A stretch of DNA of 64,000 bases from an uncultured Bacteroidales bacterium (GCA_903916595.1 CAIWXI010000156.1:13461-77460); one strand, 5' to 3'; numbered from the stretch's first letter, positions 1 to 64,000 are shown. The notes: generated from the letters alone by a model not told the origin. Program-made: numbers and translations.

Positions 1-3000
1 TCAACGATATCGGCTTTTTCTACAGGGTAGTCGAAGTCAACAGGAATTTCCATGGCCCAGGTTAATCCGGTGACAGATCGGTAATAAAAACTCTGCGCGG
101 GATTTGATGCGTCATCAAAAGTGTCAAAATAACCCGGATCAGCTTTGCCCGTTGAAGGCTGATCTTTCATATGAACCTCTTGCGCCCTGTTCTGATTACA
201 GAAAATGAACGGGTTGAAGGGAGCTGCACCTATGCTGCTTTGAGGTGTAGACAAGTGAACCGTCACAGTCTGAATCGAAGTTACTACCGTATAGCCGTCG
301 AGCACAGTGTTGATAATGCCACGGCCAAGCAGGGTGTTCACTGCATCAATCGGGATCACAACTGTTTGATTGGCATGGCCTGCTTCATAACCTTTCGGGT
401 CAATTTCAACGGCCGTCCCAAGTTTGATGCATCCTGATACACTTTCAATATTTGCGGGCAGTGTATTTAATGAAAACCCAAAACCATTGTTGAAGGCAGC
501 GCCTACTGCCTTGATTTTGAATTGGCTGACCAGATCAACCACTTTGTTTTCGGCATTGGTGACGATTTTGTACTGAAAATTCATAACCAGGTCATTACAA
601 TCATAATCACCATATGAAGGCCACAAATCTTCAAAGACAAAAGTGCCGAAATCAACCTCATTGGGATAATACGAGTTAAAAGCGCGGCTTGCATCCAAAG
701 GATAAGCATCATTATCATCAGAAACTCCATCTCCGTCGGTATCAGCAGCTGATGGCGGATTGATGGTGATAACCAGAATTTTATCATCTGTCCCGGCAGT
801 ATTCGTAGCATGGAGGGTAACATGGGTTGTACCAGCGGTAGTTGGGATTCCGCTGATTACCCCATCAAGGTATGTCAGCCCCGATGGCAAAGGGGAAGCG
901 GTGTAGCTGATGGGTGTGGTGCCTGTTGCTGTGATGTTATACGAAAATTGCTGGTTGGCAATTCCAACTACCAGCAACGAACTTGTGATGACAGGTGGTG
1001 TTGCGGCCTGGATAATTGTGATGGTAAGCACTTTACTGTCGGTTCCGGCTTCGTTTTGAGCAGTAAGGGTAACATTAAAAATTCCGGCTTCTGACGGGAC
1101 CCCCTGAATGGAGGACCCGTTAAAAGTAAGACCAAGCGGGATTCCTGACGCTACAAATACTACAGGGGATGTTCCGGTTGCTGAAATAACATAGGTAAAT
1201 TGGACCCCTGTAGTTCCGGAAGCAGTGAGCGCGCTGGTTATTGCCGGAGGTATCAGAGGAACATTCACGGTTAAAACGAGGGTCTTGTTATCCGAACCAA
1301 CCGCGTTTGTTGCTGTAAGCGGAATATTATAGGTTCCTGCAATTGTGGGTGAACCGCTGATGACAGCGCCGGTACGCGTAAGCCCGGCAGGAAGCGTCCC
1401 CGTCGAGTAGGTTATGGGCGCCGTTCCTGATGCCGATATCGTATAACTGAATGGCTGATTGGCTGTGCCGCCAGCAATTACAGGACTGGTAATCACAGGC
1501 GGAGATCCGGGTGAGGCAACGGTGATTACCAGTGTTTTGGAACCGGTTCCCCAGTTGTTATCGGCTGTAAGTGCGACATTAAAAGTTCCTGCGGCAGCCG
1601 GACTTCCACTTATGGTCGATCCGCTGAATGTTAATCCCCCCGGGAGTCCCGTGGCGTTATAGGTTATTATCGGAGTGCCGGTAGAGGTTAAGCTATAGCT
1701 AAAAGGCTGACCGACTGTCCCGCCGGCGGTTGAAGCACTGGTGACAACCGGTGGAGTTGGTGTGCTGCAGTTGGGAACGGGTATCGTAACTGCACAATAG
1801 GTTACAGTTGGAGCAATGGTACCTGACTTCGGAGTTATTCCGGCAGGGGCACAAAGATCTATATAATTTGTGATGACACATCCACTTACAGTTTTGCTTT
1901 CATAATATGTGTTGATAGCTTTAATCTGCGCCTTTGGCTGTGACCCGCCGGAAGGGCCAAAAAGATTGCCTTCAATACTGAACTTCTTGCACTCAATCAA
2001 ACTCCCGCTGCCCAGAGTAGTTGTAGCGCCTGCAATAGTCTTGAATTCGAGAGGGACTTTGATATAACCATTGTTGATCAATTCGTGATTCTGTGTAAAT
2101 TCACTGGAACCGGTAAGGATTATTGAACAATCGTTGGTAATCCTGCCCAGGCTGCCAACAACCACTCTCCCCTGTACAGTAAAAGGCCCCTGATTGAGAA
2201 AAGTTCCGTCAACAGTAATATATCCGTTGACTGATGCGGTATTATAGTTGTTCAGGGTTCCAGTTACATCCACTGCGCCAACCCAGTCGCCCGTGAAAGT
2301 AATTGTTCCGTAGTTGTTAATGGTTCCTTTTACATTTCCGTTCGTGTAGGTCAGGGTTGAACTGTAATTATTCAAAATGCGTCCATCATTGTCATAATCA
2401 GAAGTCGGGAAAAGTGTTCCCCCAGGCGAAATGATAATAGTACCCCCGGTGCCTTTTACAATGCCGAAAAACGTAAGAGTTCCACATACTTTAATCGAAC
2501 CTCCGCTATTTAAGGTGAGGTTTCTGAAGGTAGCTGATGTTCCGGCAGCCACGCAAATCATCTCTCCCGCATTGATGATCAGGTCTGAAACGGTTCCGAC
2601 CTTTGTTGAAGTACAGCCGCTGCTGCAATCAGGCGCTGCATCGGCTGATTTAACTAAAAGCGGTTTGCCAAAATCATACTCGAAGTTCGTTCCGCTTATC
2701 GGCACCGCAACATAGCTGGTTCCGCTTGCTGAAACTTTTCCGACATACAATTCTTTCAGTCGCGAAGGTACCCTGAGTGTTGTTTTATACTGTTGGTTTA
2801 CATCCGTGGCCCCGGTGGCGATACGTTTCCCGTTGTAAGCAGGGTTGCCTTCAAATATCTGTATTACATGTAAGGATTGAATTCCCGTGTTTGATACGGC
2901 AATATTGACATTAAGCGTGATAAAATTTTCAAACTCAAAATTTGAAGCAACTTTCAGCTCGGTAAATTTTTTCGGGATCGACAGATTTTCACTGGATGTC

Positions 3001-3089
3001 GTTTTTTTGCATCCGGTCTGCATCAGAAAGGATCCGGCTAAAAGTATTAAAATAAGGATAGGATTGATTGTTCGCAATTTGCTTTTCAT
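1..3089 (-). CDS. Large surface lipoprotein, C-terminus runs off the window. It has a signal peptide with lipobox, a Gly/Thr/Asn-rich beta-helix-like region, four He_PIG-type Ig-like repeats, a DxDxDG calcium-binding motif and an LruC/DUF4842-like C-terminal domain.
   Basis: Hand translation of the minus frame starting at ATG 3089-3087 gives [27 protein letters not shown]. The three stretches checked codon by codon (1-60, 1860-1920, 2941-3089) contain no stop, and none was noticed elsewhere in the frame. The ORF track omits it because it has no in-window stop. The motif [17 protein letters not shown] followed by [20 protein letters not shown] is typical of LruC-domain proteins. Confidence 0.75.
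752..1757 (-). repeat. Four tandem in-frame coding repeats of about 252 bp (84 aa) encoding He_PIG / dystroglycan-type cadherin-like Ig domains.
   Basis: Each translated unit follows PPV(I/V)TS...G..FSY.(I/L)(T/S)A(T/S)G..P(I/V).(Y/F)...(G)LP.GL(T)....G.ISG.P...G.(F/Y)N(V/I).L.A.N..G(T/S)(D/G).K.L.(I/L)T(V/I). Confidence 0.7.
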
Positions 3090-3219
3090 CGAGTTTTTTT
3101 TAGGTTGTTTTGCGAAGGTATACTATAATCAACCGGATCCAGGTTGCAATTTGTTTTCGTCGACAGAATCTTTTGTTCTGTGTATAATAACCCAGGTTTT
3201 GTGTAAATCAGAGAACTCC

Positions 3220-3418
<199 letters not shown>

Positions 3419-3419
3419 T

Positions 3420-4214
3420 TCAAACCCTCGCTTTTCCATGCCAGCGATAGTCTCCTTCAATGCTTGCGATGCCTTTGCCCATAATGGTTTTTGCCAGGAT
3501 CACCGTGGGATGGGTCAGCTCGAGCCGGGCTTTGTTGAACGCGCCGGGCAGCGACCTGAAATCGTGGCCATCGCATTCCACTGCCTGCCAGCCGAAGGCT
3601 TCCCATTTCTTCTTCAGGGGTTCCAGGGCCATCACGTTCTCGGTGCTGCCATCGATCTGAAGCCCGTTCCGGTCGATGATCGCCACCAGGTTGTTCAGTT
3701 TGTGATGGGCTGCTGCCATGGCGGCTTCCCATATCGAGCCTTCCTGCAGCTCCCCGTCGCCGCACAGACAGTAAACCCGGTTCTCAAGCCCGTCCATTTT
3801 GAAAGCGAGAGCCAGTCCGACCGAAACTGAAAGTCCCTGCCCCAGTGAACCGGCCGAAAGTTCAAGTCCCGGCAGCCCGTGGTCTCTCCCGGGATGTCCC
3901 TGCAGTCTGCTGCCAGGCTTGCGCAGGGTCAGCAACTCTTCTTTCGCGAAATACCCGGCTTCGGCCAGGGTGGCATACAATACCGGTGCAATATGCCCTA
4001 TCGAAAGTATGAACCTGTCGCGGCCCGGCCAGGCAGGTTCATCGCTGCGGTGGTGCATTACCGAGAAATAAAGCGTTGTAAGTATGTCGGCCGAGCTCAA
4101 CGACCCTCCCAGATGACCGGAACCGGCTTCGGCAAGGCTGATTACCACCGACTCTCGTATGGATATTGCCAGCGCTCTCAGCTCTTCAGCTTCGTTGGTG
4201 AGGGGGAAATTCAT
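3420..4214 (-). CDS. Transketolase N-terminal (TPP-binding) subunit of a split transketolase.
   Basis: Motifs [18 protein letters not shown] and GDGE..EGS.WEA are present. The ATG at 4214 ([10 protein letters not shown]) is preferred over the track start at 4274 because it abuts the lolA stop at 4216. The protein ends abruptly at WHGKARV. Confidence 0.85.
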
Positions 4215-4215
4215 G

Positions 4216-4848
4216 TTAACGCATATCAATGACTTCGACCCCGGGGAATTTTTTTGCGTCAAAAGTAAAATCATTGGCGCCCACCGGAAGATCGGTCTGG
4301 AAACGGGTGATTGTATAGGTAAATATATTCCCGTTCTTATCGAAGATCATAAACGACTTCACCTGCAGCTTTGCCTTGTCAACAGCCAGAATCGCCCGGG
4401 TGAAATTCTTTACCGCATTGGGAACCAGTTCGATCTTCACGGTACCGGGATCGGTGTTTTTGTCGGTAAGCAGTTTTGATTTGAAGTTGGTATTGTAATT
4501 CGACAGGAGCTTGGATGGAGTCATGGACTCATCTTTATTGTCGAGCGAATTCACCTGCACCTCGTTGGTTTCGGGCATAAAAGTCCAGATGGTCTTTCCG
4601 TCACAGATCACCGTCTGTCCGCTGGCCTGCATCTTGTACTTGTCGCCGCTCAGCAAGAGGGTTCCCTGCTTTTCTTCGCTGATCTTTGCTTTGGCGTTTT
4701 CCATCTTGTAGGCAAAATCGGCCCTGATCGACTTATACGCCTTGGTTTTTGCGCTTACCTGGTCGAGGAGTTCAATGGCTTTCTGGTCTTTCTGGCTGTA
4801 GGCGCTGATTGCAGCCATTGAGAGAAATAAAATAAGGAGCTTCTTCAT
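4216..4848 (-). CDS. lolA: LolA-like outer-membrane lipoprotein carrier protein.
   Basis: 210 aa with a signal peptide (MKKLLILFLSMAAISAYSQ). It shows a LolA-fold sequence pattern and the conserved ftsK-lolA synteny of Bacteroidota. Confidence 0.75.
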   Translation of the reverse strand: MKKLLILFLSMAAISAYSQKDQKAIELLDQVSAKTKAYKSIRADFAYKMENAKAKISEEKQGTLLLSGDKYKMQASGQTVICDGKTIWTFMPETNEVQVNSLDNKDESMTPSKLLSNYNTNFKSKLLTDKNTDPGTVKIELVPNAVKNFTRAILAVDKAKLQVKSFMIFDKNGNIFTYTITRFQTDLPVGANDFTFDAKKFPGVEVIDMR

Positions 4849-4877
4849 ATCGTAATGCTGTTTGTTTGCTGATAAAT

Positions 4878-7394
4878 TTAGTCGTTGCCCATGCTCTGGA
4901 GGTAGGTTTCAAGGGCGTTCGAGTCTTTATACTTGACTTCCCTGGCCTTGCTGCCTTCGAAGGATCCCACAATACCCGCTGCTTCCAGCTGGTCGATGAT
5001 ACGCCCGGCCCGGTTGTAGCCAAGTTTCAGTTTACGTTGCAGAAGGGAGGTGGAGCCGTGCTGATGCTGAACTACCATCCTGGCTGCTTCGGCAAAGAAC
5101 TCGTCGCGTTGGTCGGGGTCAAAATCCTTGCCCGAACCGTTCTCTTCATCGTAGTATTCGGGTAAAGCAAGGGCCGACGAATAGCCTCTCTGTGATCCGA
5201 TGAAATCGGTGAGTTTTTCCACCTCGGGTGTATCCACAAAAGCGCATTGCAGCCTGATGAGGTCACTTCCGGTCGAAAGCAGCATATCTCCCCGGCCTAT
5301 GAGCTGATCGGCTCCTGAAGAGTCCAGAATGGTGCGGGAATCGATCTTTGAGATCACACGGAAGGCGATACGCGCGGGGAAATTAGCTTTAATGGTGCCT
5401 GTGATGATGTTGACGGATGGCCTTTGGGTGGCGATAATAAGATGTATCCCTGTAGCACGGGCCAGCTGGGCCAGCCGGGTCAGTGGCGTTTCAATCTCTC
5501 TTCCCGCGGTCATGATCAGATCGGCAAACTCGTCGATCACCAGCACGATATACGGCAGGAACCTGTGACCATCGTTTGGGTTGAGCTTGCGGTTCACGAA
5601 CTTCTCGTTGTATTCCTTAATATTCCTCACCTGGGCGTCGCGCAGCAGGTCGTACCTTCCGTCCATCTCTATATTCAATGAGTTCAGAGTGCGGATGACT
5701 TTTTTGGTATCGGTGATGATGGCTTCCTCACTATCGGGCAGCTTGGCCAGAAAATGACGTTCTATCCTCGAAAACAGAGTGAGTTCGACCTTCTTTGGGT
5801 CTATCATCACAAACTTGATCTGCGAAGGATGTTTTTTATACAGCAGGGATGTGATGATGGTGTTCAGACCGACCGATTTTCCCTGTCCGGTAGCTCCTGC
5901 CATCAGCAGATGGGGCATCCTGGCCAGGTCGGCGATAAAGGTTTCGTTGGAAACTGTCTTCCCTAGAACGAAAGGCAGTTCAAAAGAGGTGTTTTTGAAT
6001 TTTTCGGAACCCAGAAGCGATTTGATGGAGACGATCTCGGGGTTCTGGTTGGGTACTTCTATGCCGATGGTGCCTTTGCCGGGGATGGGGGCGATGATAC
6101 GGATTCCCAGGGCCGACAGGCTTAAGGCGATATCGTCTTCGAGGTTCTTGATCCTCGAGATACGGATGCCTGCCTCAGGAACGATCTCGTACAGGGTTAC
6201 TGCCGGACCTATGGTGGCCTTGATCTTCGATATCCCTATGTCGTAATGCGACAGGGTGAGAACGATCTTGTCTTTATTGGCTTCGAGTTCTTCTTTTTTT
6301 ACTGCTACCGATTCTCCGCCGTAATCACTAAGCAGGTCCAGGGTGGGAAATTTATAGGTAGGCAGGTCGAGGGTAGGATCGTACAAGGTGTCGAGTCCCT
6401 GTCTGGCTACCGGCCCTTTAACTTCGGGGGCTGCGGCTTCTTCAATCCGTTCTATCTGAAGCTCCAGGCCGGAAGCTACAGCTTCCAGGGGCTTGTCGTC
6501 GCCGGGTAACTCCAGGTCTATGGGCAGAGATGTCTCCGCGGGTTCATCAATAAAGGTGTTGGTATGCGCCTGCTCTGTTTGTTCAGCAGGTACCGCCGCA
6601 ATCACATCCGCAGTCACATCATCAAAAGATTCATTGAGCTTGTCTTTATGTTTCATCCAGCGGAAGGGGATGTTGAAGGCCAGGATGGTAAAACTCAGGA
6701 AAGTGAATGCCAGAGCCATAGCCAGGCCCGAAGCGCCCAGGAAATCGACCAGCCATAAATTCATCTGGAAACCGTAGACCCCGGTGAACAGGACTCCTGT
6801 GCTCACGAAATCAGGAGAGAGGGTTAATCCAAAAAAAACCGGCAGCCACATAACTCCGAAGAAACAGTATTCCATTATTCTCCATGGAGGGAAAATAGTG
6901 ATCCGGAAGAGCCATCTCACACCCCATACCAGCAGTATTACCGGGAAGAGAAAGGAAGCGATGCCGAACCAGTTTGAAATGAACATGTACGAGACCAGAG
7001 CCCCGGTTTTGCCCATCCAGTTCTCGCACCTCAGGTCGCCCGAGCGGAAGGTATCTATATTAAAATGCTTGAAAACAGTGTCGGTATAGCTGTAGTCGGT
7101 CTTCCAGGTCTGCAAATATGAAGCAAATGAGAGGATCAGGTAAAGGCCGATCAAAACGAAAGCAAGTCCCCATACCCTGAGACTGCGGTCTCTGCGCTCG
7201 ATCTGCTGAGGGGTGCGTTCTTTCTTTAGTTTGGGGGGTCTTTCCTTTTTCGGAGGCCTCTCTTTAACGGGTTTTTCTTTTTTGAGCTTCTTTGATTTTA
7301 AAGTTTCCGCCGGCCCGTTTTGAAATACTTCTTCGGAAGAAAAGATTTCCTCCTTAAACGTATTCGATTTTATAGGATTGTATTGTTTCGCCAT
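4878..7394 (-). CDS. ftsK: DNA translocase FtsK/SpoIIIE.
   Basis: 838 aa. N-terminal Lys/Pro-rich region and TM helices, Walker A GATGQGKS, Walker B VLVIDEFADL, and a C-terminal gamma (winged-helix) domain with the motif SLLQRKLKLGYNRAGRI. Confidence 0.95.
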   Translation of the reverse strand: MAKQYNPIKSNTFKEEIFSSEEVFQNGPAETLKSKKLKKEKPVKERPPKKERPPKLKKERTPQQIERRDRSLRVWGLAFVLIGLYLILSFASYLQTWKTDYSYTDTVFKHFNIDTFRSGDLRCENWMGKTGALVSYMFISNWFGIASFLFPVILLVWGVRWLFRITIFPPWRIMEYCFFGVMWLPVFFGLTLSPDFVSTGVLFTGVYGFQMNLWLVDFLGASGLAMALAFTFLSFTILAFNIPFRWMKHKDKLNESFDDVTADVIAAVPAEQTEQAHTNTFIDEPAETSLPIDLELPGDDKPLEAVASGLELQIERIEEAAAPEVKGPVARQGLDTLYDPTLDLPTYKFPTLDLLSDYGGESVAVKKEELEANKDKIVLTLSHYDIGISKIKATIGPAVTLYEIVPEAGIRISRIKNLEDDIALSLSALGIRIIAPIPGKGTIGIEVPNQNPEIVSIKSLLGSEKFKNTSFELPFVLGKTVSNETFIADLARMPHLLMAGATGQGKSVGLNTIITSLLYKKHPSQIKFVMIDPKKVELTLFSRIERHFLAKLPDSEEAIITDTKKVIRTLNSLNIEMDGRYDLLRDAQVRNIKEYNEKFVNRKLNPNDGHRFLPYIVLVIDEFADLIMTAGREIETPLTRLAQLARATGIHLIIATQRPSVNIITGTIKANFPARIAFRVISKIDSRTILDSSGADQLIGRGDMLLSTGSDLIRLQCAFVDTPEVEKLTDFIGSQRGYSSALALPEYYDEENGSGKDFDPDQRDEFFAEAARMVVQHQHGSTSLLQRKLKLGYNRAGRIIDQLEAAGIVGSFEGSKAREVKYKDSNALETYLQSMGND

Positions 7395-7400
7395 GGTTTT

Positions 7401-8081
7401 CTATTCCTTACCACCGATTTTATTTTTCAGTTCAGCTTTTTTAATTACCGTATAGTCGGCAGGTATATCGAATTCTTTGGATGAAATTGCTTTTTTCTCC
7501 ACCGAAGTGGCCGTGAACCGCATGACCATCTCAGACGTTTTCATCGAAAATTCCATCAGAACACCGTCGATATCCTTATACAATCCTTTGTCGAAATTGG
7601 CCTGTTTTCCGCCAAGTTCAGAGTTGTAATACACTTCTATAAGGTATTTCCCGCTTATGTCGTTTACCGTGATCATGGCATGCTTGCATAGGTAGCCGGC
7701 AATGGTTTTGGTTTCATTGCTCAGTTCAACTTTCACGGGGGGCTCTTTGGCTGTTTCCCGGGCAATGTCATCCGCAGTATAGGTAATGGCATATTTCTGG
7801 CCCATCATGTTCAGCAGCTTGATCTTGGTTTTCTCCTGGTGATCGGTGAGTTCAACCCGGTCTCCTCCTCCGGTGAGTATATCGGTTCTTGACCTCGCTC
7901 CTTTGATCATGACGGTAAGCGCTTTGGGGAACAGGCTGAGCTGGCTTTTGGTAAGCTTTTGCCCGGGGTAGCTTATTTTATATGTTATGATGCCTTCGAA
8001 CGGTGGCCCGCCATAGAGATTTGCTGCCAGCAGCAGGGCGGGGATCAGCACAAAAAAAAGGCGGTTTTTGACTGCGTTCAT
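7401..8081 (-). CDS. Hypothetical secreted protein (possibly DUF4412-like).
   Basis: 226 aa ORF with an N-terminal signal peptide (LFFVLIPALLLAANLYG), in an operon position between lepB and ftsK. No catalytic motif recognised. Confidence 0.6.
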   Translation of the reverse strand: MNAVKNRLFFVLIPALLLAANLYGGPPFEGIITYKISYPGQKLTKSQLSLFPKALTVMIKGARSRTDILTGGGDRVELTDHQEKTKIKLLNMMGQKYAITYTADDIARETAKEPPVKVELSNETKTIAGYLCKHAMITVNDISGKYLIEVYYNSELGGKQANFDKGLYKDIDGVLMEFSMKTSEMVMRFTATSVEKKAISSKEFDIPADYTVIKKAELKNKIGGKE

Positions 8082-8103
8082 GAAAGGCGCTGATTGGGGT
8101 GGC

Positions 8104-9618
8104 TTATTTTACGAAATGCAGAAGTTTGCTCCAGCGGATTTTGCCGTTGAACAGGGTTTTGTCAGGATCGAGCGAGAGCCATACGAAGGAGGCTTTTCCC
8201 ACTACATGGTCTTCGGGGACAAACCCCCAGAAGCGCGAATCCATTGAGTTGTGACGGTTGTCGCCCATCATCCAGTAATAATTCATTTTAAAAGTATAGC
8301 TGTCGGCTTCTTTTCCGTTGATGTAAATCCTGCCGTCGCGTACCTGGAGATCATTGCCTTCGAAGACCCCTATGACCCGTTTATAGAACATAATATTCGT
8401 CGGATTGATTTTGATGGTTACACCCGCTTTGGGGACCCATACCGGTCCGAAATTGTCGACGTTCCAGCGGCAGGTGGAGTCGAAGGGGAAGATGTTCGGA
8501 TCCCAGGCGCCTTTTGGCATGATCTCCGGTTCAATGGATTTTACATTACTGAAAAGTTTAATGCCTTCCAGTGAGGCATCTGAGAGCGTGAGTTCATAAG
8601 TCCCGTTGTTATCGGTTGCTATATTCTCGGTAATATCAAGCCGCTCAAGATTTCTCGAATTAATCGGGTTGCCATCGGTATGAACCAGGTATTTGAACTG
8701 CCGTTTTCCCGGGTTCTGCTCTTCTTTGCCGTTGATCAGAACCTTGCGGTCGACAATCTGTATGGTATCGCCGGCTATGCCAATGCAGCGTTTGATGAAG
8801 TTTTCGCGCTTGTCGACCGGCCGGGCAATAATGTCGCCGAAATTCTGGCTGTTGTTCCATACGAAGTCCCGGCCATACTGCCTTACCAGCTGGTAATAAC
8901 TGGCATTGCTCTGAAGCCTGGTCGAGAGGGTATCGCCGTCGGGATAATTGAATACAACTACATCCATGTTCTTTATAGATACATAGCCCGGAAACCTGTA
9001 ATAGGGCAATTTGATCCATTCGAGATACGATTTGGCCGATTCTGTCATCGGAAGCGTATGGTGCACGAAAGGGAATGAAAGCGGGGTGTTGGGAGCTTTC
9101 GGACCATAGCTCAGTTTGCTTACAAACAGGTAATCTCCTACAAGCAGCGTTTTCTCCATCGAAGAGGTGGGGATGGTATAGGCCTCAAAAAAGAAGATGC
9201 GGATGATGCTCGCGGCGATCACGGCAAAAATTATTGCATCGACCCATTCCCTCACTATGGTTTTTTTAACCGGACTGAGGCTTGAAGGATCGTGATACTG
9301 CTCTGAAGGTGACCAGGCGAGGTAAGGCAGGTAGACAAACGGAAAAAGTACGCCCAGCGCCTGTTCCAGAAGTCCGTATTTTTTGAAACACTTCAGGATC
9401 TCAACGATCATCAGCAAAATCACAAATACGTTGATGAAGGGGATGATCAGAAAGATATACCACCACCAGGGCTTTTTGATTATCTTAAGCCAGATCCAGA
9501 GGTTGTAAAAAGGAATAAGGATTTTCCAGCCTGCTTCCCCGGCTTTGACGAATATTCCCCAGAGTCCGGCAACGAAAGCGGCGGAAAACAATATAGATAA
9601 GATCAGGTAGATGTTCAT
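8104..9618 (-). CDS. lepB: Signal peptidase I, long Bacteroidota form with an N-terminal membrane extension.
   Basis: Catalytic Ser box IPTSSMEKTL and Lys box KRCIGIAGD, plus GDNRHNSMDSRFWGFV. Confidence 0.92.
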   Translation of the reverse strand: MNIYLILSILFSAAFVAGLWGIFVKAGEAGWKILIPFYNLWIWLKIIKKPWWWYIFLIIPFINVFVILLMIVEILKCFKKYGLLEQALGVLFPFVYLPYLAWSPSEQYHDPSSLSPVKKTIVREWVDAIIFAVIAASIIRIFFFEAYTIPTSSMEKTLLVGDYLFVSKLSYGPKAPNTPLSFPFVHHTLPMTESAKSYLEWIKLPYYRFPGYVSIKNMDVVVFNYPDGDTLSTRLQSNASYYQLVRQYGRDFVWNNSQNFGDIIARPVDKRENFIKRCIGIAGDTIQIVDRKVLINGKEEQNPGKRQFKYLVHTDGNPINSRNLERLDITENIATDNNGTYELTLSDASLEGIKLFSNVKSIEPEIMPKGAWDPNIFPFDSTCRWNVDNFGPVWVPKAGVTIKINPTNIMFYKRVIGVFEGNDLQVRDGRIYINGKEADSYTFKMNYYWMMGDNRHNSMDSRFWGFVPEDHVVGKASFVWLSLDPDKTLFNGKIRWSKLLHFVK

Positions 9619-9682
9619 GATGAAGGATATAGTTTACAATAACGTGATTTTTGTTGATTTCTTGCTCTCGGGCAGCGTATTG

Positions 9683-10399
9683 TTAAGAATTCAAAAGGTC
9701 TTTCATTTCAAAAAAACCTTGCTTTCCTTTGAGCCATTCCGCGGCAATCAGGGCACCGAGTGCAAAGCCCTTACGGTTTTTGGCTGTATGCGTGATGACG
9801 ATTGCATCCATTTCCGATTCGTAACGGATGATATGTGTGCCGGGGATATCCTCAGAGCGGTACGACTTGATCCCGACTTCGTCTGGATTTTCCTGGAGTT
9901 CCTTAACCCATTTTTCTTTTCGTTCGTTATAGCGGATGATATCGTTGGCGAGTACTATCGCGGTCCCGCTGGGCGAATCCAGCTTATGAACATGGTGGGT
10001 CTCCTCGATGGATATCTCGTAATTGCCCCAGGGAGCCATCAGCGAAGCGAGAAAACGGTTCAGCTCGAAAAAGAGGTTCACACCGATGCTGAAATTGGGT
10101 GAGAAAAAAAGGCATTTGTTCGTGCTGATGCAGGTCTGCCTGATCTTCTCAATATCTTCTATCCAGCCCGTGGTGCCTACTACTACCGGGATTCCGGCAT
10201 CGAAACAATGCATGATGTTTTCAACGGCTGTCTCGGGAGTAGAGAATTCAATAGCAGCCTCGGCCTCAGCGAGCAGATGGCCTTTGTCCTGCCATTCCTC
10301 GTCACCGTTGATGACCAGCACGATCTCATGGCCTCTCTTTTCAGCAAGTTTATGTATCTCCTGGCCCATTTTTCCATATCCCAGCAAAGCGATCTTCAT
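9683..10399 (-). CDS. dapB: 4-hydroxy-tetrahydrodipicolinate reductase.
   Basis: N-terminal Rossmann motif MKIALLGYGKMG, the motif EETHHVHKLDSPSGTA, and a length of 238 aa. Confidence 0.92.
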   Translation of the reverse strand: MKIALLGYGKMGQEIHKLAEKRGHEIVLVINGDEEWQDKGHLLAEAEAAIEFSTPETAVENIMHCFDAGIPVVVGTTGWIEDIEKIRQTCISTNKCLFFSPNFSIGVNLFFELNRFLASLMAPWGNYEISIEETHHVHKLDSPSGTAIVLANDIIRYNERKEKWVKELQENPDEVGIKSYRSEDIPGTHIIRYESEMDAIVITHTAKNRKGFALGALIAAEWLKGKQGFFEMKDLLNS

Positions 10400-10408
10400 A
10401 GTCTTAAT

Positions 10409-10981
10409 TTAAAAGTGCAACGATAGTTTTATTCCCCCGCCTATCTCCCTGGATGCCACAGGGACCTGTATCGAAGGCCCGATTTTCATGCTCAGGGTCC
10501 TGTTGATATTGAAACTGTAAAGATGAGCATCAACGGTGGCATCGAGGATATTCAACGCATACCAAAGCACGCTTACCAGCACACTGATCTCGAGGTTGCG
10601 GCGGTAAAATTCCCTTGCCGATGCCAGTTCAGTGGCGCTATACCTGTTCGCCAGGTAGGCATAGTTCCCGTTTTTAGCACCGTTAACATTTTCAATATAT
10701 GCGCATCGGTAATCGAGGTAGTAATTGGTATTGAATACTATCAGATAGGCCATCACTCCGAAGCCCGCATAGATGATAGGTACTTTCCATACTTTGTGAT
10801 TGTAGATCTGGCCGAGGCCGGGAAGGCATAGCGACATAATGGATGCTTTGGTGGCAGAATGTTCCTTCTCGAGGGTTGAATCGGGTTTATCTCTGGGGAT
10901 GCTGTCGGTTTGTGCCCGGACCGTTTTAAACGGTAAAAAGGCAAGCCACGATAAGGTAACGGCCAGCATCAGGAATCTCAT
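10409..10981 (-). CDS. DUF5683-like membrane protein.
   Basis: 190 aa with a signal/TM region. The motif PGLGQIYN and its conserved position immediately downstream of parB fit the Bacteroidota pattern. Confidence 0.6.
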   Translation of the reverse strand: MRFLMLAVTLSWLAFLPFKTVRAQTDSIPRDKPDSTLEKEHSATKASIMSLCLPGLGQIYNHKVWKVPIIYAGFGVMAYLIVFNTNYYLDYRCAYIENVNGAKNGNYAYLANRYSATELASAREFYRRNLEISVLVSVLWYALNILDATVDAHLYSFNINRTLSMKIGPSIQVPVASREIGGGIKLSLHF

Positions 10982-11868
10982 TCAGGGTTCATTTTGGATA
11001 ATAAAATGTCAAACTCTTCCTCTGAATTAAAGTGGATAAGGATACTGCCTTTGCCTTTACGTTGCAGATGTATCTCGACTTCCGACTGCAGCTTGCCGCT
11101 GATTGTGTCTTTGGCTTTCTGATAATGATAAGGGAGCAGTTTGGGTCCCGGGCGTACGCTGGGTTTGGCTGGCCTGAGGTGGTCCCTTACCAGGTCTTCC
11201 ACCTGGCGTACCGATAGTTTCCGTTCAAGGATCTTCTGAAGAAGCTGTAATTGCTGTTTCTCGTCTTCGATGGTGACGAGGGCCCTGGCATGGCCCATGC
11301 TGATGATGCCATCCCTTACAGCCACCTGAATCTCAACGGGTAACTTGAGCAGGCGGATATAGTTGGAGACGGTGGAACGGTCTTTACCCACTTTCTGACC
11401 CAGGTCTTCCTGCCGTATACGGCATTCTTCAATAAGCCTCTGGAAACTCAAGGCAACCTCGAGGGGGTTCAGGTCCATCCTCTGGATGTTCTCAACGATG
11501 GCCATCTCGAGCATCTGCTCGTCGTTGGCGAGCCTTATAAATGCAGGGATCTCAGTGAGACCTGCAATCCTGGCGGCACGGTATCTTCTTTCTCCTGTGA
11601 TCAGCTGATACCGGTCGGGGCCTGTCTTCCGCACCGTGACCGGCTGTATAATACCCTGTTCCTGGATTGAGACAGCCAGCTCTGAAAGTTCTTTTTCCTC
11701 AAACTGCGACCTGGGCTGGAACGGGTTGGCCTCGATCTGGTCGAGTCCGATAGCCATAATCATATGATTTGAGTGTATGGCCGGCAGCTCGTCGCCCGCG
11801 AGTTCTGAAATGCCGCCCTCGAGCAAAGCGCTCAGACCTCTTCCCAATGCTTTCTTTTTCCCTTGCAT
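10978..11868 (-). CDS. parB: Chromosome partitioning protein ParB.
   Basis: ParB-box GERRYRAA, an HTH region with the motif QEDLGQKVGKDRSTVSNYIRLL, and a 4-nt overlap with the downstream gene. Confidence 0.93.
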   Translation of the reverse strand: MQGKKKALGRGLSALLEGGISELAGDELPAIHSNHMIMAIGLDQIEANPFQPRSQFEEKELSELAVSIQEQGIIQPVTVRKTGPDRYQLITGERRYRAARIAGLTEIPAFIRLANDEQMLEMAIVENIQRMDLNPLEVALSFQRLIEECRIRQEDLGQKVGKDRSTVSNYIRLLKLPVEIQVAVRDGIISMGHARALVTIEDEKQQLQLLQKILERKLSVRQVEDLVRDHLRPAKPSVRPGPKLLPYHYQKAKDTISGKLQSEVEIHLQRKGKGSILIHFNSEEEFDILLSKMNPE

Positions 11869-11869
11869 C

Positions 11870-12673
11870 TTACTGGCTTAAAACCTGTTCTGTCGTACTG
11901 TTAACGGGCTTTTTGTTGTTCTGCAAAATCTCGCGGGCCAGGTTCAGGTAGTTGATGGCGCCGGTACTGTTGATGTCGTGCATCATGATCGTCTGACCGA
12001 AACTCGGCGCTTCACCCAGCTTGGTGTTCCTGTTGATAATTGTCTGGAACACCATCTGCTGGAAATGAGTCTGCACTTCTTCAACGACCTGTTTCGACAG
12101 ATTCAGGCGGTTATCGTACATGGTAAGCAGAATACCTTCAATATCCAGGGCCGGGTTGAGGCGGGCCTGTACAATCTTAATCGTATTGAGAAGCTTTCCC
12201 AGACCCTCCAGAGCGAAATATTCACACTGAACCGGGATGATCACCGAATCGGCTGCCGTAAGGGCGTTTACCGTGATCAGGCCAAGCGATGGAGAACAGT
12301 CAATAATGATGTAGTCATAAGCCGTCCGCAGCTTTTCAATCACCCCCTTCATCACCTTCTCGCGGTTAGGCATCTGTATCATCTCAATCTCGGCTCCCAC
12401 CAGATCGATATGCGAAGGAAGCAGGTCGAGAAATGGAGTAGTACATTTCAGAATAATCGATATGGGATCAATATGGTCTATGATACATTCGTAAATGCTG
12501 TTTTCTATACTGCGAGGATCGAAACCAACACCCGAAGTGGCATTCGACTGGGGATCAGCATCGATTAGAAGCGTTCTGTTCTCCAGCACGGCAAGCCCCG
12601 CGGCAAGATTGATTGCCGTAGTGGTTTTGCCCACGCCTCCCTTCTGATTTGCAATAGCAATGACTTTCCCCAT
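11870..12673 (-). CDS. parA: Chromosome partitioning ATPase ParA/Soj.
   Basis: Deviant Walker A motif NQKGGVGKTTT. 267 aa, immediately upstream of parB. Confidence 0.94.
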   Translation of the reverse strand: MGKVIAIANQKGGVGKTTTAINLAAGLAVLENRTLLIDADPQSNATSGVGFDPRSIENSIYECIIDHIDPISIILKCTTPFLDLLPSHIDLVGAEIEMIQMPNREKVMKGVIEKLRTAYDYIIIDCSPSLGLITVNALTAADSVIIPVQCEYFALEGLGKLLNTIKIVQARLNPALDIEGILLTMYDNRLNLSKQVVEEVQTHFQQMVFQTIINRNTKLGEAPSFGQTIMMHDINSTGAINYLNLAREILQNNKKPVNSTTEQVLSQ

Positions 12674-12692
12674 AATGGTTTTATTCAGTCGG

Positions 12693-12700
12693 CAAATTTA
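12693..12700 (-). promoter_or_regulatory. Bacteroidota -7 promoter box (TAAATTTG on the minus strand) for parA.
   Basis: The plus strand reads CAAATTTA, which matches TAnnTTTG on the minus strand, 20 nt upstream of the parA ATG. Confidence 0.5.
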
Positions 12701-12738
12701 ACGTTTAATGCCTTGTGCTAAGGCGATGTTAATAAGTT

Positions 12739-13041
12739 TTAAGACTCCGTGCCTGGCTGTGGTTCAAGGCGCTCAGGGACCTTGCCGGTCTGGATAAACT
12801 CTACCGCGTCCTCAAACCCGTTGCGAAATTTTTCAAAGTCCTCCCTGTACAGAAAAAGTTTGTGCTTTTCGTAAAAAAACTTCCCCTCCTCATCAAGCTT
12901 GCGTTTGCTTTCTGTAATAGTAAGATAAGCCTCGCCCTCGGCAGTGTTCTTCACATCGAAAAAATAAGTTCGCTTTCCTGCCCTGATTGCCCTCGAGAAG
13001 ATCTCCTCTCTCTCTTTCCCTTTATTTTCAGTATCTTCCAT
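12739..13041 (-). CDS. DUF3276 / PUR-alpha-like nucleic-acid-binding protein.
   Basis: 100 aa containing the motif RAGKRTYFFDVKNT..G..YLTITESKR, characteristic of DUF3276. Confidence 0.7.
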   Translation of the reverse strand: MEDTENKGKEREEIFSRAIRAGKRTYFFDVKNTAEGEAYLTITESKRKLDEEGKFFYEKHKLFLYREDFEKFRNGFEDAVEFIQTGKVPERLEPQPGTES

Positions 13042-13127
13042 TGTAAACTGTTGTTTTATTAGGTTTTCACGATATTGAGTAAACGCAAAAATAAAAATAA
13101 TATTTGAAAACTATGGGGTTCTTTCTA

Positions 13128-13135
13128 TAGCTTTG
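13128..13135 (+). promoter_or_regulatory. -7 promoter box TAGCTTTG for nusB.
   Basis: Exact TAnnTTTG match 37 nt upstream of the nusB ATG. Confidence 0.45.
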
Positions 13136-13172
13136 TAAACGATTCTGAAACAAGACAGAGAATTCAAACAAA

Positions 13173-14135
13173 ATGCTGGGACGACGACATTACAGGGTAA
13201 AAGCTCTACAGGCTTTATATTCTTTTTTTCAGGGAGGTGAGACGCGCATCGAAATTGCCGGAAAAAACCTGCTGAAAAGCATAGAGATGGTATACCAGCT
13301 GCTATGCCTGCAGTACTCATTTCTATTCGAACTGATGCATTTCTATGAGTACAGGATGGAGGAGTCAAAGACAAAATTTTATCCTACTGCGGATGAGCTT
13401 AATCCCAGTCATAAACTTTTAAACAACCGCTTGCTTAAAATATTGCTTGCCAACCTTCCCCTGCAGAAGCAAATCGAACGCTGGGGTATCTCCTGGACCG
13501 AAGAGCAGGAACTGGTAAGAAAGACATACATGAAACTGAAAGGCTCGAAAGAACTTCAGGTATATCTGAATTCCGGTGAGGACTCATTTGAAGAGGACCG
13601 TAATTTCCTGATAAAATTTTTCAGAAAAAATGTGGCCAATAATGCTGATCTGAATTCTTTCTGCGAAGAAAAAAGCATCCACTGGCTCGATGACTTTGAT
13701 GTGGCATCAGGCTATGCCATTAAATCGCTGATGCTGTTGCCTGAGAATTTTTCGGAAAAAGAGGATATTTCTTCTCTTTTCACCAAAGACAGTGAAGATG
13801 ACGAAGCCGAAAGCATCAGGTTTATTACTGAGTTGTTCCGAAACACTGTTCTTCACAGTGAAGAATACGGGCAATTGATCAGCTCAAGGTCAAAAAACTG
13901 GGAGCTGGACAGGATTGCCCTTACCGATGTGATCATACTGAAGATGGCGCTTACCGAAATGCTTCATTTTCCGCAGATACCAGTCAAGGTGACCATTAAT
14001 GAATACATCGAGATCTCAAAGCATTTCAGTACACAGAAGTCAAAACAGTTCATCAACGGTATCCTTGACAAACTGCTGACCGATCTGAAAGAACAGGACC
14101 TGATAAAAAAGTCGGGCCGTGGACTTATACAATAG
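13173..14135 (+). CDS. nusB: Transcription antitermination factor NusB (long Bacteroidota form).
   Basis: N-terminal motif RR..R.KALQALY, and a C-terminal NusB fold signature (ALTE....P..V.INEYIE..K....S..FINGILDK). Confidence 0.85.
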   Translation: MLGRRHYRVKALQALYSFFQGGETRIEIAGKNLLKSIEMVYQLLCLQYSFLFELMHFYEYRMEESKTKFYPTADELNPSHKLLNNRLLKILLANLPLQKQIERWGISWTEEQELVRKTYMKLKGSKELQVYLNSGEDSFEEDRNFLIKFFRKNVANNADLNSFCEEKSIHWLDDFDVASGYAIKSLMLLPENFSEKEDISSLFTKDSEDDEAESIRFITELFRNTVLHSEEYGQLISSRSKNWELDRIALTDVIILKMALTEMLHFPQIPVKVTINEYIEISKHFSTQKSKQFINGILDKLLTDLKEQDLIKKSGRGLIQ

Positions 14136-14198
14136 TTTCTTTGGCTGAATAAAATATTTTATCCTGTTTTCCGTTTTAAAGCAAATCAAATCATCAAC

Positions 14199-15263
14199 GT
14201 GCACCGTCTTATACGCCTATTGTTTGTTTCCGCTCTTTTATTTGCAGTTGCACCAACCGCGTTATTTGCTCAAAGCGGGAACTCGGGTACCTATGAATTT
14301 CTCAACCTCACCAATTCGGCAAGAGTGGCTTCCATCGGGGGGAATTTTCTGCCTGTACGTGATAACGATATTACTGTAGCTCTGGCCAATCCTTCGGTAA
14401 TTACTGCCGAGATGAACAATAGTCTGGCTTTCAGTTTCGTCAATTACATGGCTGCTAACTATGGCTATGTAATGTTTGCCCATTCCTTTAATCAAGCCGG
14501 TAATTTCGCGGCTGCACTGCAGTTTGTTTCCTATGGCAGTTTTACCCGGGCCGATGCCAGCGGTACTATAACCGGTACTTTCTCGGCCTCTGAATATGCC
14601 CTGAACATTGGGTGGGGCCGACCTCTGAGCCGGAACTTCAACATAGGAGCCAATGCGAAAATCATCTACTCTTCACTCGACACATACCGTTCGTTAGGCA
14701 TCGCCGTGGATGTGGCCGGCACTTACACCTCCACCGACGAGGTATTCAATGCTTCGCTTATCTTCAGGAACATCGGCTATCAGATCATTCCCTATACAGC
14801 CGGCAATCATGAACCTCTGCCGTTTCAGATCCAGATCGGCCTGAGCGAGAAATTCAAGCATATTCCTCTTCGCTTCTATCAGCTGCTTACCGACCTTCAG
14901 AAATGGGACCTGACCTATTCCGATCCGAATAATCCGGCCACCCAGGCCGACCCTATCACCGGTCAGGTACAGACCAAATCGGGCATCAGCAAGTTCGCCG
15001 ATAATGCCATGCGGCATATAGTGCTTGGCGCCGAGATCACTATCGCGAAGATTTTTGCCATACGCCTGGGCTACAACTACCGCGACAGGCAGGAGATGAA
15101 GCTATACGGGAAAGCAGGGCTCGCGGGTTTTTCCCTGGGTTTCGGACTGAGGATAAAAATGTTCAACATAAGCTATACCCGCGCCAGCTTGCAGGCTGGC
15201 GGTCATAACCCAAACTATTTCACACTGGGGGTTAATCTTTCGGAATTCACCAGGAAGAAATAA
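14199..15263 (+). CDS. porQ: Type IX secretion system protein PorQ (outer-membrane beta-barrel).
   Basis: GTG start and a signal peptide. The motif YEFLNLTNSARVASIGG is typical of PorQ, and the sequence has alternating beta-strand character with a C-terminal aromatic residue. Confidence 0.7.
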   Translation: MHRLIRLLFVSALLFAVAPTALFAQSGNSGTYEFLNLTNSARVASIGGNFLPVRDNDITVALANPSVITAEMNNSLAFSFVNYMAANYGYVMFAHSFNQAGNFAAALQFVSYGSFTRADASGTITGTFSASEYALNIGWGRPLSRNFNIGANAKIIYSSLDTYRSLGIAVDVAGTYTSTDEVFNASLIFRNIGYQIIPYTAGNHEPLPFQIQIGLSEKFKHIPLRFYQLLTDLQKWDLTYSDPNNPATQADPITGQVQTKSGISKFADNAMRHIVLGAEITIAKIFAIRLGYNYRDRQEMKLYGKAGLAGFSLGFGLRIKMFNISYTRASLQAGGHNPNYFTLGVNLSEFTRKK

Positions 15264-15270
15264 GGAATCG

Positions 15271-15278
15271 TATCTTTG
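15271..15278 (+). promoter_or_regulatory. -7 promoter box TATCTTTG for recF.
   Basis: Exact TAnnTTTG match 19 nt upstream of the recF ATG. Confidence 0.5.
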
Positions 15279-15297
15279 GGGTTCTTATTTTCAGGAG

Positions 15298-16398
15298 ATG
15301 TTTCTTCATAAACTTTCACTCACCGATTTCAAGAACTACGGGCAGGCCGATCTGGTCTTTTCCGACAAGATCAATTGCTTCACGGGAAATAACGGGGTAG
15401 GCAAGACCAATCTCCTCGATGCCATCCATTATCTCTCGTTCTGTAAAAGTTTTTTTAATCCCGCCGATACTCAGAACATACGGCATAGCCAGGATTTTTT
15501 TGTTATTAATGGCAGCTTCAGACGCAAGGACGACAGCTCTGAACTGGTGCAGTGCATTCAGAAAAGGAACCAGCGCAAACGTTTCCTTCTGAATAAAAAA
15601 GAATATGAGCGCCTTGCCGACCATATCGGGAATTTTCCGCTGGTGATGATCTCGCCATACGACAGAGACCTGATCAATGAAGGCTCGGAGGTAAGACGCC
15701 GGTATATCGACAGCGTGATCTCACAGTTCGACAAATTATATCTCGATGACCTTATTCAGTATAACAAGGTTCTGATTCAAAGAAATGCCCTTCTGAAACT
15801 CTTTGCCGAACGGAATTTTTTCGATGCCTCCCAGCTTGAGATCTGGGATGTGCAGATGATCAGGCTGGGCCGGCTGCTGTTTGAAAAGCGCAGTCAGTTC
15901 CTCGAATCGTTCATCCCGATTTTTCAGCATTACTATACATACCTCAGCGGAGGTATCGAAAAGGTAAACATAGAATATGATTCCCAGCTTTGTAAAGGAG
16001 ACATGGAGGCTCTGATCAGGGAATGTCTGCCCCGCGACAGGTCGGCGCAGTTCTCTACGGTAGGGATCCATAAGGATGATATGGAGTTCAGCCTGGGAGG
16101 TTTCCAGGTGAAGAAATTCGGTTCCCAGGGCCAGCAGAAGTCGTTCGTGGTTGCCATAAAACTTGCTCAATTCGATTATACCCGGAATATCAAAGGGTAT
16201 AAGCCGATTTTACTGCTCGATGATGTGTTTGATAAACTCGACGATGAGAGAGTGCAGCAGCTTATAAGCCTGGTAAGCAATCATAATTTCGGACAGGTAT
16301 TTATCACCGACACCAGCGAAGACAGAATACGGCGAATTTTCGATGCCATGGATATAGATCACCGATTTTTTAGTCTTCCTTTAAAAGAAACTGTATGA
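15298..16398 (+). CDS. recF: DNA replication/repair protein RecF.
   Basis: Walker A GNNGVGKTNLLDA, signature motif SQGQQKS, and Walker B LLLDDVFDKLD. Confidence 0.95.
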   Translation: MFLHKLSLTDFKNYGQADLVFSDKINCFTGNNGVGKTNLLDAIHYLSFCKSFFNPADTQNIRHSQDFFVINGSFRRKDDSSELVQCIQKRNQRKRFLLNKKEYERLADHIGNFPLVMISPYDRDLINEGSEVRRRYIDSVISQFDKLYLDDLIQYNKVLIQRNALLKLFAERNFFDASQLEIWDVQMIRLGRLLFEKRSQFLESFIPIFQHYYTYLSGGIEKVNIEYDSQLCKGDMEALIRECLPRDRSAQFSTVGIHKDDMEFSLGGFQVKKFGSQGQQKSFVVAIKLAQFDYTRNIKGYKPILLLDDVFDKLDDERVQQLISLVSNHNFGQVFITDTSEDRIRRIFDAMDIDHRFFSLPLKETV

Positions 16399-16682
16399 GG
16401 TCCAACGACCGCCCTCTGCGGGATGTAGTGCAGGAGCTGCTTAAGAAATACAAGCTCGAAGATCATATCGGGGAAACCCGGATCATCGAAAACTGGGGAA
16501 AGACCGTGGGCCCAATGATTGCGGCTCATACAGGGAATCTTTCTGTAAAGAATCAGGTGTTGTATGTAACGGTCGATTCATCGGCGCTGCGACAGGAGTT
16601 GCTTTACAGAAAGGAATCTTTGCTTACGCTGCTGAATAAAGCCGCCGAAAGGGAACTTATCAAAGAAATAGTGTTCAGGTAA
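16395..16682 (+). CDS. DUF721 domain protein (recF-associated).
   Basis: 95 aa, overlaps the recF stop by 4 nt. This is the typical recF-DUF721 pairing. Confidence 0.7.
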   Translation: MRSNDRPLRDVVQELLKKYKLEDHIGETRIIENWGKTVGPMIAAHTGNLSVKNQVLYVTVDSSALRQELLYRKESLLTLLNKAAERELIKEIVFR

Positions 16683-16694
16683 ACAGAGCCGTGA

Positions 16695-17306
16695 CTATTT
16701 TATCCCGCACTTCAGAATTTTTTCCTCTTCAAGCCAGCCCTCAAGCACATCCCCGATCTTAACGGGCCCCACGCCGGCCGGTGTTCCTGTATAAATAAGG
16801 TCGCCTGTGCGCAAAGTCATAAAACGGGAAACATACGAGATAATATCTTCAAAGGAGTATATCATCAGCGAAGAATTTCCTTTCTGAACCGTGCTGCCGT
16901 TCAGGTTGAGGTGAAAACTGATGTTTCTTGTATCGCTGAACCTGCTCAGGGGAAAAAACCGGCTGATCGGGGCCGACTGGTCAAAGCCTTTGGCCGCGGC
17001 CCAGGGGAGTGACTTCTTTTTAGCATTTTCCTGCAGGTCCCTGGCGGTCATATCAAGACCCAGACCGATTTCGTCGCAGTATGTCATGGCGAACTGCTTC
17101 TGGATATGCTTCCCTACCTTGTTGATCTTAAGCACCAGCTCAAGCTCGTACTGTATATCGGTTGAAAAGGAAGGGTAATAAAAGGGACGGTTCCTGATGA
17201 GAAGGGCCGTGTCGGGTTTCAGGAAAAAAACAGGCTCTCCCGGAACCGCGTTGTTGAGTTCCCTTATATGATCAACATAATTGCGTCCGATGCAGATGAT
17301 TTTCAT
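16695..17306 (-). CDS. Fumarylacetoacetate hydrolase (FAH) family protein.
   Basis: The motif KIICIGRNY..H..E, the metal-binding E.EL pattern, and the C-terminal motif GDLIYTGTPAGVG. Confidence 0.85.
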   Translation of the reverse strand: MKIICIGRNYVDHIRELNNAVPGEPVFFLKPDTALLIRNRPFYYPSFSTDIQYELELVLKINKVGKHIQKQFAMTYCDEIGLGLDMTARDLQENAKKKSLPWAAAKGFDQSAPISRFFPLSRFSDTRNISFHLNLNGSTVQKGNSSLMIYSFEDIISYVSRFMTLRTGDLIYTGTPAGVGPVKIGDVLEGWLEEEKILKCGIK

Positions 17307-17313
17307 AAGATCT

Positions 17314-18144
17314 TCAGAATAGCTGTGTCTTAACCGATTCTTTATTAAACCCGCGAAGCTTTATGGCGGTTACCACTTTTTTGGTCGACAGCGGGAATTC
17401 GCTTTTCATGATCCAGTCGTAATACGAAGGTTCGTCTCTGAACACATCGCTCACGGCTTTGCCTTTATGCTTGCCAAAATTGAACACTTCAGCATTCTTA
17501 TCATTATAGATCACATGGCCTATCAGGTCAGCAGCGCGGTTGCTGAAGCTGAAATCGCTTAAGGCCTTGATGTCGTTTACCACCGGCTTCGTAATCACCC
17601 CTTTCTTATCCTTGAACTCGGTCTCGCTGTAACGGTCGAGCTGGGCTTTCAGAATCTCGTAAGTGGCCACGGTGTCGGCTTCGGCGCTATGCGCCATCTC
17701 AAGGTCCTTCTTGCAGTAAAACTTATACGCCGCGCTCAGGGTCCTGGGTTCCATCTTATGGAAGATGTTCTGGATGTCGACAAACCTGCGTCCTTTCAGC
17801 TCCAGATCAAGTCCGGCTCTCAGAAACTCTTCCACGATGAGTGGGATGTCGAAATGATTTGAGTTATAACCGGCAATGTCGCTGCCTTCCATAAACTCTA
17901 TCAGTTCGTGGGCAACCTGGGCAAATCTGGGGCAATCCTTTACATCTTCATCCCTGATGCCGTGAATTTCTGAAGACTCGGCGGGAATTGGAATCCCCGG
18001 GTTGATGCGCATGGTCTTGATTTTTTTCGAGCCGTCGGGGTTAACTCTCAGAAGGCATAATTCCACGATACGGTCCGTGGCAACTTTGATCCCTGTGGTT
18101 TCCAGGTCGAGGAACACAATAGGGCGGTTCAGGTTTAATTCCAT
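17314..18144 (-). CDS. DnaQ-like 3'-5' exonuclease domain protein.
   Basis: ExoI motif FLDLETTG, ExoII motif YNSNHFDIPL, and ExoIII motif HSAEADT. Confidence 0.85.
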   Translation of the reverse strand: MELNLNRPIVFLDLETTGIKVATDRIVELCLLRVNPDGSKKIKTMRINPGIPIPAESSEIHGIRDEDVKDCPRFAQVAHELIEFMEGSDIAGYNSNHFDIPLIVEEFLRAGLDLELKGRRFVDIQNIFHKMEPRTLSAAYKFYCKKDLEMAHSAEADTVATYEILKAQLDRYSETEFKDKKGVITKPVVNDIKALSDFSFSNRAADLIGHVIYNDKNAEVFNFGKHKGKAVSDVFRDEPSYYDWIMKSEFPLSTKKVVTAIKLRGFNKESVKTQLF

Positions 18145-18146
18145 AA

Positions 18147-19493
18147 TCAGATGGTCTGTGTGTTATCAAATTGTTCAAGGTAGTGTGCAAGCCTGTTTAG
18201 AAACTGTCCGCCCAGACCACCGTCGATAACCCTGTGGTCAAAGGTTACAGAGCCGATCATCATGGGCCTGATGGCAATCATGTCGCCTTCGGCCGTTTCA
18301 ATCACGACCGCACGTTTTTTAATGGCGCCTACAGCAATGATGGCTGTTTGGGGTTGGTTAATGATGGGCGTTCCCATGAGTGTTCCAAACGATCCCAGGT
18401 TGGTGAGCGATATAGTGCCCCCTGATATCTCATCAGGTACAAGTTTATTGACTCTGGCCCTGGCGGCAAGGTCGTTTACCGATTTTGCAATACCCAGAAG
18501 GTTCATATTCCCGGCGTTTCTGACCACCGGCACAATCAGATTCCCGCTGGGAAGCGCTACGGCCATACCAACGTTCACTTTTGAATGAACAAGGATCTTC
18601 ACGCCGTCGACCGAAACATTTACCATGGGAAAATCTCTAACCGCTTTGGCCATGGCTTCAATGAAAATGGGGGTAAAGGTGAGCTTTTCCCCGTATTTTT
18701 TCTGGAAACTGTCTTTGTTCTTCTCCCTCCATCCAACGATCCGGCTCATATCGATCTCGATGAAGGAAGTTACATGAGGAGAGGTCTGTACCGACCGTAC
18801 CATATGGCCTGCAATAAGCTGACGAACCCTGTCCATCTCCACGATCCGGTCTTCGCCAGGCGTAAATACAGGGATCACCGGAACGGGTTTTGCCGGCGCT
18901 GCCGAAGGTATTGCCTGGGGAGCTTCCCCGCGGTTTCTCCGGGCCAGATATTCGAGCAGATCCTGTTTCGTAAGCCGGTCTTCTGAACCGCTTGCAGAAA
19001 CCGAATCAAGTTCTTTTACCGAGATGCCTTCCTGCCTGGCAATACTTCTAACCAGGGGTGAATAATACCGCGATCCGGCTGGGGCTTCTTCGCTATGTAC
19101 TGCGCCTTGAGCCTCCACCGGCTTGTGGGCTATCACTTCCGGCTTAAGCGCTTCCGCGGCCGCTTTAAGCGTTTTTACTTCCGGCTTAAGCTCTTCCGCG
19201 GCCACTGCTAAAACAGGCATGGCTTTTGCAGTCAGTGTGGCCGACGTTTCAAGTGCCGTCACTATAACAGCAAATGCCTTGCCCACCGCAACCACATCGC
19301 CTTCATTAAATATCTTTTTAGCAAGTTTGCCGCCTGCCGTTGAAACGATCTCCGAATCAACTTTATCTGTCGCAATTTCAACCAGGGCTTCTTCGGCTTC
19401 CACCTGGTCCCCTTCGTTCTTAAGCCATCTGGTGATAGTGACCTCGATCACACTCTCACCTAACCTTGGAACAACAACTTCCACATCCGCCAT
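18147..19493 (-). CDS. Dihydrolipoamide acyltransferase (E2) of a 2-oxoacid dehydrogenase complex.
   Basis: Lipoyl domain with the motif IATDKV, a peripheral-subunit-binding motif (SPLVRSIA...G), and the catalytic motif DHRVIDG. Confidence 0.92.
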   Translation of the reverse strand: MADVEVVVPRLGESVIEVTITRWLKNEGDQVEAEEALVEIATDKVDSEIVSTAGGKLAKKIFNEGDVVAVGKAFAVIVTALETSATLTAKAMPVLAVAAEELKPEVKTLKAAAEALKPEVIAHKPVEAQGAVHSEEAPAGSRYYSPLVRSIARQEGISVKELDSVSASGSEDRLTKQDLLEYLARRNRGEAPQAIPSAAPAKPVPVIPVFTPGEDRIVEMDRVRQLIAGHMVRSVQTSPHVTSFIEIDMSRIVGWREKNKDSFQKKYGEKLTFTPIFIEAMAKAVRDFPMVNVSVDGVKILVHSKVNVGMAVALPSGNLIVPVVRNAGNMNLLGIAKSVNDLAARARVNKLVPDEISGGTISLTNLGSFGTLMGTPIINQPQTAIIAVGAIKKRAVVIETAEGDMIAIRPMMIGSVTFDHRVIDGGLGGQFLNRLAHYLEQFDNTQTI

Positions 19494-19513
19494 ATGATTT
19501 ATTTATTGTTATG

Positions 19514-19521
19514 CAAAGCTA
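19514..19521 (-). promoter_or_regulatory. -7 promoter box (TAGCTTTG on the minus strand) for the E2 gene.
   Basis: The plus strand reads CAAAGCTA, 20 nt upstream of the ATG at 19493. Confidence 0.5.
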
Positions 19522-19561
19522 CGGAATAATATTATTATTTAAAATCATTCAAAATAAAAAA

Positions 19562-21529
19562 TCAGGTCCGGCCCAGGTTTCTGAATCCTTTAACGACCAC
19601 ATTGATATCGTTGGTAAGGTGATAGTCGCGTGCATACAGAATATTAAGCCTGTTTTTGTCTTCTTCGGTGATTTCCTTTGATTTGAGGGCATCCATGGGG
19701 TTAAGCACGCCTTTTTTTATCAGTGGAACATGCTGTACATGGCTTCCGCTCACGGGGGTATAGCCAACCCATGACTTCCGTGCAAACAGCACAAGAGCTA
19801 TATTTCTGGCAAGGCCGATAGGTTTTTTAACGATGAATATGAACAAGGGGTAAAGTAATACAATGAAAAACCCGGCAGCCAGGTCGAATACCCGTTTGCT
19901 CCTGAGGTTCGATTTTTTCGTGATGGCGTTGATGTCGACAACATACAGGTCGCCCGAAGTATTTATTGAATTGCTTCCGATGATGGAAAGGCTTTCGGGA
20001 GGCGCTATTTTATAATCGACCTGGGCATCTTTCAGATCCGACATTTTATCGATAATCACTTGTGCGGGAACATCTTTGGCACAGAAAATCACTTCATCTA
20101 TTTTATGTATGATGATGATATCCTTGATCTGATCAAGATCGCCTATAAACCCGTTCAGACTGCCTTTATGCTGACGGTATGACACCAGTCCCACGAAGGC
20201 CGGGTTCATGCCGGCTTTCTGCAGCAGGTCTGCTACCCGTTCAGATTCTTCTTTTTCTCCTATAATTACGAATTTTTTGTTTTTGCTGGTGCTCAGCTGG
20301 TAGCCATTGATTTTTAAATAACTCAGCAGAACTCTCACCGAAAGCATGACCAGTAAACCCCAGATTGCGCCGAAGAGGATAAGGGCTCTTGAGAACCGAT
20401 AGTTTTCACTCAGAAGGCTGTATAACAGCAGCACCAGGAGAGTACCCGCGAGCATACCCTGAACCACTTTTCTCAGCGTTATCGGGCGGTCATATCCGCC
20501 GCTTACATACACGCTGATAAGCCAGATAGCGATATATACGGGCACGGCGATCTGCAGGAATTCGGGCGGGTAGTGGCCGCCCTGCGGGAAGATAAAGTTC
20601 TTCTCCCAGGAGGAAGTCATAAATAGCATTCCGGCAAAGATCATCAGCGCATCGATAAGAGGGAGGAAAACGCGGCTGGCAAAACGCGTGAGGATAGAAA
20701 AAAAGGCGCGCAGGTAGATTGCCGAGTGGATCATGATCGAAAAGGACCGGGCATTTTCTTTTGAAAAATGTTTCCGGGCAAAGATGATCATGGCGTTATA
20801 AAACATGAACACGTAGTTGAGACTGCCTTTTTTGGTGCTTTCGCCTTTGTAGTGAATGATACGGGTTCCGGGATAATAATAGTTTTTATATCCTGCCTTG
20901 CTTATCCTGTAACTCAGGTCGATGTCTTCGCCATACATAAAAAATGATTCGTCGAGCAGGCCGATTTCATCCAGGACTTTTTTCCGCAGCAGCATAAAAG
21001 CACCGGCTAAAACATCGATCTCGTGAACTTTATCTTTGTCGAGGTACCCCAGATGATACTGGCTGAATATTCTTGATCTTGGAAACAGGGATGACAATCC
21101 GAAGATCTTATAAAATGAGACCAGGGGAGTAGGCAGGGCTCGTTTGGATTCGGGAAGGAATTTGCCTTTTCCGTCGATCATTTTAACGCCAAGGCCACCG
21201 GCATCGGCATGTTCATCCATAAACGAAACCACCTTTCTGAGAGTATCATCTTCAACCAGGGTGTCGGGGTTCAGCAGCAGGATATATTCTCCCCGGGCAA
21301 TTTTCATTGCCTGGTTGTTGGCCGTTGAAAAACCCAGGTTCTCCTTGTTCTCGATCAGTATCACTTCCGGGAATTTGTCCCTCACCATCTTCACCGAGCC
21401 ATCAACGGAACTGTTGTCAACCACAAAAACTTCGGCATCAAGGTCCTTGCAGGCATTCTGCACTGAATGCAGACATTGCTCGAGGAAGTACCTTACATTA
21501 TAATTGACGATGACAACCGATAATTTCAT
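19562..21529 (-). CDS. Family 2 glycosyltransferase fused to a polytopic membrane region and a degenerate polyprenyl-phosphate sugar transferase (Bac_transf-like) C-terminus.
   Basis: The N-terminal motif LSVVIVNYN...L..CL.S and the DNSSVDGS/DxD-type motifs indicate GT2. About six hydrophobic helices follow, then a WbaP-like Rossmann segment, then KRVFDLAAGFFIVLLYPLFIFIV. The usual GPxxFxQxRxG...KFRTM core is missing. Confidence 0.7.
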   Translation of the reverse strand: MKLSVVIVNYNVRYFLEQCLHSVQNACKDLDAEVFVVDNSSVDGSVKMVRDKFPEVILIENKENLGFSTANNQAMKIARGEYILLLNPDTLVEDDTLRKVVSFMDEHADAGGLGVKMIDGKGKFLPESKRALPTPLVSFYKIFGLSSLFPRSRIFSQYHLGYLDKDKVHEIDVLAGAFMLLRKKVLDEIGLLDESFFMYGEDIDLSYRISKAGYKNYYYPGTRIIHYKGESTKKGSLNYVFMFYNAMIIFARKHFSKENARSFSIMIHSAIYLRAFFSILTRFASRVFLPLIDALMIFAGMLFMTSSWEKNFIFPQGGHYPPEFLQIAVPVYIAIWLISVYVSGGYDRPITLRKVVQGMLAGTLLVLLLYSLLSENYRFSRALILFGAIWGLLVMLSVRVLLSYLKINGYQLSTSKNKKFVIIGEKEESERVADLLQKAGMNPAFVGLVSYRQHKGSLNGFIGDLDQIKDIIIIHKIDEVIFCAKDVPAQVIIDKMSDLKDAQVDYKIAPPESLSIIGSNSINTSGDLYVVDINAITKKSNLRSKRVFDLAAGFFIVLLYPLFIFIVKKPIGLARNIALVLFARKSWVGYTPVSGSHVQHVPLIKKGVLNPMDALKSKEITEEDKNRLNILYARDYHLTNDINVVVKGFRNLGRT

Positions 21530-21560
21530 ATTCGCAGCAGGCTGTAAATTTAATGCTTAT

Positions 21561-22145
21561 TCAGATAGCCCCGGCATTGATCATTTTTACTATCCTTTCA
21601 ATAGGTTCGTCGCTCCCTTTCGGGTCGTACAGGGTTTTCAGGTCATAGCCGAAAAGCCGGGCCAGAGTTTGCCAGAAAAACGCGTTGAATCCTCCCTTGA
21701 GCTCTTTCACGATGGCAAAGGTAGATGAGCCGGTTTCCCGGTAAATGAGTTTGATCAGTATTTTTCCCTGGGAATAAGTCATGTCGCGGAGTTGGTTGCC
21801 GAACTGGGCATCCAGTTCTTTTTCTGATTTCCGGAGGAAGGCTTTTCTTCGCTTCTCATTGGTCATGGTGTCGAGCACTGACTTGATCTGTTTCAGTTTT
21901 ATTCCGGCCAGCCTGGCGTAGGGATACACGATACGGATGTTGTATGTGAGCCGGTCGAAACGTGCGGCTTCATTATGGTAGTCGTACCTTCCGGGAGGCA
22001 AAATAACTACTCCGTTCAGGTCTATGGCGGGCAGGGTGTCTCCAAGAACGATCTTTACCGGTAAAGCAATCCGGGTTGTATCCTGAGAAAAAAGGGACAG
22101 ACCCAGGGAACAAAGAAGTATAGAAGAGAGTAAAAAAATCCTCAT
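21561..22145 (-). CDS. Hypothetical secreted protein (DUF4294-like).
   Basis: 194 aa with a signal peptide. Family assignment is from memory of the Bacteroidota DUF4294 pattern and is only tentative. Confidence 0.5.
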   Translation of the reverse strand: MRIFLLSSILLCSLGLSLFSQDTTRIALPVKIVLGDTLPAIDLNGVVILPPGRYDYHNEAARFDRLTYNIRIVYPYARLAGIKLKQIKSVLDTMTNEKRRKAFLRKSEKELDAQFGNQLRDMTYSQGKILIKLIYRETGSSTFAIVKELKGGFNAFFWQTLARLFGYDLKTLYDPKGSDEPIERIVKMINAGAI

Positions 22146-22199
22146 CAGAATAGCCCGTGCTTACACCCTTAAAATAACGATGAGAAGAGCCGTTTAGTA

Positions 22200-23435
22200 T
22201 CAGGCGACTTTGAGCCTCGATAAACTTGTTTTATTGAATTTATCTTCAACAAAAGCACGATTCACTTTCAGGCTTTTTACATTGGCTTTGGAAGGAAGCT
22301 CAAACATGGCATCATTCATGATCCCTTCGAGGATCGCTCTGAGCCCTCTGGCGCCGAGTTTGAACTCAACGGATTTGTCGACTATGAAATCGAGCGCTTC
22401 TTCATCGAAGCTGAGTTTTATGTTGTCAATTTCGAAAAGCCTTGTAAACTGCTTCACAAGCGAATTTTTCGGTTCCGTGAGAATCCGTTTGAGGGTGGCG
22501 CTGTCGAGGGCATGCATGAAAGTGACGATAGGCATCCTGCCAACCAGTTCGGGTATAAGTCCGTAGGCTTTAAGGTCGACAGGCGAAATATACTGAAGGA
22601 TATTATCTTTATCGATTTCTTCTCTTTTCCGGTCTACCTTATATCCTATACGGTTGGTCTGTAAACGGTTCGCAATCTTTTTGTCGATGCCGTTAAAAGC
22701 CCCGCCGGTGATGAACAGAATATTCTGGGTGTTGATCTGGAGCATGCGCTGTTCAGGGTGTTTACGCCCTCCCTGGGGCGGCACGTTCACCACCGAGCCT
22801 TCCAGCATTTTCAGAAGGGCCTGCTGAACGCCTTCCCCCGAAACATCTCTGGTGATAGAAGGATTATCGCTTTTACGTGCAATCTTATCGATCTCATCAA
22901 TAAAGACGATGCCTCTTTCGGCCGCTTCAATATTATAGTCTGCTACCTGCAGCAGCCTGGCCAGTATACTTTCCACATCTTCACCCACGTAACCGGCTTC
23001 GGTGAGGGCCGTGGCATCAGCAATACAGAATGGCACATTGAGCATTTTTGCAATACTTCGGGCCAGAAGGGTTTTTCCGGTGCCGGTTTCACCGACAATA
23101 ATGATATTTGATTTTTCTATCTCTACATCATCATCCTTGGCTTCTTTCGCGTGACGGATCCGTTTGTAGTGATTGTAAACGGCAACCGAGATCACACGTT
23201 TGGCTTCTTCCTGCCCAATCACGTACTGATCGAGATAACGCTTGATCTCATGGGGCTTAAGCAGAGTGTATTCCTGGAAGTTTTTTGATGACTTCGATGC
23301 GGTTTGCTCGATTAGAATAGTCTGGGCCTGCTGAATACAATTCTCACAGATATGCCCTTCAAGCCCGGCGATCAGTATCTTGACCTCGCGTTTCGGTCTT
23401 CCGCAGAAAGTACAATGTTCTTCAGACTTTGCCAT
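22200..23435 (-). CDS. clpX: ATP-dependent Clp protease ATP-binding subunit ClpX.
   Basis: Zinc-finger motif CTFCGR...C..C, Walker A GETGTGKT, and Walker [10 protein letters not shown]. Confidence 0.97.
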
Positions 23436-24112
23436 TATTGTACTTCTTTCTTTGACTTCACCAGAACCTCGTCGATCATGCCATACTCTTTGGCTTCCAT
23501 GGCCGTCATCCAGTAATCCCTGTCGGCATCTTTGAGTATCTTCTTGTATGGCTTGCCTGAATGGAGCATGATGATCTCGTAAAGTTCTTTTTTTAGCTTC
23601 TGGATCTCCCGGGTGGTGATCTCAATATCCGATGCCTGCCCTTCGGCGCTTCCCATCGGCTGATGGATCAGGATGCGTGAATGTTTCAGGGCCGTACGTT
23701 TCCCTTTTTCGCCTGCACACAGAAGTATAGCTCCCATGGATGCAGCCATTCCGGTACAGATAGTTGCGACATTAGGGTTGATGTACTGCATGGTGTCGTA
23801 GATGCCTAGGCCCGCATAGACCGATCCGCCGGGAGTATTCAGGTAAATCTGAATATCCTTATGTGAATCTACCGATTCGAGGAACAATAGCTGAGCCTGA
23901 ATAATATTGGCTACATAATCGTCGATGGGAACTCCCAGAAAAATGATCCTGTCCATCATCAGACGGCTGAACACATCCATCGTGGCGATGTTGAGCTGCC
24001 TTTCTTCAATGATAGTGGGGGAGATATAGTTCGCAGAAATACTTTTATATTTCTCGAGGCTCAGACCGCTGATGCCCCTGTGCCGGATAGCGTATTTTGA
24101 AAATTCGTCCAT
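23435..24112 (-). CDS. clpP: ATP-dependent Clp protease proteolytic subunit ClpP.
   Basis: Catalytic Ser motif GMAASMGA and catalytic His motif RILIHQP. Lies upstream of clpX. Confidence 0.96.
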
Positions 24113-24177
24113 GACTGATTTACTGATTTACTGATTGATTTCACCATTTAATTTTCACCATTTCACCATTTCACCAT
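24113..24177. repeat. The tig-clpP spacer is built from two octamer arrays: ACTGATTT about x3, then TTCACCAT x4.
   Basis: Direct reading gives gactgatttactgatttactgattgatttcaccatttaattttcaccatttcaccatttcaccat. TTCACCAT is the reverse complement of the octamer at 32089-32181. Confidence 0.95.
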
Positions 24178-25269
24178 TTAATGTTCGTGGTCGTGGTGTT
24201 CATGTGTTTTCGAGGCGATGGCTACAAATTCGTCGTATGAAATTTCCTTTTTCACCACATTCAGCATGGTTTTGAAAAGGTCCATCATTCTGGCATTGTA
24301 TAACTGGTCGTTGATTCTTTGTACTTGTTCCTTGTTTTGCATAAAGGCGTCGACGATAGAGTCGTATTTCTTCTCCATTTCGGGATCAGCAAATTCCATG
24401 CCAACCCTGCGCAGCATGACATTTTTCATGTAATCCCTTATTTCTTCATCCGTTACTTTGATGTTGTTTTCTTTGATGATATGGCTTTCGATAAGCTGCC
24501 ATTTCATTGACTCCCTGAACGCATCATAATCTGTTTCTATCTGTTCGGCGGTGAACTTACCCTCATTGTATTCAAGCAGCCAGCGTTTCAGGAAAGTGTC
24601 GGGAAGGTCAAAACTGGTATTTTTAACCAGGGTATCTATCGCTTTGTTGAAAAATATTTTATCGCTCTCCTGCTTAAAACTATTTGAAGCATCTGTTCTG
24701 ATCCTTTCCCTGAACTGCTCCCCGGTTTGAATGGTTTCGCCGGGATAAACCATATTAAAAAATTCGATGGTCATTTCGGCAGGTGTGACCACAGTTTCAA
24801 TGGTTGTACCGAAACGGTTTCGCGATTCATCAACGTACTTGTCGATCATACTGTCATCTACCACGATCTCCAGATCTTCCACTTCAGTCTCGGGGCCAAG
24901 GGGAACCTTGAATACAGGGGCAAAACCGATATCGAAAAAGAATTCAAAACTGGTATGGGTTTCAAAGTCGATGGCAGAATTTTTTTCCTGGTTAGGGATG
25001 GGGTTTCCCAGCAGGTTCAGCTCTTGTTCCCTCACGTAATTTGTGAGTGAATCGGAGATCAGTTTGTTCACTTCCTCTGCCAATACTGCTTTCCCATACA
25101 TTTTACGAACCAGACCCGATGGCACATGCCCCGGACGGAAACCCGGTATGTTTGCTTTTTTCTGGTAATCTTTAATCACTTTGTTAACCTGTTCGGTATA
25201 GTCTTCAGGTTTGACCTCTATCCTGATGGTCGCGGTTAGTTCAGCGGTGTTCTCTCTTGATACATTCAT
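24178..25269 (-). CDS. tig: Trigger factor, a short form apparently lacking the FKBP-type PPIase domain, with a His-rich tail.
   Basis: Ribosome-binding signature GFRPGHVP at about aa 43-50, and a C-terminal chaperone-arm region. 363 aa. Ends in HEHHDHEH. Confidence 0.85.
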   Translation of the reverse strand: MNVSRENTAELTATIRIEVKPEDYTEQVNKVIKDYQKKANIPGFRPGHVPSGLVRKMYGKAVLAEEVNKLISDSLTNYVREQELNLLGNPIPNQEKNSAIDFETHTSFEFFFDIGFAPVFKVPLGPETEVEDLEIVVDDSMIDKYVDESRNRFGTTIETVVTPAEMTIEFFNMVYPGETIQTGEQFRERIRTDASNSFKQESDKIFFNKAIDTLVKNTSFDLPDTFLKRWLLEYNEGKFTAEQIETDYDAFRESMKWQLIESHIIKENNIKVTDEEIRDYMKNVMLRRVGMEFADPEMEKKYDSIVDAFMQNKEQVQRINDQLYNARMMDLFKTMLNVVKKEISYDEFVAIASKTHEHHDHEH

Positions 25270-25333
25270 GAATCTCTGTTCTGTTTTTGTTTCTGTTTTA
25301 AGCCTTACAATAAATCATTTCAGGCCGGTTGTC

Positions 25334-25418
25334 TGGTGCGGATGAAGGGACTCGAACCCCCACGCCGTAAGGCACAAGATCCTAAGTCTTGCGCGGCTAC
25401 CAATTACGCCACATCCGC
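25334..25418 (-). tRNA. tRNA-Leu (anticodon TAG).
   Basis: The reverse complement folds as a cloverleaf. Acceptor GCGGATG/CATCCGC, anticodon loop CTTAGGA, a long variable arm, a T-loop TTCGAGT, and an encoded CCA. Confidence 0.92.
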
Positions 25419-25443
25419 ATATAATGGTATTAATTTAGGCCTG

Positions 25444-25451
25444 CAAAGGTA
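25444..25451 (-). promoter_or_regulatory. -7 promoter box (TACCTTTG on the minus strand) for tRNA-Leu.
   Basis: The plus strand reads CAAAGGTA, 25 nt upstream of the tRNA 5' end. Confidence 0.4.
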
Positions 25452-25559
25452 CTAATTTTTTCCTTTTCAGCGTTTATCATATATGCAAATCCTTTTCCCT
25501 GGGCTTTATTCAGAATACAGGGCAACCCTCACCGCCTGTTTCAAGTCATATAACAAGCC

Positions 25560-27044
25560 ATGAGAATATTTAATTATATATTATCTGTACTGTTTCTTGC
25601 TTCTTTGCCTGGCCTGGCAAGTGGTCAGTCGATGAACGGCCTGATCATGAGTAATTATGCCGGGGTGAACAGTATTCAGGTCAATCCCGGTGCCATGTTA
25701 AGTTCAAAGAACTGGCTCGAAATACAGTTGGTGGGCGTTGGGGTTTTCGTTCAGAACAATATGCTCTATCAGCCAGGCGCCGATTATAAATTTTCCCATT
25801 TTTTTCAGGGCGGTTATGAATGGCCCACTCATTCGGAAGGGTTTGGCACTGAGTCGCGTATTTTTTACACGTTTGATAATAAAAAACCTAAGAGCGCCTT
25901 TGTGAATGTAAGGGTAAACGGTCCGGGCGCCATGCTGGTCTGGGGTAAGCATGCTTTTGCAGTGACTACCGCTATCAGAAATGTTGTTTCTGCCCATAAA
26001 ATTCCTTATGAACTGGCCAATTTCATCTACCTTGGTTTGAACTACAGACCCCAGCAAAAGATAAACTATCAGGATAACCGTCCCTTCAGTCTTACACAGA
26101 TGGCATGGGCTGAGATCGGGTTGTCGTATGCGTATGAAATATACGGCCGGGGCTTTAACCGGCTCGATGCGGGTGTGTCGGTGCGACGGCTGTTTGGCTA
26201 TGCAGGCTTATATGTGAAAGCTAAAAACATGAATTATACCGTGCTTGACGATTCCACTTTCAGTATAAAAAACATGGATGCTGAAATGGGTATGTCGATG
26301 CCGGTCGATTACCAGACCAATCAGGTCTCAGGCGCAACTGCTTTCAGGGGAGGAGGGTTCGGATTTGATTTCGGTGTAACCTATACCCGGCTTGAAAAGC
26401 CACATCAGGAGCAGTATTTTACAAAACCCTGTGCCCAGAAGTATGAAGACTATCTTTACCGTGTTGGTGTTTCGCTGATAGATGTTGGAGGAATACGATT
26501 CAACAGCAACGCTCAGAAGCTGGCGATCGACAACCGTTCGTCTTACTGGGACCGGGTGAACAGGATTAAATTCAGAAGTATAGACCAGTTTATTGATACC
26601 ATCAGTTATAAATTCTATGGTGATACAAATTCAGCCAGGGTCTCAGATAAGTTCACCCTCTGGTTGCCATCGGCCCTGAGTGTTCAGTTTGATTATCATC
26701 TTACAAAGTATACCTATGTCAATGCAAGCCTTATCTATCCGGTTTCCTTTGCCAATGCCACAGTATACCGGCCTGCCGAGTTGACTCTCACCCCAAGGTA
26801 CGAATCTCGATGGCTGGAAGTGAGCCTGCCCATCTCGTTATACGACTGGTATCTGCCCAGGGTAGGTCTTGCGGTGAGAGTGTACGGATTTACGATTGGT
26901 TGCGATAAACTTGGAGGTTTTTTTGACTTTAATGACTTCACCGGGATCGATATATATTTTTCGATAAAATATTTTCTCGGCAAAGGCTTTTGCCGTCAGG
27001 GAAAAACAAGCCCCTGCGGTAATATGGAATACCGGCCGGGTTGA
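25560..27044 (+). CDS. Putative outer-membrane beta-barrel protein (DUF5723- or PorP/SprF-like).
   Basis: 494 aa with a signal peptide (LFLASLPGLASGQS), alternating aromatic/Gly beta-strand patterns and Tyr/Phe-rich composition. The family call is tentative. Confidence 0.5.
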   Translation: MRIFNYILSVLFLASLPGLASGQSMNGLIMSNYAGVNSIQVNPGAMLSSKNWLEIQLVGVGVFVQNNMLYQPGADYKFSHFFQGGYEWPTHSEGFGTESRIFYTFDNKKPKSAFVNVRVNGPGAMLVWGKHAFAVTTAIRNVVSAHKIPYELANFIYLGLNYRPQQKINYQDNRPFSLTQMAWAEIGLSYAYEIYGRGFNRLDAGVSVRRLFGYAGLYVKAKNMNYTVLDDSTFSIKNMDAEMGMSMPVDYQTNQVSGATAFRGGGFGFDFGVTYTRLEKPHQEQYFTKPCAQKYEDYLYRVGVSLIDVGGIRFNSNAQKLAIDNRSSYWDRVNRIKFRSIDQFIDTISYKFYGDTNSARVSDKFTLWLPSALSVQFDYHLTKYTYVNASLIYPVSFANATVYRPAELTLTPRYESRWLEVSLPISLYDWYLPRVGLAVRVYGFTIGCDKLGGFFDFNDFTGIDIYFSIKYFLGKGFCRQGKTSPCGNMEYRPG

Positions 27045-27102
27045 TCATTCTGGGTCCCATCTGATCAATGCGGGTTTCATCTGATCATTCGCGGGTTCTC
27101 AC
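27042..27102. repeat. Three imperfect 20-bp tandem repeats, each starting with the palindrome TGATCA.
   Basis: The units are TGATCATTCTGGGTCCCATC, TGATCAATGCGGGTTTCATC and TGATCATTCGCGGGTTCTCAC. The array spans both convergent stop codons (27042-44 and 27085-87). Confidence 0.85.
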
Positions 27103-28197
27103 ATCCAGGGCGTCTCTCAGGGAATTCCCCATCAGCATGAATGCCAGTACCAGAAGCATGATAGCAACACCAGGGAGGATTGCGAGGTAGGCATAATCGA
27201 GGATAATATAACCGTAATTTTCCTTGATCATCGAACCCCATGAAGGCACCGGGGGTTGTACCCCCAGCCCCAGGAAACTCAGTCCGGCTTCAAGCAGAAT
27301 AGCCGATGCAAAATTTGCTGCGGATATCACGATCACAGGGGCCATCACATTGGGCAGAATATGTTTTATGATGATCCTCGAGTCGGAAAATCCAAGCGCA
27401 TGGCCGGCTTCAACAAATTCCTTCTCTCTCAGGCTCATCACCTGCCCCCTCACCATTCGGGCTACATCCACCCACATGGTGAGGCCCACGGCAATAAAAA
27501 CCTGCCAGAAGCCTTTGCCCAGTGCGAAGCTGATCGCGATGACCAGAAGCAGAGTGGGAATAGACCAAACCACATTGATGAACCACATGATCAGGTTGTC
27601 GGCCCATCCTCTGTAATACCCCGCGATGGATCCCAGGGTAACGCCTATCAGCAGTGAAATAAAAACAGAAATAAGGCCTACCGAAAGGCTTACTCTGGCC
27701 CCGATGATAAGTTCACTCAGATAATCCCTGCCAAAACGATCGGTACCCAGCCAAAACGTTTTCGATTCAGGCAGCCTCACTTGTTTCAGGGGGATTTTGC
27801 TTTCGGCTGAAATCCCGGCTCCCGGTTCCGACCAGGGCTTGAAATACAAGGTGTCGCGACTGATGCTGAAGCTGCTTACAGGTACCGGGGTATACATGCT
27901 CTGTTCACCTTTCAGCATCGTCACCAGCCAGTTTGAGCGTGGCGGACTGCCGGGTTTCATGATATAGAGCATGTCAACTTTAAAACCCGGTTTTTTCAGG
28001 CCGAGCTCAAGGAATTGCTGGTTGGCATAAGGGCTTTTATCGGGTGTGATGAGGTATCCCAGAATGGCCGCTATACAAACAAGTAAAATAAAAATCAGGG
28101 AACCAATCCCAAGCGGTTCACTGCGGAACCTTACCCAGGCAAGCCGGGTGAGAGAAGCTGAAATAAGCGGGGGGCGTTTTTTGAAAAGGTTAATCAA
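27085..28197 (-). CDS. ABC transporter permease of the oligopeptide/dipeptide (OppC/DppC) family.
   Basis: N-terminal anchor helix, an extended periplasmic loop, a BPD_transp_1 core with an EAA-like motif (EFVEAGHALGFSDSRIIIKHILPN), and 6 TM helices. Confidence 0.85.
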   Translation of the reverse strand: MINLFKKRPPLISASLTRLAWVRFRSEPLGIGSLIFILLVCIAAILGYLITPDKSPYANQQFLELGLKKPGFKVDMLYIMKPGSPPRSNWLVTMLKGEQSMYTPVPVSSFSISRDTLYFKPWSEPGAGISAESKIPLKQVRLPESKTFWLGTDRFGRDYLSELIIGARVSLSVGLISVFISLLIGVTLGSIAGYYRGWADNLIMWFINVVWSIPTLLLVIAISFALGKGFWQVFIAVGLTMWVDVARMVRGQVMSLREKEFVEAGHALGFSDSRIIIKHILPNVMAPVIVISAANFASAILLEAGLSFLGLGVQPPVPSWGSMIKENYGYIILDYAYLAILPGVAIMLLVLAFMLMGNSLRDALDVRTRE

Positions 28198-28210
28198 GCC
28201 GGACTTTTTG

Positions 28211-28218
28211 CAAATTTA
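28211..28218 (-). promoter_or_regulatory. -7 promoter box (TAAATTTG on the minus strand) for the ABC permease gene.
   Basis: The plus strand reads CAAATTTA, 14 nt upstream of the start at 28197. Confidence 0.45.
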
Positions 28219-28229
28219 AATGTTTTTTG

Positions 28230-28237
28230 TACTTTTG
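28230..28237 (+). promoter_or_regulatory. -7 promoter box TACTTTTG (with TTTG at -33, 28207-28210) for tRNA-His.
   Basis: TTTG-N19-TAnnTTTG, ending 11 nt before the tRNA. Confidence 0.6.
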
Positions 28238-28248
28238 CAGTATTAAAT

Positions 28249-28323
28249 GGTGGTCGTAGCTCAGTTGGTTAGAGCGTCAGATTGTGGATCTGAAGGTCGT
28301 GGGTTCAAGCCCCATCTTCCACC
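28249..28323 (+). tRNA. tRNA-His (anticodon GTG) with G-1; the acceptor stem has two adjacent mismatches.
   Basis: D arm GCTC/GAGC, anticodon stem TCAGA/TCTGA, loop TTGTGGA, T arm GTGGG-TTCAAGC-CCCAT. The acceptor 5' strand GTGGTCG faces the 3' strand CTTCCAC, so 5:68 is T-T and 6:67 is C-T. Confidence 0.8.
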
Positions 28324-28327
28324 CTTC

Positions 28328-28361
28328 AAAAAAGCCGTCCTTTCCGGGCGGTTTTTTTTTA
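28328..28361. terminator. Bidirectional rho-independent terminator serving tRNA-His (+) and the thioredoxin-like gene (-).
   Basis: AAAAAA, then CCGTCC-TTTCC-GGGCGG (a 6-bp stem with one G-T pair), then TTTTTTTTT. Confidence 0.8.
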
Positions 28362-28940
28362 CTTGACTTGAGTGGCGTTTACTGTCTTTTTATTCGCCTT
28401 TATCCAGGCATCCCGGTAGTCTTCCCACTTAGTGTTTTTGTAGGCCTCTTCCCCGAAAAAATGCAGAACGGGAGAAAAGTCATCCGCAGTAAGATATCCC
28501 GGAACCGTAGTAAGTAACTGATTTTGCTCATTGATGAACACATACGAGGGATACGACATTTTGCCCCTGAGCAACTCAACAGCCAGGCGGTTGTTGCCTC
28601 CCCGCCCGGTAGGATTCGAATTAACAAACTTCACAGTGTCGATCACAATGGTGTCTTTGGTTTCGGCATTCAGCTTGACACAATAGAAATGCTTCTGCAT
28701 ATATTTTGCAATTTCCGGGTTCTGAAATGTTTCTTTGTCCATCTTCTTGCACCATCCGCACCAGTCGGTGTATACATCGACAAGCATCTTTTTAGGTTTC
28801 ACTTTATTGAGTTTATACGCGTCGGCAAAACTGTGCCACTCTACAACGCTCTTAGTTTCCTTGTTTTCCTGGGCAGAAATCATCCCCGGCAGGGAAATAA
28901 AGATGATTACCGAAATATACTGTCTGATGAATTTTCTCAT
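28359..28940 (-). CDS. Thioredoxin-fold (DUF255/thioredoxin_7-like) secreted protein.
   Basis: Signal peptide, and a CxxC active site in the motif DVYTDWCGWCKKMD. Confidence 0.8.
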   Translation of the reverse strand: MRKFIRQYISVIIFISLPGMISAQENKETKSVVEWHSFADAYKLNKVKPKKMLVDVYTDWCGWCKKMDKETFQNPEIAKYMQKHFYCVKLNAETKDTIVIDTVKFVNSNPTGRGGNNRLAVELLRGKMSYPSYVFINEQNQLLTTVPGYLTADDFSPVLHFFGEEAYKNTKWEDYRDAWIKANKKTVNATQVK

Positions 28941-28951
28941 AAATACCTGGT

Positions 28952-29398
28952 TTAATCTCCTGAACGGTCAATTTCGCGTTTCAAATCTTTTTGCCTGAGA
29001 GTCTCGCGTTTGTCGTAGGAATGTTTTCCCTTGGCCAGCGCGATGCTTAGCTTGGCCAGGCCTTTTTCATTGATAAATAAATTGGTTGCGATGATGGTGA
29101 GCCCTCTTTCCTTAACCTTCACCAGCAGTTTATGAAGTTCACGTTTTGTTAGCAGCAGCTTACGTTCCCGTTTGGGTTCATGGTTGTAGATAGTGCCAAG
29201 AGTATATTCTGCAACATGCATATTGACCACAAACAGCTCATTCCCCCTGAAGCTGCAGTAAGCATCGGCAATGGAAGCCTTGCCTTCGCGTATCGATTTG
29301 ATCTCCGTTCCGGTTAGCATGATCCCGGAAGTGAATTCCTGCAAAAGGAAATATTCGAAAGAGGCCCTTCTGTTTTTTATGCTGATGGTTTTTTCCAT
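28952..29398 (-). CDS. smpB: SsrA-binding protein SmpB.
   Basis: The motif NRRASFEY.....F..G..L.G.EIKS.R, and the C-terminal motif GKH.YDKR. The internal ATG at 29398 (MEKTISIKNRRA) is preferred over the track start at 29506, which overlaps the upstream gene. Confidence 0.9.
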   Translation of the reverse strand: MEKTISIKNRRASFEYFLLQEFTSGIMLTGTEIKSIREGKASIADAYCSFRGNELFVVNMHVAEYTLGTIYNHEPKRERKLLLTKRELHKLLVKVKERGLTIIATNLFINEKGLAKLSIALAKGKHSYDKRETLRQKDLKREIDRSGD

Positions 29399-29409
29399 GA
29401 TTCTTGCTG

Positions 29410-29417
29410 CAAAGGTA
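29410..29417 (-). promoter_or_regulatory. -7 promoter box (TACCTTTG on the minus strand) for smpB.
   Basis: The plus strand reads CAAAGGTA, 11 nt upstream of the smpB ATG. It follows a short hairpin (CTGCC-ATT-GGCAG) plus TTTT on the minus strand at 29421-29437, which may terminate the receptor gene. Confidence 0.45.
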
Positions 29418-29447
29418 AGGAAAACTGCCAATGGCAGATGGGGGATG

Positions 29448-31925
29448 TCAGATTTTAAGGTAGATGCCGAACAGGACGTTTGCCGGGGCCTGTGGAAAAT
29501 ATCCATTCATTTCGTGATAAGTTCCAGACTGCAGGTAGGGATAGATCCAGGCATTTGATTCGTATTTGGCGCTGAAAATATTGTTGACAGTCAGGTTGAA
29601 CCCAATCTCTTTCATCCAGCGGGGGTGAATGGCCCAGGAGGCGCCCAGTCCGTTCACAAAATAAGCATTCAGCGATCGGCCGCGGTTCGAGGTGTTGTCG
29701 ATATATTGCATGCCTATATACCTGGAATTCCAGGAAACACTGAGGTTTTTAGTCGGTTTACAGGTAAGCGTTCCGTTGCATGTGATGTTAGGCGAGAACG
29801 ACAGCCCGGTCTCACCGAGGTAAGCCGATTGCTGCCCGGTGAAATTCCATGCCGAATCATACTCATCGGTATATTGCGTAAAATCTTTTATTTTGTTCTG
29901 GCTGAATGTCGCGGCCAGGTCGAAATGCAGTTGTTTAATTATATCAATACCTGCGGATATCTCTATCCCAAGACGCCAGGAGTGAGGCACGTTCACCATG
30001 ATGGCTTCACCCACGGTATTGATTTCGCCGGTGAGCACGAGCTGGTTGCGGTAATCCATGAAGAACAGGTTTGCATTGGCCGTGAACCATGAGTATTTCG
30101 CCGTGTAGCCGAGTTCGTAATCGTATAGACGTTCAGGCAAGGGCATACGGTTGGTGTCGGCATCCTTATAGTTGTCGCGGCTGGGTTCCCTGTTGGCAAT
30201 ACCGAACGAAAAATACGCCTGGTGGTGGTCGCTGAAGGCGAAAGTAAGGCCGAGCTTAGGATTGAAAAAATTAAAGATATGAAGCTGGTCGAGGGTTCTG
30301 AGGTCTTCGATGGTGCCGCTGAGCTTATAGTTTACGTAGCGGTATTGCAGGTCGGCGAACAAACTGAGTTTTTTCCAGAGGGTGTATGTTGCTTTTGCAT
30401 AGATGTTGAAATCTGTTTTCAGACCGTTGCCATCGTACCAATTCCATTCGTTGGTGCTGGTTGAGGCATAGCGGGCCCAGATGATCTTGCCGAAGGAGTT
30501 GCCTGAATACCGGCTCCAGGCGCCACCCACGATCACATTAAGCTGTTCACCGGGTTTGTAATTACTGGAGAATGTAAATCCGCAGTAACCATTACTAAGC
30601 ATTTTCCGGTTTACCAGGTTTGTAAGCGAAACCGTATCTCCGCCCAGGATCACGTCGGGAAGTCCGTAAGCCGAAAATGCGGCATCCTGTTCATAGCTCT
30701 CGTAATAACCCTTACCCCTGGTATAAAACCCGGCCAGGTTCAGGTCCCAGCCCTTCATCAGACGCTGAGAAAAAATTGCCTGAAAATGGGTCTGCGTATA
30801 ATTATCGGTTTCATTCGGATAATATTCAATCTGGCCGTTCTGGTTGTAATACAGTCCCATCGGGTTAAACCGCCGGTTGGTCTGCAGTGAGTCCTTTGGT
30901 ACTCCTCCCCAGGCCTGGTAGGTCTTTTCCTTACCCGAAAAAAGGATCAGCCGCAGGGTCGTTTTTGACCCGTAATACCCGCCCGAGAGGTACCAGGAGC
31001 TGAGGTTTGACGAGGCCCGGTCGATGTAGCCGTTGGAATGGATATATGAAAAACGCCCGTCAAGGCTGAGGCCGTTATGCAGAAGGCCGGTCCCGAAGGC
31101 AAGGGTAGATTTCACTGTTTTGTACGATCCGCCTGAAACATTCAGTTCGCCGTAGGGATCGGGGTTCAGTTTTGTGGTCTGCAGGTTGATGGAAGCCCCG
31201 AAAGCCCCGGCCCCGTTGGTGGAAGTCCCCACACCCCGCTGTACCTGGATGTTGTCGGTAGAGGAAGCAATGTCGGGCAGATCCACAAACCATACCCCCT
31301 GGGATTCGGGGTCGTTCAGAGGGATTCCGTTCAGCGTCACGTTGATCCTGGTGAGATCGGTCCCGCGTATGCTGATGCCGGTATAACCTATGCCGGTGCC
31401 TGCATCGGAAGTGACCACGGTCGAAGGGGTATTCTGGATGAGGTAGGGCAGGTCTTTGCCCAGATTGACCGGTTGGAGCTGTTTGGATGAAATAGTGGTG
31501 AATGCAAGGGGGTATTTGTTTTGTGCCCGTGTGGCTGTGACATTTACTTCTTCACCAAGAATGGCTGAAGGTTGCAGGGCAATGCTGATAAGTGTGTCGT
31601 GGGCCAGCCTGAGTTCCTGTTTCAAGGTTGCATATCCCATGAACGAGACTCTCAGGATATATGTCCCTGCCTTGACTGAGGCAATGGTGAATGTACCGTT
31701 CTGATCGCTGACAGCGTTTTTGCCGGTCTGCCCCAGGATAAGGTTTGCGCCTGAGAGTGTTTTGCCATCCTGCTTGTCGCTGATGACCCCGCTAATCTTC
31801 AGCCGGTCGCCCGGTGCTGATGCAGGTTTGATCTGAGCAATGGCTGTGGTGTAAGCAAACAAAACCGCCATGGAAATAGCAAGCAGCCTGAAAACGCTTG
31901 TTCGGCCTGTGATTCGCCTCATCAT
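29448..31925 (-). CDS. TonB-dependent outer-membrane receptor with an N-terminal carboxypeptidase-regulatory-like domain. Probably a thiamine or thiamine-precursor transporter, given the TPP riboswitch upstream.
   Basis: 825 aa with a signal peptide, a CarbopepD_reg-like segment (ISGVISDKQDGKTLSGANL), a plug domain, and a C-terminal beta-barrel ending in NVLFGIYLKI. Confidence 0.9.
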   Translation of the reverse strand: MMRRITGRTSVFRLLAISMAVLFAYTTAIAQIKPASAPGDRLKISGVISDKQDGKTLSGANLILGQTGKNAVSDQNGTFTIASVKAGTYILRVSFMGYATLKQELRLAHDTLISIALQPSAILGEEVNVTATRAQNKYPLAFTTISSKQLQPVNLGKDLPYLIQNTPSTVVTSDAGTGIGYTGISIRGTDLTRINVTLNGIPLNDPESQGVWFVDLPDIASSTDNIQVQRGVGTSTNGAGAFGASINLQTTKLNPDPYGELNVSGGSYKTVKSTLAFGTGLLHNGLSLDGRFSYIHSNGYIDRASSNLSSWYLSGGYYGSKTTLRLILFSGKEKTYQAWGGVPKDSLQTNRRFNPMGLYYNQNGQIEYYPNETDNYTQTHFQAIFSQRLMKGWDLNLAGFYTRGKGYYESYEQDAAFSAYGLPDVILGGDTVSLTNLVNRKMLSNGYCGFTFSSNYKPGEQLNVIVGGAWSRYSGNSFGKIIWARYASTSTNEWNWYDGNGLKTDFNIYAKATYTLWKKLSLFADLQYRYVNYKLSGTIEDLRTLDQLHIFNFFNPKLGLTFAFSDHHQAYFSFGIANREPSRDNYKDADTNRMPLPERLYDYELGYTAKYSWFTANANLFFMDYRNQLVLTGEINTVGEAIMVNVPHSWRLGIEISAGIDIIKQLHFDLAATFSQNKIKDFTQYTDEYDSAWNFTGQQSAYLGETGLSFSPNITCNGTLTCKPTKNLSVSWNSRYIGMQYIDNTSNRGRSLNAYFVNGLGASWAIHPRWMKEIGFNLTVNNIFSAKYESNAWIYPYLQSGTYHEMNGYFPQAPANVLFGIYLKI

Positions 31926-31984
31926 ATGGGTACGTTTAATAGTTTTAAACTGATAACCTTTAATAGAGGCAAGCTGTAATGTGA

Positions 31985-32072
31985 TACTCTTGTTCCTACG
32001 CCGGCATTATCCGGATCAGGTTCAGAGGGTATGATCTCAGCCCGTATGTTAAGGCACCCCTGGTGGAAAGTT
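31985..32072 (-). promoter_or_regulatory. TPP (THI-box) riboswitch in the 5' leader of the TonB-dependent receptor gene.
   Basis: The minus strand reads CCACCAGGGGTGCCTTAACATACGGGCTGAGATCATACCCTCTGAACCTGATCCGGATAATGCCGGCGTAGGAACAAGAG. All conserved THI-element blocks are present (GGGGTGC, CTGAGA, ACCC, ACCTGATCNGGATAATGCCNGCGTAGG). Relative to E. coli thiM there is a compensatory C-G pair in P4. Confidence 0.9.
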
Positions 32073-32076
32073 GTGG

Positions 32077-32084
32077 CAAAGATA
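32077..32084 (-). promoter_or_regulatory. -7 promoter box (TATCTTTG on the minus strand) driving the riboswitch and receptor transcript.
   Basis: The plus strand reads CAAAGATA, immediately upstream of the riboswitch 5' end. The predicted leader is about 145 nt. Confidence 0.55.
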
Positions 32085-32088
32085 AGAC

Positions 32089-32181
32089 AAATGGTGAAAT
32101 GGTGAAATGGTGAAATGGTGAAATGGTGAAATGGTGAAATGGTGAAATGGTGAAATGGTGAAATGGTGAAATGGTGAAATG
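32089..32181. repeat. Octanucleotide tandem array (ATGGTGAA), 11 perfect copies.
   Basis: Direct reading shows perfect units from 32091 to 32178, with partial units at both ends. Confidence 0.98.
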
Positions 32182-32204
32182 AAAAAGTGGGCAGATAATT
32201 AAAT

Positions 32205-32230
32205 TTCGCCATTTCACCATTTCACCATTT
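32205..32230. repeat. Three inverted copies of the same octamer (TTCGCCAT TTCACCAT TTCACCAT).
   Basis: This is the reverse complement of the ATGGTGAA array, 23 bp downstream of it. The two could form a stem of up to about 24 bp or a cruciform. Confidence 0.95.
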
Positions 32231-32232
32231 AT

Positions 32233-32240
32233 TATCTTTG
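32233..32240 (+). promoter_or_regulatory. -7 promoter box TATCTTTG for aroQ (near-leaderless).
   Basis: Exact TAnnTTTG match ending 4 nt before the aroQ ATG at 32245. Confidence 0.5.
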
Positions 32241-32244
32241 TGCT

Positions 32245-32667
32245 ATGAAAAAGATCCTCATCATCAACGGCCCAAACCTCAATCTTCTGGGGAAGCGGGA
32301 AACTTCAGTCTACGGAAATAAAAAATTCGAAGATTACCTGAAGACACTGAAATCAGTATTTCCCGGTACGGGGATAACATATTTCCAGACAAATATAGAA
32401 GGTGAGATTATCGATGCCTTGCAGAAAGCCGATGGAAAATATATCGGTATTATATTAAATGCCGGGGGGTACACACATACTTCGGTGGCGATAGGGGATG
32501 CGGTAAAAGCGATCGAAGTACCCGTGATCGAAGTACATATTTCAAATGTGTATTCGAGGGAAACCTTCAGGCATGTCTCATTTATTGCTCCGGTTGCGAG
32601 GGGTGTGATCGCCGGTTTCGGACTGGATTCGTACCGGCTGGCTATAGAAAATCTGCTATATCCCTAA
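32245..32667 (+). CDS. aroQ: Type II 3-dehydroquinate dehydratase.
   Basis: The motifs ILIINGPNLNLLG.RE...YG, NAGGYTHTSVA and EVHISN. 140 aa. Confidence 0.96.
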   Translation: MKKILIINGPNLNLLGKRETSVYGNKKFEDYLKTLKSVFPGTGITYFQTNIEGEIIDALQKADGKYIGIILNAGGYTHTSVAIGDAVKAIEVPVIEVHISNVYSRETFRHVSFIAPVARGVIAGFGLDSYRLAIENLLYP

Positions 32668-32706
32668 CCCCTAATCCCTAATCCCTAATCCCCAATCCCT
32701 AATCCC
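32662..32706. repeat. Heptanucleotide tandem repeat CCCTAAT, about 6.5 copies. The minus strand reads ATTAGGG, which is telomere-like.
   Basis: The sequence reads ccctaac ccctaat ccctaat ccctaat ccccaat ccctaat ccc. It spans the entire gap between the convergent aroQ stop (32665-67) and the GT2 stop (32699-701), and enters both coding ends. Confidence 0.95.
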
Positions 32707-33718
32707 AAAACCTGCTCGGTTTCAGCTCCGAAAATTTTCTCTTCCGCAGTATAAAATAATCGAATACAAGGCTTCCTTTATAGATATTTCTAACGGAACC
32801 CTGCTTTATTAATTTTCTTTTTTGCCTGGTTTTCGAGAGGGAGGTATAAAAACTGAAATGGGCCCTGGCCACGGCCCAGAAGTCCTTGAAGCCCGCCTGT
32901 ATGAGGAACTTCAAGGCAGCGATTGCATCCAGCAGAAGCCGTACCGCGAATACCTTTACCAGCCGGGAATCGGGCAGGTTTTTATAGAGCAGGAAGAAGT
33001 TATTCCTGAAATTCAGGTAGGTTTTTCTCCAGGAGATCTTCGGCAAAGTACCTCCTCCGATGTGGAACACGGTTGAATCGGGGCAATACATGATTTTACA
33101 CCCTGCATTGTTCATTCTCCAGCAAAAATCGATCTCTTCCATATGGGCAAAGAAATCTTCATCAAAGCCGCCCAGTTCGCGGTACAATTTTGACCGCACG
33201 AACAAACAGGCGCCTGAAGCCCAGAATATCTCGTGTACGTCGTCATACTGTCCGTGATCTTCTTCGATCTCAAGGAACATCCTGCCGCGGCAGAAAGGAT
33301 AGCCGTATTTGTCGAGAAACCCGCCGGCAGCCCCCGCGTATTCGAACTTCTTAGGCTCGAGATAGGACCGGATTTTAGGCTGGCAGGCGCCTATTGAAAG
33401 ATCTGAGTCCATGAGCCGGATCACCGGCCTGATCCAGTTTTCAGTAACCTCGATATCGGAGTTGAGTAAAACATAATACTCGGCTTCGACTTGTTTCAAT
33501 GCAAGATTATATCCCCGGGCAAAGCCCCCGTTGTCGGGATTGCTGATCACACGGATCTGGGGGTAATGTGTTTTAAGGAATTCAATAGAGTCGTCGGTGG
33601 AGGCATTGTCAGCAACAATCACACCAGTTTCAGGTTCAATATGCTGTATTAATGCCGGAAGGAATTTCTCAAGAAAATTTTTCCCGTTCCAGTTAAGGAT
33701 TACGACCGCAACTCGCAT
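32699..33718 (-). CDS. Family 2 glycosyltransferase.
   Basis: The motifs VAVVILNWNG and DNASTDDS, and a DxD-like motif (LNSDIEV). The ATG at 33718 (MRVAVVIL) is preferred because it sits 1 nt after the upstream gene's stop codon. Confidence 0.88.
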   Translation of the reverse strand: MRVAVVILNWNGKNFLEKFLPALIQHIEPETGVIVADNASTDDSIEFLKTHYPQIRVISNPDNGGFARGYNLALKQVEAEYYVLLNSDIEVTENWIRPVIRLMDSDLSIGACQPKIRSYLEPKKFEYAGAAGGFLDKYGYPFCRGRMFLEIEEDHGQYDDVHEIFWASGACLFVRSKLYRELGGFDEDFFAHMEEIDFCWRMNNAGCKIMYCPDSTVFHIGGGTLPKISWRKTYLNFRNNFFLLYKNLPDSRLVKVFAVRLLLDAIAALKFLIQAGFKDFWAVARAHFSFYTSLSKTRQKRKLIKQGSVRNIYKGSLVFDYFILRKRKFSELKPSRFWD

Positions 33719-33719
33719 T

Positions 33720-35198
33720 TTAGAGATTGGTGGTGGGTAAGGTCCATGCATCTTCAGAGTAGTCGCCCCACACATTCACAACCTGGGTTTCGCCAATATC
33801 GACAGGCGATATCATTTTGTTTCTCAGGAACACCCTCCAGCTGGGTTCATACTGTTCACCCAGGGCGTCGGAATGCAGGAGAATGAAATCGGCCGTGACC
33901 ATATCTGGAGAATAGAAAATGAATTTTTTGTTCCTCTGACTGTTGTTCAGAGTATAATACTGCCAGATCTCGTAAGGGTAAGTATTGGGTTCAGCGTAAT
34001 GGCCTTCCCTTGCATTCGGAGGGCCATACTGAAGGAATACACGTCCGCGGTCGGTCTGAAAGCCTCTTTTGATCTTGGTGCTAAAGTTGGCTTCGGCAAT
34101 CTTGACTTGTCCCTTGTATTCCTGCCAGGCTTTAGCAGGATCGGCTGCATTCCTCTCCTGCCAGAAAGAATAAAAATATTTTTGCAGGGTGGGGATATCT
34201 GATTTGGGTAGCTGAAAGCGGATAAAATTTTTCTCAAACCCGGTTGAGATGGGATACGCGCAGCTGATATATTCTTTGAGTGAATCTGCATTGTTGATTT
34301 TCTCGGCGAAAGTGCCCTGGATTACAGTCGATTCGAGCTGTGCAAGAGAGTAGGTGGCATTTGGATTGGTTCTCTGGAAGAAAACTTTTTTAGATACCAG
34401 CACCTCATTGGTTTCATTCCGGGCTTCAACTACCAGGTTGTAATTGCCGGTTGCCAGGTCTTTTATATTGATGTCGGCAAGCAGGACATTGATATTTTTG
34501 GGAATTTCTTTTTTTGCTTTGGCGAAGTCGTTCAGCCTCTGATTATTCTCAAAACATTCAATATAGTAAGTCACGAGAAACATCTTCCCCTGGGGCACCA
34601 CTTTGTCTAAGTCGTATAGCTCTGCATAAAATGCCAGTCTGGCATCGGCATCGTTATAAAAGTTATAAATATTGGGGATGAGTTCGTAGCCGCTTTTCGA
34701 CAGTGCTGTGGGTTTGACTGTTTTGGAGTAGCTTTTGATCATTTCCACTCCCGACATCGATGGTTTACCGGCAGGAAAATCGACTACGATATTCTGGGTG
34801 TAGGGCAAAGCCTGGGCATTTTTGTTTTTGTCTGACAGCTGGATTTCGAAATTGTAGGATCCGTTTCCGATCTGGAATCTCTGCTGGTCAATAAACTGAA
34901 AGTTGAGGTTAGACGTATCGGCGACTTCATTACTCTTCAGTTCATATTTTTTAAAAGCCCTGATGGAATCCTTTTCTTTAAAGGTCATCAGAACATTCAC
35001 CGTGGCTTTAAACTTGCCGTCAGCTTGTTTTATCCATTTCACGCTGTTCCCGGCAATGCTCAGGTAAGTTTCAACATAAGGGCCTTCGGGGGAGTTGAAC
35101 GTAGCGTAGGTAAGATACGCCCAAAGATTCTTTGCCGGGGCGGAGAACTGCGCCAGGGTAAGGCAGGCCAGGATCATCAGAAATAAAATCTTTTTCAT
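33720..35198 (-). CDS. GWxTD domain-containing secreted protein.
   Basis: Signal peptide (MKKILFLMILACLTLAQFSAPA), and a C-terminal motif RGFQTDRGRVFLQYGPP...YPYEIWQY matching the GWxTD signature. Confidence 0.75.
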   Translation of the reverse strand: MKKILFLMILACLTLAQFSAPAKNLWAYLTYATFNSPEGPYVETYLSIAGNSVKWIKQADGKFKATVNVLMTFKEKDSIRAFKKYELKSNEVADTSNLNFQFIDQQRFQIGNGSYNFEIQLSDKNKNAQALPYTQNIVVDFPAGKPSMSGVEMIKSYSKTVKPTALSKSGYELIPNIYNFYNDADARLAFYAELYDLDKVVPQGKMFLVTYYIECFENNQRLNDFAKAKKEIPKNINVLLADINIKDLATGNYNLVVEARNETNEVLVSKKVFFQRTNPNATYSLAQLESTVIQGTFAEKINNADSLKEYISCAYPISTGFEKNFIRFQLPKSDIPTLQKYFYSFWQERNAADPAKAWQEYKGQVKIAEANFSTKIKRGFQTDRGRVFLQYGPPNAREGHYAEPNTYPYEIWQYYTLNNSQRNKKFIFYSPDMVTADFILLHSDALGEQYEPSWRVFLRNKMISPVDIGETQVVNVWGDYSEDAWTLPTTNL

Positions 35199-35386
35199 AT
35201 ACTTCAGGTTTATAGTGTGATACACGAACGTATAAAGATCATTTTAAAATTCATCCGCAAAACAATATACAAATGTACTGAAAGCCTGTCGATTTTGCAA
35301 GAATAATCGGTAAAACGGGGCAAGCACGGGGTAATGAGTTGCTGTTGCAATGCAAGTGGGGTATTTGCCGTTTCAGAAAAATGTGT

Positions 35387-35394
35387 TACTTTTG
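35387..35394 (+). promoter_or_regulatory. -7 promoter box TACTTTTG (with -33 TTTG at 35364-35367) for tRNA-Ser(TGA).
   Basis: TTTG-N19-TAnnTTTG, ending 5 nt before the tRNA. Confidence 0.6.
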
Positions 35395-35399
35395 CTCCC

Positions 35400-35484
35400 G
35401 GAGAAATGGCAGAGCGGTCGATTGCGGCGGTCTTGAAAACCGTTGAGGTGCAAGCCTCCGGGGGTTCGAATCCCTCTTTCTCCG
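35400..35484 (+). tRNA. tRNA-Ser (anticodon TGA).
   Basis: Acceptor GGAGAAA/TTTCTCC, anticodon loop CTTGAAA, a long variable arm, T-loop TTCGAAT, and discriminator G. Confidence 0.92.
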
Positions 35485-35509
35485 CTCCCAACAAATCAAA
35501 AAATCACAA

Positions 35510-35547
35510 AACCGCTTAGAATCAATATTTTAGGCGGTTTTTTGTTT
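35510..35547 (+). terminator. Rho-independent terminator after tRNA-Ser(TGA).
   Basis: A 13-bp stem AACCGCTTAGAAT / ATTTTAGGCGGTT (two G-T pairs) with loop CAAT, followed by a T-run. Confidence 0.75.
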
Positions 35548-35674
35548 GCCTACAACCTTCAATTTTATGTAGACTGTTAATAAAAAGACTCAAAAATCAA
35601 TAAAAAGTATTCGTTTTCTTTTTAGTAAATCTGATACCTTCGCAAAAAGAATGAGCTAACAAATAGGAGTCTTC

Positions 35675-36508
35675 GTGGATAAACATAAAAACGCGAAATT
35701 AGTTCAGGCCGTGTTCGGTTTCCTGGAAGCCGTCAATGGAAAACGGGATGCCACGGCTATTTCAGAATTGGTCAGGGAAATGATCGATGAAATTCTCAAA
35801 ACAGAGATCAATGCCTTAGAAGCCGGCCCCGATGCTACTCCTGCCCACTGGAGCCGGCTCGATCATGCTCTCCGTACTCCGATGAACGGGATACTTGGTT
35901 TTACGGAAATTTTGCTGGAAGAACTTACAGACCCTGATATGAAATGGAAAGCCGGGCAGATTCTTTCTTCAGCTAATAAGTTGATGCAGATGTTTGAGAA
36001 TAGCAGTATTTACAGTTATTCTTTGTCTCCTTCTGATGAAATTGCTGCAACGACTCAGCCTTTTGCTTTGATTGAATCACCGTCTCCAAGACCAGGTATC
36101 CCTGCTAAAAAGAAAGCTAAATCGGCGGGAAAAAAACGGCCCAATGTGCTTATCGTTGAAGATAACATGGTCAACAGTAACCTGCTGATGCAATATATTA
36201 AAAAATACTGCAATCTGTTTTTCTCTCAGACAGGCAAAGCGGCGATTGAGGTCGCTCTGCGTGAACATATCGATGTTGTTCTGATGGATATCAACCTCGG
36301 CCAGGGCATGGACGGCACCCAGGCCATGCATGAGATCAGACAACAGCTGGGGAATGAAAACCTTCCTGTCGTTGCTGTGACAGGCTTTGCCGGCAGGGAA
36401 GACCGAGACAATTTTCTTAAGGCCGGGTTTAATGATTTCATCGCAAAGCCCTTCGAACGTCAGGAGGTACTCAGAGTACTGGAAAATTTATTTAAGCAGA
36501 ACGACTGA
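35675..36508 (+). CDS. HisKA(DHp)-receiver protein with no HATPase_c catalytic domain.
   Basis: GTG start preceded by AGGAG. H-box motif LDHALRTPMNGILGFTEIL. Receiver domain from VLIVEDN to VLMDINLGQGMDG to FIAKPF. There is no N, G1 or G2 box anywhere in the 277 aa. Confidence 0.8.
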   Translation: MDKHKNAKLVQAVFGFLEAVNGKRDATAISELVREMIDEILKTEINALEAGPDATPAHWSRLDHALRTPMNGILGFTEILLEELTDPDMKWKAGQILSSANKLMQMFENSSIYSYSLSPSDEIAATTQPFALIESPSPRPGIPAKKKAKSAGKKRPNVLIVEDNMVNSNLLMQYIKKYCNLFFSQTGKAAIEVALREHIDVVLMDINLGQGMDGTQAMHEIRQQLGNENLPVVAVTGFAGREDRDNFLKAGFNDFIAKPFERQEVLRVLENLFKQND

Positions 36509-36539
36509 GGTGAGGCCTTAAACGAACCAGGTTTTTTCT

Positions 36540-36547
36540 TATTTTTG
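36540..36547 (+). promoter_or_regulatory. -7 promoter box TATTTTTG for tRNA-Ser(CGA).
   Basis: Exact TAnnTTTG match ending 14 nt before the tRNA. Confidence 0.5.
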
Positions 36548-36561
36548 CAACCTCATTCTAC

Positions 36562-36650
36562 GGAGAGATGCCAGAGCGGTTGAATGGGGCGGTCTCGAAA
36601 ACCGTTGACCCTCGTAAGGGGGTCCCAGGGTTCGAATCCCTGTCTCTCCG
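36562..36650 (+). tRNA. tRNA-Ser (anticodon CGA).
   Basis: Acceptor GGAGAGA/TCTCTCC, anticodon loop CTCGAAA, a long variable arm, and T arm CAGGG-TTCGAAT-CCCTG. Confidence 0.92.
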
Positions 36651-36661
36651 CAAAACCTCAC

Positions 36662-36692
36662 AAAAAACACCGTTCAACGGTGTTTTTTATTT
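36662..36692 (+). terminator. Rho-independent terminator after tRNA-Ser(CGA).
   Basis: ACACCG-TTCAA-CGGTGT followed by TTTTTATTTT. Confidence 0.75.
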
Positions 36693-36790
36693 TGAACAAA
36701 AAGCAAAGTTGTTTGCACTATTTTTTTCATAGCCCGGATAATTTTCACATATATTGATTAATTTAGATCTTGAAATTAAGTGCATGTGTC

Positions 36791-39706
36791 ATGAAATCGA
36801 TACTGCTCATGCTTTTCCTGATCCCGGGATTATTTAACAGATCTGCTTTCTCTCAATGGCAGACGATCAGTTCGGGAACGACAAAAACCTTTGTGAAAGG
36901 ATGTTTTGTCAATGATTCAACCGGCTATGTCATCAGCTCCGACGGGCTTGTCCTGAAAACTGCAGACCTTGGGAATTCCTGGAGCCAGTGCGCTTCATTG
37001 CAGGGAATGTTCACCTCGGTATTTAATGTGGGCACCGATACTGTTTATGCCGGTGGCAGCTGCCTGTACCGCAGTGCCGACAAGGGAGCTACCTGGTCGT
37101 TAATCACTGTTTTCGGCGATACAATTGCAGACCTGGGTTTTTTCGACTCCAAATATGGCTTCGCTTTATTCCCGTATTTTTATACTTGCACCTTCGGTTA
37201 TTCGACAGTTGTTTTTGATGATTTTTCCGTTTATAAGACCAGCGACTATGGATCACATTGGGAACTGGCCTTCGGGCAAAAAGACCGTACCAGCAGGTTC
37301 CAGTTCCTTGATCGCAATACGGCATACATCACAGGCTATGTAAGCGGTACCCAGTACCATTGTGTTCCCATTTACTGGATCGATGGTTCTGCTAAAACGA
37401 TGAATTCAGGGAATTCCTGGTCCTCTTTCAACCAGCCTCCCGGAGGCGGATTTCTCTTTTCTTTCATAAACCCTGATACGGGATTCTTTGTTAAAGCTGC
37501 TGCACCCGATTCCTTATACATGACTGCGGATGGCGGAGCGTCTATACAACATACCTACACCGAAATCACCGAACCGGCCCTGAAGCAATGTAAATTCCTC
37601 AGCACGATCGACGGCTACCTGCTGTTTGATCATGAGATCCAGGTGTCGAAATCAGGCGGCTTCGGATGGAAAACCGATTACAGTAATCCGACCACTACTA
37701 TTAATTACATGTTCAGGAGCCCTTCGGATTTCCTGTTTTCAATAGGTGAAAACGGCTTGATTCTGAAAAAGCGATATATCCCAGGCACGCATCCCGACAC
37801 AGTTTACCGGGCAAAATCTGAAGTCGCATTGTTAAGCTTCGGAAACAGGAATGTCAACAGCATCAGGGTAAAATCAACAAGCATAACCAATACTGGTTCC
37901 CGGGCATCTGATTTTAATTTGTATACAAGGGGAAATTACTTGTTAAGCATCGACAGCACGCATTTTGACACAAGTCTTTTGGTTAACCTCATTCCCTTCC
38001 AGGCAAAAAAGATCTATGTGAAATTTCAGCCTCCTTCAGTGCAGTTATTCCTTGACAGCCTGTATGTTAAAACTGAAAACCAGTCCGTCCTGAAGGTGCC
38101 GCTGAACGGAACCGGGGTTATCGGAATATCCGGAATTATTTCACGCGACACCCTGCTTTGTGCCGATACTGTAAGAATTATAGGCAATCTCACCGTAATG
38201 GGAAGTGCCATATTGAGCATTTGCCCAGGGACTTTTATCCAGCTTATGGGAAACTATTCCATTACTGTAAATGGCATCCTCCGGGCCAGCGGAGATTCAT
38301 TGCATAAAATTACTTTCGCGACACAATATCCAGGCCAGGTTTTCCTTGGTCTGATCTTTAATCATGCCGGTTATCAGGATACTTCAGTCATGCAACATTG
38401 TGTTATCACACAAAACGATATAAACCAGTTGACAATTCAACAGGGATACGCTGTAATTGATCATTGTATACTGAGCAATACCTCTTATGCTGCGGTTTAT
38501 TTCTCGGGTTATTCCTCAAAGGGAGCAAGTATTACAAACTGTGAAATTTTTAATACGGGGTATGGGGTGACTGTCTCTGAATGTGATTCCCTGATCCTTG
38601 CGGATAACAACATCCATGATAATGTCAGGCCTGTTTATTGTCACCATGTAAACGGTGCTTTGATAAGTGGAAACAGCATTAACCATAATCTATATGAAGG
38701 GATTGCCCTTTACAGTAACCGCAAAGTTAAAGTAAGTGGAAACAGCATTTTCAGCAATGGAGGGGGAATTCATTTTAAAACAAACGAGTTAGGCTATATG
38801 GATTCTGAAATGAGGATTGAGAATAATGAAATCTTCAATAATACTTACAACAGCTCCGGGGGAGGCTATGACCTGGAGGTCGGAGGAATTACCGGGGAAG
38901 TCATCAGTTCGCCTACTTACATTATTCAAAACCTGGTATACAATAACACTGTTACAACTTCTCCGGGAGCCGGGATAAACCTTTATGGTTTTGGTGACGG
39001 ATTGCCCGAAGTAAACTTGGTCAGCAATACGATCTGCAATAACAGGTCGGGAACAACTGGCCGCCCTAATGAATTCTATGCCGTGTCTTACCAATGGGGC
39101 ATTAATATGAAGATTTTTAATAACGTCTTTTATAATATTTCAACTGCCGACAGCCTGGTCGGATGGAATTCCCATGTCTTTCCTTCCATGGATTTCAACT
39201 GCATCAGACAGTCGGGAATCCCCGGTAATAACAATATCAACGCTGATCCTTCATTCGTTTCCCCAACAACCCAATCGGGACCCATTCCTTTGCCAACGGC
39301 TCCCGACTGGTCGCCGAAAGCTAATTCCCCATGCATTGACAAAGGGGATACGGCCTATAAAGAATTGCAGCTCCCTCTTGATTTTGCAGGTACTCCAAGG
39401 TTTTACAACGACCGCATCGATATAGGTGCCTATGAATACCAGCATTCTCATGGCATCGGTGAACACGGACCGGTCCCGGAAATCTCCGTCTTCCCGAATC
39501 CCGCCCGGGAATTCATTCATATTAAAGCCGAAACGGATGTTCCATGCGGTTTCAGCTTATGCGATCAGCAGGGGAGGGTCGTTTTACAGCGAAATTTCAG
39601 ACATGCTGTAACCATTTCCACGGCAACCCTTGAGCCCGGCGAATTTGTGTGGGTTGTGAAAATCAATGAAAGGTTGATTCTGACAGGGAAGATCCTTGTT
39701 CGCTGA
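36791..39706 (+). CDS. T9SS-secreted protein: BNR/Asp-box beta-propeller, right-handed parallel beta-helix (PbH1/NosD-like) repeats and a T9SS C-terminal sorting domain.
   Basis: Signal peptide from the ATG at 36791. Asp-boxes (TADLGNSWS, SADKGATWS, TSDYGSHWE). Repeated N.I..N...GI beta-helix motifs. The C-terminus (ISVFPNPAREFIHIK...GKILV) is typical of the Por secretion tail. Confidence 0.8.
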   Translation: MKSILLMLFLIPGLFNRSAFSQWQTISSGTTKTFVKGCFVNDSTGYVISSDGLVLKTADLGNSWSQCASLQGMFTSVFNVGTDTVYAGGSCLYRSADKGATWSLITVFGDTIADLGFFDSKYGFALFPYFYTCTFGYSTVVFDDFSVYKTSDYGSHWELAFGQKDRTSRFQFLDRNTAYITGYVSGTQYHCVPIYWIDGSAKTMNSGNSWSSFNQPPGGGFLFSFINPDTGFFVKAAAPDSLYMTADGGASIQHTYTEITEPALKQCKFLSTIDGYLLFDHEIQVSKSGGFGWKTDYSNPTTTINYMFRSPSDFLFSIGENGLILKKRYIPGTHPDTVYRAKSEVALLSFGNRNVNSIRVKSTSITNTGSRASDFNLYTRGNYLLSIDSTHFDTSLLVNLIPFQAKKIYVKFQPPSVQLFLDSLYVKTENQSVLKVPLNGTGVIGISGIISRDTLLCADTVRIIGNLTVMGSAILSICPGTFIQLMGNYSITVNGILRASGDSLHKITFATQYPGQVFLGLIFNHAGYQDTSVMQHCVITQNDINQLTIQQGYAVIDHCILSNTSYAAVYFSGYSSKGASITNCEIFNTGYGVTVSECDSLILADNNIHDNVRPVYCHHVNGALISGNSINHNLYEGIALYSNRKVKVSGNSIFSNGGGIHFKTNELGYMDSEMRIENNEIFNNTYNSSGGGYDLEVGGITGEVISSPTYIIQNLVYNNTVTTSPGAGINLYGFGDGLPEVNLVSNTICNNRSGTTGRPNEFYAVSYQWGINMKIFNNVFYNISTADSLVGWNSHVFPSMDFNCIRQSGIPGNNNINADPSFVSPTTQSGPIPLPTAPDWSPKANSPCIDKGDTAYKELQLPLDFAGTPRFYNDRIDIGAYEYQHSHGIGEHGPVPEISVFPNPAREFIHIKAETDVPCGFSLCDQQGRVVLQRNFRHAVTISTATLEPGEFVWVVKINERLILTGKILVR

Positions 39707-39845
39707 CCTCCGCAAATGCGGATAGAGTTTCGCCAATACCCAATCAAAAACAATACAAATCCGGATCCGGAGAACAAATGGCAACCTTCTGTTACAATCA
39801 GATTATTTCTTTTATGAGTGTTTGCAAATCAACCTAATTATTGCA

Positions 39846-39853
39846 TAACTTTG
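39846..39853 (+). promoter_or_regulatory. -7 promoter box TAACTTTG. This is the only recognisable promoter upstream of the ARH-like gene and the chemosensory operon.
   Basis: Exact TAnnTTTG match 29 nt upstream of the ATG at 39883. No such box lies between 40512 and 40547, or in any later gap of the operon. Confidence 0.5.
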
Positions 39854-39882
39854 GATCTTTATAAAATATTATACCTGCATTT

Positions 39883-40512
39883 ATGAACACGGCACGTACA
39901 AATAACCGGAAACATATTCAATCCGCTCTTTTTGGGCTGGCAGTTGGTGACGCCCTTGGCGTTCAACAGGAAGCAGAAAGAAATTGTGTGTTAACAGAAA
40001 TTCTGCCACTCTTATCCGAAATTATCGATAAACCACTGAAGGAACGGTTTAAACAGATCCGGCAAATATCGTTTGTTTCTCACGGTCAGATTCATTCTGC
40101 TATAGCCTGTTTCTATTACCTGGAATTTGCAAGGCTCCTTGCTAAGTCACTTGACAAGTTTGAAGTGTACAGCATCTTAAAAAAAGAAATTCCGGCTAAT
40201 ATGAGTATTCTTGGTTTCAATGGTAATGACCTTGATGCCTTCTACAGGCTTCTGGAGGAGGACATATTTCTCCTGCAGAAATATGAAACTGCAAACTGTG
40301 GATCCGTCATCGAAACCCTTGAAGCAAGTATCTGGTGTCTTCTTACAACCGGTAATTACACCTCAGCAGTCCTGAAAGCGGTCAACCTTGGAAAAAATAA
40401 AGAAAAAATCGCTGCAGTTACCGGTGGACTGGCCGGGCTGTTGTACGGTTATAGCCAGATACCGGGAGAATGGGTAGATGAACTGGCCGGGACGAAGCCC
40501 GGGATTGAATGA
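39883..40512 (+). CDS. Degenerate ADP-ribosylglycohydrolase-family protein with an in-frame internal deletion and lost metal-binding motifs.
   Basis: The N-terminal motif SALFGLAVGDALGV and the C-terminal motif VIETLEASIWCLL...AVNLG.....AAVTGGLAGLLYG match the ARH family. The protein is only 209 aa, against about 300 usually. The usual G(D/E)DTDT motif is replaced by GKNKEK, and the SDD(T/S) region is absent. Confidence 0.65.
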   Translation: MNTARTNNRKHIQSALFGLAVGDALGVQQEAERNCVLTEILPLLSEIIDKPLKERFKQIRQISFVSHGQIHSAIACFYYLEFARLLAKSLDKFEVYSILKKEIPANMSILGFNGNDLDAFYRLLEEDIFLLQKYETANCGSVIETLEASIWCLLTTGNYTSAVLKAVNLGKNKEKIAAVTGGLAGLLYGYSQIPGEWVDELAGTKPGIE

Positions 40513-40531
40513 TTGAATGAATGATTGATTG
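40504..40531. repeat. Short octamer-type repeat ATTGAATG ATTGAATG AATG ATTGATTG.
   Basis: Direct reading. It covers the ARH-like stop codon and most of the 34-nt spacer before the PocR kinase ATG. Confidence 0.8.
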
Positions 40532-40546
40532 CTAAAAGAAATAATC

Positions 40547-42964
40547 ATGGACTATAAACTGGAAGACCTTATAGACGTTCCATTATTACAGAGTTTGCAG
40601 GATAAATTAAATGTAATTTATTCATTTCCATCGGCAATCATTGATAATGATGGTAAAATTCTCACTGCCGTGGCCTGGCAGGATATTTGCACGAAATTTC
40701 ACAGACTGAATTCTGAATGCGTTATAGAATGTGTCAAAAGCGATCAATACATTCTTGACCATATCCATGAAGCCAGTCCGGCAGTAAGTTATCAATGCCC
40801 TCACGGCCTGATCGACAATGCCACCCCGATTGTAATTGATGGTAAACATTTGGGTAATTTTTTTACCGGTCAGTTTTTTCTTGAAGAACCAGATATCGAA
40901 TTCTTTAAAAAACAGGCAAAAAGATTTGATTTTAATGAAACAGATTATTTGGAGGCCGTAAAAAAAGTTCCTGTTTGGACAAAAGAAAAACTTGGCCAAT
41001 ATCTTGATTTTATCAAGGGGTTTATAGAAATCATTGCAAGCCTCGGCCTGAAAAACCTAAAAGAGAAAGAAGCAGAAAAGACCTTGCGGGAGAGCGAGGA
41101 AAAATATTCCATGGCCTTCAACGTATCACCCTACGCTATCGTTATTACGAATATCGAAAATGGAAATTTCATTGAAGTCAATCAGGGTTTTACGTCCATC
41201 ACGGGTTATACTAAAGAAGAGGCTATTAACAGCTCTTCAATCAGCCTTTCATTATGGGTGGATGTGAATGACAGGAACGGAGTGATTTCGGACCTTGGTG
41301 AAGGCAGGGATGTAGTAGGAAAAGAATTCAGGTTCAGAAAAAAAAATGGAGAAATCCTTATTGGTTTATATACTGCCAGTGTTATACAGATAAAGAACAA
41401 ACCATATATTCTTTCCAGTATCAATGATATTACCGATCGCAAGAAGGCTGAATTGGAACTCAGAAAGTTGTCCCGGGCCGTGGAGCAAAGCCCTGTCTCA
41501 ATTGTCATCACCGATCTTGAGGGAAATATTGTGTATGGGAATCCCAAAGTTTGCGAACTTACAGGGTATTCTATCGGGGAACTTGCCGGAAAGAATCCCC
41601 GGATACTTCAGTCGGGTGAAACCCCAAAAGAAACATACAGGGATCTTTGGGACACAATCCGTTCTGGCAATGAATGGAAAGGTGAATTCCATAACAAAAA
41701 GAAAAACGGGGAACTATACTGGGAATCAGTGTCCATCTCTCCGATTATTGATTCTAAGGGAAAAACCACTAATTATCTGGCTGTTAAGGAAGATGTGACG
41801 GAAAGGAAAAACATGGTTACCAGCCTGGAAGCTGCCCTGGTAAAAGCCGAAGCCGGAAACCGCCTGAAAACAGCTTTCATGAATAATATTTCCCATGAAA
41901 TACGTACTCCTTTAAACGGGATACTCGGTTTCAGCAGCTTATTTGCCCTCCACGACATCAGCAGGGAGGAACAGGAGCAGTATTATTCACTGATAAAAAG
42001 AAGCAGTGACCGTCTGCTCAGTACGGTTACAAATTATATGGATATTTCACTCATTGTTTCCGGAACTATGGAAGCAAAAATGAAACGCTTTAATTTACAG
42101 CAATTTCTTCATCAGATACGCGATCAGTTTGATTTGTTGTGCACCGAAAAGAATATTAAAATGCAACTTGAAATCCCCCCTGAATCCGACACTGTCTCAC
42201 TTTATTCTGATCAGGAATTATTGCGGAAGATCATATCCCATCTGCTAGATAACGCGGTGAAATTTACAAGTAAAGGAGGAGTAGGGTTTGGCTACAGGAT
42301 ACTGGCAGGAACACTTGAGTTTTATGTGAAAGATACAGGCATCGGCATCAATAAAGAATCCGGATCGCTGATCTTTGAAACTTTTGTTCAGGAAGAATTA
42401 ACCACTTCCAGGGCGTATGAAGGCAGCGGACTGGGCTTGTCTATTGCCAAAGGATTAGTGCAATTACTTGGAGGTGATATGCGCATAGAGTCTGAAAAGG
42501 GCAGAGGCTCTGCAGTTTTCTTTACTATCCCGTATCAGGAAGTGAATAAAGAAGACCATGTTCCTGAAGCAATTCCTGCCGATGCAAGTGATCAACGCAA
42601 CCCGGTGATTCTGATAGCCGAAGACGATGAATCGACTTTGCTTTTCATTCAGGCTGTTTTCAGGAAAACCCCGGTAAATCTGATAGCTGTAGATAACGGG
42701 ATAGACGCCGTTCAACATTGTCGTGAGCATCCTGAAATTTCACTGGTGATCATGGACATCAAAATGCCTCTGATGGATGGGCTCGAGGCGACCCGGCAGA
42801 TCAAATCATTCAGACGTGATCTTCCAATCATCGCACTTACTGCGTTCGCTATGAGTGGGGATGAAAAAAAGGCCATGGATGCAGGATGCGACGATTATAT
42901 TGCAAAACCTGTTGCGATAGATTTATTATTAAAAAAACTCAAAAAATATGGCCTGAGCCTCTAA
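40547..42964 (+). CDS. Hybrid sensor histidine kinase: PocR ligand-binding domain, 2 PAS, HisKA, HATPase_c, REC.
   Basis: ATG at 40547 (MDYKLEDL). PocR-like motifs C..........YQCPHGL.D...PI...G.HLG..F.GQF. H-box SHEIRTPLNGILGF. G-boxes DTGIGI and GSGLGLSI. Receiver from LIAEDDE to VIMDIKMPLMDG to YIAKP. Confidence 0.88.
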   Translation: MDYKLEDLIDVPLLQSLQDKLNVIYSFPSAIIDNDGKILTAVAWQDICTKFHRLNSECVIECVKSDQYILDHIHEASPAVSYQCPHGLIDNATPIVIDGKHLGNFFTGQFFLEEPDIEFFKKQAKRFDFNETDYLEAVKKVPVWTKEKLGQYLDFIKGFIEIIASLGLKNLKEKEAEKTLRESEEKYSMAFNVSPYAIVITNIENGNFIEVNQGFTSITGYTKEEAINSSSISLSLWVDVNDRNGVISDLGEGRDVVGKEFRFRKKNGEILIGLYTASVIQIKNKPYILSSINDITDRKKAELELRKLSRAVEQSPVSIVITDLEGNIVYGNPKVCELTGYSIGELAGKNPRILQSGETPKETYRDLWDTIRSGNEWKGEFHNKKKNGELYWESVSISPIIDSKGKTTNYLAVKEDVTERKNMVTSLEAALVKAEAGNRLKTAFMNNISHEIRTPLNGILGFSSLFALHDISREEQEQYYSLIKRSSDRLLSTVTNYMDISLIVSGTMEAKMKRFNLQQFLHQIRDQFDLLCTEKNIKMQLEIPPESDTVSLYSDQELLRKIISHLLDNAVKFTSKGGVGFGYRILAGTLEFYVKDTGIGINKESGSLIFETFVQEELTTSRAYEGSGLGLSIAKGLVQLLGGDMRIESEKGRGSAVFFTIPYQEVNKEDHVPEAIPADASDQRNPVILIAEDDESTLLFIQAVFRKTPVNLIAVDNGIDAVQHCREHPEISLVIMDIKMPLMDGLEATRQIKSFRRDLPIIALTAFAMSGDEKKAMDAGCDDYIAKPVAIDLLLKKLKKYGLSL

Positions 42965-42967
42965 CAT

Positions 42968-43462
42968 ATGAACCTCATGCATAGTACAGCAGATTTTTTT
43001 TGTTTCACGATTGAAAACCGTCGATTCGCAATCCCCGTTTCGGTCGTCGATACAGTGATTATGGCTGTGACCGTTTTGCCTGTACCCAATGCTCCTCAGG
43101 TGATCTATGGAGTTTTTGACTTCCATGGAGTGGTTCTGCCCGTGATAAACCTGAGGCAACGGCTGAATCTTCCCGATCAGCCCGTCAGAATCAGCGATGT
43201 ATTTATCGTGGCTGATACGAAAAAAAGGAAACTGGCGCTGGTGGCCGACAGGGCTGTTGGCATAATTACTCCGACGGCAATGGAACTGATTCATGCAACC
43301 GATATTGACCAGGGCTTCGAATCAGATACAATCCTTCATCTGGAGGATGGTATGGTTCTGATCTATGACATTGAAAAATTCTTGTCAGCCCATGATGAGA
43401 TTGAATTGAATCAAGCTTTAGAAAAGCATAACGAAGATAAAACCAAGCCGGATTCTGTATGA
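42968..43462 (+). CDS. cheW: CheW-like coupling protein 1.
   Basis: 164 aa. The CheW fold pattern runs FFCFTIENRRFAIPVSVV ... GVFDFHGVVLPVINLRQRL ... ALVADRAVG. Starts 3 nt after the kinase stop. Confidence 0.85.
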   Translation: MNLMHSTADFFCFTIENRRFAIPVSVVDTVIMAVTVLPVPNAPQVIYGVFDFHGVVLPVINLRQRLNLPDQPVRISDVFIVADTKKRKLALVADRAVGIITPTAMELIHATDIDQGFESDTILHLEDGMVLIYDIEKFLSAHDEIELNQALEKHNEDKTKPDSV

Positions 43463-43971
43463 AAGATGATCAGACCATTCTGGAGGCGAGGGCGAAAAAA
43501 ATACGCGGCCTGGGAAAAAAACAGGAATCACCTGGAGAATCGGCAATGGTTGTGTGCTTTCTCCTGGCCGGAGAATATTATAGTATCGAGAGTATTTATG
43601 TAAGCGAAGTGTTGCGCATGAAGGGCCTCACCCTCATTCCCGGTGCTCCGTCTTTTGTAGTTGGTGTAATGAATAATCGTGGGAAAATCATTCCCGTCAT
43701 TAATCTTAAATTCCTTTTTAACCTTAAAGAAAAAGGACTAATTGAAACGACTACAATCATCGTGTTAAAAAAGGGCGAAATGGAATTTGGCATTGTTGCT
43801 GATGCCATTGAAGGAACCAGGGAAATCTTTTTCAACACCTTAAGCTCCCCGCCGGTTACTATTCAGGGTATAGGCGCTGAGTATATTAAAGGTATCGCTC
43901 AGGATGGACAGATCCTGCTAAACGGGGATCACGTTCTAACGGATAAGACTTTTATTGTCAATCAAAAATAA
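43459..43971 (+). CDS. cheW: CheW-like coupling protein 2.
   Basis: 170 aa. The pattern runs [21 protein letters not shown] ... [19 protein letters not shown] ... [13 protein letters not shown] overlap with cheW-1. Confidence 0.85.
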
Positions 43972-44002
43972 AAAGTTAATTTACGATCTAAAATCAGGAC
44001 CA

Positions 44003-45496
44003 ATGAAATCAACATTCAATCTGAGTACAAGAGCCAGACTGTTTCTGGGGTTTGGTGTTATCATCATTTCAGTCATCATCATTGTGTTGGTGATGCTGAG
44101 GAACATCAGCGAAAGCAATGCGTCTCAGATACTGATGATACGATCTTTTGATATCACGCGATCGCTCACTCAGCTGCGATCAGATGAAAACCGAATCAGG
44201 GCTATGACCCTCGAGATGATCATTTCGAAGGATGTCATAAAAAAAGATACGTTGCAGAAAGCAATCTTTGTGATGGCGGCAGTGGTTGAGAACCGTGTTA
44301 AGGCTCTTGAACAATTGCTCGAAAATTCGCCCTCCGAATTAAACCGGTTCAGGGAGATAGAGAACCTGATGAATCAATACAGGGATAACCGAAAAATCCA
44401 GATTAGTCTGATCCTTCAGGGAAAGTCAGAAGAAGCCATGGTCTTTGCATCCAATGTTCAAAATTCCCTCTACGAGAATATCCGTTCGCGTATCCTGGCC
44501 CTTGAAAAAGATCTCGACACTCACTCGCGTGAAATGGTTACCGGCGACGATGCCTTAGCCCGCACTGAACTCATTACCCTTACCAGTATGGGTGTTGGAA
44601 TGATAATCCTTTCTCTTGTTCTTGTTGGCTGGATGTTACGCATGCTTAGGAAAATCGCAGAAGAGATCAGTACCGGGGTTAATATACTGGGCACTTCGGC
44701 TTCGGAAATCCTTGCAACAGTTACTGAAGTTTCAACAAGTGCTACAGAAACAGCTACCGCGGTCTCGGAAACCACAACAACCATGGAGGAGATCCGTCAG
44801 ACTTCGCTGATGGCAAACCAGAAGGCTCAGTCGGTCCTGGAGAGTGCACAGCGGGCTTCCGATGCGGCCGAAAATGGTAAAGAATCGGTTCAGCAGACTA
44901 TTGACGGGATGAACAAAATCAATCAGCAAATGACGATGATCGCCGACCGGGTAGTGAAGCTTTCCGAACAAAACAGGTCGGTTGGAGAGATCACCTCAAC
45001 CGTGAACGATATTGCTGATCAGTCTAACCTGTTAGCTGTTAATGCTGCTATTGAAGCCGCGAAAGCTGGGGAACAGGGACGTGGTTTTGCCGTGGTTGCA
45101 CTTGAGATCAGGAGTCTGGCAGAACAGTCAAAACAGGCCACGGCCCAGGTCAGGGAGATCCTCAATGAAATACAAAAAGCGGTTGGCCAGGCCGTGCTGG
45201 CTACTGAACAGGGTTCGAAAGCCGTGGAAAATGGCAGCAATCTGGCCCGGCATAGTGGTGAGATGATTGATATTCTCGCCGACACGGTGCGTCAGGCAGC
45301 CCAATCGGTTATTCAAATCTCTGCCACCAGCCAGCAACAGATGAATGGGATGGATCAGATCGTTCCGGCCATGGAAAACATTAAACAGGCCAGTGAACAA
45401 AATGTGACAGGAACCAGACAGACCCAGCTCGCTGCCTATAACCTGAATGAATTAGGCCAGAAACTGAAAGCCATCGTTGAAAAGTTTAACGTATAG
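44003..45496 (+). CDS. Methyl-accepting chemotaxis protein-type transducer: 2 TM, a periplasmic helical sensor of about 170 aa, and a cytoplasmic signalling domain.
   Basis: ATG at 44003 is preferred over the TTG at 43955. TM1 is [19 protein letters not shown] and TM2 is [20 protein letters not shown]. The conserved hairpin tip reads [40 protein letters not shown]. Confidence 0.88.
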
Positions 45497-45502
45497 AGCC
45501 AC

Positions 45503-47623
45503 ATGGATAATAATCAGGAAGCTTTTCTTCTCGAGCTGATGGCCGATTTTAAAATTGAGGCAGCAGAACATCAGCAAGCTATCATCAATGGAATACTTAT
45601 GCTCGAAAAGAAGCCTTCCTCACCCGAATACGAAGATCTTATCGAAACCACGTTTCGGGAGATGCATAGCCTGAAGGGCGCGGCAAGGGCAATTAACCAT
45701 ACTGGCATTGAACGGCTTTGCCAAAGCATGGAAGACATCTTTCATCAGCTTAAAGAAGGAAAGCTTTTTCTTGTGCCTTCGTCTTTCGATGTTCTTTACA
45801 GGGCAACCGATGCACTCTCACTGATGCTTTCAGAGATTGACGCCACGAATAAAAGTATCGGAACCAATACCTTATCCCAACTGATCGCCGGGCTTGATCG
45901 TATCAGGCAGGCTCCCGTCATTCAGGAGAAAATGAGTTTTCCCGTTCTTCCCCCCGTGGAATCAGCCACTTTCGTGAAACCGGTCAATGAAGTAACTGCT
46001 GCAAAAGACACCGTGCGTATCTCGACGTCAAAACTTGCTGCTTTACTCAGGCAGGCTGAAGAGTTTATCACTGTGAAAGCAAGGATGGGGTATTATATTA
46101 AGGAGATCAGGAAACACGGGAATACTGAACTTCTCTTGCTGGGCAAGGAAATGGAACAGTTTCACAGAAGCATGTCTCGTATGGTTGATGACCTGCTGCT
46201 CGACATTAAAACCACCTTGCTCCATCCCTTCTCGGCACTGCTGTCGATCGTGCCAAAGATCGTCAGGGATCTCAGCCACGAATATAATAAAGAGATACAG
46301 CTCAGCATCAGGGGAGGGGAAACTGAAATTGACCGCCGGATACTCGAAGAGATGAAAGATCCCCTGATTCACCTGGTCAGAAACTGTATTGATCATGGGA
46401 TTGAAACGGGGGAGGTGAGAATGCAGCACGGGAAACCGGCCGTGGGGGCTCTTGAGATCACAGTGAGGCAGGAATCGGGGCAGAATGTTGAACTGCGTAT
46501 TTGCGATGATGGGGCTGGCATTGACCGGTCCCGGGTCATTGAATCGGCTGTGAAACAGGGGATTGTAGCCCCTGAAACAGCTGGTAAGATGACCGACAGC
46601 GAGGTGTTCGCTTTGATATTCCGTTCAGGCATCTCGACAAGCCCTTTCATTACTGATATTTCAGGGCGAGGACTGGGGTTGGCTATCGTTTTCGAGAAGA
46701 TTTCCAAACTGGGCGGAAGTATTGTGATCGAATCAAGACAAGACGTGGGAACTACGTTTATCATTACCTTACCGGTAACCCTTGCTGCTTTTCGGGGCAT
46801 TCTGGTAAGGGTTAGCGAACAGTTTTTTATCATTCCCACTAACTCGGTCGAAAAAGCAATAAGAATCCGTTCCAAAGACATCAGTACACTTGAGTCAAAA
46901 AAGATGATCAGGGAGAGAGGAGAAAATATAGCCCTGGTTTGGCTTGGAGATATACTGGGTATTGCCGGCAAGACGATCATGAAAAACGAGGAACATGCCT
47001 TTCCTGTATTGATTCTGTCGTTGGTAAACGTGCGAATCGCATTCGTGATAGACGAAGTGCTGGGTGAATATGAGGTGCTGGTCAAAAGCATGGGACCGAA
47101 GATCCTTCATGTAAAGAACATTTCAGGAGTAACTGTCCTTGGCAGCGGGAAAGTAGTCCCTATCCTTCATATCCCTGAAGTGATGGAATCGGCGATTCAT
47201 AACGTGGCAGGCATCAGCGAAATGGGAACTTCCGATGAAACGGAATCGGCAGAAACGCCCCGTCAGATGATACTTGTCGTTGAAGACTCCATCACCTCCC
47301 GGGCCTTACTCAGGAATATCATCGAATCATCGGGCTATAAGGTAAAAACTGCAGTAAATGGGATGGAGGCGTTCGGTTTTATGCAGAATGAGCGCTTTGA
47401 TCTGGTTGTTTCTGATGTGGAAATGCCTGCAATGAACGGGTTTGAACTCACAGCTAAAATCAGAAATGATCCGGCCCTCTCAGATATTCCCGTAGTTCTC
47501 GTCACAGCGCTCGAATCGGCCAGGGACCTCCAGAATGGAATGGAAGCAGGCGCCAACGCATATATCACAAAAGGCAGCTTTGAACAAAGCAAGCTGCTTG
47601 AAACTATTCAACGTCTGATCTGA
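45503..47623 (+). CDS. cheA: CheA-type histidine kinase fused to a C-terminal receiver (Hpt, dimerisation, HATPase_c, CheW-like P5, REC).
   Basis: P1 motif MHSLKGAARA, N-box HLVRNCIDHGIE, G1 DDGAGID, G2 SGRGLGLAIV, a P5 CheW-like segment, and REC from VVEDS to VVSDVEMPAMNG to YITKG. Confidence 0.92.
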   Translation: MDNNQEAFLLELMADFKIEAAEHQQAIINGILMLEKKPSSPEYEDLIETTFREMHSLKGAARAINHTGIERLCQSMEDIFHQLKEGKLFLVPSSFDVLYRATDALSLMLSEIDATNKSIGTNTLSQLIAGLDRIRQAPVIQEKMSFPVLPPVESATFVKPVNEVTAAKDTVRISTSKLAALLRQAEEFITVKARMGYYIKEIRKHGNTELLLLGKEMEQFHRSMSRMVDDLLLDIKTTLLHPFSALLSIVPKIVRDLSHEYNKEIQLSIRGGETEIDRRILEEMKDPLIHLVRNCIDHGIETGEVRMQHGKPAVGALEITVRQESGQNVELRICDDGAGIDRSRVIESAVKQGIVAPETAGKMTDSEVFALIFRSGISTSPFITDISGRGLGLAIVFEKISKLGGSIVIESRQDVGTTFIITLPVTLAAFRGILVRVSEQFFIIPTNSVEKAIRIRSKDISTLESKKMIRERGENIALVWLGDILGIAGKTIMKNEEHAFPVLILSLVNVRIAFVIDEVLGEYEVLVKSMGPKILHVKNISGVTVLGSGKVVPILHIPEVMESAIHNVAGISEMGTSDETESAETPRQMILVVEDSITSRALLRNIIESSGYKVKTAVNGMEAFGFMQNERFDLVVSDVEMPAMNGFELTAKIRNDPALSDIPVVLVTALESARDLQNGMEAGANAYITKGSFEQSKLLETIQRLI

Positions 47624-47633
47624 ATGATGCATA

Positions 47634-48695
47634 ATGGCTAAAAAAATACGGGTTCTGATCGTTGAAGATGTGGTGACGGTGCAGGGTTTACTCAAAGGAA
47701 TCCTCGCTCAGGATCCGGCATTCGAGGTAATCGGGACTGTTGCTGATGGTGAGAAGGCAGTTAGATTCGTCGCCAGCTTACATCCCGATGTGGTGAGCAT
47801 GGACATCTTTATGCCGGTGATGGACGGAGTAGAGGCGACTATGCTGATCATGCAGCAGAATCCTGTTCCCATTGTCATCGTGAGCAGCCTGTATAATCCT
47901 GATGAAGTCAGCATGTCGTTCAAAATCCTTGAAGCTGGAGCACTCACCATTCTTCCAAAACCCTTTGGCCCGGGCCATCCCCTATATACTCAGACAGCGA
48001 AAAATTACAGGAACACACTCAAACTGATGTCGGAAATCAAAGTTGAAAAGCGTCGTGTACTTTATAATTCCATAGGCCCGCACCTTGAAGCAGAATCGTC
48101 GGTTCTCCGCTCAGGGAGTCATCCGTTTGAAGAATTTAAAATAATCGCCATTGGTGCATCGGCAGGAGGTCCTGTTGTTATCCGGGAGATTCTCAGGGAC
48201 CTGCCGAAGAATTTTCCTCTTCCTATCCTGCTCGTTCAGCATATCGATGCCAATTTTACGAATGGGTTTTGCGATTGGCTGAATTCTACATCCAACCTTC
48301 AGGTGATTATAGCTCAGAACAGACAGAAAATGTTGCCAGGTCATGTCTACATGGCACCGGGAGATCATCATTTAGGCCTGGAAAGTGAGGGAATTATTTC
48401 TATCACTAAAGCCCCTCCCGAGAAAGGTCTGAGGCCTGCCGTGAGCTATCTTTTCAACCAGGTCGCAAGAATTTATAAAAAGAATGTAATCGCAATTCTT
48501 TTATCAGGAATGGGAAGTGATGGAGCCCCGGAATTGAAAATATTGAGAGAAAATGGGGCTTTTACTATTGCCCAGGATGAAGCGACTTCCCTTGTACACG
48601 GTATGCCGGGGGAAGCTATCCGGATTGGCGGGGCCTGCAAGATCCTTTCCCCTGCGAGAATTGTTGAGGAACTCAGGAACATTGTAATACCTTAA
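47634..48695 (+). CDS. cheB: Protein-glutamate methylesterase/glutamine deamidase CheB (REC plus esterase).
   Basis: REC from VLIVEDV to VSMDIFMPVMDG. Catalytic Ser in IGASAGGP, His in LVQHI, and Asp in GMGSDGA. Confidence 0.92.
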   Translation: MAKKIRVLIVEDVVTVQGLLKGILAQDPAFEVIGTVADGEKAVRFVASLHPDVVSMDIFMPVMDGVEATMLIMQQNPVPIVIVSSLYNPDEVSMSFKILEAGALTILPKPFGPGHPLYTQTAKNYRNTLKLMSEIKVEKRRVLYNSIGPHLEAESSVLRSGSHPFEEFKIIAIGASAGGPVVIREILRDLPKNFPLPILLVQHIDANFTNGFCDWLNSTSNLQVIIAQNRQKMLPGHVYMAPGDHHLGLESEGIISITKAPPEKGLRPAVSYLFNQVARIYKKNVIAILLSGMGSDGAPELKILRENGAFTIAQDEATSLVHGMPGEAIRIGGACKILSPARIVEELRNIVIP

Positions 48696-48705
48696 AAAAT
48701 ATCAT

Positions 48706-49971
48706 ATGGTTACTTCGTCTCAGATCAATTTAGGCTCAGGCTATATCATGGCTGTTGAAGATTCAATGGTTCAGGCAAAACGATTGCAGTATTTTTTTAA
48801 TGAGAATAATATCACCAATGTCTTCTATACTAATGCGATTGATGCCTATGCTGCCGCTCTTGAAAGATCACCTGTTCTCATCCTCAGCGACATCGTGATG
48901 CCCGGGATGGATGGCTATGAGTTTTGCTCAAAACTCAAGGCTCATCCAATATTAAAGGATATACCAGTCATCCTGCTTACTTCACTTCGTGATCCGCTTG
49001 ATATCATCAAAGGATTACAGGCCGGGGCTGATAATTTTATAACCAAGCCCTATAATGATCAATACCTGCTGTCGCAGATCCATTATCTGCTGACAAACAA
49101 CGAAATAGGAAAATCAGGTTCTGCCGAGAATGTGATCGTAATCATGTTCAGGGGAAAGAAATATACTATCAATTCAGCGAAAAAACAGATACTCGATCTG
49201 CTGTTATCGGTGTATGAAGCAGCTGTTCAACGTAATGACGAACTTATCTCAACCCAGGCCAAGCTCGAAGCCTCGAACGAAAACCTGATCGAGGCTAATC
49301 ATGAACTGGAGGCTTTCTCCTTTACCGTATCTCATGATCTGCGTAACCCTTTGAATGTTGTTAGTGGCTATAGCCAGATTCTTGAGAAAGATTATTCCTT
49401 TTGCCTGGATCCTGAGGCCGTACAATTTCTGCAACGGATCCAGAAAGCTACGATATCCATGGCAAAACTTATTGAGGATCTGCTGAATTTTTCCCGTTCA
49501 GGCCGAACCGAGCTTCAATCGAAGCGGATTGATTTGAGTGAGATGGCCAGAAATGTGGTTTCAGACATTGAAAGCCAATACCCGGAGCATAAAGCCAAAT
49601 TCTTTATCCAGGAAGGGCTTGCTGCTGAGGCTGATGCCAACCTGATGCATGTGGTTATCGATAACCTGTTTAGCAACGCTTATAAATATTCCGGCAAAGT
49701 TGAGAATCCTGAAATCAAATTCGGCAAATTTGTGGCCAATCCCGGAAATTGTTTTTTTATAAAAGATAACGGTGCGGGATTTGACATGTCAAAGGCCGAT
49801 AAATTATTTGACCCTTTCCATCGTCAGCATACCAATTCCGAGTTTCAGGGAACTGGTGTGGGTCTTGCCACTGTAAGGAGAATCATTGAACGCCATGGGG
49901 GTCGTGTCTGGGCAGAGTCAGAGCCCGAAAAAGGAGCTACTTTTTATTTTTCATTGCCCATCGTAAAATAA
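48706..49971 (+). CDS. Receiver-histidine kinase fusion (REC, coiled coil, HisKA, HATPase_c); last gene of the chemosensory operon.
   Basis: REC from YIMAVEDS to ILSDIVMPGMDG to FITKP. H-box FSFTVSHDLRNPL. N-box LFSNAYKYS. G-boxes DNGAGFD and GTGVGLATV. Confidence 0.88.
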   Translation: MVTSSQINLGSGYIMAVEDSMVQAKRLQYFFNENNITNVFYTNAIDAYAAALERSPVLILSDIVMPGMDGYEFCSKLKAHPILKDIPVILLTSLRDPLDIIKGLQAGADNFITKPYNDQYLLSQIHYLLTNNEIGKSGSAENVIVIMFRGKKYTINSAKKQILDLLLSVYEAAVQRNDELISTQAKLEASNENLIEANHELEAFSFTVSHDLRNPLNVVSGYSQILEKDYSFCLDPEAVQFLQRIQKATISMAKLIEDLLNFSRSGRTELQSKRIDLSEMARNVVSDIESQYPEHKAKFFIQEGLAAEADANLMHVVIDNLFSNAYKYSGKVENPEIKFGKFVANPGNCFFIKDNGAGFDMSKADKLFDPFHRQHTNSEFQGTGVGLATVRRIIERHGGRVWAESEPEKGATFYFSLPIVK

Positions 49972-52898
49972 AAGGTACTTCCTTTTCCTTCTTCGCTCTC
50001 GACCCATAATCTTCCGCCGTGCTTTTCAATAAAATCCTTGCAAATGATCAGTCCCAGGCCGGTGCTGGATTCGTTTTCAGTGCCTTTGCGGCTTGTGTTA
50101 ACGTCTAATTTGAAAAGATTATCAACCATTTCCTGTTTCATTCCGATCCCCGTATCTTTAATAGAGATTTCAACATACTTGCCGGAAATTTGTTTTGCAG
50201 CAATGGTAATTGTTCCCGATCTTGGAGTAAACTTCACTGCGTTGGAGGCCAGGTTTCGGATAGTGGATGAAAGCATGTATTCATCGGCAAAAATTTCCAG
50301 ATCGCCGGGAATTTCATACCTGATTTCTATTCCTTTTTTATTTGCCATATCCATTGCCGGGGGGATAATTGCAGAAATCATAGGCATCAATAAGAACGAC
50401 TCAGGATTAAAGTTTGTAATGCCCCTTTGCAAGCGTGCCCACTCCAGCAGGTTTTCGAGTAAGCCAAACAGATTGGTGGCGGTGTCTCTCATATTCCTTG
50501 CTATCTTTTGAATCTCATCCTGGTTCAAGTCTGGCACTTCTTCGGCCATCAACTTCGTCAACCCTAAAAATCCATTGAAAGGGCCGATAAGGTCGTGGGC
50601 AATGATTGAAAAGAATTTATCTTTTTCGGCATTGAGTTCCAATAATTTCTTGTGGTTACGCTTTATTTCATTCTCAGCCCGCATGCGTTCGGTGATGTCG
50701 TGAACGAGGGAATACAGCAGCGTCAAATGACCGAATTTTATAGGGTTGGAATATACTTCAACATTGCGTACATTGCCGTTGGCAAGCCGATGCTTAAATA
50801 TGAAATAGTTGCGTTTTTCTTCTTTGGCAAGTTGCATTTCTGCTGAAACTTCACTTAAGGAGGATGTGTTGATTTCTGAAATGTGTTTTTTGCATATTTC
50901 GGCAAGCGACCATCCGTAATACTTGCAGGCTGCAGGATTTGCATCGTTGATTGCCCCTGTATCAGGATCAATAAGGAGCATAATGGAATGGTTATTCTGA
51001 AAAATCGATTTATAACGATCATCGCTTTCATGAAGCAATTTTTCAGCCTGCTTGCGAGCCGAGATGTCGCGCCATGCAATAAACAAGGCGTGTTTCCCTT
51101 GCAGCATCATGGCCGCAATGGAAACCTCGACAATAAATTCAGACCCGTCAAACCGACGATGTAACCACTCAAAGCTGTTAGTGCCTGTATTCAAGGCATC
51201 GTTGATCTTTTGCAGCGCCGATTCTGTTGATTTTCTTCCATCGGGCTGAAATTCGGGTGACAGTGCATCGGGGGTCTGTCCGGTAATTCGCAGCCGGTCA
51301 CCATGTAACATCACTTCGGCGGCATGGTTACAATCAACAATTACACCATCAATGATGATCAGGTAGGCATCGGGTGAATCCATAAACAGGATGCGGTGTT
51401 TTTCTTCGCTCTCGCGCAGCGCCTCTTCCGCCCTCTTCCGGTCGCCGATGTCGCGTACAACGAAAATCATTTGCAATGGCTGCCCTTCTGCATTCCGAAT
51501 GAATTCGCCATTCACTTCTATGTCGAAGATGGTTCCGTTTGCTCGTAATCCTTGGTATTCGCCAGGCCCCTGCATGATACCCTGGAACATGAGCATAATG
51601 TTCGATTGAGCTCGCTCCAGATCGACCGTTGCAATGAAATCAGACAGGGTAAGTCCAATGAATTCTTCCTGCACTTCGCCCCCGAACATTTTTACTCCTG
51701 CAGGCGAAACCATGAGAATCCGACCCCCGAGGTCGGTGATAGTGATGTTGTCGGGAGATGCTGCAAGGATAGCGCGGTACTGTAAATCACTATCATGTAA
51801 ATCTTTTTCGGTTTTAAGTCGGTTTCTGATCTCATTTTTAAGGTTTACAGACGAAGTATAAAAGAAGTATGCTGCAGATCCGATAATCACAATAATCAAT
51901 AAAAACACTGAAATCCATTTCCATGGGATCTTCATTCCCTGCTTCATGTAATCGGAATAAAGTAGTCCTTCGGTTGTAAACGAAGGATCAAGCATCTTCA
52001 ATTTTTTGTAAGTCTCCGCTATGGATTCCCATCTGCCGGGATTGGTGTAACCTGGCTCGACAACATCGGCCATTATAAAGTGTTTCATCCGCTCTGCTTC
52101 AAACTGCAAATGTGCCACACTATGTCTTTGACTGTACCTGGAATAAATCAATTCAATAATCTCTTGCGGATGGTCCATCGCGTATTGCCATCCTTTGAGC
52201 GAAGCTTTCCGGAAGTTGTCTGCTAATACAGGATCCCTTTTGATCAATGCTTCGGTAGTAAACAACACGTCACCGTAGAAATCAATGCCACCCATCGATG
52301 GGGAGATGATGGTGTAATCAAAGTTTGATTCTTTTAAAGTGAAAGGTTCATCGGTCGAATAAGCCGAGATCGCGTCGATCTTGCCGTTTATGAGCTTATC
52401 TGCATTGAATTTATGTTGATCAATGATGCATCTGTTCAGTGAAACCCCTTCATCGTTCATGAAAGCAATGATGTCGGCCGCATTCGGCTCCATGGCGATC
52501 CTTTTTCCGATCAGGTCCTGTACATGTTCAATGCCTGATTGCTTTGATGCCAGCAAAATCTGGGGCGAATGCTGAAAGATCGTTGCTAAAACAACCCCGT
52601 TCTTCTGCCGCGAACGCATGAGCAGAATATCCGAAGTGCAAACCCCGAATTCTGCCTTCCCTTCGTACACGGCCTCACTTGGATTCCGGCCTTCAACGGC
52701 TTCAAGCAGATTAACATGGATCCCGGCATCCTTGTAGTAACCTTTCTCAATGGCCGCGTAATAACCGGCAAACTGAAACTGATGTCGCCATTTTAGTTGT
52801 AAGGTCACATTCCTCAATTTTTCTGATCTCAATGGGGGAATCATCAAAGAAATTGCGAAAAGAACAGCCAGATATTTTAACGAAGAATTCATGTACAT
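49944..52898 (-). CDS. Sensor histidine kinase: periplasmic NMT1/SsuA-like substrate-binding domain, TM, about 4 PAS, HisKA, HATPase_c.
   Basis: ATG at 52898 or 52892 is preferred over the TTG at 52931. SBP-like motif QLKWRHQFQFAGYYAA.EKGYY...G. TM is WISVFLLIIVIIGSAAYFFY. H-box FFSIIAHDLIGPF. G-boxes DTGIGM and GLGLIIC. Confidence 0.85.
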   Translation of the reverse strand: MYMNSSLKYLAVLFAISLMIPPLRSEKLRNVTLQLKWRHQFQFAGYYAAIEKGYYKDAGIHVNLLEAVEGRNPSEAVYEGKAEFGVCTSDILLMRSRQKNGVVLATIFQHSPQILLASKQSGIEHVQDLIGKRIAMEPNAADIIAFMNDEGVSLNRCIIDQHKFNADKLINGKIDAISAYSTDEPFTLKESNFDYTIISPSMGGIDFYGDVLFTTEALIKRDPVLADNFRKASLKGWQYAMDHPQEIIELIYSRYSQRHSVAHLQFEAERMKHFIMADVVEPGYTNPGRWESIAETYKKLKMLDPSFTTEGLLYSDYMKQGMKIPWKWISVFLLIIVIIGSAAYFFYTSSVNLKNEIRNRLKTEKDLHDSDLQYRAILAASPDNITITDLGGRILMVSPAGVKMFGGEVQEEFIGLTLSDFIATVDLERAQSNIMLMFQGIMQGPGEYQGLRANGTIFDIEVNGEFIRNAEGQPLQMIFVVRDIGDRKRAEEALRESEEKHRILFMDSPDAYLIIIDGVIVDCNHAAEVMLHGDRLRITGQTPDALSPEFQPDGRKSTESALQKINDALNTGTNSFEWLHRRFDGSEFIVEVSIAAMMLQGKHALFIAWRDISARKQAEKLLHESDDRYKSIFQNNHSIMLLIDPDTGAINDANPAACKYYGWSLAEICKKHISEINTSSLSEVSAEMQLAKEEKRNYFIFKHRLANGNVRNVEVYSNPIKFGHLTLLYSLVHDITERMRAENEIKRNHKKLLELNAEKDKFFSIIAHDLIGPFNGFLGLTKLMAEEVPDLNQDEIQKIARNMRDTATNLFGLLENLLEWARLQRGITNFNPESFLLMPMISAIIPPAMDMANKKGIEIRYEIPGDLEIFADEYMLSSTIRNLASNAVKFTPRSGTITIAAKQISGKYVEISIKDTGIGMKQEMVDNLFKLDVNTSRKGTENESSTGLGLIICKDFIEKHGGRLWVESEEGKGSTFYFTMGNEK

Positions 52899-53011
52899 AA
52901 TGTTGATTTCTTGTTTTATTAAAAAGGTCAATACCTGCTATGCTACAGATGTTAAATATAGTAATAAATTTGTAATTATTTGTGATCAGCGCCAATAATG
53001 TAAAAAAAATG

Positions 53012-53019
53012 TACATTTG
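53012..53019 (+). promoter_or_regulatory. -7 promoter box TACATTTG for the DUF3365 kinase gene.
   Basis: Exact TAnnTTTG match 15 nt upstream of the ATG at 53035. Confidence 0.5.
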
Positions 53020-53034
53020 CCCAAGGCTGATTTT

Positions 53035-54882
53035 ATGAAAACTCGTCATTTTATTTATATCGTTCTTGCCTGGATATCCATTATGATAGTTTCCTTTTCA
53101 TGGAATTATTATATTGTCAGAACCAGCATTGTTAAATTGGTTGAGAACAAAGCTCAGGCATTTTTCAGTCAGATTATAGTCACCCGATCCTGGAATTCCA
53201 TGCATGGCGGAATCTATGAACTGATAACACCCAATACCCAGCCCAATCCGTACTTACTTGATTCCCTTAGGGATCTGGAAACTATAAACGGCTTAAAGCT
53301 TACAAAAATCAACCCGGCTTTTATGACCCGGCAAATTTCGGAAATCAATAAAGACGAAAATGACCTTCAGTTTCATATTACAAGCTTAAACCCGATCAGG
53401 CCTGGAAATAAAGCCGACCTCTGGGAAAGCAAAGCCCTGTTAACTTTTGAACACAATCACAAGCATTCAATTCTGGAATTGGTTGAAACGGATTCTTCCT
53501 CAATGTACCGGTATATAGCGCCTTTGATTACTGAAAAGAGTTGCCTGAAATGTCATGCCATTCAAGGTTATAAAGTTGGAGATATACGGGGTGGCATCAG
53601 CATTTCATTTCCTTCAGCAGTTTATACGAAATCTCAGCAAAGTCAGATAGGCTATTTGCTGTTGGCCCATTTGCTGATACTGTTCCTTGGTCTGGCGGGT
53701 ATTTATAAATATTATATAACCACCAGTACCTACTATTCCGTCATTAAAACAAAAAATGAGAAATTAGAAGCTGATGATGTATTGCTTCGTCAGACAAATA
53801 AAGAACTCAAAGAGAGCCTTGCTCAAAACCGGGCAACAGTTGCTGCTATGCCGGATGTACTGTTTTCTTTTGACAGCAATGGAACCCTCCTGAATTGCCA
53901 GGTCAGTAATACCAATCCCTTGTCTACAGAAGGTGAAACTATGATTGGCAAATCTTTGTTCGATATCCTGCCTCAGCCCATCGCTAAACAGGGAATTAAT
54001 GCAATAATAAAGGCTCTGGAGACCAAAACCTTACAAATTTTTGAATATAGTCTCGATTTGCCAACGGAGCAAAAATGGTTTGAATTACGCATTGTAAGTT
54101 CTGCACCCGGGGAAGTACTGGCTATATCACGCGATATTACCGGCCGCAAGCAGGCCGAAAAGCAACTGAACCTTAAAAATCAGGAATTGATAAAACTCAA
54201 TGCCGAAAAAGATAAATTTTTCTCTATCATCGCCCATGACCTCCGCAGCCCGTTTATTGCTTTCTGGGGACTATCGCAAATAATGGCTGAAGACCTGGAT
54301 GGCCTGACAATGGAAGAGATACAAAAATATGCAGTAAGCATGAGAGACTCAGCAACCAATCTCTTTGGCTTACTCGAAAATCTTTTGGAATGGTCACAAT
54401 TGCAGAGAGGCTTAATCACCTTCAATCCAAAGTCTTTCTTAATGATTCAAAAGATTGAGGAAATCATGCAACTTGTTTTTGAAACGGCAAATAAAAAAGG
54501 AATCAAAATCAGCTATGAGATTGCCGGGGATTTAACGGTAAAAGCAGATGAATACATGTTCAAAAGCATTATACGCAATTTAGTTTTCAATGCTGTAAAG
54601 TTTACAAACAGGGGAGGAAGAATTACCATCGCAGCAAAGTCCTTATCCGGCGATTCAGTCGAAATATCAATCAGTGACACTGGCATTGGAATGAGCCGGG
54701 TGATGGTTGATAATTTATTCCGGCTCGATGTTCAGACCAGGAGAAAAGGTACCGAAAGTGAGCCCAGTAGCGGATTGGGGCTTATGTTATGCAAAGATTT
54801 TATAGAGCAGCACGGAGGGAAGATCTGGGCCGACAGCATAGAAGGGAAGGGGAGTACGTTATTATTTACTTTACCGTTATAG
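53035..54882 (+). CDS. Sensor histidine kinase: DUF3365 (CxxCH heme-c-type) extracytoplasmic domain, TM, PAS, HisKA, HATPase_c.
   Basis: TM1 is FIYIVLAWISIMIVSFSW. The DUF3365 hallmark motif is EKSCLKCHAIQGYKVGDIRGGISI. TM2 is LLLAHLLILFLGLAGIY. H-box FFSIIAHDLRSPF. G-boxes DTGIGM and GLGLMLC. Confidence 0.85.
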   Translation: MKTRHFIYIVLAWISIMIVSFSWNYYIVRTSIVKLVENKAQAFFSQIIVTRSWNSMHGGIYELITPNTQPNPYLLDSLRDLETINGLKLTKINPAFMTRQISEINKDENDLQFHITSLNPIRPGNKADLWESKALLTFEHNHKHSILELVETDSSSMYRYIAPLITEKSCLKCHAIQGYKVGDIRGGISISFPSAVYTKSQQSQIGYLLLAHLLILFLGLAGIYKYYITTSTYYSVIKTKNEKLEADDVLLRQTNKELKESLAQNRATVAAMPDVLFSFDSNGTLLNCQVSNTNPLSTEGETMIGKSLFDILPQPIAKQGINAIIKALETKTLQIFEYSLDLPTEQKWFELRIVSSAPGEVLAISRDITGRKQAEKQLNLKNQELIKLNAEKDKFFSIIAHDLRSPFIAFWGLSQIMAEDLDGLTMEEIQKYAVSMRDSATNLFGLLENLLEWSQLQRGLITFNPKSFLMIQKIEEIMQLVFETANKKGIKISYEIAGDLTVKADEYMFKSIIRNLVFNAVKFTNRGGRITIAAKSLSGDSVEISISDTGIGMSRVMVDNLFRLDVQTRRKGTESEPSSGLGLMLCKDFIEQHGGKIWADSIEGKGSTLLFTLPL

Positions 54883-54910
54883 TACAAATTTTCAGCAAAA
54901 GCCGATCCCT

Positions 54911-56590
54911 TCATGGCAGATTTGCCGGCAGTGTGAACCAAAACGTGCTCCCTTTTTCCTCTTCACTTTCAACCCATATCTTCCCGCCATGTTTTTCTAT
55001 AAACTCCTTGCAAATGATCAGTCCCAGACCGGTACTGGGCTCGTTTTCGGTTCCCCTCCGGCTTGTTTGAACGTCGATCCGGAATAAATCCTCAATCATT
55101 TCACGGCTCATTCCAATGCCGGTGTCACTGATCGAGATTTCTACTGAATCGGCCGATGCCGGCTTTGCAGCGATAGTAATCTTCCCTCCCCTGGGAGTGA
55201 ATTTCACGGCATTGGTAACCAAATTGCGGATTGTTGAACCCAGCATATTTTCATCGGCAAAAACCTTAAGGTCTTTTTCGATATTAAAAATGATCTCAAT
55301 CTCTTTTTTATCAGATGAATCCAAAACCAATCGTAAACTCTCATCCATAAGGGGTAGCAGGAGGAATGATGCGGGTTCAAAGCTGGATATTCCCCTTTGT
55401 ATCTGAGACCACTCAAGCAAATTCTCAAGCAAGCGGAAAATATTGGTTGCGGAGTTTTTCATGCTCACGGCAATCTTTTGAATTTCTTTCAATGTTAAAG
55501 TGTCGAGGTCTTCAACCAATATGTTGGTAAATCCAAGAAAGCCATTAAATGGCGCACGCAGGTCGTGGGCGATGACAGAAAAAAATTTGTCTTTTTCGGC
55601 AATTGATTCCTGTAATGCAAGGGTGAATTTCTCAAGTTCTATTTGCACTTTTTTTCGTTCGGTAATGTTGTGCCCCTGGGCAATAGTGGCTATCGGGGTA
55701 TGACCATCCGATGCAAAAATCGTGGCTGAATTCCACAGCACGGTTTGTATAGCCCCGTCACGATTCAGAATCTCTATCTCCACCGTTTCCATTCGCTCTC
55801 CTGTTAAGGTTTTTCGAATTAGTGCCATTGAATTTTCAACAATAGCGGGAGGGAAAAGAATTTCCAGAGATTGCCCGTGGACCTCTGACTCGCTGCGGCC
55901 GGTTAACAATTCAAAGGCATGATTAAAACGCGTGATACGGAATAAGGGATCCCACACAATAATGGGAACATTGGCATAATTGATCAGATTTTCGAGATAG
56001 GCATTGGTTTCTTTCAGAGCTTCCTCGGCCAGCTTACGCCCGGTGATATCAACCATGCTAACCAGGCATTGCTCCCCATTCTTGTTAATGATACCGGCAA
56101 GTTGAACAACTATTGGTAAATTACCGGTGATTGACAAAGTGAGCTCGCATGATTCCTTGACTTTGCTGGTGAATATTCTCTCAAGAAAGAAATTGAAATC
56201 TGGTTTCGTATCGTCGGAAACAATAAAACCAAACTGACTCTTTTTTATCCGCGAGCGTTCTTTGCCCAGCATTTTAGCTCCAAAGAGGTTTACTTCCAGA
56301 ATCTCACCCGTTGCTGAAAGTGTAAAATGACCAGATGGGGCAAAATCGTATAGCTCAGTATACTTGTCGATAGCGATTTTTCCCTGAGCCAATGCAAGAC
56401 AGAGTTCCTCATTTTGCATTTCCAGCTCCAGCTGGTGAACTTCAATCTCTTGAATGAGCTTAAGCATTTCTGAGTCTAAAGAGCCGACAGGTTGATGAGT
56501 TGATGGGGAGTCGAGTCCATCTTTAAGTAACTGTTCGGCTTTCTGGTGCAGGAGTTCAGACCAGGATTTGTTATTCGATTTTTTTGTCAT
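54911..56590 (-). CDS. Cytoplasmic PAS sensor histidine kinase (coiled-coil leader, 2 PAS, HisKA, HATPase_c).
   Basis: N-terminal motif LIQEIEVHQLELEMQNEEL. H-box FFSVIAHDLRAPF. G-boxes DTGIGM and GLGLIIC. Confidence 0.88.
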   Translation of the reverse strand: MTKKSNNKSWSELLHQKAEQLLKDGLDSPSTHQPVGSLDSEMLKLIQEIEVHQLELEMQNEELCLALAQGKIAIDKYTELYDFAPSGHFTLSATGEILEVNLFGAKMLGKERSRIKKSQFGFIVSDDTKPDFNFFLERIFTSKVKESCELTLSITGNLPIVVQLAGIINKNGEQCLVSMVDITGRKLAEEALKETNAYLENLINYANVPIIVWDPLFRITRFNHAFELLTGRSESEVHGQSLEILFPPAIVENSMALIRKTLTGERMETVEIEILNRDGAIQTVLWNSATIFASDGHTPIATIAQGHNITERKKVQIELEKFTLALQESIAEKDKFFSVIAHDLRAPFNGFLGFTNILVEDLDTLTLKEIQKIAVSMKNSATNIFRLLENLLEWSQIQRGISSFEPASFLLLPLMDESLRLVLDSSDKKEIEIIFNIEKDLKVFADENMLGSTIRNLVTNAVKFTPRGGKITIAAKPASADSVEISISDTGIGMSREMIEDLFRIDVQTSRRGTENEPSTGLGLIICKEFIEKHGGKIWVESEEEKGSTFWFTLPANLP

Positions 56591-56605
56591 GTTTTCTCTC
56601 CATCT

Positions 56606-58612
56606 TTATTTTTTTTCTTGCACAGGTAAAACCAGCCTGATCTTTGTCCCAAACGATTCGTCGCTCGTTATTTCAATGCTTCCGTTCATTTCCTTCATGA
56701 TCTGATAAGAAATTGATAAACCCAGTCCGGTGCCTTTTCCCTCCTCCTTGGTAGTATAAAAAGGAAGCATCACATTATGAAGATCGTCATTTTTAATCCC
56801 AATCCCATTATCGGTAACTTCAACAAAAATAAATAGATTTTCTTCATAAGATCTGATTCTAACGAGCATTTCAGAATCTTGCTGTTTGCTCTTTTTTTCC
56901 ATTACCGCATCTTTGGCATTGGTTAGCAGATTTAAGATAACCTGCTCAAATTTATATGTATTGCCAACAACCTGGGGAATCCTGGTTTCGAGTTGAAGAT
57001 TCATGCTTATGCCATGATGCTTGAACTGTTCCACTATCATCGAAGTGGCATTTACAATGCTTGAATTAACATTGAAGGCAGTGAGTATATAATCTTCGCG
57101 GCTACTCGAAAAGGCCCTTACATGATCAATAATATCTCTGATCCGGGTTATATTTTCGAAAATTTTATTCGATTTATTTTTAAGGAACTCCACATCCACG
57201 GTGTTGGTTCGGTCAGTCTCAAATAAAATCTTGTCCATAACCATAGAAATGATATTCAATGGCTGATTGATCTCGTGCGCAATGCCCGCGGCCATTTCTC
57301 CGATCGTCGACATACGGTTGGAATGGCTCTGCTTTGCCTCCATCTTTTTTCGGTGTGAAATATCTCGCACGATGATCATGAATGATAAGGGTTCTCCGTC
57401 AGGGCCCTGCATTAAGGTAGCGCTGATTTCACTTGTAAATTTAGATTGGTTTTTTTTTCTGACGGTTAACCCGATATTTTGTGTAAACCCTTCATTCATA
57501 GTCTTTGCCAGTAACTCTTGTAATCTCTCATACTCCTCGGTCGGAACGAATTGAAAAATATCTTCACCCACCATCTCATCCCTGCTATCGACGCCAAATA
57601 ATTCAAGCCCGATCTCGGAAATTTCGATAATTATTCCTTTAAGGTTTATTAATACCATACAATCGGGCGAAGCATTTAACATTGTTTTGTATTTTTCTTC
57701 GCTGGCCCTAATGACTTGTTCGGCTATTTTGCGATCGGTGATATTGCGGATTGTGCTGTGAGTTCCCAGCACTCTTTTATTCACTTTGACCTGATTTGAG
57801 GTGTGCGACACCCACCTTACTCCTCCCTGTGGATCAATAATACGATATTCGAAATCCTGCAGGTCATGCCCTTTCTGAAAAACCTCTTCCCAGGTTCTCC
57901 TGCAAAGATCAGCATCATCGGGATGAAAGATGTCGGGCATCATCTGCCCGATAAATTTCTCGTAAGAATAGCCGATAACGGTTTCAGACTGCGGACTGCA
58001 GAATATTGTGATGCCATGGGCATCAGAGAGGATGATCAAATCTGAACTGTTGGAAATCAAAGACCAATATAATCTCTCGCTTTCCAGCAGCGCCTCCTCT
58101 GCACGCCTGCGCTTGGTGGTATCCCTTGAAACAACCACAATGGCCTTTGCTTTATTGGTTTCATCCCTTAGAAAAGAAAAAGAAAGCTCGACCCATACCG
58201 TGGAACCGTTTTTATGGTATTGCTCCAGCTCAATGGTTGGGTAATCTCTGGTCTGAGCAGTTCCAGCCAACTCCGAGGGCATGATTTTTGCCGCCATTTC
58301 CATGAATTTCTGTAAAGATGCCGGGGTTAGGATCTGCTCTGGTTTTTGAAGAACGGCCTCTTCTACCGTATATCCACGTATTTTCATAATTGATGGACTC
58401 ACATAAGTTATGTTAAAATCCATGTCCAATAGTGCGATAGTGTCATTCGTGTTCTCTGCAATAAGTCGGAATTTCTCTTCACTTTGTTGCAATGAAATCT
58501 CATAAAGCTTGCGTTCGGTAGTGAAGGGCGACGCCTCAACCAAAGTGCGCTCTTGTTTTTCGCCTTCCTGCATTATATTCTCCGCCTGCCCGTGCCCGGT
58601 AATATCAACCAT
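56606..58612 (-). CDS. Cytoplasmic multi-PAS sensor histidine kinase of a different HisKA subfamily.
   Basis: About 4 PAS modules. H-box MAAGIAHEINQPL. N-box NLLTNAKDA. G-boxes DNGIGI and GTGLGLSI. Lies 15 nt upstream of the 54911-56590 gene on the same strand. Confidence 0.88.
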   Translation of the reverse strand: MVDITGHGQAENIMQEGEKQERTLVEASPFTTERKLYEISLQQSEEKFRLIAENTNDTIALLDMDFNITYVSPSIMKIRGYTVEEAVLQKPEQILTPASLQKFMEMAAKIMPSELAGTAQTRDYPTIELEQYHKNGSTVWVELSFSFLRDETNKAKAIVVVSRDTTKRRRAEEALLESERLYWSLISNSSDLIILSDAHGITIFCSPQSETVIGYSYEKFIGQMMPDIFHPDDADLCRRTWEEVFQKGHDLQDFEYRIIDPQGGVRWVSHTSNQVKVNKRVLGTHSTIRNITDRKIAEQVIRASEEKYKTMLNASPDCMVLINLKGIIIEISEIGLELFGVDSRDEMVGEDIFQFVPTEEYERLQELLAKTMNEGFTQNIGLTVRKKNQSKFTSEISATLMQGPDGEPLSFMIIVRDISHRKKMEAKQSHSNRMSTIGEMAAGIAHEINQPLNIISMVMDKILFETDRTNTVDVEFLKNKSNKIFENITRIRDIIDHVRAFSSSREDYILTAFNVNSSIVNATSMIVEQFKHHGISMNLQLETRIPQVVGNTYKFEQVILNLLTNAKDAVMEKKSKQQDSEMLVRIRSYEENLFIFVEVTDNGIGIKNDDLHNVMLPFYTTKEEGKGTGLGLSISYQIMKEMNGSIEITSDESFGTKIRLVLPVQEKK

Positions 58613-58838
58613 GGGTAAAAAGTTTGTTTATTATTTGGATATTTATTTAATAATCAACAACTATCGGTTTTTTTGTATTGGGGTCTGTGTAACATTAATT
58701 AGGTGATAACTAAGAGTTTAAAGATAGTGATAAAAACTGATAGTGAACATAACAAACCTGAAAATATTATTTTCATAATAAATCTGCTAAAATGATCGTA
58801 TTCAAATCAATCATTGATAGGGGGATGCTAAAATAATG

Positions 58839-58846
58839 TAAATTTG
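58839..58846 (+). promoter_or_regulatory. -7 promoter box TAAATTTG for the 58901 kinase gene.
   Basis: Exact TAnnTTTG match 54 nt upstream of the proposed TTG start. Confidence 0.4.
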
Positions 58847-58900
58847 TGCGAAGCTATTTTTTGGTCTATTAGGTTACCATAATTTACCCGGAGATTTGAA

Positions 58901-61645
58901 TTGATTTTGAAACAAATAACTGATCAACCCGTCACCTCCTTAGATTCCGAGACCTTGAAGCTCATTCACGATCTGGAATTACAGCGTGTAGAACTGGAGT
59001 CCCAGTACGAGAAGCTCCGCCACTTATGGGCTCAGTCAGAGGTTGCCAATTACAAATATACCGGTTTGTATGATTTCACGCCCACGGGGTATTTTATGCT
59101 TTCCCGCGAAGGGAACATCATGGAATTAAACCTAAGTGGCGCCAATATGCTGGGCAAAGACCGCCTGCGATTAAAAAGCATTCAGTTCAGCGCTTTTGTT
59201 ACCGATGCAACAAAACATGCATTCGATCTCTTTCTCGGGAAAGTATTTAGCAGTAACACTAAAAAAACCTGCGAAGTTACCTTATCAACCGGAGGAAATC
59301 TGCCAATGCATGTTAGCCTTACCGGTATTGCTGCCGGGAGCGGAGAACAGTGTTTTGTAACTATGATTGATATCTCTGAACGAAAGAAAGCTGAGGAAGC
59401 GCTTTTTGAGAGGGAGGAAAGGCTTAAGGATCTCACTTTTATCATGGCTGATTGGGTTTGGGAGGTCGATGCGAATGGTGTCTATACATACAGCTCACTG
59501 AGGAGCTTTGATCTTTTCGGGTACTCTCATGAAGATGTCATTGGCAAAACTCCATTCGATTTTATGCCCCCGGATGAAGCCAACAGGATAGCCCTCATTT
59601 TCTCTGAGATCATGGCAAAAAAGGTCCCGATAAAGGATCTGGAGAATTGGAATATCGGGAAGAATGGCCAGAGAATATGCCTGCTCACAAATGCCATTCC
59701 AATACTTGATAAAGAAGGGAATCTTAAGGGTTACCGTGGCATTGATAAAGACATCACCAAACGCAAGTTGTCGGAAGAGGAGCTTGAAGAAAGCAGAGAA
59801 AAGTACAGGGGCTTAAGCGAAGCTGGGTTTGATTCAATCTTCCTTTCTGAAAAAGGCCTTTGTATTGAGCAAAACCAGGCCGCTGAAAAAATGTTTGGTT
59901 ATACCAACGACGAAGCTATAGGCCGGTATGGAACAGATTGGATAGCTCCCAAAGACCGGGAGATGGTCATGAATAATATGATCTCTGGCGTTGAAGATCC
60001 TTACGAAGCTACAGCATTAAAAAAAGACGGTACAACATTTCCCTGCGTTTTACGAGGGAAAATGATGCACTACAAAGGAAAACATGTAAGGGTAACATCT
60101 TTAACTGATGTCACTGACCGCAAGCAGGCGGAAACTAAATTAATACGATTATCACGCGCTGTAGAGCAAAGCCCTGCCTGTATCATTATAACTGATTATA
60201 ATGGCAGTATTATTTATGTAAATCCCAAAGTCTGCGAAATCACCGGGTATTCAGCAGGGGAGATGGTTGGAAAAAACCCGCGTATACTGCAGTCTGGCGA
60301 AACTCCCAAAGAAACTTACCAGAACCTTTGGAGTACGATCATTTCGGGTAATGAATGGAAGGGCGAATTTCATAATAAAAAGAAAAACGGGGAACTGTTC
60401 TGGGAATCGGTTTCCGTTTCTCCAATCCTTGATAACACGGGAAAAATCATCAACTTTCTGGCCGTCAAGGAGGATATCACTGAACGAAAGAAAATGATGG
60501 CTAATTTAGAAATAGCCCGGGAGAAAGCCGAATCAGTCAACCGCCTCAAAACGGCGTTTATGAATAATATTTCACACGAAATACGAACCCCTCTTAACGG
60601 TATTCTTGGCTTCAGTCAATTAATCACTCAAGCCGGTCACACCGAAGGTGAGAAGGATCAGTTCAATGCTTTTATCAGAGCAAGCGGCCTCCGTTTGGTC
60701 AATACAGTCACCAGCTACATGGATATTTCCCTGATCACTTCAGGCAATATGAAGACGAATGTCAAGCCCATCGAGTTGTACAAAATCCTGCCTGCACTTT
60801 ATGAACAATTTGAGCCCTTGTGCTCTGCTAAGGATCTTATTTTATACCTGAATATTCCAGGAACCGAGCATGAGATTACATTTTGTTCCGATAATGAATT
60901 GTTTGTTAAAGCATTTTCTAACATCCTGGACAATGCTGTGAAATTTACCGCCAAAGGCGATATCTCATTCGGTTATACCATGAAACCCGGGGCCCTGGAA
61001 TTTTTTGTAAAAGATACCGGTATTGGCATTGCTTTGGAGGCCCGGGAAAGGATCTTTGAAGCTTTCACGCAGGAGAATATTTCAAGTACCCGGGGCTATG
61101 AAGGTAGCGGTCTGGGATTGTCTATTGCCCAGGGATTAATACGTTTGCTTGGAGGCGAAATACGCGTGGAGTCGGAGCAGGGAAGAGGTGCTGCATTTTT
61201 CTTTAATCTCCCTTTTGAAGAGACCTGCAGAGAAACAAATTTACCGGAGTATTTAATAATAAAGGCCCCCGTTTTAAATAAACCGGTAATCCTGATTGCT
61301 GAAGATGATGAATCCAACAGGTTTTACCTTGAGAAAATAATTAACACTGAATCAATCAGTGTCTTCCTGGCGGTTAATGGGCGGGAAGCCGTGGAGCTAT
61401 GTCGGGCACATCCTGAAATCTCAATGGTGTTAATGGATCTGAAAATGCCCGTTATGGACGGACTCGAGGCTACCCGTGAGATCAAAGCATTCCGCGCAGA
61501 TCTTCCTGTTATTGTAAGTACAGCCTTTGCCATGGAAGCGGATAAGGAGAAAGCCATAGAAGCGGGATGTGATGAATTTCTGGCAAAACCGGTAAGCAAG
61601 ACAGCTTTGCTGAATACATTAAAAAAATATGGGCTGGTGGTTTAA
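58901..61645 (+). CDS. Hybrid sensor histidine kinase (coiled-coil leader, about 4 PAS, HisKA, HATPase_c, REC); core is paralogous to the PocR kinase.
   Basis: The start is uncertain: the TTG at 58901 is used because there is no in-frame ATG near the N-terminus. H-box SHEIRTPLNGILGF. G-boxes DTGIGI and GSGLGLSI. REC from LIAEDDE to VLMDLKMPVMDG to FLAKP. Confidence 0.85.
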   Translation: MILKQITDQPVTSLDSETLKLIHDLELQRVELESQYEKLRHLWAQSEVANYKYTGLYDFTPTGYFMLSREGNIMELNLSGANMLGKDRLRLKSIQFSAFVTDATKHAFDLFLGKVFSSNTKKTCEVTLSTGGNLPMHVSLTGIAAGSGEQCFVTMIDISERKKAEEALFEREERLKDLTFIMADWVWEVDANGVYTYSSLRSFDLFGYSHEDVIGKTPFDFMPPDEANRIALIFSEIMAKKVPIKDLENWNIGKNGQRICLLTNAIPILDKEGNLKGYRGIDKDITKRKLSEEELEESREKYRGLSEAGFDSIFLSEKGLCIEQNQAAEKMFGYTNDEAIGRYGTDWIAPKDREMVMNNMISGVEDPYEATALKKDGTTFPCVLRGKMMHYKGKHVRVTSLTDVTDRKQAETKLIRLSRAVEQSPACIIITDYNGSIIYVNPKVCEITGYSAGEMVGKNPRILQSGETPKETYQNLWSTIISGNEWKGEFHNKKKNGELFWESVSVSPILDNTGKIINFLAVKEDITERKKMMANLEIAREKAESVNRLKTAFMNNISHEIRTPLNGILGFSQLITQAGHTEGEKDQFNAFIRASGLRLVNTVTSYMDISLITSGNMKTNVKPIELYKILPALYEQFEPLCSAKDLILYLNIPGTEHEITFCSDNELFVKAFSNILDNAVKFTAKGDISFGYTMKPGALEFFVKDTGIGIALEARERIFEAFTQENISSTRGYEGSGLGLSIAQGLIRLLGGEIRVESEQGRGAAFFFNLPFEETCRETNLPEYLIIKAPVLNKPVILIAEDDESNRFYLEKIINTESISVFLAVNGREAVELCRAHPEISMVLMDLKMPVMDGLEATREIKAFRADLPVIVSTAFAMEADKEKAIEAGCDEFLAKPVSKTALLNTLKKYGLVV

Positions 61646-61660
61646 CTCCTTATAATTATC

Positions 61661-64000
61661 CTACAGGGTGAAATTTTTTTGAATCGTCCTGATCAGTTCA
61701 TTATCCATGAACGGCTTCTCAATAAAATCGTTACATCCGGCTGCTTTTGCCACCTCCCGTTCTCCTGAAACAACATGGGCTGTCTGGGCAATGATAATGA
61801 CCTTGCTGTTAAACCCGCGAATCTGAAGTATCGCATCTATCCCGTTCAATTCGGGCATGCTTAAATCCATCAGCACAAGATCAATGTCGGGATTGTCCCG
61901 GCAGGTATCCACCGCTTCACGGCCGTTTTTTACTTGTAAAACACTATTGCTGATTCCTTTTACCATTCTGGTAAGAAGAATTGACGAAGGAGCATCGTCT
62001 TCGGCAATTAAAATTTTCAGACGCCCGGCCCATTCATCTGTTTTTATTTCTGAAGGCATTTCTTTAACCGGAATTTTTTCTTCCTTCGCAGCTATATAAG
62101 GAAAAGTGAAATAAAACACAGAACCCTTATCCGGCTCACTGTTTACGCCGATCTCTCCGCCCAGCAGGGTAACAAATTCTCTGCACATCACCAGCCCCAG
62201 ACCGGTTCCCGGCTCATCCATCGTTCCGGGTCGCTGGTAGTTGGCGCCGATCATAAATAGTGTCTTCGCCTCAGATGCCGGAATGCCGATCCCCGTATCG
62301 GAAACTTCAATACGTACAAAACCGCCTTCTATACCTGAGCTTACTATGATAGTACCGTTTTCGGGTGTGAATTTAATCGAATTGTTTACCAGGTTAATCA
62401 GCACAGCCTTAATGATTTTAGGATCAGAATATATTCGTGAACCTGTTTCAGTTTCATTTATCAGCTTCTGGCTTTTTTCAAAAGCACGGGTTGAAAGAAC
62501 AGCCATAACTTCCTTTGTAAGCTCTTGAACAGAGAGGTTCTCAGGAATACTCTTTATTTGCCCGCGTTGCATCTGAGCCCAGCTAAGAAGATTCTCGAGC
62601 AGACTAAAGGTATTGATGCTGCTTCTCTTCAGACTGCCTATAATAAGACGTTTCTTTGATTCCTCGAAGGTGTCATAATTTTCATCAAGTGACTTAAGCA
62701 AACCCAGAAGCCCGTTGAACGGGCTTCTGAGATCGTGCGCGATGATCGAGAAAAACTTATCCTTCGTAAGATTCGCATCTTTCAGTTCTTCGTTCTTCAT
62801 GTCCAGGATATGGTTCATGCGGCGCTGCCGGCGACTGTTTTTCAGGATATCCAGCAGAAGGATTACCCCCAGCAGCAGGATCACGCCGATAGCGATAATA
62901 TAAATCCTTTGTATTTTAATTGTGTTCTGCTTGATTTCATTGTTCTTCAGCAACAGTATATTCTCATTTTCCATTTGCTTCAATTCATTCCTGAAAACCG
63001 CTTCGGCCACTTTATGCCTCACCGTTGCACTTCCAAGGGTGTCCTGCAGGGAAGAGTATCTTACATTATACTCAAATGCTGCCTTGTAGTTTCCTTTCCT
63101 TGCCTCAATATCTCCCATGATCCTGCAGGCGGATTTTTCGAAGGTCACAAATTCTTGATCATGGGCCAATTGCAAACCGCTTTTGGTAAATTTCTCTGCT
63201 TTATCAAGGTCTCCGAGTTCCAGATAAACCCCTCCGAGGTTCACCAGCAAAGCTGCACGCTGCTGGTTTCTGTAAGGAGTCAGTGGCGATTTATAGGCTT
63301 CGGTGAAAAATTCCAGCGCCTGATTGAAATCTTTTTGAGTCCAGGCAGCATTGCCGAGGTTGACCAATGCATTTAAACGAGTATCTTCTACCTTGTTTTC
63401 CTCTGCCATTCGCAGTACCTTCTTCAGAAAAATCCGGGCCGAATCCTGATCTCCTTTTACCTGAGAATATAAAAGCCCCATATTAAGAAAAATAGCCATG
63501 TCGAGTTTGATGTCGCCAAGCGGTTTGTTGATTTTAAGCGCCATACGGTAAGCACTCATTGATTTTTCAAAATCGTTGAGGTCGAAATAGATCATGCCCA
63601 GCTTGATATACGAGTTGGCCAGGAAAGAGTTCATGTGTTTGGCTTCATATATTGCTTGCGACTCAAGGGTGTTTTGAATGGCCCCGATGTAATTGCCTTT
63701 GTTAAAATAAACCGTGGCAAGGTCAGAAACCGCCTTAGCGTACCGGCTCTTGTCCTGAAGCTGCTTTCCGCAGTTAACAGCCAATTTGTGATATTTCTCA
63801 GCGCTGTCAGAGACCCCGAGTACTCCGTAATAAATTCCAAGGTTGCTTAAAACCATCGTTTCGAGGTCGATGTTGTTATCCTTCACGGCCCTGGCAAGCG
63901 CCTTGTGAAAGGTGGGGATGGCCTGGCCGGGATTATTCTGGTACCAATAACATACAGCCCTGCAATTCAGTCCCTTTATAAGCCCGTAACTGAAATCGAT
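61661..64000 (-). CDS. Hybrid sensor histidine kinase (TPR repeats, TM, HisKA, HATPase_c, REC); N-terminus lies beyond the window.
   Basis: The track starts it at GTG 63886, but hand translation shows the frame stays open to 64000 (...IDFSYGLIKGLNCRAVCYWYQNNPGQAIPTFHKALARAVKDNN...) and remains TPR-like. H-box FFSIIAHDLRSPF. G-boxes DTGIGI and GTGLGLVMC. REC from ILIAEDD to VLMDLSMPELNG to FIEKP. Confidence 0.85.
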   Translation of the reverse strand: MDFSYGLIKGLNCRAVCYWYQNNPGQAIPTFHKALARAVKDNNIDLETMVLSNLGIYYGVLGVSDSAEKYHKLAVNCGKQLQDKSRYAKAVSDLATVYFNKGNYIGAIQNTLESQAIYEAKHMNSFLANSYIKLGMIYFDLNDFEKSMSAYRMALKINKPLGDIKLDMAIFLNMGLLYSQVKGDQDSARIFLKKVLRMAEENKVEDTRLNALVNLGNAAWTQKDFNQALEFFTEAYKSPLTPYRNQQRAALLVNLGGVYLELGDLDKAEKFTKSGLQLAHDQEFVTFEKSACRIMGDIEARKGNYKAAFEYNVRYSSLQDTLGSATVRHKVAEAVFRNELKQMENENILLLKNNEIKQNTIKIQRIYIIAIGVILLLGVILLLDILKNSRRQRRMNHILDMKNEELKDANLTKDKFFSIIAHDLRSPFNGLLGLLKSLDENYDTFEESKKRLIIGSLKRSSINTFSLLENLLSWAQMQRGQIKSIPENLSVQELTKEVMAVLSTRAFEKSQKLINETETGSRIYSDPKIIKAVLINLVNNSIKFTPENGTIIVSSGIEGGFVRIEVSDTGIGIPASEAKTLFMIGANYQRPGTMDEPGTGLGLVMCREFVTLLGGEIGVNSEPDKGSVFYFTFPYIAAKEEKIPVKEMPSEIKTDEWAGRLKILIAEDDAPSSILLTRMVKGISNSVLQVKNGREAVDTCRDNPDIDLVLMDLSMPELNGIDAILQIRGFNSKVIIIAQTAHVVSGEREVAKAAGCNDFIEKPFMDNELIRTIQKNFTL

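Follow-up and report, generated by a model that had tools for sequence, protein, structure and literature searches.

Organization of the Locus

The window analyzed here, by which we mean the whole 64,000-nucleotide stretch of DNA (64 kb), belongs to a MAG of an uncultured Bacteroidales bacterium and contains a block of eight genes on the + strand (39883-49971) separated, in order, by gaps of 34, 3, -4, 31, 6, 10, and 10 nt, the fourth of which (cheW2-mcp) becomes -17 nt if a TTG start is used for mcp. The first gene encodes an ADP-ribosylglycohydrolase (ARH)-like remnant and the second a hybrid sensor kinase, and these are followed by genes for two CheW proteins, a chemoreceptor (MCP), a CheA fused to a receiver (CheA-REC), CheB, and a terminal REC-HisKA-HATPase_c protein. 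An earlier note on this DNA had described eight co-oriented genes with these domains and gaps of -4 to 34 nt, and the ORF coordinates together with the Pfam and NCBIfam matches agree with that description. The same cluster is found in many species and on numerous contigs that are independent of one another, which excludes a chance arrangement.

A candidate promoter, TAACTTTG (39846..39853, +), lies 30 nt 5′ of the first ORF and matches the Bacteroidetes-type -7 consensus TAnnTTTG, of which it is the sole match on the + strand between 39846 and 52964. It may serve the entire co-oriented block, and we treat it as a lead rather than as proof; many further TAnnTTTG matches in the window stand just 5′ of gene starts, with a total count not above chance. 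There is no such match 5′ of the PocR kinase in the sister species locus L009, where the lead is uncorroborated, and a scan for sigma-70 promoters and terminators gave counts at the level of shuffled sequence, the sigma-70 consensus being inappropriate for Bacteroidota.

The Chemosensory Core

The coupling proteins CheW 1 (42968..43462, +; Pfam CheW, E=9e-23) and CheW 2 (43459..43971, +; Pfam CheW, E=2.4e-27) occupy the positions of WspB and WspD, respectively, and orthologs of CheW 1 hold the first cheW place in related clusters. The chemoreceptor (44003..45496, +; 497 aa from an ATG start, with a TTG at 43955; Pfam 4HB_MCP_1 and MCPsignal) has two hydrophobic segments (residues 23-55 and 204-235) and is organized as TM1, a periplasmic four-helix bundle, TM2, and a signaling domain of ~285 aa, without HAMP. 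The hairpin-tip residue E373 stands 140 residues (20 heptads) before the C-terminus, and in an alignment with the 36H receptor Tsr the window receptor has an additional 28 residues. In length the receptor is 40H-compatible, an estimate made by arithmetic rather than with heptad-class HMMs. Orthologs of the receptor are 496-506 aa throughout the clade and their EE and QQ candidate modification sites are conserved.

The CheA-REC protein (45503..47623, +; Hpt, HATPase_c, CheW, and REC by Pfam and NCBIfam) consists of an Hpt domain (H55), a linker without P2, the P3-P4-P5 region, and a C-terminal receiver (D638). NCBIfam CheA models span residues 166-559 (P3-P5) and none matches P2, while Pfam H-kinase_dim fell below threshold. 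By inspection H55, the N, G1, and G2 boxes, and D638 are intact, as are D57 (receiver), S176, H203, and D296 of CheB (47634..48695, +; REC and CheB_methylest; Pfam E=1e-56; NCBIfam CheB at 318 bits, above the cutoff of 293).

[quoted passage not shown] In the part of a MiST-based compilation covered here (Table S2 of PMC10782961), ACF CheAs comprise Hpt, dimerization, HATPase_c, CheW, and Response_reg domains without P2, and the string assigned to the window CheA is the same, with Pfam and NCBIfam in place of MiST. A multidomain response regulator (REC plus output) is a distinctive ACF trait according to the sections of the 2012 survey of CheR-TPR genes considered here (PMC3447774), and this trait is present, as the last gene encodes REC-HisKA-HATPase_c and no stand-alone single-domain REC occurs anywhere in the window; another ACF trait, a CheR-TPR in the cluster, is absent from the window. 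The Wsp-like reading offered by the earlier note is supported by the full gene order of the relatives, the ACF-type CheA architecture, and the 40H-compatible receptor length, and we assign the cluster to a predicted Wsp-like, non-flagellar (ACF-type) chemosensory pathway on the basis of synteny, architecture, and the CheR-TPR of its relatives, rather than of MiST class HMMs.

The lack of a stand-alone cheY, of cheZ/C/X, and of flagellar and pilus genes, which the earlier note had also pointed out, holds for window ORFs of at least 150 aa (Pfam), and the flanks of related loci are likewise free of flagellar and type IV pilus genes. A pathway that steers gliding/T9SS or some other non-flagellar motility, that is, true taxis with the REC-kinase as an intermediate, would have a precedent in Myxococcus Frz, a Che-like system controlling gliding. 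The host has T9SS cargo genes, a T9SS sorting domain is encoded next door to the block, and one cargo gene lies just 177 nt 5′ of it. This neighbor is absent in L009, however, the window contains neither a CheY-like single-domain regulator nor gld, spr, or pil genes, and there is no conserved linkage to a motility apparatus because the flanking genes are wholly different between related loci. A role in motility is, in our judgment, very unlikely.

Related Loci and Distribution

Most of the 80 metagenome loci compared, and also L090, show a conserved gene order, with ~60 related loci having in common the order cheW-cheR(TPR)-cheW-mcp-cheA-REC-cheB-[REC-output]. The identical CheA protein is present on 95 contigs, and of its 7753 homologs at E<1e-30 the best 120 have the same architecture save for one truncated sequence. 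Bacteroidales/Bacteroidota MAGs contain at least 119 further 90%-identity clusters of CheA that are 47-83% identical to it. The view that Che-type arrays are rare in the phylum stands for RefSeq isolates, with one Bacteroidia entry among the ACF rows covered of the MiST-based Table S2 (PMC10782961), but it does not extend to MAGs. A GTDB genome scan with CheA gave one true relative (L004), a low yield that came from peptide patterns that were too specific, and a Niveispirillum replicon from a plasmid collection has a syntenic cluster (CheA 37% identity) without a REC-output gene after cheB, in an unannotated record that provides no labeled comparator. A literature search for a characterized Bacteroidota Che or ACF system found nothing relevant among the papers covered.

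Among 54 sampled genes that follow cheB, REC is found in 53, HATPase_c in 43, HisKA in 42, and GGDEF in four. Because 42-43 of the 54 carry a histidine-kinase module, a REC-kinase is the predicted norm as output for this CheA lineage, and in the Bacteroidota-like clade the cluster almost always ends in a REC-histidine kinase of 416-426 aa. REC-GGDEF, REC-EAL, and other effector fusions also occur at this position in related clusters, and in some loci (for example, L057 and L066) the REC-linker is a separate small protein that is followed by a hybrid kinase. The same cluster thus recurs across related MAGs and genomes with a REC-kinase as its usual last gene, and the earlier view of such a chemoreceptor-to-kinase arrangement as unusual is not supported; the portion of the 2012 survey considered (132 CheR-TPR genes; PMC3447774) reports HisKA plus HATPase in ~40% of cluster response regulators.

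The Upstream Hybrid Kinase and the ARH-Like ORF

The hybrid kinase (40547..42964, +; 805 aa; PocR-PAS-PAS-HisKA-HATPase_c-REC by Pfam and NCBIfam; ATG start, in-frame TTG at 40529) ends 3 nt from cheW, and the protein encoded at this place in L009 shares 80% identity with it. In L004 the gene directly 5′ of cheW encodes a REC-PAS-HK-REC protein with 48% identity over 502 aa, a match that covers the second PAS, the kinase core, and REC, and a REC-PAS-HK-REC gene is likewise found upstream in contig P0009. Because the L004 kinase matches in these parts only, we interpret the PocR protein as a lineage-specific accessory kinase in which the core is conserved and the sensor has been swapped. Its putative tie to the Che proteins is one of adjacency, conserved within a narrow subclade.

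The ARH-like ORF (39883..40512, +; 209 aa) presents a different picture. It matches Pfam ADP_ribosyl_GH at profile positions 139-286 only, its N-terminal GLAVGDALG motif being followed by a gap of ~110 profile positions. The sister species L009 has no such gene here, an IS separates the ORF from the hybrid kinase in strain L002, and the 90% cluster to which it belongs otherwise consists of fragments 92-125 aa long. We therefore reject it as a working part of the system, contrary to its earlier listing as a member of the operon, and regard it as a decaying co-transcribed passenger that is probably non-functional.

Loss of cheR

A search of all reading frames of the 64-kb window returned no CheR-like sequence at E<=1e-3. 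The two cheW genes of the window overlap by 4 nt precisely at the site where the relatives encode CheR-TPR, with cheR lying between the cheW genes in L004, L006-L008, L012, L013, and others, and missing in the window, L009, L010, and L014. Since 17 of 21 clade relatives have CheR-TPR between their cheW genes, the absence of cheR is best read from the gene order as a secondary deletion rather than an ancestral design. The earlier statement that the cluster has no cheR is accordingly correct for the entire window but not as a design feature, as most relatives keep the gene. The deletion is clean, it is common to the 83%-identical sister species, and cheB stays intact. A cheR elsewhere in the genome is disfavored by a suggestive proxy search: proteins of this species occur on 80-104 contigs, which served as an abundance yardstick, and none of the best 120 CheR-TPR homologs obtained with the L004 query is a Wsp-type CheR with this contig abundance, a search blind to any CheR from another family. 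With cheR deleted, methylation-based adaptation has therefore probably been lost, or cut down to CheB-mediated deamidation plus phosphate drainage.

The loss of cheR might also mean that the pathway is degenerating, in which case this lineage would hold a decaying cluster and no longer a functional sensory pathway. The clean absence of the gene, the ARH remnant, the IS before the PocR kinase in one strain, and the proxy search for CheR are all in keeping with such decay. On the other hand, the seven signaling genes are all full length with catalytic residues intact by inspection, and the presence of CheA in exact form on 95 contigs also argues against it. The signaling genes evidently persisted after the loss, since the proteins are 80-83% identical to those of the sister species with the same deletion, and in at least two other lineages (L010 and L014) cheR was lost independently while the other genes were retained. 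The candidate methylation sites of the cheR-less receptors are also unchanged, with no E-to-Q (methylation-mimic) replacements. We consider decay of the pathway to be highly improbable.

The Terminal Receiver-Histidine Kinase as the Proposed Output

The terminal protein (48706..49971, +; 421 aa; Pfam and NCBIfam) is composed of a single REC domain (D62), a linker with a conserved β-hairpin and a long helix, a HisKA-type DHp domain (H210), and HATPase_c, and it lacks PAS. By inspection D62, H210, N324, G1, and G2 are intact. In comparison with WspR (PDB 3i5a) only the REC domain is matched (E=6e-12), and GGDEF is absent by Pfam and NCBIfam. An AlphaFold2 model has a mean pLDDT of 77.7 and a helix (residues 160-233) that runs from the linker into the DHp domain, with the hairpin at low confidence (pLDDT ~50). 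In 18 of the 19 clade loci whose gene downstream of cheB is complete, that gene encodes an ortholog of 416-426 aa. At least 119 further 90%-identity clusters are 55-81% identical to the terminal kinase, which is better conserved than CheA (at rank 120, 55% versus 48% identity).

We propose, as the probable interpretation of the locus, that it encodes a Bacteroidales ACF (Wsp-like) pathway in which this receiver-histidine kinase is the dedicated output. The receptor, the two CheW proteins, and CheA-REC would assemble a membrane array, in which a periplasmic or envelope signal would alter CheA autophosphorylation at H55. The phosphoryl group would reach three receivers, namely those of CheA (D638), as a sink or regulator, of CheB (D57), for feedback on the receptor, and of the terminal kinase (D62), as the output step. 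Phosphorylation of D62 would act via the conserved hairpin and the long helix continuous with the DHp domain, switching the balance between kinase and phosphatase activity in the HisKA-HATPase module, which would in turn control a response regulator encoded elsewhere in a downstream two-component step. The direction of flow from CheA to the terminal kinase is taken by analogy with Rhodospirillum centenum, whose CheA3 → CheS3-REC1 → CheS3 kinase → CheY3 wiring this would resemble. The PocR-PAS hybrid kinase recruited beside cheW is probably a second input to the same phosphorylation network.

The proposed output has no assigned target because neither a cognate response regulator nor CheY was found in the cluster or in the whole window. 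The same finding would suit a terminal REC-kinase that is an input or a sink, with the real output elsewhere, for example via the hybrid kinases; either its kinase module could transfer phosphate to CheA's receiver or to that of a hybrid kinase, or its own receiver could drain phosphate from CheA. Of the receivers in the window, that of the terminal kinase is closest to that of CheA (E=9e-17, the others at 1e-10 or weaker), the REC of R. centenum CheA3 is a phosphate sink (PMC3868531, PMC4436063), and L057 and L066 split the REC-linker from the hybrid kinase that follows it. Against such a role, the last-gene place is held elsewhere by REC-GGDEF, REC-EAL, and other effectors, and we argue for an output because all of these fusions have the same REC-linker module, which is kept regardless of the effector behind it. 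The strict conservation of the kinase motifs points in the same direction, and we regard an input or sink role as unlikely.

Beyond the dedicated-output pathway, it is conceivable, if doubtful, that the Bacteroidota version represents a distinct ACF subclass, defined by a REC-kinase with the hairpin-helix module, in which CheA P1 is a shared phosphotransfer hub. The REC-adjacent module has no Pfam match. P1 might be shared because it is the sole Hpt domain found in the 64 kb, which also encodes four HisKA proteins that end in a receiver, of which three are complete hybrid kinases and the fourth lacks the ATPase domain. If so, P1 would join the PocR small-molecule-sensing kinase and neighboring kinases to the chemoreceptor array, and in place of a linear Che pathway there would be a multikinase integrator that, being CheR-less, does not adapt.

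Comparison with Known Systems

The architecture described herein does not represent a new signaling principle, since it was catalogued in 2012, as seen in the sections of that survey considered (PMC3447774), and is widespread in metagenomes. The surveyed CheR-TPR/ACF clusters are of the same class as the window cluster, which lacks their defining CheR-TPR, and the authors of the survey proposed that phosphorylation of REC modulates autokinase activity; the parts of the survey text covered contain no mention of Bacteroidetes. Three traits are lineage-specific, namely the cheR deletion, the swapped PocR sensor, and the decaying ARH passenger. What the analysis adds is that uncultured, non-flagellated Bacteroidales widely have a conserved chemoreceptor-driven pathway that would address a histidine kinase, and that its relatives, some of which lack cheR or have a different sensor on the accessory kinase, offer a compact natural series for the study of adaptation and targets in ACF pathways.

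In the Pseudomonas Wsp system (WspA-F, WspR), as in the window, there is one MCP, a CheA-REC, a CheB, and a last gene that encodes a REC-effector fusion, and the two CheW flanking CheR-TPR are seen in the relatives of the window. Both are of the non-motility (ACF) type, and the 40H class of the WspA ortholog receptor (PMC11253619) is in accord with the length of the window receptor. The Wsp effector is, however, the REC-GGDEF diguanylate cyclase WspR rather than a histidine kinase, and GGDEF is the exception in the related clusters. Moreover, mcp comes first in Wsp but after the second cheW in the window, the window receptor lacks HAMP, and the lineage has deleted cheR. The Che3-CrdS/CrdA system of Myxococcus xanthus is similar in being a CheY-less Che-like pathway that modulates a separate two-component system, but there CheA3 acts on the NtrC-like CrdA in parallel to the kinase CrdS, the regulator is known, and the target is not a REC-kinase fusion such as that proposed here (PMC3147164).

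The closest parallel in terms of wiring is Che3 of R. centenum (MCP3, CheW3a/b, CheR3, CheB3, CheA3-REC, CheS3, and CheY3), in which CheA3 passes phosphate to one receiver of the hybrid kinase CheS3, and CheS3 in turn controls CheY3 (PMC3868531, PMC4436063). The phosphate flow of this architecture has therefore already been worked out, and the earlier note's remark that no characterized example was known is superseded by this biochemistry. As judged from descriptions of the Che3 components rather than their protein sequences, what the two clusters have in common is a single dedicated MCP, a pair of CheW proteins, a CheA that ends in a receiver, CheB, and another kinase that begins with one. 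CheS3 has two receivers, PAS, and an HWE-type kinase, whereas the window kinase has one receiver, is of the HisKA type, and is without PAS; Che3 encodes both CheY3 and CheR, neither of which is present in the window cluster; and its host is a flagellated alphaproteobacterium with cyst development as the output, rather than a member of the Bacteroidales. By analogy, the wiring would nevertheless be the same in both, with CheA regulating a kinase via its receiver.

Gene Content and Organization of the Chemosensory Block

[quoted passage not shown] The eight co-oriented genes claimed in an earlier note correspond to eight ORFs on the + strand at 39883-49971, its named domains are all borne out by Pfam and NCBIfam, and its gaps of -4 to 34 nt were recovered as 34, 3, -4, 31, 6, 10, and 10 nt. 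An ADP-ribosylglycohydrolase (ARH)-like ORF of 209 aa (from 39883) is followed by a PocR-PAS-PAS-HisKA-HATPase-REC hybrid kinase (best start ATG 40547), two CheW, an MCP with a four-helix-bundle sensor and two hydrophobic segments (44003-45496), a CheA with Hpt, HATPase, CheW, and C-terminal receiver domains, a CheB scoring above the NCBIfam cutoff, and the terminal REC-HisKA-HATPase kinase (48706-49971). By inspection, the catalytic and phospho-acceptor residues are all present in CheA (H55, the N, G1, and G2 boxes, D638), CheB (D57, S176, H203, D296), and the terminal kinase (D62, H210, N324, G1, G2). The receivers in the window are found only on kinases or CheB, in keeping with the claimed lack of a stand-alone cheY. 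This uncultured Bacteroidales MAG is common in metagenomes, its exact CheA being present on 95 contigs, and the NCBI proteins MEI6887762.1 and MFZ4571886.1 come from close strains. The rest of the window holds housekeeping genes, including those for FtsK, ParAB, ClpXP, trigger factor, SmpB, and RecF, together with a T9SS cargo protein and, downstream of the block, six more sensor kinases.

The two genes upstream of cheW are among the features specific to this lineage. The PocR hybrid kinase is 80% identical in the sister species, and it matches a REC-PAS-HK-REC protein of a Bacteroidota relative (locus L004) at 48% identity over 502 aa, spanning the second PAS, kinase core, and REC, encoded 9 nt ahead of cheW. 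On the P0009 contig, too, cheW follows a similar gene, and the upstream genes of more distant relatives are unrelated; from this pattern, the PocR kinase is an accessory kinase confined to a narrow subclade, with an exchanged sensor domain. The ARH-like ORF matches just the C-terminal half of its family profile, is absent from the sister species, and is represented in other strains by fragments of 92-125 aa; it is probably a decaying passenger. Just upstream of it is TAACTTTG, a candidate promoter and, within the block, the + strand's single match to the Bacteroidetes-type TAnnTTTG motif. One strain (L002, 3830-4999) carries an insertion sequence (DDE_Tnp_1, DUF4372) between the ARH-like ORF and the PocR kinase, at a position equal to ~40513-40546 of the window, and the kinase with this element in front is called 41 residues shorter.

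Repeated Loss of cheR

The claimed absence of cheR holds for all frames of the 64-kb window, none of which contains CheR-like sequence. In the nearest cheR-positive relative, the Bacteroidota MAG of L004 (CheA 68% identical), a 486-aa CheR-TPR sits between the two cheW genes, which in the window and in the sister species (83% identical) abut or overlap with nothing between them. cheR is likewise absent from two further loci, L010 and L014, each of which clusters with cheR-positive loci in the CheA tree, and this implies that cheR was deleted cleanly and independently at least three times, with cheB always kept. The best 120 homologues of the L004 CheR are each found on 8 contigs at most, compared with 80-104 contigs for proteins of the window species, and on account of these counts the simple relocation of a Wsp-type CheR to another part of the genome is improbable. 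In the cheR-less lineages the receptor has kept its candidate modification sites, TTTxEE and SxxQQQ, unaltered. With cheR missing on the one hand, and cheB and these sites retained on the other, we regard a decaying system as very improbable and favor a functional array with a kinase output.

Output Genes of Related Loci

The loci compared comprised CheA-homologue neighborhoods, one GTDB locus, 80 metagenome loci fetched with the CheA alignment, and one found via the terminal kinase, all annotated with profiles of the window proteins. Their recurrent gene order is cheW, cheR with a TPR tail (~488 aa), cheW, mcp (~497 aa), cheA-REC, cheB, and a receiver-first gene, which is the same component set as in Pseudomonas Wsp, except that the receptor gene has a different place. 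Fifty-four complete genes after cheB were each scanned against Pfam, and a receiver was present in all but one (53/54), HATPase_c in 43, HisKA in 42, GAF in 15, PAS in 11, and GGDEF and EAL in four each. Based on these counts, a REC-kinase is the usual output among relatives with a CheA at least 41% identical, and a WspR-type cyclase is the minority. Within the window's neighbor-joining clade, the downstream gene is complete at 19 loci, and at 18 of these the last gene is a 416-426-aa REC-HisKA-HATPase orthologue; the source-named sequences of this clade are labelled Bacteroidales, Bacteroidota, or Mariniphaga, the exception being one partial sequence labelled Saccharofermentanaceae. Identity at the 120th-best 90% cluster is about 55-57% for the terminal kinase versus 48% for CheA, and the kinase family is, to judge from sequence, very well conserved.

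Some loci carry additional genes. The 838-kb contig of L090 encodes two paralogous 421-aa REC-kinases (296-1561 and 10001-11266), one at the usual cluster end and the other 1.2 kb upstream of cheW. In L007 (3794-5617, - strand), L012, and L014 (upstream of cheW), the cluster is adjoined by a second receptor in divergent orientation, and that of L007 has Fe-hydrogenase-like and 4Fe-4S domains alongside MCPsignal.

Receptor, CheA, and Terminal Kinase

The receptor has no HAMP domain, its signaling domain beginning directly after the end of TM2 near residue 228. From the hairpin tip (E373) to the C-terminus there are 140 residues (20 heptads), and pairwise alignment makes it 28 residues longer than the 36H receptor Tsr; these figures would fit the 40H class, to which a WspA orthologue belongs (PMC11253619). 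Most receptor orthologues in the Bacteroidota-like clade also lack HAMP, and only those of L018 and L021 have a 41-residue insertion at its position. CheA has a single Hpt and no P2, and in the portion of the MiST-based tables considered here this P2-less, one-Hpt architecture is given for ACF CheAs, with Schleiferia thermophila the one Bacteroidia isolate in the ACF rows examined (PMC10782961). Synteny, components, and CheA architecture support the Wsp-like, ACF reading of the earlier note. There is little probability that the pathway is one for motility.

All terminal proteins, regardless of effector, share a segment of ~45 residues after the receiver, which in the window is VIVIMFRGKKYTINSAKKQILDLLLSVYEAAVQRNDEL and is covered by no Pfam family. 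Its module F.G.K..I.S...QILDLLLS.YE.A (residues ~143-180 of the terminal kinase) is present in the REC-kinase, REC-PAS/GAF-kinase, and REC-GGDEF/EAL outputs of these clusters. An AlphaFold (AF2) model of the terminal kinase, built on 64 orthologues (mean pLDDT 77.7), has a low-confidence beta-hairpin at 143-156 and a single helix at 160-233 that runs into the DHp and carries H210, a geometry that would be expected if receiver phosphorylation reaches the kinase core via a signaling helix. The receiver of the terminal kinase is closest within the window to that of CheA (E = 9e-17), which fits the two being substrates of one Hpt domain. That the terminal kinase acts as a sink or as an input is unlikely, and we retain CheA-P control of this kinase as the preferred mechanism.

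The Surrounding Kinase Neighborhood

Six further sensor kinases lie within 14 kb at 49944-63886 (NMT1-PAS, Tll0287-like-PAS, three PAS, of which one is a hybrid, and a TPR hybrid), the first convergent with the terminal REC-kinase and overlapping it by 28 nt. No response regulator with a DNA-binding domain was found in the 64-kb window, nor any Hpt domain besides CheA P1. Upstream of the block, a 277-aa protein (35675-36508, + strand) pairs a HisKA phospho-acceptor helix (H64 in DHALRTPMNGILGF) with a complete receiver (D205) and has no ATPase domain; it is kept in the sister species (L009, 2688-3524), is found on ~104 contigs, and could be a DHp-type phosphotransferase or phosphatase of the local kinase network. 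The neighboring T9SS-sorted beta-helix protein (36770-39706, + strand) is 978 aa in the window versus 714 aa in other strains (L001), with 100% identity on both sides of a 257-aa block (604-860) containing Beta_helix/NosD repeats, and this difference reflects either a genuine indel between strains or the collapse of a repeat when the other genomes were assembled.

Comparison With Known Systems

The interpretation given in the earlier note is supported in part. The novelty that it attached to the kinase output does not stand, as an array feeding a two-component kinase is neither unusual nor uncharacterized. A 2012 survey of CheR-TPR clusters, which it placed in the ACF family, found a HisKA plus HATPase module in ~40% of the response regulators that go with them, and its authors proposed a modulation of autokinase activity by phosphorylation of the REC (PMC3447774). 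The Che3 system of M. xanthus feeds the CrdS/CrdA system (PMC3147164), and the Che3 cluster of R. centenum has genes for an MCP, two CheW, CheR, CheB, a CheA-REC, the hybrid kinase CheS3, and CheY3; in that cascade, phosphotransfer from CheA3 to the first CheS3 receiver shuts off the CheS3-CheY3 pair, and the CheA3 receiver is a phosphate sink (PMC3868531, PMC4436063). Since our literature search turned up no publication on a Bacteroidota system of this sort, an ACF-type array with a REC-kinase output is uncharacterized at the level of this phylum. Of specialist interest are the recurrent cheR-less, cheB-positive state, the HAMP-less receptor, the conserved linker module, and the dense kinase neighborhood in which CheA P1 is the only Hpt seen, but none of these puts the finding beyond known systems. 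The window cluster differs from Pseudomonas Wsp in its effector, and from R. centenum Che3 in having neither CheY nor CheR and in a kinase that instead has HisKA, a single REC, and no PAS.
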